NCBI GenBank assembly: GCA_000025185.1
Contig: CP001848.1
Span: 3,960,001-3,992,000 of the forward strand
Length of the DNA: 32,000 nt
Origin: Pirellula staleyi DSM 6068
GTDB lineage: Bacteria; Planctomycetota; Planctomycetia; Pirellulales; Pirellulaceae
Reading direction: 5' to 3'
Position 1 is the stretch's first letter, and every line of letters begins with the position of its first letter. The notes below the pieces were generated by a model that was not told the origin of the DNA, did not search any database, and worked only from the letters and a program-made list of their open reading frames with translations. Position numbers and translations under genes: made by a program. Shown here piece by piece: positions 1 to 32,000 of the stretch.

Positions 1-3000
1 AATGTTGTTGCCACGGGAACCATCGTTCGGCAAAACTACAGCGATGCGGTTACCGCTCTTTCGCCACTCAACTACTGGCGTCTCAATGATGCCGTGCTTC
101 CCACCGCTCTCGACGAGATGGGGACTCGTAACGGCACCTATGTCAATGTTCCTGCAGGCAACCTCAACCGCCCCGGCGCTTTTCCTGGCGATTTGAACAA
201 CTCGGTGCAATTCAACACCAGCGGAACGTTTGCGAATCAAAATCGCTATGTTTCGATTCCTAGCGACGCTGCTCTCAACGCCACTCTGCAAGGCAACTAC
301 ACCGCGCAGATGTGGATCTATAAAGATGGTGAATCGGCCGACTGGCAACGATTGTTTGGAAAAGGTTTCGATCCCACTCGCACGTTTGGTCTCTTCGAAG
401 AGGCTGGCGCACCTGGGCGCATTTTGTTCCAGGTCTACACATCGGGGGGCAATGTCAACCTAAACAGCACCGAGTCGCTTGCTGTGGGGCAGTGGCATCA
501 CGTTGCAGTGACCAAAGATGGGAGCACCATTTCGCTCTACATCAACGGTAACCTCAGCGCGAGTACCACTTTGCCCGGCGTACCCGTGGTCGATGCAAGT
601 CCGCTCACCATCGGCAAAGCTGCAACGATTCATCAAGACTTCCCTGGTCGCATCGATGAGGTTGCTCTCTATGGATCGGCCCTCACCCGCGCTCAAATCG
701 CCTCGCTCTATGCCGCAGGCGCTCCTGTCTACGCCAATGGTCTCACCAAGACTGGGGCTGGCACACTCACACTCACTGCAAACAACCAGTACATCGGTGC
801 CACGTCGGTGCTTGATGGGACTTTGCTGGTGAATAACGTGGCGGGATCGGGGACGGGGAGTGGTAACGTCACTGCTAGTGGCGATGCTGTCGTTGGTGGA
901 ACAGGCGCTATCAGCGGCGCTCTGCTGATGACCGGAGTTTCCACCCTCTCGCCAGGCGCAAGCCCCGAGACTCTTGCTACCGGCAATTTGTCGCTTGGCA
1001 GTGGCACCACTTTCCTGGTGGAAATCGGTGGCACATCGCCGGGCAATGGCACCACGGGCTACGATCAAGTGAATGTCACCGGAACTGTGACCATCGCCAG
1101 TGGCGTGACGCTCGATCTGGACCAACTGCTTGCTTACAACGTCAGCAGCGCCTCGCTCACGAGCTTCACGATCATCAGCAACGATGGCACCGATGCTGTT
1201 GCCGGAACCTTTAGCGGGCTCGCTGAAGGTGCCAGCCTTAGCTACGCCGGTGGAACGCTCTACATCAGCTACGCTGGCGGTGATGGAAACGATGTCGTGC
1301 TGAGTAGTCAGCCGCTGATGCAAGGGACGTCGCTCGACGACACCTTCGTTGTCACCGGCGCGGGGAACATCTACACCGTCACCCGCACGAACTCGCTGGG
1401 CATAGTGACCGCGACCTACACCAATCCACCGGCCGGCATTTTGAATATTCTAGGCTCAGGTGGCGACGATACGCTGATTGTCGACAGCACGGGAACCAGC
1501 ACCGATCCGATCCCCTCGGGCGGTATCAACTACGACGGTCAATCGCAGACCATGAGTCTGCTGGGGGACATGCTCAGCATGCGTGGAACCACCGGTCAGG
1601 TAGCAACCTACCTGCCAAGCAGTTCCACACCTGGCGCTGGAACGATCACGATCGAAGACACGCTCGGGGCACCGCTGGGCGTGGTCACTTTCACGGGACT
1701 TGAGCCGGTAGATATCTCGGGATTTGCCGTTGCCAACGTCAATTTTCCGAATGCCAACGATGTCGTGGATATCATCAATGGCTTCGATGCAGCCACCGGC
1801 CTCACACCCGCGCTCATCGTAAGTGGCAACAGTGGTGGTGTAGCGTTCGAGCAGGTCCACCTCTTTAGCAACGTGCTGGTGAATATCAACACCTTTGATG
1901 GAGGCGGAAGCGACGGCGTCGATTCGGTCACCATCACGAGTGGTGCGAATGCGCATGCGAATGCGAACATCACGATTGATACGGGAGTGGGGGCCGATAC
2001 GATCGAAGTGGATGGTCCGCTGATGGTTGGCGCTGGTGGTGCGATCAGCTTGACCTCAGGTGGTTCGATCAGCGTGAACAACACGATCACCGCCGGACTT
2101 GCTGTGACCCTCACCGCGCTCACCGGCTCGATCTCCGACGGCAACGGCGCGAGTGTAAACGTCGCGACCGGTCTGCTGGTCGCGCAGGCTGCCACCGGTG
2201 TGGCAAACGCCATCGATCTCGACACCACCATCACGTCGCTGATCGTTTCCACGACCGGCGCAACCAATGGCAACATCAACATCAACGAGACCAGCGGCCT
2301 CGCAGTCTCGTCCGCAACGACCGTGAATGGCAACATCACACTCACTGCTGCCAGTGGCGACATCGCCGTCACCACCATCACGGCCGTAGGCGATGCGACG
2401 CTGGTGGCGACGACGGGGGCGATTACGGATGCGAATGCAGGTGTGCTCAATCTGTCGGCGAACAACCTGAGCGCGACGAGCGCGACAGGGATCGATCTCG
2501 ATACGAGCATCGCTACGCTCACCGCCAGCGTCACTGGCACCGGCGCGATCGACATCGATGAAGCGAGCGCCATCACGCTCACAAGCATCACGACCAACAA
2601 CGGTCTCGTCGACATCACCTCGGCGACCGGCACGATGACCGTCACGAGCATCAATGCCGCCGGCGCGGTGAACCTCGCGGTGACCGATACCGGCGCTGCC
2701 GACGACGACATCATCGTCAGTGGCACACTCAGCTCGACGAGCAATGTGGTGCTGCTGGCAGGTGACGATGCGACCCTCAGCGGCACGATCAGCGCGACGG
2801 GAACCGTCAGCGTGACGATTGATGCGGCGAGTGCGGATGTGGGTGGCGCGACGCTGAGCTTTGCAGGGGATATCGACGCGGTGAGCGCGACGTTCACCGG
2901 CGGCGCAGAGATCGATACGTTCAACGTCCGGCCCGATCAAGACAATGGTCTCGCGAGCACACCGATCAGCATTTTTGGTGGCGATCCGACGGTGCCTGCG

Positions 3001-5649
3001 GGCGATCTTTTGGTGCTCGATATTACGGGACTCGGCGTGCCGACATTGACGCTCGGCGCAGTCGACTACAGCGGCGTTTGGTCGTTCGGCGCGTCGGCGG
3101 CAGGGGTTGCGTATAGCTCGATTGAAACGGTGCAAACGACGCCGCTGACGTCGGTCTACAACCTCGTGCTCGACATGCGAATCGCCGGCTTCCAGAACGG
3201 CGCGGCCGACGCGATCGAGATCTTCCTGAGTGCACCGAACGTGTTCGAAGTCGAGGTGAATGGCCTCGGCAAGTTCAGTGGCCAGGCCGATACGATCAAC
3301 AGCTTCACGGTGATCGGTAGCAGCGATAGTGAGTCGCTGACGATTCGCGAAACAGCAGCGGGACTCCCGAGCTTCGACGGCGCTGCGCCGCTGGTCGACA
3401 ACAGCCTCGCGTCGGGTGGTGTGAGCAATGGCGCGCACTTGAATATAGCCGCCGATGCTTACTACACCGCGAGCAATCTGACCGATGTGACGATCCACTT
3501 CGATGGCGGACTCGGCGATAACAGCCTCGCGCTCGAGCTCCTTACTGCCGCTGATGTCGGTTACTTCAGCGACGTCCTCGATGGTCAAGGAAGTGGCAAC
3601 GTCGGTGTGGGGCCGAGTGGCGCGCCGCTGACCCTCGTCAGCTTCGCCGACCTCGACACGCTCATCCTCGACGGCGCTGGTGGCAACCTCGTCGTCGATG
3701 CTTCGAGCAGCACGAGCACTGCCGATATCGAGATCAGCGACGATGGTGCAGCAGCTGATGGCGTGACCGAGATCACCGCCGATACGGGTCTCGTCGCGAC
3801 GACCACCTTCGAAGGTTTCCTCGCGCTCGACCTCATCGCGGGTGGCGGCAACGAAGCGATTGATCTGGTGAACATCGACAGCACGTCGAGCCTCACGAGC
3901 ATCGATATCGTGGCTGGTTCGTCGCTCGCGGCGACCGACAACAGCGCTCACACGGTTCGCATCCACGCGATCAAGAGTGGCGTGCCCGTGACGGTAACGG
4001 GCGACATCGGGGTCGACACGTTCCAGGTGTTTGACAGCGGGAATTCCGCATCGAACATCGCCTCGACTCTGTCGTTCAATGGCGTTGCCGGGGACGACGA
4101 CTCGCTGATCGTCGTCGACAGCGGAAGTGTGTCGGCCGACTCCGTCGTCATCACGCGCACCACGATCGAAGGGCTCACGATCGCGTCGGGAATCGACATC
4201 ACGTTCACGAGCATCGACGATCTCGATGTCACCACGTCGGGCGGCGCCGATACGATCCGCGTCAACATGACCGAAGCGGCCAACGACCTTGATACCGCCG
4301 TCGTCACCGGTGCCGGAGACAACGATCAGTTCTACGTCAACGCAGCTGACTTCCTCGCACGGCTCACCCTCAACGGTGGTCTTGGCGACGACACCTTCGG
4401 CGGCACACCATCGAGCACCGCGCCTGGCTATCTGCTGAGCGCCAGTGAACTCGACGGCGTCGATGACATGATTCGCCCGAGCCTCACGACCCCCTTCTTC
4501 ATCAACGGCAACGATCCCTCGGTGCTGCCGGGCGATGTGCTGAACATCGATGTCTCGGCGCTCGGCGGTGGACTCGCCGCGACGAGCCCCGTGCTCGTGA
4601 GCAGCGGACAAGTGTTGAGCTCGACGCACGCGACCGTCACCTTCACCACGATCGAAGATCTCAACTTGGCCGACGATGGCGAGATGACGAGCGCCACGAT
4701 CAATGACATCTACATCCGCGGCACCAATGGCAATGACACGATTCAGTTCGCTCGCGCCAACACGACGCTTGAACCCAGCCGCACTCGCGTGCAGATCGGC
4801 TCGAGCTACACGTACCACAACGTCCCTGGCAAGACGCTCGTCTACGGCCGCGGCGGCAACGACATCATCAACCAATCGAACCTGCAGATTCCGGCGGAAT
4901 TCTACGGTGAAGCAGGGGATGACTTCCTCACCGGCAGCTTCAATAACGACCTCTTGGTCGGTGGTCTCGGTAACGACCGCATCAACGCCAGCAGCGGTAA
5001 CAACATCGTCTGGGGCGATGATGCTCCAACGAGCGACGAGCTCAATCCGCACGAGCTCAACATCGGTGGCAACGATACGCTGAGCGCGCTCGGCGGCAAC
5101 GACATCTTCTACGCCGGTGGCGGCAACGATAGTGTGAGCCCAGGTGCGGGTGACGACTGGATCCACGGTGGCTACGGCAACGATCAGCTGAGTGGCAGCT
5201 CGGGCAACGACCGCATTTACGGCGCTCAAGGGAACGACACGATCAGCGGCGATGTCGGCGACGACTTCCTGAGCGGCGGCGATGGCGACGATCGGCTGTA
5301 CGGCCGCGATGGCAACGACGTACTGATCGGCGGCGACGGCGTTGATCTGGTCGACGGCGGCAACGGCAACGACCTGGTGCTCGCGGCGATCACCACTTAC
5401 CAAGGGACGAGCGACACGGCGACGAGCAACACGTATAGCAGCGCGGTCGATGCCGCGATGCTCGCGCTGCTGGTGGCCTGGAACAGCGGCGGCCCGGTCG
5501 CCCCGAATCTCACCCACACCGACGACCTCGACCGCGACACCGTTTACGGTGGCAGCGGCAACGATCTCTTCGGCACCCACACCAATGCCGACCCCCTCAC
5601 CAGCGACATCCGCGGCGACTTCAACAACTCCCAAGACACCAGCCTCTAA
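1..5649 (+). CDS. Giant secreted surface protein (5' partial): LamG domain, autotransporter-associated beta-strand repeat region, long beta-helix-like T/S/A/G/D-rich region, C-terminal RTX calcium-binding repeats
   Basis: Frame 1 has no stop from nt 1. The ORF track only begins at the GTG at 94, and the upstream residues (..LNYWRLNDAVLPTALDEMG) read like the start of a LamG_3 domain, so the gene probably starts left of the window. LamG signature: GQWHHVAVTKDGSTISLYINGNL...FPGRIDEVALYGSALT. PATR-type repeat: GLTKTGAGTLTLTANNQYIGATSVLDGTLLVNN, ending ...LYISYAGGDGNDVVL. C-terminal GGxGxD nonapeptide array. Stop TAA at 5647-5649. Confidence 0.85.
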   Translation, partial: NVVATGTIVRQNYSDAVTALSPLNYWRLNDAVLPTALDEMGTRNGTYVNVPAGNLNRPGAFPGDLNNSVQFNTSGTFANQNRYVSIPSDAALNATLQGNYTAQMWIYKDGESADWQRLFGKGFDPTRTFGLFEEAGAPGRILFQVYTSGGNVNLNSTESLAVGQWHHVAVTKDGSTISLYINGNLSASTTLPGVPVVDASPLTIGKAATIHQDFPGRIDEVALYGSALTRAQIASLYAAGAPVYANGLTKTGAGTLTLTANNQYIGATSVLDGTLLVNNVAGSGTGSGNVTASGDAVVGGTGAISGALLMTGVSTLSPGASPETLATGNLSLGSGTTFLVEIGGTSPGNGTTGYDQVNVTGTVTIASGVTLDLDQLLAYNVSSASLTSFTIISNDGTDAVAGTFSGLAEGASLSYAGGTLYISYAGGDGNDVVLSSQPLMQGTSLDDTFVVTGAGNIYTVTRTNSLGIVTATYTNPPAGILNILGSGGDDTLIVDSTGTSTDPIPSGGINYDGQSQTMSLLGDMLSMRGTTGQVATYLPSSSTPGAGTITIEDTLGAPLGVVTFTGLEPVDISGFAVANVNFPNANDVVDIINGFDAATGLTPALIVSGNSGGVAFEQVHLFSNVLVNINTFDGGGSDGVDSVTITSGANAHANANITIDTGVGADTIEVDGPLMVGAGGAISLTSGGSISVNNTITAGLAVTLTALTGSISDGNGASVNVATGLLVAQAATGVANAIDLDTTITSLIVSTTGATNGNININETSGLAVSSATTVNGNITLTAASGDIAVTTITAVGDATLVATTGAITDANAGVLNLSANNLSATSATGIDLDTSIATLTASVTGTGAIDIDEASAITLTSITTNNGLVDITSATGTMTVTSINAAGAVNLAVTDTGAADDDIIVSGTLSSTSNVVLLAGDDATLSGTISATGTVSVTIDAASADVGGATLSFAGDIDAVSATFTGGAEIDTFNVRPDQDNGLASTPISIFGGDPTVPAGDLLVLDITGLGVPTLTLGAVDYSGVWSFGASAAGVAYSSIETVQTTPLTSVYNLVLDMRIAGFQNGAADAIEIFLSAPNVFEVEVNGLGKFSGQADTINSFTVIGSSDSESLTIRETAAGLPSFDGAAPLVDNSLASGGVSNGAHLNIAADAYYTASNLTDVTIHFDGGLGDNSLALELLTAADVGYFSDVLDGQGSGNVGVGPSGAPLTLVSFADLDTLILDGAGGNLVVDASSSTSTADIEISDDGAAADGVTEITADTGLVATTTFEGFLALDLIAGGGNEAIDLVNIDSTSSLTSIDIVAGSSLAATDNSAHTVRIHAIKSGVPVTVTGDIGVDTFQVFDSGNSASNIASTLSFNGVAGDDDSLIVVDSGSVSADSVVITRTTIEGLTIASGIDITFTSIDDLDVTTSGGADTIRVNMTEAANDLDTAVVTGAGDNDQFYVNAADFLARLTLNGGLGDDTFGGTPSSTAPGYLLSASELDGVDDMIRPSLTTPFFINGNDPSVLPGDVLNIDVSALGGGLAATSPVLVSSGQVLSSTHATVTFTTIEDLNLADDGEMTSATINDIYIRGTNGNDTIQFARANTTLEPSRTRVQIGSSYTYHNVPGKTLVYGRGGNDIINQSNLQIPAEFYGEAGDDFLTGSFNNDLLVGGLGNDRINASSGNNIVWGDDAPTSDELNPHELNIGGNDTLSALGGNDIFYAGGGNDSVSPGAGDDWIHGGYGNDQLSGSSGNDRIYGAQGNDTISGDVGDDFLSGGDGDDRLYGRDGNDVLIGGDGVDLVDGGNGNDLVLAAITTYQGTSDTATSNTYSSAVDAAMLALLVAWNSGGPVAPNLTHTDDLDRDTVYGGSGNDLFGTHTNADPLTSDIRGDFNNSQDTSL
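4846..5382 (+). repeat. RTX / hemolysin-type calcium-binding nonapeptide repeat array (179 aa) inside the giant protein
   Basis: Runs of GGNDxL/GxGNDxI units: GGLGNDRINASSGNN, GGNDTLSALGGNDIFYAGGGNDSVSPGAGDDWIHGGYGNDQLSGSSGNDRIYGAQGNDTISGDVGDDFLSGGDGDDRLYGRDGNDVLIGGDGVDLVDGGNGNDLVL. Coordinates were derived by counting residues back from the stop codon. Confidence 0.85.
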
Positions 5650-5793
5650 AGCAGCCAGGGACCAGAGGCCAGGGGCCAGAGAAGGCCTGAGACCAGAGGC
5701 GAGAGGTGAGAGAAAGCAAGAGACTAGGATCTAGAGACTAGGGTCTAGCCAAAGTCGGAGCAGGCTGAAGCAGCTGAAGAAGAGCAGCAAAAT

Positions 5794-5817
5794 CGAGCAG
5801 CCAAAGGTGGCTGCTCG
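5794..5817. terminator. Hairpin between the convergent giant gene and cheX; possible bidirectional terminator
   Basis: Perfect 9-bp stem CGAGCAGCC (5794-5802) / GGCTGCTCG (5809-5817) with a 6-nt loop. On the minus strand it is followed by ATTTTG. No long U-tract on either strand, so support is weak. Confidence 0.4.
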
Positions 5818-5852
5818 GGGGACAGTTTGGATTAACGTCGCTCGGCGGGTGA

Positions 5853-6296
5853 TTACTGCTCGTGAAGTGTGATTCGGAGCAATTCGTCGCGGCAGATGAA
5901 GGTCTTTTGCACGAGAACTTTCGCATCTGCAGTCGATGATTCCGTGGTAGTTGTTGAGGCCATCGTGGGGAGCGAGAGATAAGATGGCGAGGTGAGCAGG
6001 CTTTTGATGTTCCCTCCCACCATGTTTGTGATTTCAGCAAGTGCATCGTTCAGATCGACTTCAGTGACGTCGTTGCTCTCGAGCCCAAGCATGCCACCTG
6101 CCATTTCGCGGGCTAGCCCCAGCGTCGACTCGACAGTCACGGTCCCTTTCCAAGCGCCATTGATGGCGATCTGCGATGCAAGTTGCTCACCTGTGCCCTC
6201 CAGAGGTGCTGCGTCAATCGCTGCAACCTCAAAGTTCAGCATCGTCTTCAAGACATTCTCGGTAATTGCGATGACGTCTTCAGTTTGAACGGTCAT
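5853..6296 (-). CDS. cheX: CheX-family chemotaxis phosphatase (CheY-P phosphatase)
   Basis: 147-aa acidic ORF with ATG at 6296. CheX-like motif ...LNDALAEITNMVGGNIKSLL.... Last gene of the che operon, 41 nt downstream of cheR. Confidence 0.75.
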   Translation of the reverse strand: MTVQTEDVIAITENVLKTMLNFEVAAIDAAPLEGTGEQLASQIAINGAWKGTVTVESTLGLAREMAGGMLGLESNDVTEVDLNDALAEITNMVGGNIKSLLTSPSYLSLPTMASTTTTESSTADAKVLVQKTFICRDELLRITLHEQ

Positions 6297-6337
6297 GTTG
6301 GCCTCGTTGGATCGTTGGATGATGCGGAGAGATGCAG

Positions 6338-7201
6338 CTATTTCTTTGTCGTGTCGAGCACATAGCAGACAGCTTTGCCGACTTGATTGCGAATAAAGCT
6401 GGTATCGAGATTCATTGTTGTCTCGGCACCGCCGAGGAAGAGATAGCCGTCGGTGTGCAGAACGTTGCGAACCTTGCCGAGAATGGTTTTCTTCGTCTCG
6501 GGTGAGAAGTAGATCAGCACATTACGCAGAAAAACGATGTCCATCTTGGGTAGGGATGAAGGCCATGTTTCCACGAGATTTACCTCGCTAAACTCGACCA
6601 TGTTCCGGATCTCGTCTTTGATGCGCCACTGCACCCCTTCACGCTGGAAATATTTCACCAGCAAGTTGGCAGGAAGTCCGCGGTTCACTTCTGTTTGATT
6701 GAAGAGTCCGCTACGTGCGCGAGCGAGAATCTGGCTCGATAGATCGCTGCCGATGATCCGAATGTTCCAGCCCGCAATCGCGGGGAAATGCTCGCGTAAG
6801 ATCATGGCGATCGTGTAAGGCTCTTGTCCGCTTGAACAAGCGTTCGACCAAATTGTCAGCGTCCGTTCTCGCGAGCGACGTGCGATTAACTCGGGGAGCA
6901 GTTGCGATTTGAGTGCTTCAAACGGGTGAATATCGCGAAAGAAGCTTGTTTCATTCGTCGTCATGGCTTCGACGACTTGACGCGATAAATCTTGCTTCCC
7001 CGGACGACGCATCTCGGCTACGAGTTCCCGTAGCGATGCAAGTCCTCGTTCACGTGCGATTGGTGCGAGTCGCGATTCGACGAGATACGCTTTGCTCGGT
7101 TCAATCTCAATCGCTGACTTCGTTCGGACCAGATTGCAAACAAACCCAAACGAATCGCTATCGAGCGAAGTGGCTGGGCTTAGAGTGGCAGCTGAGCTCA
7201 T
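6338..7201 (-). CDS. cheR: Chemotaxis protein-glutamate O-methyltransferase CheR
   Basis: 287 aa. CheR motifs TSFFRDIHPFEAL, IWSNACSSGQEPYTIAMIL (SAM-binding) and DIVFLRNVLIYF. Starts 4 nt after the cheB stop. Confidence 0.9.
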   Translation of the reverse strand: MSSAATLSPATSLDSDSFGFVCNLVRTKSAIEIEPSKAYLVESRLAPIARERGLASLRELVAEMRRPGKQDLSRQVVEAMTTNETSFFRDIHPFEALKSQLLPELIARRSRERTLTIWSNACSSGQEPYTIAMILREHFPAIAGWNIRIIGSDLSSQILARARSGLFNQTEVNRGLPANLLVKYFQREGVQWRIKDEIRNMVEFSEVNLVETWPSSLPKMDIVFLRNVLIYFSPETKKTILGKVRNVLHTDGYLFLGGAETTMNLDTSFIRNQVGKAVCYVLDTTKK

Positions 7202-7205
7202 CGGA

Positions 7206-8309
7206 TTAAACTCCTACTTCTTTAGTGAGGGCCCGAAGAGGGCGACCATGTTGCGTCAGCTGAACAAGTTTGTCAGCAATTCCATCGAGCGGCATCACGT
7301 GATTCGCGAGACCTGCTCGCGAAACAGCCGCTGGCATTCCCCAAACGACAGATGTGGCTTCGTCCTGAATTAGGACTGTTCCACCGACATCGCGCACAGC
7401 TTCACAGCCGCGCAAACCATCTTGTCCCATCCCAGTCATCACGACGGCGAGTGTGCTCGCGCCGTAGATCTCAGCTACCGAGCGGAAGAGGACATCGACC
7501 GCTGGTCGACAGGAATTCTCAGGAGGACCTTGTTGCACCTGCAAGCGAACCGTTGACAGGAACCGTTCGAGAACAAGGTGATAGTCTCCCGGTGCAATCC
7601 AAACACCACCCGCTTGAATCACATCACCCGCTTTGGCCTCTTGCACTCGGAGTTTGCAGGTCTGATTCAATCGATCAGCCAGATGCTTCGTGAAAATCGG
7701 TGGCATGTGCTGAACGAGAACAATCGGTACCGGAAATGTTTCAGGAATCGTGGAAAGCACTTTAAGCAGGGCGTTGGGGCCCCCGGTCGAGACTCCGATG
7801 GTGACGATGTTGATCCGCGTAGGGACAGCGCTTCGTGAAAGCTGATTCGTCGAATTGATGCGACGAACTGTCGGTGGCGCAGCGACAACAACTGGCTTGT
7901 TCCATGGACAAAGTGCTTTGATCTTGGGAATCAACTCATTGCGAACATTCTGCAGGGCTGCTGTTACGCTACCAACGTTGGCCGGTTTTGTGACGTAGTC
8001 GTTGGCGCCTTTGGAAAGGGCATCGAGCGTGCTTTCCGCGCCCCGTTGTGTCAGCGTACTGAACATGACGACTGGCAGCTTGGGATAGATCTTACGCAGC
8101 TCAACGAGTGTAGAAATGCCGTCCATTTCAGGCATTTCCATGTCGAGTGTGACCAGGTCGGGATTCACTTGCGGGATCTTCGCGAGGGCGATCTTCCCAT
8201 TGGGAGCCGTTCCCGCGACCTCCAACTCAGCATCGCTTGCCAGTGCATCCGACAGCAGTCGCCGAATCACGGTTGAGTCATCAACGATGAGAATGCGAAT
8301 TCTGCGCAT
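7206..8309 (-). CDS. cheB: Chemotaxis response regulator protein-glutamate methylesterase CheB
   Basis: REC domain (ILIVDDS, DLVTLDMEMPEMDG) plus an esterase domain with Ser (GVSTGGP), His (LVQHMPP) and Asp (TGMGQDG). The ORF track starts at GTG 8321. I prefer the ATG at 8309 (MRRIRILIVDD), which lies 2 nt after the cheY stop. Confidence 0.9.
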   Translation of the reverse strand: MRRIRILIVDDSTVIRRLLSDALASDAELEVAGTAPNGKIALAKIPQVNPDLVTLDMEMPEMDGISTLVELRKIYPKLPVVMFSTLTQRGAESTLDALSKGANDYVTKPANVGSVTAALQNVRNELIPKIKALCPWNKPVVVAAPPTVRRINSTNQLSRSAVPTRINIVTIGVSTGGPNALLKVLSTIPETFPVPIVLVQHMPPIFTKHLADRLNQTCKLRVQEAKAGDVIQAGGVWIAPGDYHLVLERFLSTVRLQVQQGPPENSCRPAVDVLFRSVAEIYGASTLAVVMTGMGQDGLRGCEAVRDVGGTVLIQDEATSVVWGMPAAVSRAGLANHVMPLDGIADKLVQLTQHGRPLRALTKEVGV

Positions 8310-8311
8310 GA

Positions 8312-8683
8312 CTAGATGCACCCCATTCCCACCATTTGCAATTTTTCTTCGATCGCCACGCGATCGAAAGGTTTCATTACATACTCGTTGACACCTTCGG
8401 TGAGCGCTTGCGATACGCGGTCCATTTCAGTTTCGGTTGTAACCATGATGATCGGCATCGCTGCGAATGCTGGATTGGCTCGCACCGAACGAACAAAGGT
8501 CAGTCCATCCATAACCGGCATGTTCCAGTCGACGAAGGCAACATCCACTGCCCCATGCAACTGCAGATGGTCGAGCGCTTCACGTCCGTTGCCCGCTTCC
8601 GCAACTTCGTACTGCAATTCCCGCATGATATTGCACATGATGCGGCGTATCGTTCGTGAATCATCGATAACTAGAGCTCGCAC
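8312..8683 (-). CDS. cheY: Single-domain response regulator CheY
   Basis: 123-aa REC domain: LVIDDSRT, VAFVDWNMPVMDG, IIMVTTE, KPF. GTG start at 8683 with AAGGA about 8 nt upstream. Confidence 0.85.
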   Translation of the reverse strand: MRALVIDDSRTIRRIMCNIMRELQYEVAEAGNGREALDHLQLHGAVDVAFVDWNMPVMDGLTFVRSVRANPAFAAMPIIMVTTETEMDRVSQALTEGVNEYVMKPFDRVAIEEKLQMVGMGCI

Positions 8684-8723
8684 GGTTGTTTCCTTCGAGA
8701 ACAGAGTTGGCTTTGTCGCGGTG

Positions 8724-8757
8724 AAAAAAATGGCGTCGATAGAGACCCCGACTCGCC
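8724..8757 (-). terminator. Terminator-like hairpin plus U7 tract upstream of cheY
   Basis: Minus-strand RNA reads GGCGAGUCG-GGGUCUCUAU-CGACGCC: 7 bp with a 2-nt bulge, followed by A then UUUUUUU (plus-strand A-run 8724-8730). The stem is weak, so this could be an attenuator rather than a full terminator. Confidence 0.35.
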
Positions 8758-8840
8758 GTTTGCCCAGAACGACGAGCCAAAGGCCTCTATCGACACCTGC
8801 CCAAAAAATGAAGTCGAGTGACCTCAGCCAGATGTATTGC

Positions 8841-8889
8841 GTGTAGTGTCGAGATCATCGCTTGCTTGCGACGATCTCTATCGCTACAC
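8841..8889 (-). other. Long imperfect hairpin 17 nt downstream of the mcp stop codon
   Basis: Inner stem GAGAUCGUCGC / GCGAUGAUCUC (11 bp, one G-U) with loop AAGCAA. Outer stem GUGUAG / CUACAC (6 bp) across an internal loop. Read directly from the sequence. Confidence 0.45.
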
Positions 8890-8905
8890 GTCTTTGTGAC
8901 TGGCA

Positions 8906-10663
8906 TTAGTACTTAAACTGTGACACCAAGTGCTGCAGTTCAGCAGCCATTCGCGAGAGTTCGCCAGCTGCCTGCTGTGTGTTGCTCGCACCTTGCGTAG
9001 TGCTTTGTGCAGCCGATGCCACCGCGGTGATGTTCTGTGCAATTTCGCCACTTCCCTTGGAAGCTTCGGCGACATTGCGTCCCATCTCGTTGGCCGTGGC
9101 CGTTTGTTCTTCGACGGCACTAGCGATCGTGTTCGAGATGTCGTTGATCTGGTTGATCACGCCACTGATCTGCTTGATCGCATCGACGGCACCTTTGGTG
9201 TCTCCTTGGATCGCTTCGATCTTGCGGCTGATATCTTCCGTTGCCTTGGCCGTCTCTTTGGCGAGCTCTTTCACTTCGTTGGCCACCACGGCAAAGCCCT
9301 TTCCAGCTTCTCCGGCACGTGCTGCTTCGATCGTGGCATTAAGAGCCAATAGATTCGTTTGTTCGGCGATCGAGGTGATCACCTTTACCACCTTGCCGAT
9401 CTCGGCACTGCTTTCACCAAGCTTGGCGATGGTTGCGTTGGTTGTGTTGGCAATCGTGACAGCTTGCTGCGAGACCTTGGCGGCATCGGTCGCATTCTTG
9501 GCGATCTCACGAATGGCGGAGTTCATTTCTTCGACACCGGTCGAAACGGTTTGAACATTCTTGCTCACTTGCTCCGAAGCGGCCGAGACCACATTGGCTT
9601 GTGACGAGGTCTCTTCAGCGTTCGAGCTCATCTGTGTGCTGACCGACGACAGCTCTTCCGACGCGCCAGCCAAAGCCGAAGCGTTTTGAGCAATCGATGT
9701 CACGCTACGACGGAGGTCGGTGAGAAAACGTGCCAGACCTTCACCCATCTGACCGATCGAATCTTGGCCTTTTACGCTAATTTCGCGTGTCAAATCGCCG
9801 CTGCTGGCAGCCGCCACGACTTCCAACATGCTGTCGACTTTGCGTTTAAGTTCCTCACGAGCAAACACCTGGGCGGTGATATCGGTGGCATATTTCACCA
9901 CCTTAAACGGGCGGCCATTCAGATCGAGAATCGGGTTGTACGATGCTTGAATGTAGATCTCGCGGCCACCTTTGCCGAGTCGCTTGTATTCAGCAGCCTG
10001 GTACTCGCCACGTCCGAGCTTGTTCCAGAACTCTTTGTACTCATGGCTCTGACGGGTCGACTCATCGATGAACATGCTGTGATGACGTCCTTGAATCTCG
10101 CTGAGCGAATAGCCGAGCGTACTCAGGAAGTTCTCGTTGGCCGAGATGATCGTGCCATCCATTTTGAATTCAATCACCGCTTGCGATTTACTAATGGCCG
10201 AGATCTGTCCTTGGTAATCGGCGTTTTGCAGCTTCTGTGCGGTGATGTTCGTGGCATATTTCACCACTTTGAATGGACGGCCTTCGCGATCGAGGATCGG
10301 GTTATACGAAGCCTGAATCCAAACTTCGCTTCCACCTTTACCGATGCGCTTGTATTCGGCGGCCTGATACTCGCCACGACCGAGCTTGTTCCAGAATTCC
10401 TTGTACTCGTAGCTCTGGCGATGACTTTCTTCGACAAACATGCTGTGATGCTTGCCTTGGATTTCTTCGAGGTTATAGCCGAGTGTCGACAGAAAGTTAG
10501 CGTTCGCCATCAAGATCGTTCCATCGAGGGCAAACTCGATGACGGCTTGCGAGCGACCGATCGCCGCTACTTGACCGGCGTAGTCGACATTAAGCTGCTC
10601 GACATTCGACGTTTTGCTTTTGGTTTTCGATGGGGTGTTGCGAGTGCGGACGAGAGTAGCCAT
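8906..10663 (-). CDS. Cytoplasmic methyl-accepting chemotaxis protein with two tandem BdlA-like PAS domains (PAS-PAS-partial HAMP-MA)
   Basis: 585 aa with no hydrophobic segment. Two about 118-aa PAS copies (..[86 protein letters not shown]). MCP signalling hairpin [35 protein letters not shown]. Confidence 0.9.
9866..10585 (-). repeat. Tandem 366-nt direct duplication encoding the two PAS domains of the MCP
   Basis: Repeat 1 is aa 27-144 (10232-10585) and repeat 2 is aa 149-266 (9866-10219), offset 122 aa. Very high amino-acid identity and clearly visible nucleotide similarity by eye; identity was not computed. Confidence 0.8.
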
Positions 10664-10733
10664 GAATGAGCCCTTTGATTGTTACAGCCGATAAGCAAAG
10701 AAAAGAGAAAGTAGACGAGGGTTAGCGATCGTG

Positions 10734-11177
10734 TTAGTTACGAGACTCTGCCGACAGTTCTAAGACGCGATGCGTCTCGAGGAGCAGTAGCAAGCGATCT
10801 TTCATTTTGTAGGCGCCGCCGATCATGTCGCGGACTTCGCCCCGCAACGTCTCGGGAGGTCGTTCAAAACTGTCGGAGTCGACCTTTTGAACATCGCCAA
10901 TTTGATCGACGAGCAGACTGACAGCTCCTTCGTCGCTACGAACCACCACATTCATAGGGAGCCGATCCGAGGAACGCTCGGTCATCCCCAGTCGCTTGCG
11001 TAGATCAATCGCTGTCACGATTTGGCCACGCAGATTAATCAGCCCACTCACCGCGTCTGGAGCGAGTGGAACACGTGTCATTTCTTGGTAACGAATCACT
11101 TCCTGAACGGTGTGAACGTCGACACCGAAAAGTTGATCGTCGAGAAAGAACGTGCAAAGTTGTCGTGCCGTGTTCAT
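10734..11177 (-). CDS. cheW: Chemotaxis coupling protein CheW
   Basis: 147 aa, CheW-like: LCTFFLDDQLFGVDVHTVQEVI, GLINLRGQIVTAIDLRKRLG, GAYKMKDRLLLLL. Its start overlaps the cheA stop by 4 nt. Confidence 0.9.
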   Translation of the reverse strand: MNTARQLCTFFLDDQLFGVDVHTVQEVIRYQEMTRVPLAPDAVSGLINLRGQIVTAIDLRKRLGMTERSSDRLPMNVVVRSDEGAVSLLVDQIGDVQKVDSDSFERPPETLRGEVRDMIGGAYKMKDRLLLLLETHRVLELSAESRN

Positions 11178-13462
11178 GAGTGGACTCCTGTCCCGACCAA
11201 GTCGCTACCAAAATTAAACTGTGGATCGATCTGGCGAATGATGGCCGGGAGGTCGAGCAGGTCGGTCACATGGTCTTGAATGACTGCAGTTCCCAAGAGT
11301 CCTGACCGCCGACAGCGGCGAATGTTTTCGACTTGGGTTTCGACGATGTCGACAATGCGATCGACCACCAGGCCGACGCTGTGACCTCGTTCGGTATAGA
11401 CAATCACTTGCAGCGGCATCTCATCCAGCAGTTCGCAAGGCACAACGCCGAGCACGTTACTGAGTCGTACCAGCGGCAAAATATCTCCTCGATATTGCAC
11501 CACCTCTTGATGGTCGGCATGTTCGATCAGTGCGGGATCGATCTTTTCGAGTCGCTCGACTAGTGATATCGGAAGTGCGTAACGCTGCGTGGGGCCAATG
11601 CCGAGCACTAGGAGCGTTTGACGAGCCTCGCGCGCCTCTTGTCCGCGTGCTTGGCTTTCGGTTCGGTTGCGGTCGTGCGATTCCGCGATCACATGGGCGG
11701 AGTGAGCAAGTCCGAGCACGTCGAGGATGAGCGCGACTTTGCCATCTCCCATGATTGTGGTGCCGGAGTAGACCGAAACCGATTTCAGCTGTTTACTGAG
11801 CGGTTTAACGACGATTTCTTCCGTGTCGTTGATTCGATCGACGACCAGTCCGAATTGACGATCGTCGGCTCGTAGCACCACGATGTTGGTGGCATCGAGT
11901 GAAGTCGGACGCAGGTGGCCTGCATCACCGATCTGTAGTTCGCGGCGCAGATAGACCAGTGGTAAGAGTCGACCACGGAGCCGATAAACGGGAGCTCCTT
12001 GAATCCATTCGATCTCGCTCCGGGTTTGTTCCCCTTCGAGCCGGACAAGTTCCAAGAGGTTCACTTGCGGAATCGCATATCGATCGCCATCAGCGGTGAC
12101 GATCAGCGCGGGGATAATGGCGAGCGTCAGTGGAATCTTGATCTTGATGTTCGTACCAAGACCTGCTTGCGTTTGGAGATCGACCGTTCCGCCAATCTTT
12201 TCGATGTTGGTCTTCACTACATCCATGCCGACGCCTCGCCCCGAGACGTTCGAAATTTTTTCGGCTGTCGAGAAGCCTGGCAGGAAGATCAGCTGCGCGA
12301 TGTCGCGATCGGCCAGTCGAGCAGCTTGTTCGGAAGTGATGAGCCCCCGCTCGAGCCCTTTTTGTTTGATCCGCTCGAGGTTAAGTCCGGCTCCGTCATC
12401 GATGATTTCGATATTCACCTGTCCACCTTCGTGGAAGGCTCGCAGTAGTAAGCAACCTTCAGCTGCTTTGCCTCGTGCGATGCGCGTTTCAGCCGTTTCG
12501 ATACCGTGATCGACTGTGTTGCGGACCAGGTGAGTGAGTGGATCTTTGATCGCCTCGATGATCGTTTTGTCGAGCTCGGTCTCTTTCCCTTCCATTTCGA
12601 TGCGGACTTGTTTGCCGCAAATTGCTGCGAGATCCCGCACCATGCGAGGGAACTTACTCCATACATTTCCGATCGGCTGCATGCGGGTTTTCATTACCCC
12701 TTCTTGCAGTTCGGTGGTGATAAGGTTCAGCCGCTGCGAGGTGCTTTGCAGTCCGCTGTCTTCGATGTTGCTCGTGTACTGCAAGATTTGATTGCGAGCG
12801 AGTACGAGTTCTCCGACACGCGTCATCAGCTTATCAAGGAGGGCAACATCCACCCGAATGGTACTGTCCGAGACGTTGCTGGTGCGAGCATCGGCAGCAG
12901 AGGGATGCTTGCTGTTTCCTCGTTCGCTGTCACAGGCTTGAGGTCGGGCAGATTCGTGCGGTGCTTCCTCAGCATGCGCTGCTGTTGATGCGTCAACCGT
13001 GCCTTGCTGAGCTGTGCCGACCAACTCGACAATCTCGTCGAGAAGTGGCATCGGCGCGGGTTCATGAGCAGGGGGCTGGCTATCTTGCAGCGAGCTTAAA
13101 AGCTCAATGACTTCGGTGAAGTCCTCATCCCCTTCGTTTCCCAGGCTCTCGATGCATTCGAGCATGCGTCGCACTGCATCTACGAGCGAGAGAAGTCCCG
13201 TAGTGATGACAGGACGGAGGGTGATCTCACCATCGCGCAGTTTGCTGAGGAGGTTCTCGCCGACATGCGAAACCTTCTCGAGCTTTCCAAAGCCGAGGAA
13301 ACCGCACGTCCCTTTGATGGTGTGAATCGTGCGGAAAATGCTGCTAAGTAGTTCTTTTGAGTGAGGGTTTTGCTCGAGCGCTACGAGATCGCGATCGAGT
13401 TGATCCAGGCTTTCGTGGCTCTCCACGAGGAAGTCGTTGATGATGGCTTGTGACTCTTCCAT
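11174..13462 (-). CDS. cheA: Chemotaxis histidine kinase CheA (P1-linker-P3-P4-P5-P5)
   Basis: 762 aa. Hpt with FRTIHTIKGTCGFLGF (His47). Dimerisation segment TIRVDVALLDKLMTRVGELVLARNQI. HATPase motifs (HLVRNTVDHGIE, IEIIDDGAGL, GRGVGMDVV). Two consecutive CheW-like modules (aa about 446-585 and 615-745). Confidence 0.95.
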   Translation of the reverse strand: MEESQAIINDFLVESHESLDQLDRDLVALEQNPHSKELLSSIFRTIHTIKGTCGFLGFGKLEKVSHVGENLLSKLRDGEITLRPVITTGLLSLVDAVRRMLECIESLGNEGDEDFTEVIELLSSLQDSQPPAHEPAPMPLLDEIVELVGTAQQGTVDASTAAHAEEAPHESARPQACDSERGNSKHPSAADARTSNVSDSTIRVDVALLDKLMTRVGELVLARNQILQYTSNIEDSGLQSTSQRLNLITTELQEGVMKTRMQPIGNVWSKFPRMVRDLAAICGKQVRIEMEGKETELDKTIIEAIKDPLTHLVRNTVDHGIETAETRIARGKAAEGCLLLRAFHEGGQVNIEIIDDGAGLNLERIKQKGLERGLITSEQAARLADRDIAQLIFLPGFSTAEKISNVSGRGVGMDVVKTNIEKIGGTVDLQTQAGLGTNIKIKIPLTLAIIPALIVTADGDRYAIPQVNLLELVRLEGEQTRSEIEWIQGAPVYRLRGRLLPLVYLRRELQIGDAGHLRPTSLDATNIVVLRADDRQFGLVVDRINDTEEIVVKPLSKQLKSVSVYSGTTIMGDGKVALILDVLGLAHSAHVIAESHDRNRTESQARGQEAREARQTLLVLGIGPTQRYALPISLVERLEKIDPALIEHADHQEVVQYRGDILPLVRLSNVLGVVPCELLDEMPLQVIVYTERGHSVGLVVDRIVDIVETQVENIRRCRRSGLLGTAVIQDHVTDLLDLPAIIRQIDPQFNFGSDLVGTGVHS

Positions 13463-13884
13463 TGACTCGTCCTTAGCGCTTCTTATTGGTGGTTAGCTGA
13501 TACCCCAACTCGCCTAGAGAGGAGCGGTTTGCTCTCTGCTAGGTGTCACCGGTAACGCCGACCGCAAAGCTTGTGTACATGTAGATGCCTCACTAATAAG
13601 AAATGCCAAGCAGTGATTTCCCGTGCGGTTATAGGTACTTTCCTTAGGGGTTTCCTTGAAGCGAGTGCTAAGCGACATCCGAAGAGTGCAGGGACATTCG
13701 ATCGTGCGCGTTGCAATTTCGAGCAACTCGGTCTCGTCGAAAGAAACTTCTCTCGTTAGATTCAAATCTTTCAAACATCCTCAACTGCGATTTGGGGATT
13801 ACTACGCTTGTAGCGGAGCAAAATTAGTACGTAAACGTACAAACACAGCGCGAGGTGGCTCGCAACTACTGAAGCTTGGCAGCC

Positions 13885-16146
13885 ATGGATCTGGACTCTT
13901 TTTCGGTAAACGACTCAACGGCCCATCGCGCTCTGTTAGCGACTGGGACGGGCATTTGGAAATGGTGTCTTGTCGAGCGATGCGAGCACTGGCACGCTTC
14001 GCTACGAAAGGCACTGGAGCCCTGCTTTTCTATTCCGATCTCCGACACTCCGAGTCTTTTCTCTCTGCTGCATCCGCGCAGTGCCCAACTCCTCCGTGAT
14101 TCACTCACGCAGATCGAGCGGAACGATGAGTCAATCGACCTGACGCTCGATCTCGAATGTTCTGCTTCACACGGAACTCAGTTACGGCTTCAGGCGGGTA
14201 TTGACCCCCAGGATAGGCGGCAGGTTTGGGCGGTCTGCCATGTAGCGAAGAATTCGGTCGGGGCCGAATTGGAACGGGATACTTCGCTCGATGTGTTTGC
14301 GTCGATCATCGACTGTGCGGTAGATGCGATTATCAGTAAGTCGGTCGATGGCACGATTCGAACTTGGAACACTGGAGCCGAGCATCTGTTTGGCTATCGT
14401 GCCGAGGAAGTGATTGGTAAGCCGATCACTCTGCTCATTCCGCCAGATCGCCTGAATGAGGAGGAGGACATCCTCCGGCGCATCTGGCGCGGCGAACGGG
14501 TGCTTAACTTTGAGTCGATTCGACGACGCAAGGATGGGACGGACGTCAACGTCTCGCTAACGATCTCCCCGATCAAAAATCAGGCGGGAGTGATCATTGG
14601 GGCATCGAAGGTCGTTCGTAATATCACCGAGCAGGTGAAAACCGAAGCCAAGCTGCGTGAAAGTGAAGAGCGTTTTCGCATCTTGTTTGAATCATCCCCG
14701 ACCGCGATCTTGCTTTCGAATGATCGAGCAGAATACATCGATGCCAATCCAGCCTATGAACAGATCTCTGGATACACTGCCGAGGAACTGTACGGCAAGA
14801 CGGCAATTGATCTAGGAACGCTGCCACCTGACAGCGACTTTCAGACGCATGCGATGGAGCAACTCAATGCCACGGGGCGTCTGGATAACATCGAGGTTAC
14901 AGGGCCTACGAAATACGGCAACCTGATAACCGTTTTGTTCTCGACGCGCGAGATTGAAGTCGCTGGGCGGCGCGAATTCTTGACCGTGCTGCTCGACATC
15001 AGTGAGCGAGTCCGAGCGGAAGCTGCACTCCGCAAGAGTGAAGAGCGACTTGCGGAAGCGCAGCGCATCGCGCACTTAGGGGACTGGAGCTGGAACACGT
15101 TGACCGATGAGATTCACTGGAGTGATGAGGTGTATCGCATTTTTGGCCACGAGCCAAAATCGTTCACTCCCCGATTCCGGCACGAATTCATCCAGGCTGT
15201 TCATGCTGAAGACCAGACGCGTGTCGCCTCCGCGATGTTTGAATCGCTCGAGAATAAAGAGCGGTTTTCGATCGAACATCGGATTCATCAGGTGGATGGT
15301 ACGGAGCGGTTCGTTCGGCTCGTGGGGCAAGTGACCCAGGACCCGGCAGAGTCGGCATTCGTGCTGCTGGGAACGATTCAGGACATTACCGACCTGAAGA
15401 ACGCTGAGCAGCAAGCGATGGTGCTACGGAATCAAGTGGCACATGCCGGACGCATTGCCACGATGGGAGAGATGGCCGCAGGGATTGCTCACGAACTGAA
15501 TCAGCCTCTCTCGGCGATCGAACTGTATGCGGAAGGATGCCAGCGAGCACTGGAAATGGGAGTATTGTCGACGGAAGAGCAACTTTCGAAGCTGGTCGAG
15601 ATTGCCAGCCTGGCGGATCGTTGCGGCGAGATTATTCGTCGGCTTCGTTTGTTCGCGATGAACAGGGATTCGAATTGGTCGCCAATTGACTTAACCGAAG
15701 TTGTGAAGGCGTCGATCGAATTCATGGGGTATGAGTTGCAGAAATCGCAAACGCGATGCGTGGTGCAGATTTCTGAGGAACCGCTTCTTGTGAGCGCCGA
15801 TTCGATTGAACTGCAGCAGGTTTTTTTGAACCTGATTAAGAATGCGATTGAGTCGCAGGAACTTTCTAATCCCAAAGATCGTCGAATTGAAATCATTGTC
15901 AAAGCCAGTACCGACAAACGAATCTCCGTGATCATTCGTGATAATGGATGTGGGATGCAGCCCCATCAACTCGCGCGCATCTTCAATCCGTTCTACACCA
16001 CGAAGAGTGCAGGCTTGGGGATGGGACTCAAAATTTGTCAAACGATCATTCGATCGTTGCGAGGCGAGATTGTTTGTCAGTCGGAACCTGGTGTCGGAAC
16101 AACTTTTGAGATTGTGTTGCCGGTCGTAAGGAGACGCATGAAGTGA
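13885..16146 (+). CDS. Cytoplasmic multi-PAS sensor histidine kinase
   Basis: The ORF track begins at TTG 13876; the first ATG is at 13885. About four PAS-like modules (e.g. IIDCAVDAIISKSVDGTIRTWNTGAEHLFGY; WSWNTLTDEIHWSDEVYRIFGHE). H-box AAGIAHELNQPLSAI. N/G boxes LNLIKNAIES, IRDNGCGM, GLGMGLKI. No TM segment. Confidence 0.85.
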   Translation: MDLDSFSVNDSTAHRALLATGTGIWKWCLVERCEHWHASLRKALEPCFSIPISDTPSLFSLLHPRSAQLLRDSLTQIERNDESIDLTLDLECSASHGTQLRLQAGIDPQDRRQVWAVCHVAKNSVGAELERDTSLDVFASIIDCAVDAIISKSVDGTIRTWNTGAEHLFGYRAEEVIGKPITLLIPPDRLNEEEDILRRIWRGERVLNFESIRRRKDGTDVNVSLTISPIKNQAGVIIGASKVVRNITEQVKTEAKLRESEERFRILFESSPTAILLSNDRAEYIDANPAYEQISGYTAEELYGKTAIDLGTLPPDSDFQTHAMEQLNATGRLDNIEVTGPTKYGNLITVLFSTREIEVAGRREFLTVLLDISERVRAEAALRKSEERLAEAQRIAHLGDWSWNTLTDEIHWSDEVYRIFGHEPKSFTPRFRHEFIQAVHAEDQTRVASAMFESLENKERFSIEHRIHQVDGTERFVRLVGQVTQDPAESAFVLLGTIQDITDLKNAEQQAMVLRNQVAHAGRIATMGEMAAGIAHELNQPLSAIELYAEGCQRALEMGVLSTEEQLSKLVEIASLADRCGEIIRRLRLFAMNRDSNWSPIDLTEVVKASIEFMGYELQKSQTRCVVQISEEPLLVSADSIELQQVFLNLIKNAIESQELSNPKDRRIEIIVKASTDKRISVIIRDNGCGMQPHQLARIFNPFYTTKSAGLGMGLKICQTIIRSLRGEIVCQSEPGVGTTFEIVLPVVRRRMK

Positions 16147-16799
16147 ACTCTAGAGAAGAATTGCAAGTCGATGTCCATGTGATCGATGACGACAAAGATG
16201 TGCGAAACTCGGTCGACTGGACACTACGGTCGGTGGGGTACAACGTGGATGTGCACTCCGATCCAGAGGAGTTCCTCAAGACGTTTCAGCCGAAGTGCCC
16301 GAGTTGCTTGGTAGTCGACCTGCTCCTACCCGGAATGACCGGTCTGAAGTTGTGCCAGGAACTGCTTGGAAAAAAAGCGAATTGCACTTTTGTGATGCTG
16401 ACCGGGCATGGCGATGTCCCTTCGGCGGTGGAAGCGATGCAGATGGGAGCGGTTGATTTTCTCGAGAAACCTTGCACCCGTCAGAAGCTGATAAATGCTG
16501 TGCAGCGTGCGATTGAACAGCTGCGAATCAAGCATCAAGAGGCGATTGAGAACGAAGAGATTCGTGCGCGACTCGAAAACCTTTCGCCGCGCGAACGGGA
16601 GATTTTTGAGTGGATGGTGGAAGGCTTTGTGACCAAGGAAATCGCTTCGCGTCTCGGCATTAGTACCAAGACGGTGGATGTCCATCGCTCGAAGATTTCG
16701 CAGAAGCTGCGAATCGATTCACCGGCTCAGCTCGGCCATGTGTTTGCCGTGCATCTGCGTGGTCGTGCTGGCCGTAAAAGTGATAAATCGAAGTCGTAA
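16143..16799 (+). CDS. FixJ/NarL-family response regulator (REC + LuxR/GerE HTH)
   Basis: REC motifs: VHVIDDD, CLVVDLLLPGMTG, LTGHGDV, EKP. HTH: LSPREREIFEWMVEGFVTKEIASRLGISTKTVDVHRSKI. The GTG start overlaps the kinase stop (GTGA), with AAGGAG 9 nt upstream. Confidence 0.85.
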   Translation: MNSREELQVDVHVIDDDKDVRNSVDWTLRSVGYNVDVHSDPEEFLKTFQPKCPSCLVVDLLLPGMTGLKLCQELLGKKANCTFVMLTGHGDVPSAVEAMQMGAVDFLEKPCTRQKLINAVQRAIEQLRIKHQEAIENEEIRARLENLSPREREIFEWMVEGFVTKEIASRLGISTKTVDVHRSKISQKLRIDSPAQLGHVFAVHLRGRAGRKSDKSKS

Positions 16800-16824
16800 G
16801 CACGCGGGGTCTCGTCGTTCAAAA

Positions 16825-18306
16825 CTAATCGTGGGGATGCGCCTTTGGGGCTGGGAGATGAGCCGTCGTGGGGGCGAGCCACTGTTTCCACGGTTCGAAA
16901 GCATGTGGTGTCGAGAGGATGCCACGATCTTTGAGTAGGTCTTCCGCGGCGTGATGGCGCGAAGCGATGTTGAGCTGGGGTACGACACCACCGGCAAACA
17001 GCAGAATCACGAGGGTGAGGAGCGCGATTTTCTCGCGCAGTCCCATCCGGAGCGAAATGCTGGAGATATGCCGAGTGCCGGTGAAGAGTACAAAGTAGAC
17101 TTGCAGCACCGCGATGCCACACAAGGCGGTGGCAATCACCATGGCGATGCCAACGAGTGGATAGGTTCCCACAGCTCCATCGATCAATAGTTCGGAACCG
17201 ACATAGCCCATCGTTCCTGGAAAGCCCACGCTGGCGACGCCGGTGAGCAAGAAGCAGACCGCAAGCAGCGGCATCTGTTCGTAGAGGCCAAGGTAGTTCG
17301 TGAGTTGCAGACGACCAAAGCGAGCTTCCACGGCACGCATGGCGAGGCCAAAACCGGTGAGCGAAAGACTCACGGAGATCCAGGTGCAGAGTGCGCCGGT
17401 GAGTCCTTGGACATTCGCCATTTCGAGCCCCACAAGAATCATGGCCGAGTGACTCATGAACAGGAAGCTGAACATGCGTCGTCCTTCCACCTGCACCAGT
17501 GCCATGCCTGCTGCATAGACGGCAGTGAAGAGGGAAAGGAGTCCCATTCCTTGCATCACTTCAGTGGGAGCGATCGGAACGACGAGTCGCACTGCTGCAT
17601 AGACGCCGGTGAGAGGGGTCATGAAGAGAATCGCACTTCCGAACGACGACTTATCGAAAAAGTCGGGGACCCAGCTATGGAACGGAAAGATTCCGCTTCG
17701 AATGAGGACTGCGAGGAGGAGCGGGATGATGGAATAGAGCGAGTGGCTGTGCGCGGTTGGTCCCCCTTCGGCCATGGCGACGCTCCAGCCGACAATCATG
17801 AAAACGACGAACAGCGTCATGTAGCACATGTACATGCCCGTCGCGCGACCGCGAGTCCAGAGTTCAAAGAAGGGGGGGAGTGTAGCGAGAGTCAGGAGTG
17901 AAATGAGAAGCCACGGTGTTTTGCATGAGAAGGTGGCGAGGAGGATCGATTCGGTGATGAGTGTCCAGAAGAACGAGAAACGACGCCCCTTCGAGCGAAC
18001 TGTAGCGACGGTGGTGAGGGCGAAGAGCATCGCTGCCAGCGGCAAGAGGGGGGCACTGATCTCGTCGAGCTGGAGTAGCTCGTGACCAGTGAGTCGCGAG
18101 AGGAGATGAAAGCGATCTTGGGCTTCGCTCGCCCGCATCCAGATGAAGTCGAGCCAAGTGCAGGTGGCAAGGACAAAGGTGATGATCGAGAACGTAACCC
18201 CGTAGATGCGTGCATCGGTGGGCTCACGAAAACGAGCGACAACCAGTGCGCCGAGCAGAGGAACGAGCACACATAGCTCTAGCCAGGGAAGATGTAGTTC
18301 GGTCAT
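16825..18306 (-). CDS. NuoM/NuoN (MrpD)-like proton-conducting membrane subunit, divergent; third gene of the DAB-like operon
   Basis: 493 aa, polytopic. Family motifs are degenerate: LIRSGIFPFHSWVPDFFDKSSFGSAILF (consensus ..K.P..P.H.WLPDAH.EAPT.GS), FLFMSHSAMILVGL, FPGTMGYVGSELL. Its ATG overlaps the stop of the upstream NuoL-like gene (ATGA). Confidence 0.8.
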   Translation of the reverse strand: MTELHLPWLELCVLVPLLGALVVARFREPTDARIYGVTFSIITFVLATCTWLDFIWMRASEAQDRFHLLSRLTGHELLQLDEISAPLLPLAAMLFALTTVATVRSKGRRFSFFWTLITESILLATFSCKTPWLLISLLTLATLPPFFELWTRGRATGMYMCYMTLFVVFMIVGWSVAMAEGGPTAHSHSLYSIIPLLLAVLIRSGIFPFHSWVPDFFDKSSFGSAILFMTPLTGVYAAVRLVVPIAPTEVMQGMGLLSLFTAVYAAGMALVQVEGRRMFSFLFMSHSAMILVGLEMANVQGLTGALCTWISVSLSLTGFGLAMRAVEARFGRLQLTNYLGLYEQMPLLAVCFLLTGVASVGFPGTMGYVGSELLIDGAVGTYPLVGIAMVIATALCGIAVLQVYFVLFTGTRHISSISLRMGLREKIALLTLVILLFAGGVVPQLNIASRHHAAEDLLKDRGILSTPHAFEPWKQWLAPTTAHLPAPKAHPHD

Positions 18307-19754
18307 CGCGACTTCTCCAGCTGTGGCTCGTTCATTAGTGGCTCGGCAGGTGTCGTTTCCGCACTTGTCACGCTGGCATGATCGACCATATTTTCTTTTT
18401 CGTCGCTGCCGAAAAACGTCGTCCAGCGGCGCTCGAGTCGATCACAAAACCGAAGCGTATCGAGGAACGGGTTCACAAACAGCGTGATGAGCCAACTGTC
18501 GAGATAGCCCTTCTCGATCGCGAGTCGATACATCCACACGCGTGCTGAAACGGGTAGCCACCAGATGCTGGCCGGGGATTGGCGAGCGAGTCGACTTCCC
18601 AGCGCGTTTTCGAGCGTGCCGTAGTCGTAAAGCAGTGATGGCGCACGGATGAATTGCAAGGTGCGAAAGCAGGCGTGACCAAGGATGTGGACGAGAGCGA
18701 CATAACGCAGGGGCTGCCAAAAATAGCCCAGGCCAATGGTGGCAACGATCAGTCCGACTTGGGTGAGGGAGGCAAATGATAGTGCCGATTTGATGTCGGT
18801 TTGTACGCGGCCTGCAAACGAAGCAAAGGCAGCGGTGATGAGTCCAATCGCCAGCACCGCGAGTGAGAGTGTCAGCGAGGCATCGAGCAGTGGGCTGATG
18901 CGTAGTAGTAGAAATGCGCCGAGGTGGACCGACAGCGCGCCGTAGAACACAGCGCTCGATGGTGTCGGCCCTTCCATCGCACGTGGTAGCCACCCCGAGA
19001 AGGGAACGAGCGCGCTTTTTCCAGCAGCTGCAATCAGCAGCATCGCGCCGACGATCAGCAGACTTTGCGTCGGTAGATCGACATGACCTGCGGGCCACGA
19101 AACAGCACCGGTAGCACCCAGCAGATCTTGAAAGTCGCCATGCCCATGCAGGTGATGCATGAGGACCGAAGCAATGAGGAGTGCTGCATCGGAGATGCGA
19201 TAGACGCACCACACGCGCAAGCCATTCCGCACAGGCGCGGCACGTTCGTGAAAGAATCCCACGAGCAAAGCGGATGAGATACCGACAAGTTCCCACCCGG
19301 TAAAGAGTGTTTCAATCGTGCCGGCCAGTGATGCCACGATCATGCCGAGCATGAAGAGCGAGTAGAGGAAGAAGAATCGGTTGTAGCCTGGTTCGCGATG
19401 CATGTAGCGCGAAGCAAAACCACCAATCACACCGCAGAGCACAAATGTAAGAATCGCAAACGGCACCGACAGACGATCGAAGACGAATTTTACATCGAAG
19501 TGGAACTCCGAGACTTCGACCCACTGACCGACGTAGACTTCAACGTTGCGTGGTCCCCAACTGAGCATCAGGATCAGAACGCCGAGTGATGCTACGAGTC
19601 CGACAACGGTGCAGATTTGGCAGAGGAGGTTCGTAGCGCGTTCGGAAAGAGGTGAACTGGCGAGGGTCATCACGCCCATGACCACCACCATCAGCAGCGG
19701 TGCGGCGACCACGATCATGCCCAGCGCGGTGAAGATGTTTTCGTCAGTAAACAT
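18303..19754 (-). CDS. dabB: NuoL/ND5-like proton-conducting membrane subunit, probable DabB
   Basis: 483 aa. Motifs: TGWELVGISSALLVGF, AAAGKSALVPFSGWLPRAMEGPTPSSAV, TDIKSALSFASLTQVG, HILGHACFRTLQF. No long C-terminal amphipathic helix. Starts 23 nt after the dabA stop. Confidence 0.8.
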   Translation of the reverse strand: MFTDENIFTALGMIVVAAPLLMVVVMGVMTLASSPLSERATNLLCQICTVVGLVASLGVLILMLSWGPRNVEVYVGQWVEVSEFHFDVKFVFDRLSVPFAILTFVLCGVIGGFASRYMHREPGYNRFFFLYSLFMLGMIVASLAGTIETLFTGWELVGISSALLVGFFHERAAPVRNGLRVWCVYRISDAALLIASVLMHHLHGHGDFQDLLGATGAVSWPAGHVDLPTQSLLIVGAMLLIAAAGKSALVPFSGWLPRAMEGPTPSSAVFYGALSVHLGAFLLLRISPLLDASLTLSLAVLAIGLITAAFASFAGRVQTDIKSALSFASLTQVGLIVATIGLGYFWQPLRYVALVHILGHACFRTLQFIRAPSLLYDYGTLENALGSRLARQSPASIWWLPVSARVWMYRLAIEKGYLDSWLITLFVNPFLDTLRFCDRLERRWTTFFGSDEKENMVDHASVTSAETTPAEPLMNEPQLEKSR

Positions 19755-19777
19755 GGGTGTGGTTCTAGTTGTCGAAG

Positions 19778-22700
19778 CTACTGTGCAGGGGACGATTGAA
19801 CGGAAGCAAATCCCAGATGCTCGCGCCAGCCGCGATACCAGTCGACCGAGGAGGTCGCGTGAGGGAGGTCCGTTTTCTCAGGGATATAGGGCTCGAATCG
19901 TCCGTTGTGGAACAGTTGCACGTCGCTGCTGTGGGGATCGAGGATGGCAAGTTGGGCCCAGCCATTTTTGAGGATGCGGCCGACAACCGGGTCGCGATCC
20001 ATGATGGCGAGGATCCGCTCGGGAGTCGTCTCAATCACAAACAGCAGTCGCATCGGCTCGTGAATCTCAACACCTTGCACCGGAAGTCCTGTTCGCAAGT
20101 CGCTGGCATAACCATCCATCACTCCAAGCAGCGATGTAACGTTGTGAGGGAGTTTGGTGCCACTTCCCCAGCCGACCGGATCGACAGCCGAGAAGTAGTA
20201 CATCAGGTTGATGCCTTGGCATACCGGCACAACTGGCGCGAGGATGCGACCAAGAATCGAACTGCTGGCATCGTCGGAGTTGGGATCGTAGGAGTGCATG
20301 AAGCAGCGGCGATCCATGTACAAATTGCGAACGCGGCTGCGTCGACCTACAAAACACATGGCGTTCGAGGCATTCCCAAACTCAGGACGCGTTTGAGCAA
20401 GGTCTTCGCTTCGTTCCTCGGCATGAGTGCGAGCCTGACTCGGCGTCATGTCGAGGGGAGCGGAGTAGAAACGGCGACAACGCTCGTGAGCATTGCGGCC
20501 GCATGCTTCCTCGAGCGTCTTGGTCATCGATTCCAGATCACGACGGTGGCTGGCGGGGAGCAAATCGAGATTCGAAAACGTCACGGAGTCGAGCGCGGTG
20601 TTGTGAAGTCCCCCGAGAAACCAAGTCTCTTTCGGGATCGTTAAACCGCGGCTGGCGATGATTTCGCGGACGCGTGGATCGTTGAGAAATGTCGCCAGAG
20701 CGCGAGCGTTGGGACCACCAGCGCCACCGCTGCATGCTCCGCAGTCGTAGGCCGATTTGTGCGGATTGTTGAGGCAAAACGAGCCATGTCCCATGAACAC
20801 AACGAGCCGCGCGAAGTTTTCGGTCAGGCCGATATCGCGAAGCATCTTCTCGCCCATGTTGGCCATCTCGGCAACCGAAAAACCGATTGAATCGTCGTCG
20901 ATTCCTGGTTGTTCGGTTTGACGCTCGAGACGCAAACGGGTGATCGTGGGAGGAGCGACGAAGCTGTTGGCAGTCTTCGTAAAGTGAGCTGTCCAGCGTG
21001 GAAAGAGTACACGTGCGACGAGAGGAATCGACGCCAAAACTCCGAGGCTGGCTGTCAGGAGTGCGCCACTAGCGAGGTTGCGACTTCCACGATGCATGCC
21101 GAGCGAAGCGACACCAAGTGCGCGTCGCGTTTTGGCCGAGCGAGCACTTGTTTGCTGAAAGGGAATGACCGGTTCTTCGATCACCCAATGCTTGGGACGG
21201 ACAACGATGGGACAGAGCGCCGCGAAATTCGCATCCGAGAGACCGCGATAGTAGATGGCTACACCAAAGAAGCCTGGCGCGCCAAACGTTTCGACATCGG
21301 GTGCCACCTCTTCGAGATGGCGACGAAATGATTCTTCGCGAGCATCGATGCAGCAGACGACTTGAAAGCGAGGCTTGTCGACGCGACGCACAGGTTGTGC
21401 CGAGTGAGTCACCACAGCATCGAGGGCCTGAATGCGATACTGGCGTTCGAAAGCCAAATGCAAAATGCGACGTCGTTCGAAACTGTGGAACGATTCGATT
21501 TCGTCGAGCAGCTTTTGCCACTGCTGCTGGCTCAGGCTGCAGAGTTCCTGCGTGTTCCAGCCGAGCACCTGCGCGAGCTGAAAGGGATAGAATGCTCGTT
21601 CTTCGATACTAACGCTGGATTGCTTTAGCGCTTCGGAAAGTTTGGCGGCATACAGATCGGGTAATGATCCGTGATAGCGGAGCTTCTCTTTCGCCAGGTG
21701 CGCGAGGGCCAAACGCTCGAGAATCAAGCGAATCGCGACGAATTCGATCAGCGTGCCCGCTGGGGAGGGGATCGCCACACGATCGCCACGCACTTCCATG
21801 TTCCACAATAAACCGGCCCATCCCTGCAGCGCCAAGATATCGGCGGTGAGGTAGTCCTTCTGATTTTGGGAAGAGACACCGAGCAGCTGCAGTGATTCGT
21901 GGATCGATTCCAGAGGGGACAGCTTACGCGACTGAATCCGCTGAAGCTCAGCCGCTAGACCAGCGAGCCAGCGATCGGGTGGGCCGCCACCTTGACCATA
22001 AACATGACAGAAGGAACGGAAGAATCCCGCATCGCGATCGGGGAGCGACCATTCGGCAAAACCTTGATCGGCAAATGCAGCGCAGAAACGAATGAGGACT
22101 TCGTGCACCAAGATATCGCTATCTTCGCCGGTCGCTGCGACGAGAATATCACGATGCCGCAGCGGTGGTCCTTCGATCGGTGCTGGTGGGCGCAGACCTT
22201 GGACTCCCGATTCACATACACGCCACAAGGCCTGCAGTGCAATGGACTCCCAAGCTTCGCTCGACAGCCGCTCCATCGTGTGACTGCCATACTTGCTGAG
22301 CAGATCGGCGAGGAGTTGTTGCGTCCGCTGGTCCGACGAATCAGGTGCGTAGTTCTCATGCGGAATCGCTTGCCGCCCATCCCGCATGATCCAGTGCTTG
22401 CTCTCACGCAAGAATCGCTCGCGAACATTGGCGGGCGTTTCGCTCCGCATCTTCTTTAGCGAATCGGTCTCGTCCATGTACCAGCGAAGTTCTTCAGCGG
22501 TACCACTTCGGAGTGGGTATCGCAGCATCGCTAGCCGCAGTTCATAGCGCGTTGTCGTTCCAAAAATCGTCTCGCTCGCACGACCGTTCAGGTCGTCAAT
22601 CAGCACTTGCTGCAGATCAATCGTGCGGATTCGACCCTGGGTAATTCGTTCGCGATAACGTTCTTCCGGCAAGTAAGGCTGACAGCGAAACAGCCGAGCA

Positions 22701-22894
22701 CCCTCTTTAAGTCCTTCCTCAAACGGCAGATCTTCTAATGCTTGTAAGGCATTCAAAAACACAAAAGCAGAAATCGGACCTTGAGGAGGTAGGAGGTCTC
22801 CAATGGCGATGATTTGTCGCCGCAGTTCTTCCAGCTCAGGAGGAAGCGACCCCGCGTCGGCGACGTGCTTGTCTGCTGTTGCCGTGGATGACAT
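19778..22894 (-). CDS. dabA: DabA / DUF2309-family protein (beta-carbonic-anhydrase-like subunit of a DAB inorganic-carbon pump)
   Basis: 1038 aa. Motifs: PPQGPISAFVFLNAL, FQVVCCIDAREESFRRHLE, VFMGHGSFCLNNPHKSAYDCGACSGGAGGPNAR. Putative Zn ligands are Cys515 (21350-21352), Asp517 (21344-21346), His703 (20786-20788) and Cys718 (20741-20743). Confidence 0.85.
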   Translation of the reverse strand: MSSTATADKHVADAGSLPPELEELRRQIIAIGDLLPPQGPISAFVFLNALQALEDLPFEEGLKEGARLFRCQPYLPEERYRERITQGRIRTIDLQQVLIDDLNGRASETIFGTTTRYELRLAMLRYPLRSGTAEELRWYMDETDSLKKMRSETPANVRERFLRESKHWIMRDGRQAIPHENYAPDSSDQRTQQLLADLLSKYGSHTMERLSSEAWESIALQALWRVCESGVQGLRPPAPIEGPPLRHRDILVAATGEDSDILVHEVLIRFCAAFADQGFAEWSLPDRDAGFFRSFCHVYGQGGGPPDRWLAGLAAELQRIQSRKLSPLESIHESLQLLGVSSQNQKDYLTADILALQGWAGLLWNMEVRGDRVAIPSPAGTLIEFVAIRLILERLALAHLAKEKLRYHGSLPDLYAAKLSEALKQSSVSIEERAFYPFQLAQVLGWNTQELCSLSQQQWQKLLDEIESFHSFERRRILHLAFERQYRIQALDAVVTHSAQPVRRVDKPRFQVVCCIDAREESFRRHLEEVAPDVETFGAPGFFGVAIYYRGLSDANFAALCPIVVRPKHWVIEEPVIPFQQTSARSAKTRRALGVASLGMHRGSRNLASGALLTASLGVLASIPLVARVLFPRWTAHFTKTANSFVAPPTITRLRLERQTEQPGIDDDSIGFSVAEMANMGEKMLRDIGLTENFARLVVFMGHGSFCLNNPHKSAYDCGACSGGAGGPNARALATFLNDPRVREIIASRGLTIPKETWFLGGLHNTALDSVTFSNLDLLPASHRRDLESMTKTLEEACGRNAHERCRRFYSAPLDMTPSQARTHAEERSEDLAQTRPEFGNASNAMCFVGRRSRVRNLYMDRRCFMHSYDPNSDDASSSILGRILAPVVPVCQGINLMYYFSAVDPVGWGSGTKLPHNVTSLLGVMDGYASDLRTGLPVQGVEIHEPMRLLFVIETTPERILAIMDRDPVVGRILKNGWAQLAILDPHSSDVQLFHNGRFEPYIPEKTDLPHATSSVDWYRGWREHLGFASVQSSPAQ

Positions 22895-23260
22895 AGGGCG
22901 AAACCGTTCGAATCACATGGTTGCTTAAGGGCGTTTATTCCTTGTACATCCTATTCGGAGCAAAACCTAGGAGCGTTTACATTACATTACGTTCAGATTG
23001 CCTTAACTGACTGCTAGATAAGTGGTTATGGCGATAATGCTGAGTGCCATTCGGGTGGTTTTCCAAGCAAGCAAAGCTGCGACGAAGGGTGTGACCGATG
23101 TGTGCGGCGGTGGTCGCCGGTGCACACTCCTTTGGGCGGTGTCTCTCACCCTCCGCTTGCGCGGGATGTGTTTTACCCCATCTGAATCAGTATGAACATG
23201 TACAAATAAACAGTTTTAGGGAAATTGGTTATAAGGGTGCGGAAAGCGACCCTGCGCAGC

Positions 23261-23298
23261 AAAAACCCCCGCTCAAGACTTGCTCGATAACGGGGGTT
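23261..23298 (-). terminator. Probable intrinsic terminator of metE
   Basis: Minus-strand RNA has stem AACCCCCG (loop about 19 nt with a small internal stem) CGGGGGUU followed directly by UUUG (CGGGGGUUUUUG). It lies 76 nt downstream of the metE stop. Confidence 0.45.
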
Positions 23299-23373
23299 CT
23301 CGAGACCGCTGATACGCGGTCTTACTTGCAAGGATTATTCAAAAGTTGCGCTAAAGTAGCGCGCAGCGCGAGT

Positions 23374-25641
23374 TCACGCGCGCAGGGCGCGCATCTGACG
23401 GGCAACCTCCACCATGTTCCGGAGCGAAGCCATCGTCTCGGGCCAGCCACGCGTTTTCAGACCACAGTCGGGATTCACCCACAACCGCTCCGCTGGGATC
23501 ACTTCGAGCGCCAGCGTCAGCAGCGACTCGATCTCCGCAGCACTCGGCACCCGTGGACTATGAATGTCGTAGACCCCAGGACCAATGTCGCTCGGATACT
23601 TGAACCTTTCGAATGCCTCGAGCAGTTCCATGCGGCTGCGACTCGCCTCGACACTGATGACGTCGGCATCCATCTGCGCGATCCAAGGGACGATGTCGTT
23701 GAACTCGCTGTAGCACATGTGCGTGTGCAGCTGCGTTTCGTCGGCAATGCCGCTGGTGCTCAATCGAAAGCATTCCACAGCCCACGCAAGGTAGTCGTCC
23801 CACTCCGCTTTGCGCAGCGGTAAGCCTTCGCGCAAAGCGGCTTCATCGACCTGAATGATGCCGATCCCTGCGTGCTCCAAGTCACTCACTTCATCACGAA
23901 TCGCGAGCGCAATTTGCTGACACGTATCTCGCCGCGGCTGATCGTCGCGCACAAAGCTCCAGCAAAGAATAGTGACAGGTCCTGTGAGCATTCCCTTCAT
24001 CGGTTTGCTCGTCAGCGACTGCGCATAACGAGTCCACCCGACGGTCATCGGCTCGCGTCGCGACACATCACCATAAATGACGGGTGGCTTCACACAACGA
24101 CTACCGTAACTCTGCACCCATCCTTGCTGCGTAAAACAAATCCCCTCGAGCTGCTGCCCAAAGTACTCGACCATATCATTCCGCTCCGCTTCCCCATGCA
24201 CGAGCACATCGAGCCCCAGTTCATGCTGACGATCAACCGACAGTCGAATCGATTCCTGCATTAGCGCCACATACTGCTCTCGCGTGATCTTGCGGGCGTT
24301 GAACTCGCTTCGGGCTTTGCGTATTTCGGTCGTTTGCGGAAACGATCCGATCGTCGTCGTCGGAAACAACGGGAGCTTCAGCCGCGCTTGCTGCTTCACT
24401 TTGCGTTCGGTGTAAGGGGTCGTGCGATGCGACATCGCAGCGGTGATCTTCTCGGTTCGCTGCCGAACGCTTGGATTGGTTACACGAACGCTCGAACGGC
24501 GCGAACTCCAAGCAACTCGGTTCTCTGCCAGGAAGACCGTGTCGATTTTCTGCTCCGCAGCATCGGCCAGGAACTTGACCTCCTGGCACTTCTGCCGAGC
24601 AAACGCGAGCCACGAGCGGATCTCTGGATCGAGTTGCGTTTCAAACGAAAGATCGATTGGCACATGCAGCAGCGAACAGGAGGGAGCGATCATCAGCCGA
24701 TCGCTTCCAAGCCATTGCCTGGCTGCTTGTACGGTGGCCATTGCAGCCGTGGCATCGACACGCCAGATGTTGCGACCATCGACGATTCCGAGCGACAGCG
24801 ATTGGTGCGGCCGCAGTCGCCGAGCTACCTCTTGCAGCTGACCGGGGGCACGTACGAGGTCGATGTGCAGCGCGCTGGTCTCCAGTGAGATCGCCAGCTC
24901 TAGATTGTCGCGCAGCGCTTCGAAGTAGGTGGCCAGAAGGATCTTGGTTTGACCTGCAGCGGCTCGCAGTCGCCGATAAGCGTGCTCATAAGCGTCGCGC
25001 TCAGTCTCTGAAAGATCGAGCACGAGCGCTGGTTCATCGAGCTGCAGCCACTGCACCTTGCCATCGAGTTTGCGCAAGAGCTTTTCATACTCCGCGACGA
25101 TCGCATCGAGGTGAGCAAAGCGATCAAAGCCCGGCTCGACCGATTTTCCAAGCTTCAAATAAGTGACAGGTCCGAGCAGGACTGGCTTCGCGCGAAGGCC
25201 CAGTTTTTCTGCTTCCGCAAGCTCCTCGAGTAGCTTCTGCGGCTGCAGTGAAAACTGCTGACCACGCGAAAACTCGGGAACAAGATAGTGGTAGTTCGTA
25301 TCGAACCATTTGCTCATTTCCAGCGGCGCGATTGCAGCTTCGCCACGTGCCATGCGGAAATAAATGGCCAAAGTAGCGCTAGTAGATCCCACGGCAAAAC
25401 GTGGAGGAACTGCGCCGAGCATCACGCTCGTGTCGAGCACATGGTCGTAGAGCGAGAAGTCGTTCACTGCGACGAAATCGATACCAGCCTGCTGCTGAAG
25501 CCGCCAATGACGCTCGCGAAGTTCGCGGGCTGTAGCCTGCAAATCAGCTTCGGCTATCTCTCCTTTCCAGTACGCCTCGAGGCTCTTTTTGAGCTCGCGC
25601 TGCTGTCCGATCCGAGGAAACCCAAGAGTGTGGGTGAACAT
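23374..25641 (-). CDS. metE: Cobalamin-independent methionine synthase MetE
   Basis: N-terminus [18 protein letters not shown]. Zn-site motifs [10 protein letters not shown] and [12 protein letters not shown]. Full two-domain length. The ORF track starts at ATG 25665. The ATG at 25641 matches the conserved N-terminus and has GGAAAGG 7-13 nt upstream. Confidence 0.95.
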
Positions 25642-25795
25642 AGAAACTGCCTTTCCGTTTCCCATTCGCGGGGAACGCTAGAACGTGATGCCAACGCGCA
25701 CAACGTTCTTCGAAAGGCAGCCAAAACGCGGAGAAAACAGAGCTTCCCGACGCAATGCCGATCGAAGCCTGTGACGCGAGGCTGAAGGGAACTAT
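25642..25795 (-). promoter_or_regulatory. Riboswitch expression platform with a putative RBS-sequestering helix
   Basis: On the RNA, CUGCCUUUC (25720->25712) is perfectly complementary to GAAAGGCAG (25655->25647), which covers the SD-like GGAAAGG just upstream of ATG 25641. The intervening loop holds a 7-bp stem AGAACGU/ACGUUCU. Confidence 0.5.
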
Positions 25796-25942
25796 GCGAT
25801 GGGGCGTCTCCTGGCTGATGGGCTTCTCGCGAGAATTTCACCTTCCCAAGCTGCTATAGAGCTCAGTGGCAAAATGCGATTCGCATCCCAATTACAGTAG
25901 CGCGTCTGCGCCGGATTCTCACCGGCTTCCGTTTCCCATCGC
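25796..25942 (-). promoter_or_regulatory. Cobalamin (B12) riboswitch aptamer upstream of metE
   Basis: Minus-strand read: GCGAUGGGAAACGGAAGCCGGUGAGAAUCCGGCGCAGACGCGCUACUGUAA...GCCACUG...GGGAAGG...AGCCAGGAGACGCCCCAUCGC. This contains GGUGAGAAUCC, GCCACUG and a B12-box-like AGCCAGGAGACGCC. P1 helix is GCGAUGGG (25942-25935) / CCCAUCGC (25803-25796). Confidence 0.8.
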
Positions 25943-25951
25943 TAACAAGCC

Positions 25952-25970
25952 GCACCTTACTGGAAGGTGC
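25952..25970 (-). terminator. Hairpin immediately after the PQQ-like gene stop
   Basis: 7-bp stem GCACCUU / AAGGUGC with a 5-nt loop, followed by GGCUUGUU. It fills almost the whole 36-nt gap between the stop codon (25979-25981) and riboswitch P1. Confidence 0.35.
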
Positions 25971-25978
25971 TTGCTCGG

Positions 25979-27400
25979 TCAACGCCCAGCATCGACGCTC
26001 GTTTCACTGGCGGGACTACTCACACGCACCAGCCCTCGACCGGTGCGCACAATCCAGGCGTTGTCGACAGCAGCGACTCCATACACCACATCGGTGGTCG
26101 AGATCGAGCTTTCACCGAGCGTTTCTTTTTCGCGTCCCGTTTTGTAGACCGCGACCGAGCCTTCCTTGCAGAAAAAGAAGATCCGGCCTTCATTGCAGAC
26201 AGGAGAGGTCCAGCAAGCGGCTGGCAAGCGTTCGCTCCACAGAACTTCGCCCGATTCGGCATCGACACACTGAGCCACACCGACGCGATTCACGAAATAG
26301 ACAAGGCCATCGACCACTAGCGGCGACGAATAACCGGCGCTCACACGATTGGATCGCCAAGTTACATGCGACTCAGAAACGTTGCCGGTTCCACCAAGCT
26401 CGATTGCGAGACTACCCGCCTGCGTTGGTGGAGCCGAGGGCTTTTCAGCTTCGGTCGCTCCCTTCGAGGCTTCTCCTGCTGCAGGTGCTGCGCTGGCACT
26501 GCGACGTCCACCTCCACCTGGTTCCGACGACGCGCCGATGATCACTCGATCGCCCGCTATCGTGGGGCTTGGTGTGCTGTTTCCTTGCACGTTGTCGACG
26601 GTCCAAATCAGCTCGCCACTCGAGGCATCGACAGCACGCACGCTACCAGCCGTCGAGACGATAATCAGGCTCTGCCCCTGATGCTGGACTGCCACCGGAG
26701 TGCTCCACCCGGTTTGCGAGGGATGCTCGACTTTCCAGCGGTTTTCGCCTGTTTTCTTGTCGAGAGCCAGAAGATACGACGGTCCGGAATGGGCCACTTG
26801 AAGCACGATGCTGTCGCCGACGATGATCGGTGAACTCGCAAATCCGTGAGGTCCTTTGATCTCGCCGTAGTCTTTCACAAACGAGCGTTGCCACTGCAGA
26901 TCGCCTTGATGCGAGAGGGCAAAGATGTCGCCACTTTCGAAAACGAAATAAACTCGCTCGGCATCAACTACAGGGGTCGGTGCGCCGCGGCTGACAGCGT
27001 CACTATCTTTCACCTGCTGAGTGCCGGGCAATTCTTTCTGCCAAAGGGTGCTTCCGTCCGCGAGCGATATCGCGATTAGATGTAGTTTCTCTTTGTTCTC
27101 GCCCGAAACAGCGCTCACGAAAATTTGCTGCTTCCAGATCACGGGAGACGACTGACCATAGCCTGGAAGGCGAATCGACCAGTTGCCAGCCGCGCGGCCG
27201 CGCATTTCCCACGTTGCGGGTAAGTTGGTCGCCCTGGTATGGCTCGTGCCATCGCCACGGAACCCGGGCCAGGTATCGACCGCCGATACCGCTGGCGCGT
27301 CAGCTACGAGCATCACGCCCAGCATCAGCCAAGCGCAGAGCGCGTTCGGGTTTACGCGCAGAGCGCGTGCGCATCGTGGAAACAGAAAACGTACGTTCAT
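25979..27400 (-). CDS. Exported PQQ-like (BamB-type) beta-propeller repeat protein
   Basis: Signal peptide (..LCAWLMLGVMLVADAPAVSA). Then DTWPGFRGDGTSHT..NLPATW......NWSIRLPGYGQSSPVIW and repeated propeller blades. A low-complexity G/A/S/P/E insert (EPGGGGRRSASAAPAAGEASKGATEAEKPSAPPTQ). ATG at 27400 is preferred over GTG at 27403. Confidence 0.8.
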   Translation of the reverse strand: MNVRFLFPRCARALRVNPNALCAWLMLGVMLVADAPAVSAVDTWPGFRGDGTSHTRATNLPATWEMRGRAAGNWSIRLPGYGQSSPVIWKQQIFVSAVSGENKEKLHLIAISLADGSTLWQKELPGTQQVKDSDAVSRGAPTPVVDAERVYFVFESGDIFALSHQGDLQWQRSFVKDYGEIKGPHGFASSPIIVGDSIVLQVAHSGPSYLLALDKKTGENRWKVEHPSQTGWSTPVAVQHQGQSLIIVSTAGSVRAVDASSGELIWTVDNVQGNSTPSPTIAGDRVIIGASSEPGGGGRRSASAAPAAGEASKGATEAEKPSAPPTQAGSLAIELGGTGNVSESHVTWRSNRVSAGYSSPLVVDGLVYFVNRVGVAQCVDAESGEVLWSERLPAACWTSPVCNEGRIFFFCKEGSVAVYKTGREKETLGESSISTTDVVYGVAAVDNAWIVRTGRGLVRVSSPASETSVDAGR

Positions 27401-27418
27401 CACGAGAAGAACCTGTCG

Positions 27419-27829
27419 CTAGGGAATCAAGAGGGCAAGGGATGTTTGCTCTGCGGTCCAGGTGAACTGCAGAGGCGTAGCTTGGGGACTAGTCATCGCT
27501 ACCGGAACCATCACTCCCTCGGGACTCAGCGACTCAATCGTGTAACGATAAGTCCCCGGTTCGAGAAGCAGCGGCCCCTTTGCCAGAGGTTGATAGAGTG
27601 CAAAAGCACCATCTTCGCCCGTGATCGCAAAGCCAATCGGCTCGTGCGAATCGACGCGAAAGAGGGTGATCTGCAGATTGCTCGGCGTCAGCGAACCACA
27701 GGTCAATCGACCAGGAGTTCCGCCCTCGACAGAGCGAGGGCCAGAACAGCTAAGCAAGAGACTTAGTATGACAACTGCAAGCCAACCTTGCCACATCCAG
27801 GCAAGGTGGCGGCGATTGTGACGTTTCAT
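27419..27829 (-). CDS. Small lipoprotein, beta-sandwich (carboxypeptidase-regulatory-like) type
   Basis: An internal ATG at 27829 gives 136 aa: MKRHNRRHLAWMWQGWLAVVILSLLLSC with a lipobox-like LLSC. It has an ITGEDGAFAL motif typical of small CarboxypepD_reg-like domains. The longer ORF (to 28108) would overlap the upstream gene by 180 nt. Confidence 0.65.
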   Translation of the reverse strand: MKRHNRRHLAWMWQGWLAVVILSLLLSCSGPRSVEGGTPGRLTCGSLTPSNLQITLFRVDSHEPIGFAITGEDGAFALYQPLAKGPLLLEPGTYRYTIESLSPEGVMVPVAMTSPQATPLQFTWTAEQTSLALLIP

Positions 27830-27926
27830 GGGGATGCGATCGACTATCACTGGGTGGCGGCAATGTTGTCGTATTTCGCTAGGAATACGAACATTTTGCT
27901 GAAGCTCAGGGAGTTGGTTACTTGCT

Positions 27927-29318
27927 CTAGTGGCCGGAAGGACCGCCGATGGTTTCGACCTTTGATGGCGCGCCTCCCACCTGGAAGGTTGCGACCTCTT
28001 CGGCACGACGAGGACGAACGAGCACCAGCGTTCCATCGCCAGGATTCGAAAGCAGGGCATGCTTTTGGTCGGCAAGGATCGAAGCATCGTGATGACCGGC
28101 ATGGCCACTCACGCGGCTGCGACCGACTTCCATCCGATGCAGAATCGCAGCATCGGCAAACAGCCCGTCTCGATTGGGGTCGAGTTCGACAACCGACAGA
28201 TAATGCTTGGCTTCGCTCGTGGAAGGATGGTCGTGAAACAGTAGCGCGATCGGCGTTTCGCCGAGGAAATAGCCCACCATCGGTCCCACCGGACTAGCTC
28301 CTTCTTCAAGACCCAGAGGGATCATCGTCGGCTGTGGATCGGTCGCTTGGGCATCGAGAGTGCACAGCGTCGCCTGGGCTCCTTTGCCGGTGACAAACAA
28401 GACGTGATGCCCCAGATTTGTGAACGCGCCGGTGCGTAGTGGTTTGTCGGAAGAGGCCTCTTTGCCGAGCGAGAGGTGGTGCGTCTTGACTTGCGTAGCT
28501 CCGAGGGAAGCGTCGAGATCAGCTTCGACCCAGCAAATCCCATCGCTCGGAGCAAAGAAGACCTTGCCACTGTTCGACGTGGCTCCATGAATGCCGCCGC
28601 TCGGGAGTTTTAGGGAGTATGCCACTTTGCCATCGCTGAATCGACTGACGTCGACCTGTCCCTGACGTTCACCCGACCGGTCGATCCAGCTGCTATAGCC
28701 GACCTTCTTATCCACGGCAGCCAGGGTGATGTGACCACCTCCGCCCGATACAAACTGCGCCTGCTTCACGATCTCACTGACGCCCGACTTCAGATCGAGC
28801 GTCTTAGGATCGATGCGGGTGTAGCCGTTGAGCTTGTCGTTGGCGAGGTAGAAGACGTTGTCGTACACATACAAATGAGCCGGGTTGCCTTGCGCGTTGT
28901 CGAGCTGCGTCGCCACAATTTTTGGAGCCGACTCATAAGTGGAGTGCGAATGATCCCCATGATCTTCGCTCCGAACACCTGAATCGATCAGCACCCAGCC
29001 ACTTTGCAGCTTGCCATCCTCTTCGTCGCGCACGCCGACGAGAATCATCCCTTCAGCCACTCCCATCTGCACGAGCGATTGCTTTTCAGCATCGAGCTTG
29101 GGAAATCCGGCAATCGTTTGCACTGGACCGAGTTTCGGTGGAGAACCGGCGAGCAGATCGGCCCAGCGAACGGTTTTGGCATCGTCGTCTTGAAAGACCA
29201 CACGGGTCAGGATGTTGGGTTCATCTCCACGCAGATCGCTGCTGAATGGTGCGGAGATAAGCAGCAGCAAGAGTGCGAGGATTAGTTTCTCGGCTCGAAA
29301 AAATCGATGGTAAAGCAT
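27927..29318 (-). CDS. Exported His-rich 463-aa protein, possibly a beta-propeller metal-binding / metallochaperone-like (AztD-like?) protein
   Basis: Signal peptide MLYHRFFRAEKLILALLLLLISAPFSS. His clusters EDHGDHSHS (28941-28967), LGHHV, FHDHPSTSEAKHY, SGHAGHHD (28086-28106), and a C-terminal PSGH. Repeated strand-like segments. The family assignment rests on my recollection of HGDHxH motifs and is not verified. Confidence 0.7.
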   Translation of the reverse strand: MLYHRFFRAEKLILALLLLLISAPFSSDLRGDEPNILTRVVFQDDDAKTVRWADLLAGSPPKLGPVQTIAGFPKLDAEKQSLVQMGVAEGMILVGVRDEEDGKLQSGWVLIDSGVRSEDHGDHSHSTYESAPKIVATQLDNAQGNPAHLYVYDNVFYLANDKLNGYTRIDPKTLDLKSGVSEIVKQAQFVSGGGGHITLAAVDKKVGYSSWIDRSGERQGQVDVSRFSDGKVAYSLKLPSGGIHGATSNSGKVFFAPSDGICWVEADLDASLGATQVKTHHLSLGKEASSDKPLRTGAFTNLGHHVLFVTGKGAQATLCTLDAQATDPQPTMIPLGLEEGASPVGPMVGYFLGETPIALLFHDHPSTSEAKHYLSVVELDPNRDGLFADAAILHRMEVGRSRVSGHAGHHDASILADQKHALLSNPGDGTLVLVRPRRAEEVATFQVGGAPSKVETIGGPSGH

Positions 29319-29373
29319 CAGAAAACGCTCGCTGGAAAAATGGAATCAGGGGAGTAATGGGTGCGGCAATCGA

Positions 29374-30426
29374 CTATGGAAGTGCGGCGGTTTCACCACC
29401 ATTGATGGAGAAAATCGAGTGCTGGATGTCGGCTGAAATGGTGGAGGAGAGGAATCGGACGCTTCCATCGCCGAGAGCAACGTTGGCTCCCCCTGGATGA
29501 AAGCTGCGCGGACCAAAGAGGCCGGTGCCATGGATGGTGATGTCAGGAACGCGGCTGTTGGGGGTGGTGTAGCCGTTGGTGAGGACATTCGACGCGAGAC
29601 CTCGCAGCCACGAGATGCCGCGTCCTGTCCCCGCTTGTCCACCGCGCCACGAAGTGCCACTTGCGGCAACAGCGGCGAGGTCGGGATCGATGATCGTTCC
29701 ACTGGGCCAAGCTCCGCCGGTGCTGGTGTAGCCTGGTCCTATTCCTGGCGAGGTACCACTGACACCGAGTGTTTTGCGATAAGGGAAGGTTGGGGTTTGG
29801 CCGGCGCTCAGCACCACATCGATTCCATCGCCACGAATCGATTCCGCTGCGAAGACACTGTTGGAGGTTCCGTCGGTGACGTTGGCAAAGCGAATGTTCG
29901 AGTTGGTGTAAATCATCCCATCGGTGGGATGGCGATCGTCGTAGTTCGTACCCGTTCCACTTCCGGTGCTAAACATGTAATTGTTTCCCGCGAAGTTGTA
30001 CTGCGTGCCGCTGAGCGTGATTTGGTAGACGCGTGGCGCTGGATCGCTGGGACAGAGGAAGGTGGGAACGACCTTTTCAAACACGCTGATATAGGCGGGG
30101 TTCGGAACCTGACTTCCCCCTGCGCCGGTGTAGGTGGGGAGCGCGAAATTGATGAGGTCGAACAGGTTGCTTTGCTCGATGTAAGGGAGCAAACGAGCGT
30201 GGGGGGAATAGCCGGTCGAGCCGGTGTTCATCGGGAAGGCGCCGTAGCTGCTTTCGTAGTTGTGCAGCGCGAGGACCATTTGCTTCATCTGATTCTGGCA
30301 CTGCATCCGCCGCGCTGCTTCGCGAGCCGATTGGACGGCTGGCAACAGCAGCGCTACCAGAACGCCGATGATCGCAATCACCACGAGGAGCTCAACCAAG
30401 GTAAATCCGGAACGTTTTGTGGACAT
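29374..30426 (-). CDS. DUF1559 protein with prepilin-type N-terminal cleavage/methylation domain (H-X9-DG family)
   Basis: N-terminus [60 protein letters not shown]-terminal [19 protein letters not shown] (H-X9-DG). This is the canonical planctomycete DUF1559 layout. Confidence 0.9.
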
Positions 30427-30730
30427 AGCGCAGCTCGCTCAAGAGAAGGTCGCACAGACAGGTTGTTACGTGCGAAGTATATCTAAATGCAATTGATATG
30501 CAATAGAGCTGCAGCGAGATTTGCGAAACACCATTTCGCTGGTTCAGGCGTTCGGGCTGATGGAACGCCAGGGTTGAAGAGAAATCCGCTGTTTTTTGAG
30601 AGTTGTTCAGCAGTTTGCTAGCGCGATGGTGGACCGATCGAGTGGACGACGCAAGCCAGAAACCTAGCCGGCATGGCAAAGACTATTGCATATGCACTGG
30701 TAGTGCGAATGCTTTCAGAGTGCAGATGAG

Positions 30731-31396
30731 ATGGTTGCAGCGCAGGTGATGGGTCAGGCCAATATTCGCCAGAACTTGGCGAACTTACGAAAAGGAAGTG
30801 GCTCTTACATTTGGTGTCGCAGTGCTACATTTCCGCACGCTGCAATCCAAGCTTTTTTGCAAGGAGTGATGGAGTTTTGGCAAACCTTGCTCCACACCAC
30901 TCAATTCGACTACCAAAATGCCACACCGCTATTTATAAGTAGATTACTCGTCTCCCTCTCCCGAGGTGTGCTGCAGAAAGGTTGGAAGGAAAACTACATG
31001 GCTTTTGAGCGGTTGTGGGACCAATTGAACAATCATGTCCTCGAAGAGATTGCTCAAAATTGGGTACTCGAACTGCGAAAGGACCTGCCAGAGGATGATC
31101 GAGAGTACGCATCGCGCGTGAAGGTTGTCATGTTCACTGCCACGCAGATTCAGCTGTGGCAATTTCTGATGACCGCGATCGAATTCGCTCACAGCGAGCA
31201 CGAACTTGCCGAAATCGCCGCTGGTCCCTTGGCCTACTTCCTCCGAAAGTTTGGCGAAGAGTTTTCGCTTCCGCTCGAGACCCAAGCCCAGAGCAATTCC
31301 AAGTTGGTGCAAGCCCTGGGAATGATTGAGGCGACGATGGTCCCCGAGTCGGTTTGGCAGCAGATCCTGACGATTCGAGAAGAGTCAGCATCGTAG
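30731..31396 (+). CDS. Hypothetical protein; the true start may be ATG 30998, giving 132 aa
   Basis: 221-aa ORF. The internal ATG at 30998 has GGAAGGA 7 nt upstream and yields MAFERLWDQL...AEIAAGPLAYFLRKFGEEF...VWQQILTIRE. This resembles small helical immunity-type proteins with an AGPLE/xxL motif; that is a recollection only. GC looks lower than in the flanks by eye. Confidence 0.5.
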   Translation: MVAAQVMGQANIRQNLANLRKGSGSYIWCRSATFPHAAIQAFLQGVMEFWQTLLHTTQFDYQNATPLFISRLLVSLSRGVLQKGWKENYMAFERLWDQLNNHVLEEIAQNWVLELRKDLPEDDREYASRVKVVMFTATQIQLWQFLMTAIEFAHSEHELAEIAAGPLAYFLRKFGEEFSLPLETQAQSNSKLVQALGMIEATMVPESVWQQILTIREESAS

Positions 31397-31431
31397 CTTC
31401 GTGGGTCCAAACCTAGTGGGGAGAGTCGAGT

Positions 31432-31797
31432 ATGAGTACAACCATGGTCGTGGCCATGCAGTTGCTTGCGCAGTCGTATCGTTTTCGAAGTGCACGCGGG
31501 GTGGGAGCGATCATCGAGCGACCTTATTTGCTCGTGGTCCTGGCTTGCTCGTCTCTCATTTTCTTTCCCGACTACGTCCTCAACTACCTCAGCGAGTCGT
31601 TCGACTGGGAGCTAAGTTGGTGGCACCTGGGAATCTCCGTCGCCGCAGGTCTGCTGCTGATGGTGATTGGTCTGGCCGCGTTTGCACTCGCTGGCTTTGC
31701 CGTCGAGCCCGGCTTTTGCGTGATCCTGCTGGGGATCATTGGCGTGATCAGGGTAGTGCGCTCGATCTTTAACGCCATGCTGGGTGGTGAAGAGTAG
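31432..31797 (+). CDS. Small integral membrane protein (about 3 TM), hypothetical
   Basis: 121 aa. ATG preceded by GGGGAGAG 6 nt upstream. Hydrophobic segments LLVVLACSSLIFF, LGISVAAGLLLMVIGLAAFALAGFAV and GFCVILLGIIGVIRVV. Confidence 0.55.
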   Translation: MSTTMVVAMQLLAQSYRFRSARGVGAIIERPYLLVVLACSSLIFFPDYVLNYLSESFDWELSWWHLGISVAAGLLLMVIGLAAFALAGFAVEPGFCVILLGIIGVIRVVRSIFNAMLGGEE

Positions 31798-31881
31798 GGC
31801 GTTTATTCGCGTATTTCCCGTGAAATACGAAAGAAATGCGCATCACAGCGACCGCACTAAAGAGCGGCGCGTATCAGTTCT

Positions 31882-32000
31882 TTACGCGACGATCCCTTTC
31901 ACCACGTTGCCATGGACGTCGGTCAATCGATACTGACGTCCCTGATAGCGGAACGTCAGCTTCGTGTGATCGATACCGCAGAGGTGCAAGATGGTTGCTT
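31882..32000 (-). CDS. DUF1501 (sulfatase-like) protein, C-terminal 39 codons only; gene continues right of the window
   Basis: Not in the ORF track because there is no start in the window. The reverse-complement translation ends ..[38 protein letters not shown], the characteristic DUF1501 C-terminus. Stop TAA at 31882-31884. Confidence 0.7.

Follow-up and report, generated by a model that had tools for sequence, protein, structure and literature searches.

The closest described counterpart of the system considered here is AztD, the periplasmic zinc chaperone of the AztABCD zinc ABC transporter (Paracoccus denitrificans and Citrobacter koseri; PDB 6CK1, 6CMK, 6N01), whose zinc ligands have been identified (PMC6689063) and which is Zur-regulated. 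A related logic, in which a Zur-controlled, His-rich extracytoplasmic protein passes captured zinc to a component of an importer, is found in ZinT/ZnuA and PhtD/AdcAII. The Anabaena exoprotein ZepA also scavenges zinc under Zur control, and its neighbours are ZnuA, ZupT, COG0523 and a fur-family gene (PMC10957091); ZepA homologues occur in the PVC superphylum. In this study, we analysed a 32-kb window (the whole stretch of DNA examined) from Pirellula staleyi DSM 6068, and we think it probable that four genes for exported proteins in it form a Zur-type-regulated zinc-acquisition or zinc-starvation operon. The folds of ZinT/ZnuA and PhtD/AdcAII are unrelated to those found here, and they pass zinc to solute-binding proteins of the classical kind; the conserved partner here is prepilin-type. 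ZepA differs as well: it is a 25-35 kDa protein with a beta-sandwich, a new fold and PEP-CTERM sorting, it lacks a DUF1559 partner, and its operator is different.

Translations of the open reading frames place four co-oriented genes on the minus strand with gaps of 55 nt (D-A), 97 nt (A-L) and 15 nt (L-P), just as an earlier note on this DNA had read them. D (29374..30426) is a prepilin-type (PulG-like) member of DUF1559 with 350 aa; A (27927..29318) is an exported beta-propeller of 463 aa; L (27419..27829) is a lipoprotein of 136 aa, probably a transthyretin/CarboxypepD_reg-like beta-sandwich, with its start taken as the ATG giving MKRHNRR...; and P (25979..27403) is an exported PQQ_2/BamB-like beta-propeller of 474 aa. 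The note's claim that every product is exported agrees with the predicted signals: a prepilin cleavage motif in D (G/FTLVELLVV, cleavage at the slash), a hydrophobic Sec-type leader in A (KLILALLLLLISAP), a lipobox in L (LLLSC) and a leader ending AVSA/VD in P. Its speculative link to metE, the next gene downstream, did not hold up. A cobalamin riboswitch (25786-25969, 81 bits) separates P from metE, and a MetE homologue appears in 0 of 87 related loci; with metE under a riboswitch of its own and absent from all these loci, we rejected MetE as a functional partner of the unit.

Protein A and its kinship with AztD

A matches no Pfam or NCBIfam model. Its AF2 model (pLDDT 91.8) was compared with the PDB by Foldseek: AztD chains fill the first nine ranks (E 4e-16 to 1e-12; TM 0.71-0.75, normalised to target) and the first other fold follows at E 1.8e-08, which makes AztD by far the best structural match. 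The profile of the A family likewise has AztD 6cmk and 6ck1 as its top PDB matches. In the profile alignment, the HGDHxH motif of A (H120/H123/H125) falls on AztD H99/H102/D104, and the conserved C-terminal His of the family (H463 in A) corresponds to AztD H408; H120, H123, H125 and H463 would thus form a putative transfer site that keeps the AztD pattern H-G-D-H-x-(D/H) plus C-terminal His. The first pore His also aligns, with H148 in a PAH motif of A lying on AztD H124. The two other putative pore ligands, H196 and H244, are invariant across the family and are placed by invariance and spacing only (48 and 48 residues in H148-H196-H244; 43 and 51 in AztD H124-H167-H218). Judged by its modelled fold and by this alignment, A is a remote AztD homologue in which the zinc-transfer-site ligands, C-terminal His included, are aligned.

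The two proteins also differ. A is only 12-17% identical to AztD, lacks its conserved disulfide, is about 55-60 residues longer and carries an extra GH-x-GHH cluster (H406, H409, H410) that is invariant in the family, as is an Asn-Asp pair at 160-161. The description of A as His-rich was overstated, as its 20 His make up 4.3% of the protein; what stands is that about 9 of these show complete or almost complete conservation across the family.

A module shared among planctomycetes, and its predicted operator

Co-occurrence was counted in the 49 planctomycete A-related loci with full flanks. A co-oriented DUF1559 gene stands in a module with A in 43 of them, a small lipoprotein (L1- or L2-type) in 28 and the propeller P in 18, and the genes can indeed be treated as one unit, as the note had done. 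Since other DUF1559 copies in the same loci amount to about 1 per 40 kb (26 in ~1.1 Mb), the grouping of A with DUF1559 is far beyond chance. The complete order D-A-L-P is found again in three loci (L007, L008 and L010) and is shuffled elsewhere. In its neighbours the module departs from aztD: most genomes place the DUF1559 protein, the small lipoprotein and the BamB-like propeller beside A, and not an ABC transporter.

The observation that the unit contains no transporter is right for this locus, and the whole window encodes no inner-membrane metal transporter; it does not extend to the relatives. In one planctomycete MAG (L023), A stands directly upstream of ZnuA, ABC ATPase and ABC-3 permease genes, an arrangement like that of aztD; Kolteria novifilia (L028) has the order ZIP-A-D; and there is a fusion protein of an ArsP_1 permease with A. 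A second, natural fusion joins PQQ_2 to A (protein P0364). About 8 loci have COG0523 genes beside the module.

Upstream of D lies a predicted Fur-family (Zur-type) operator (30488..30513, minus strand; TGCAGCTCTATTGCATATCAATTGCA), which ends 61 nt before the start codon. Three TGCA elements with 11-nt spacing build two overlapping TGCA-N7-TGCA boxes, the sole two matches to this motif in the window. In 1.14 Mb of related loci, the motif was observed 63 times against ~16 expected, and 50 of the 63 copies sit at module gene starts, with one operator per module; it is absent from the module loci of Gemmatales and Rhodopirellula. Elsewhere the motif precedes ZIP genes (L094, L116, L136), genes for ZnuA with an (Asp/His)n loop (L102/L158 and L207, on contigs not placed in any taxon), fur-family genes (L094, L116, L144, L185), a COG0523 gene (L099) and, in other contigs, a MerC-like gene. 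L094 also has a DUF1559 gene, and the named homologues of its regulator are all planctomycete. Because its other targets include ZIP, ZnuA, COG0523 and Fur-family genes, the predicted operator points to zinc. AztD is Zur-regulated, and A stands behind a predicted operator of Fur-family type that zinc uptake genes also carry. The note's proposal of metal capture therefore gains three independent lines of support: the AztD-like A with its ligands, the operator, and the ZnuABC and ZIP neighbours of A.

The same architecture could instead serve another metal, with a Fur/Mur/Nur-type regulator and with A scavenging iron, manganese, nickel or cobalt. Neither ZIP nor COG0523 is a zinc-only family, and the two regulator loci examined contain an Nramp gene (Rhodopirellula sallentina) and a Fe/Mn superoxide dismutase gene (strain SH139, L210), with the operator copy in the latter lying between that gene and a MerC-like gene. 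The operator itself is a 7-1-7 inverted repeat with TGCA at both ends (TGCAAAT-N-ATTTGCA), a form shared by the Magnetospirillum Fur feoAB1 operator known from a crystal structure (TGCAAAT-C-ATTTGCA) and by alphaproteobacterial Fur/Mur boxes for iron or manganese (PMC4506495). Magnetospirillum, however, belongs to another phylum, and the targets seen here point to zinc rather than to iron or manganese. Long Asp/His loops, as found in the ZnuA proteins behind the operator, are typical of zinc-specific members. Moreover, the closest structural relative of A is a zinc chaperone whose ligands A keeps, a ZnuABC-type transporter follows A in L023, and siderophore, haem or TonB genes do not recur in the related loci. 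We consider a metal other than zinc unlikely.

Protein D and the accompanying proteins

D matches PF07596 (DUF1559; E 7.5e-64) and also Pfam N_methyl, TIGR04294 and TIGR02532, which, together with its prepilin motif, upholds its description as a DUF1559 pseudopilin-like protein. The current NCBI name for DUF1559 proteins is "PulG-like putative transporter". The H-X9-DG element of D (H310-X9-D320-G321) is family-wide, whereas D295-x3-H299 is specific to module copies: D295 and H299 are both present in 100% of the 52 module copies, versus 17% and 0%, respectively, of 23 other paralogues. Solved pilins match only the N-terminal helix of D; for its globular part (~300 aa) no relative could be detected in solved structures, and its AF2 model is of low quality (pLDDT 59).

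D might alternatively be no receptor but a cargo-specific pseudopilin, acting as the secretion adaptor of a type II secretion-like machine, with A (perhaps also L and P) placed at the surface to scavenge zinc outside the outer membrane. D resembles GspG and PulG of type II secretion and type IV pilus systems in its prepilin leader (G/F-x-x-x-E) and in the long, hydrophobic helix at its N-terminus. Genomes carry many DUF1559 paralogues (68-74 each), and in Gemmataceae the gene after D-A encodes a prepilin-peptidase N-domain; a gene of this kind lies under the same operator in Rhodopirellula sallentina. Against this, D scores 43.9 with the GspG model, under its cutoff of 88.85, secretin, ATPase and platform genes are absent from every related locus, and the module-specific Asp-x3-His resembles a ligand pair more than a docking surface. 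Dozens of paralogues per genome also set D apart from GspG and PulG. To this explanation, too, we give only a small chance.

L alone has no significant family match (TTR-52 at E 0.087). In its family, 7 of 15 members match CarboxypepD_reg (PF13620; best E 3e-06), and the family profile weakly matches SdrD and transthyretin-type sandwiches. Among the non-module DUF1559 paralogues of the related loci, 9 of 23 are likewise followed by a small CarboxypepD_reg-like lipoprotein; the pairing is a generic one, in line with the note. P, which it had called a PQQ-like propeller, matches PQQ_2 (E 1.4e-30; 107 bits versus a cutoff of 27.6) and has a low-complexity insert at about residues 295-335. Equivalog models gave no evidence for a quinoprotein enzyme, scoring far under their cutoffs (PQQ-dehydrogenase 59 versus 480; BamB 67 versus 285).

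Many periplasmic propellers are enzymes, and A might be a metal-dependent one, such as a hydrolase or oxidoreductase, in a unit that processes an extracellular substrate and is linked to zinc by cofactor supply only. Its extra His cluster and invariant Asn-Asp pair would suit such a role, and lower Foldseek matches include methylamine dehydrogenase, NirN and a lactonase. Yet AztD and every enzyme fold are about eight orders of magnitude apart in E-value, A keeps both AztD zinc sites, and it is found directly in ZnuABC and ZIP contexts and fused to a permease; an enzymatic A is accordingly quite improbable. That the four genes are neighbours transcribed separately and sharing no function is hardly credible, for although the 97-nt A-L gap could hold a promoter and a scan for sigma-70-like promoters and terminators was uninformative, the same families stand together in dozens of genomes in changing order, behind a single operator per module, and as fusion proteins.

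Proposed route of zinc

Returning to the zinc-starvation operon, we propose the following scheme. The gene layout, the modelled fold and conserved ligands of A, the recurring module and the operator with its further targets are observed, and we infer that the metal is zinc, that Zur is the repressor and that the proteins act on one another as described. A Zur-type Fur-family repressor would bind the TGCA-N7-TGCA operator, which would overlap the promoter upstream of D, and would release the unit under zinc shortage. A, exported by Sec, may capture Zn2+ at two places of its AztD-like propeller. One would be a cluster of His residues within the central pore; the other would be a flexible site made of His-x2-His-x-His and the C-terminal His, from which the metal could be passed to a partner. 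D would be processed as a prepilin, and its N-terminal helix would hold it either in the inner membrane or within a short pseudopilus; D, L and P together may form an assembly in the envelope that keeps A in place or takes over the metal from it. Entry into the cytoplasm would then proceed via transporters encoded elsewhere; in relatives, a ZIP, ZnuABC or ArsP_1 permease adjoins A. DUF1559 is a large, uncharacterised family of planctomycete pilin-like proteins, and one of its members would here receive a first testable functional context.

The four-gene unit and the rest of the window

Translation of the window shows four consecutive minus-strand open reading frames at 25979-30426, separated by 55, 97 and 15 nt, as the earlier note had described. 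They encode the DUF1559 prepilin-type protein D (29374-30426, 350 aa), the 463-aa protein A (27927-29318), the small lipoprotein L (27419-27829, 136 aa counted from the ATG giving MKRHNRR) and the PQQ_2/BamB-like propeller P (25979-27403, 474 aa). The translations also bear out the export signals assigned to each product: a prepilin motif in D with cleavage after MSTKRSG, a Sec-type leader in A, the lipobox LLLSC in L and a signal peptide in P. The label “His-rich” does not suit A, whose 20 histidines amount to an unstriking 4.3% of its residues; about 9 of the 20 are invariant or nearly so in the family alignment.

D passes the models PF07596 (DUF1559; E 7.5e-64, 216.8 bits against a cutoff of 23.3), N_methyl (32.1 against 21.2 bits) and TIGR04294 (H-X9-DG; 43.4 against 19). 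Its likeness to GspG, the major pseudopilin of type II secretion, is confined to residues 6-67 and reaches 43.9 bits against the TIGR01710 cutoff of 88.85. L has no family match beyond TTR-52 at E 0.087; in the lipoprotein family of the window type (L1), 7 of 15 members match PF13620 (CarboxypepD_reg; best E 3e-06). A separate family of small lipoproteins, L2, is unrelated to L1 and has an RRFYW motif. P passes the generic PQQ_2 repeat model alone, scoring 59.3 against a cutoff of 480 for TIGR03075 (PQQ-dependent dehydrogenase) and 66.7 against 285 for TIGR03300 (BamB).

A speculative link between this unit and the downstream gene metE (23374-25665) had been raised in the earlier note, and we reject it. 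A cobalamin riboswitch (RF00174; 25786-25969, minus strand, 81.4 bits) lies between the P stop and the metE start, and no MetE homologue is encoded in any related locus. Because the riboswitch directly precedes metE, this gene has its own B12 control and is an ordinary neighbour.

The remainder of the window, including a two-component pair, is unrelated to the module, by which we mean the recurring planctomycete grouping of A with D, L and/or P genes. An 1851-aa giant protein with Laminin_G, PATR and RTX repeats (94-5649, plus strand) is followed by a chemotaxis cluster, cheR-cheB-MCP-cheA/W (6338-13462, minus strand). Beside metE, a DabA gene (PF10070, E 3e-238) adjoins two DabB-like Proton_antipo_M subunits (16825-22894, minus strand), and these genes look like a DAB-type inorganic carbon pump. 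A DUF6869 gene (30731-31396, plus strand) diverges from D and shares with it the intergenic region that holds the predicted operator; close to the start of this DUF6869 gene, at about 30686-30695, is the perfect palindrome TGCATATGCA. A second DUF6869 gene is found about 1 kb 3' of the module in L007, a 65%-identity relative (12133-12537). A scan of the window for promoters and terminators returned nothing usable.

Kinship of A with the zinc chaperone AztD

By itself, A matches no Pfam or NCBIfam family at E <= 0.1, in libraries that possibly lack an AztD model, and a single-sequence search of the PDB gave no match. Its homologues (845 matches in 90% clusters) form a compact family of about 100 clusters at 50% identity (E <= 1e-30), in which each named source is a planctomycete; the best 120 of the 845 matches are all unnamed, hypothetical or annotated as generic beta-propellers. 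A profile of 30 members gave both AztD crystal-structure sequences as the best PDB matches (E 0.002 and 0.007). When an AlphaFold (AF2) model of A built on the family alignment (pLDDT 91.8) was compared with the PDB by Foldseek, AztD chains filled ranks 1-9 (TM 0.71-0.75, normalised to AztD as the target; E 4e-16 to 1e-12), and the next fold followed at E 1.8e-08. This kinship is visible only by family profile and structure model, at 12-17% sequence identity; A is a divergent AztD branch and not a member by the usual sequence criteria. Cobalamin capture by A, considered because of the riboswitch and weak BtuG matches, is dismissed, as the BtuG matches (Foldseek ranks 43 and 50) trail those to AztD by nine orders of magnitude.

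In the AztABCD transporter, AztD serves as the periplasmic zinc metallochaperone. Its pore site (site 1) holds zinc by His124, His167 and His218, its flexible transfer site (site 2) comprises His99, His102, Asp104 and the C-terminal His408, and zinc is handed to the solute-binding protein AztC from the transfer site only (PMC6689063). In the HMMER alignment, H120-G-D-H123-S-H125 of A falls on H99-G-D-H102-R-D104 of AztD, and P-A-H148 falls on P-F-H124. Position 125 is His or Asp throughout the A family, and the C-terminus is His (Asp in Gemmatales), 2-4 residues past a conserved GG, like that of AztD. H196 and H244 are also invariant, with spacings of 48 and 48 against 43 and 51 in AztD; from this invariance and spacing, they are the putative remaining two pore ligands. 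The AztD disulfide Cys214-Cys231 is not kept, the family alignment of A having one nearly invariant cysteine (C262), and A has an additional invariant cluster, G-H406-x-G-H409-H410. On present evidence, A probably functions like AztD, with AztD-style binding and transfer of zinc as its putative activity.

Genes for a cluster A-I zinc ABC transporter (aztABC) accompany aztD; the window has none. Among the related loci, genes for ZnuA, an ABC ATPase and an ABC-3 permease follow A only in L023, a contig of a Planctomycetota MAG, where the AztD-like gene and these three genes (1428-5453) reproduce the canonical aztD context; no DUF1559 gene is present on this 5.9-kb contig. The Zur-regulated zinc exoprotein ZepA (PMC10957091), which has homologues in the PVC superphylum, was also considered and proved to be an unrelated protein.

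Conservation of the module and its predicted operator

We compared 80 genome loci and 7 loci around database homologues, classifying neighbouring open reading frames by phmmer and all-against-all BLAST. In the 49 loci with full flanks, a co-oriented DUF1559 gene is present in 43, a small lipoprotein gene in 28 and a PQQ_2 propeller gene in 18. The gene orders include D-L-A (18 loci), D-A (11), D-P-A and A-D (6 each), D-P-L-A (5) and D-A-L (4), and the order proposed as one unit in the window, D-A-L-P, is conserved at three loci of relatives, one with a duplicated D. Since other DUF1559 copies in the related loci are so sparse (about 1 per 40 kb), the association of A with DUF1559 is not due to chance. 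Database proteins also include fusions of A to a PQQ_2 propeller (P0364) and to an ArsP_1 permease (P0368). The pairing of DUF1559 with a following lipoprotein, described in the earlier note, extends beyond the module: an L1-like lipoprotein directly follows 9 of 23 non-module DUF1559 paralogues. Therefore, D-L is a generic DUF1559 unit; A, with or without P, is the special element of the module.

Other genes lie around the module in some loci. In the complete genome of the cultured Kolteria novifilia Pan216 (L028, 6705-10614), ZIP, AztD-like and DUF1559 genes are consecutive on one strand; a MerC-like gene lies directly upstream of A in L065, and COG0523 genes flank the module in about 8 loci. 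About 10 Planctomycetaceae loci (L041, L046, L053, L054, L057, L058, L064, L067, L068, L074) add, downstream of A, two lipoprotein families with His/Asp/Cys clusters, neither with a Pfam match; one has an N-terminal QGHDHEEHDH-type stretch and the other has TGHDGDESHDPHECPFC. A cluster of DUF58, transglutaminase (TgpA-like), MoxR ATPase, 162-aa protein and ArsP_1 permease genes recurs beside the module (L088, 1102-7857; also L010, L026, L035, L037, L045, L047, L051), and in L010 and L026 an operator lies between this cluster and the divergent DUF1559 gene. In Anatilimnocola floriformis (L001), a Porin_O_P outer-membrane porin (9923-11599) replaces P after D-A-L, and an ECF sigma/anti-sigma pair is encoded just upstream.

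Aligning the regions 5' of the first module gene revealed a motif, TGCA-N7-TGCA. It is a 7-1-7 inverted repeat, A/T-rich inside and flanked by complementary G/C positions, and its copies are often doubled or overlapping. The related loci, 1.14 Mb in all, contain 63 copies where about 16 would be expected, and 50 of the 63 are at starts of module-family genes (D 31, A 17, COG0523 1, DUF58 1). The only matches in the window are two overlapping ones at 30488-30513, 61 nt upstream of the D ATG; none lies in the internal gaps of the module, a pattern that fits one predicted operator and one transcript. Because the motif has the form of a Magnetospirillum Fur operator that has been crystallised, TGCAAAT-C-ATTTGCA (PMC4506495), it is probably bound by a Fur-family protein. 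A sigma-54 promoter (TGGCA-N6-TTGCA), which has equal spacing, is ruled out by the missing -24 GG and by the palindromic nature of the motif. An OmpR/PhoB-type direct repeat is not preferred, given the complementary flanks (G/C at -5/-4 and +4/+5) and the match to the Fur operator. Within the 8-kb flanks on each side of the module, a Fur-family gene was found in L024 only.

TGCA-N7-TGCA is absent upstream of D in the Gemmatales modules (L018, L022, L024, L025, L034, L042, L078, L081). There, A/T-rich repeats (GGTATTAC / GTAATA, GGTAAAAC) surround sigma-70-like TTGAC/TATAAT elements and may be a lineage-specific operator variant.

Metal, proposed mechanism and the role of DUF1559

A metagenome collection was scanned with the window's version of the operator, CTATTGCAWWNNNWTTGCAWWT. 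About 100 of 120 matches were in low-GC contigs (G+C below 50%) and were set aside as noise; about 20 contigs with G+C >= 0.48 were kept. In these contigs, the motif lies directly upstream of genes for ZIP zinc transporters (L094, L116, L136), Fur-family regulators (L094, L116, L144, L185), ZnuA (L207 and L102/L158, the latter having a long Asp/His loop) and MerC-like membrane proteins (L185, L110). In one low-GC contig, L099, it precedes the gene for a COG0523 GTPase. A DUF1559 gene is also present in L094, and the named homologues of the L094 regulator are all planctomycete. In Rhodopirellula sallentina, four copies surround MerC-like, fur-family and prepilin-peptidase-N-domain genes; in strain SH139, whose module locus (L036) also has the motif, a copy lies upstream of a MerC-like gene beside the regulator. 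Together with the zinc-gene neighbours of A, these targets are the profile of a Zur regulon, and repression of the module would be of the putative Zur type. It is possible that the metal is instead iron or manganese, because the operator form is common to Fur and Mur boxes and the two regulator loci examined contain Nramp and Fe/Mn-SOD genes.

We consider it fairly probable, taking the account as a whole, that A captures zinc under Zur-type control with an envelope apparatus of D, L and P. At low zinc, Zur-type repression at the operator would be lifted; A would then be exported and would capture Zn2+ in the manner of AztD. In the envelope, D, L and P would make up an apparatus that either holds A in place or takes over its metal, and uptake across the inner membrane would proceed via ZIP, ZnuABC or ArsP_1-type transporters encoded elsewhere. 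The gene anatomy, the fold of A and its conserved ligands, the recurrence of the module, and the predicted operator and the other genes that it precedes are what the analysis shows; in this scheme, zinc as the metal, the Zur-type repressor and all interactions are what we infer.

Published work describes DUF1559 as the most numerous paralogous family of planctomycete genomes: Planctopirus limnophila has 68 copies, of which two are essential, and Rhodopirellula baltica has 74. It is scarcely mentioned in the searchable literature, where we found on its function one passing suggestion, based on Pfam's solute-binding-protein label. An AF2 model of D from 33 homologues reached pLDDT 59, and its Foldseek search gave no match at E < 1. 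The module copies of D form a distinct subfamily, 55-82% identical to the window D. D295 and H299, just upstream of the family-wide H310-X9-D320-G, are present in 52/52 module copies and in 17% and 0%, respectively, of other paralogues (n=23).

A more specific role for D, which we regard as unlikely, is that of zinc acceptor: a membrane-tethered, pilin-like stand-in for a solute-binding protein, which would take Zn2+ from A via Asp295-x3-His299 and His310-X9-Asp320 and deliver it to an importer in the inner membrane. Alternatively, D could act in the secretion of A, as a pseudopilin specific to this cargo. Either role is compatible with the prepilin-peptidase-like gene in the module neighbourhood or regulon of some lineages. 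In Gemmataceae, a 385-478-aa protein is encoded after D-A (L089, 11552-12712; L002, 9636-10793; L211, 2312-3748); those of L089 and L211 have the prepilin-peptidase N-terminal domain A24_N_bact, and no Pfam match was recorded for the 385-aa L002 protein. The corresponding gene of R. sallentina lies under TGCA-N7-TGCA and adjoins the fur-family gene. The A24_N_bact protein may be a dedicated or zinc-sparing prepilin peptidase.

We class the finding as a putative zinc chaperone of the AztD type that has a DUF1559 pilin-like system as its new partner. Our literature search turned up no report of a planctomycete Zur box or of AztD-like proteins in Planctomycetota. A candidate Zur box, the first for this phylum, and part of a zinc regulon are proposed here, and the AztD family is extended to a divergent branch, mostly without ABC-transporter context. 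The main value lies in opening the DUF1559 family to experiment: one orthologous subfamily is now tied to an AztD-like partner, a predicted regulator and operator, and a two-residue signature of the module copies, which makes the DUF1559 question testable in the cultured module-bearing strains Kolteria novifilia, Anatilimnocola floriformis and Blastopirellula marina. If D were indeed a zinc acceptor, the 50-100 DUF1559 paralogues of a planctomycete genome would be substrate-specific, pilin-anchored receptors, each working with a small lipoprotein and, if required, its own capture protein, a transport principle undescribed in other bacteria.
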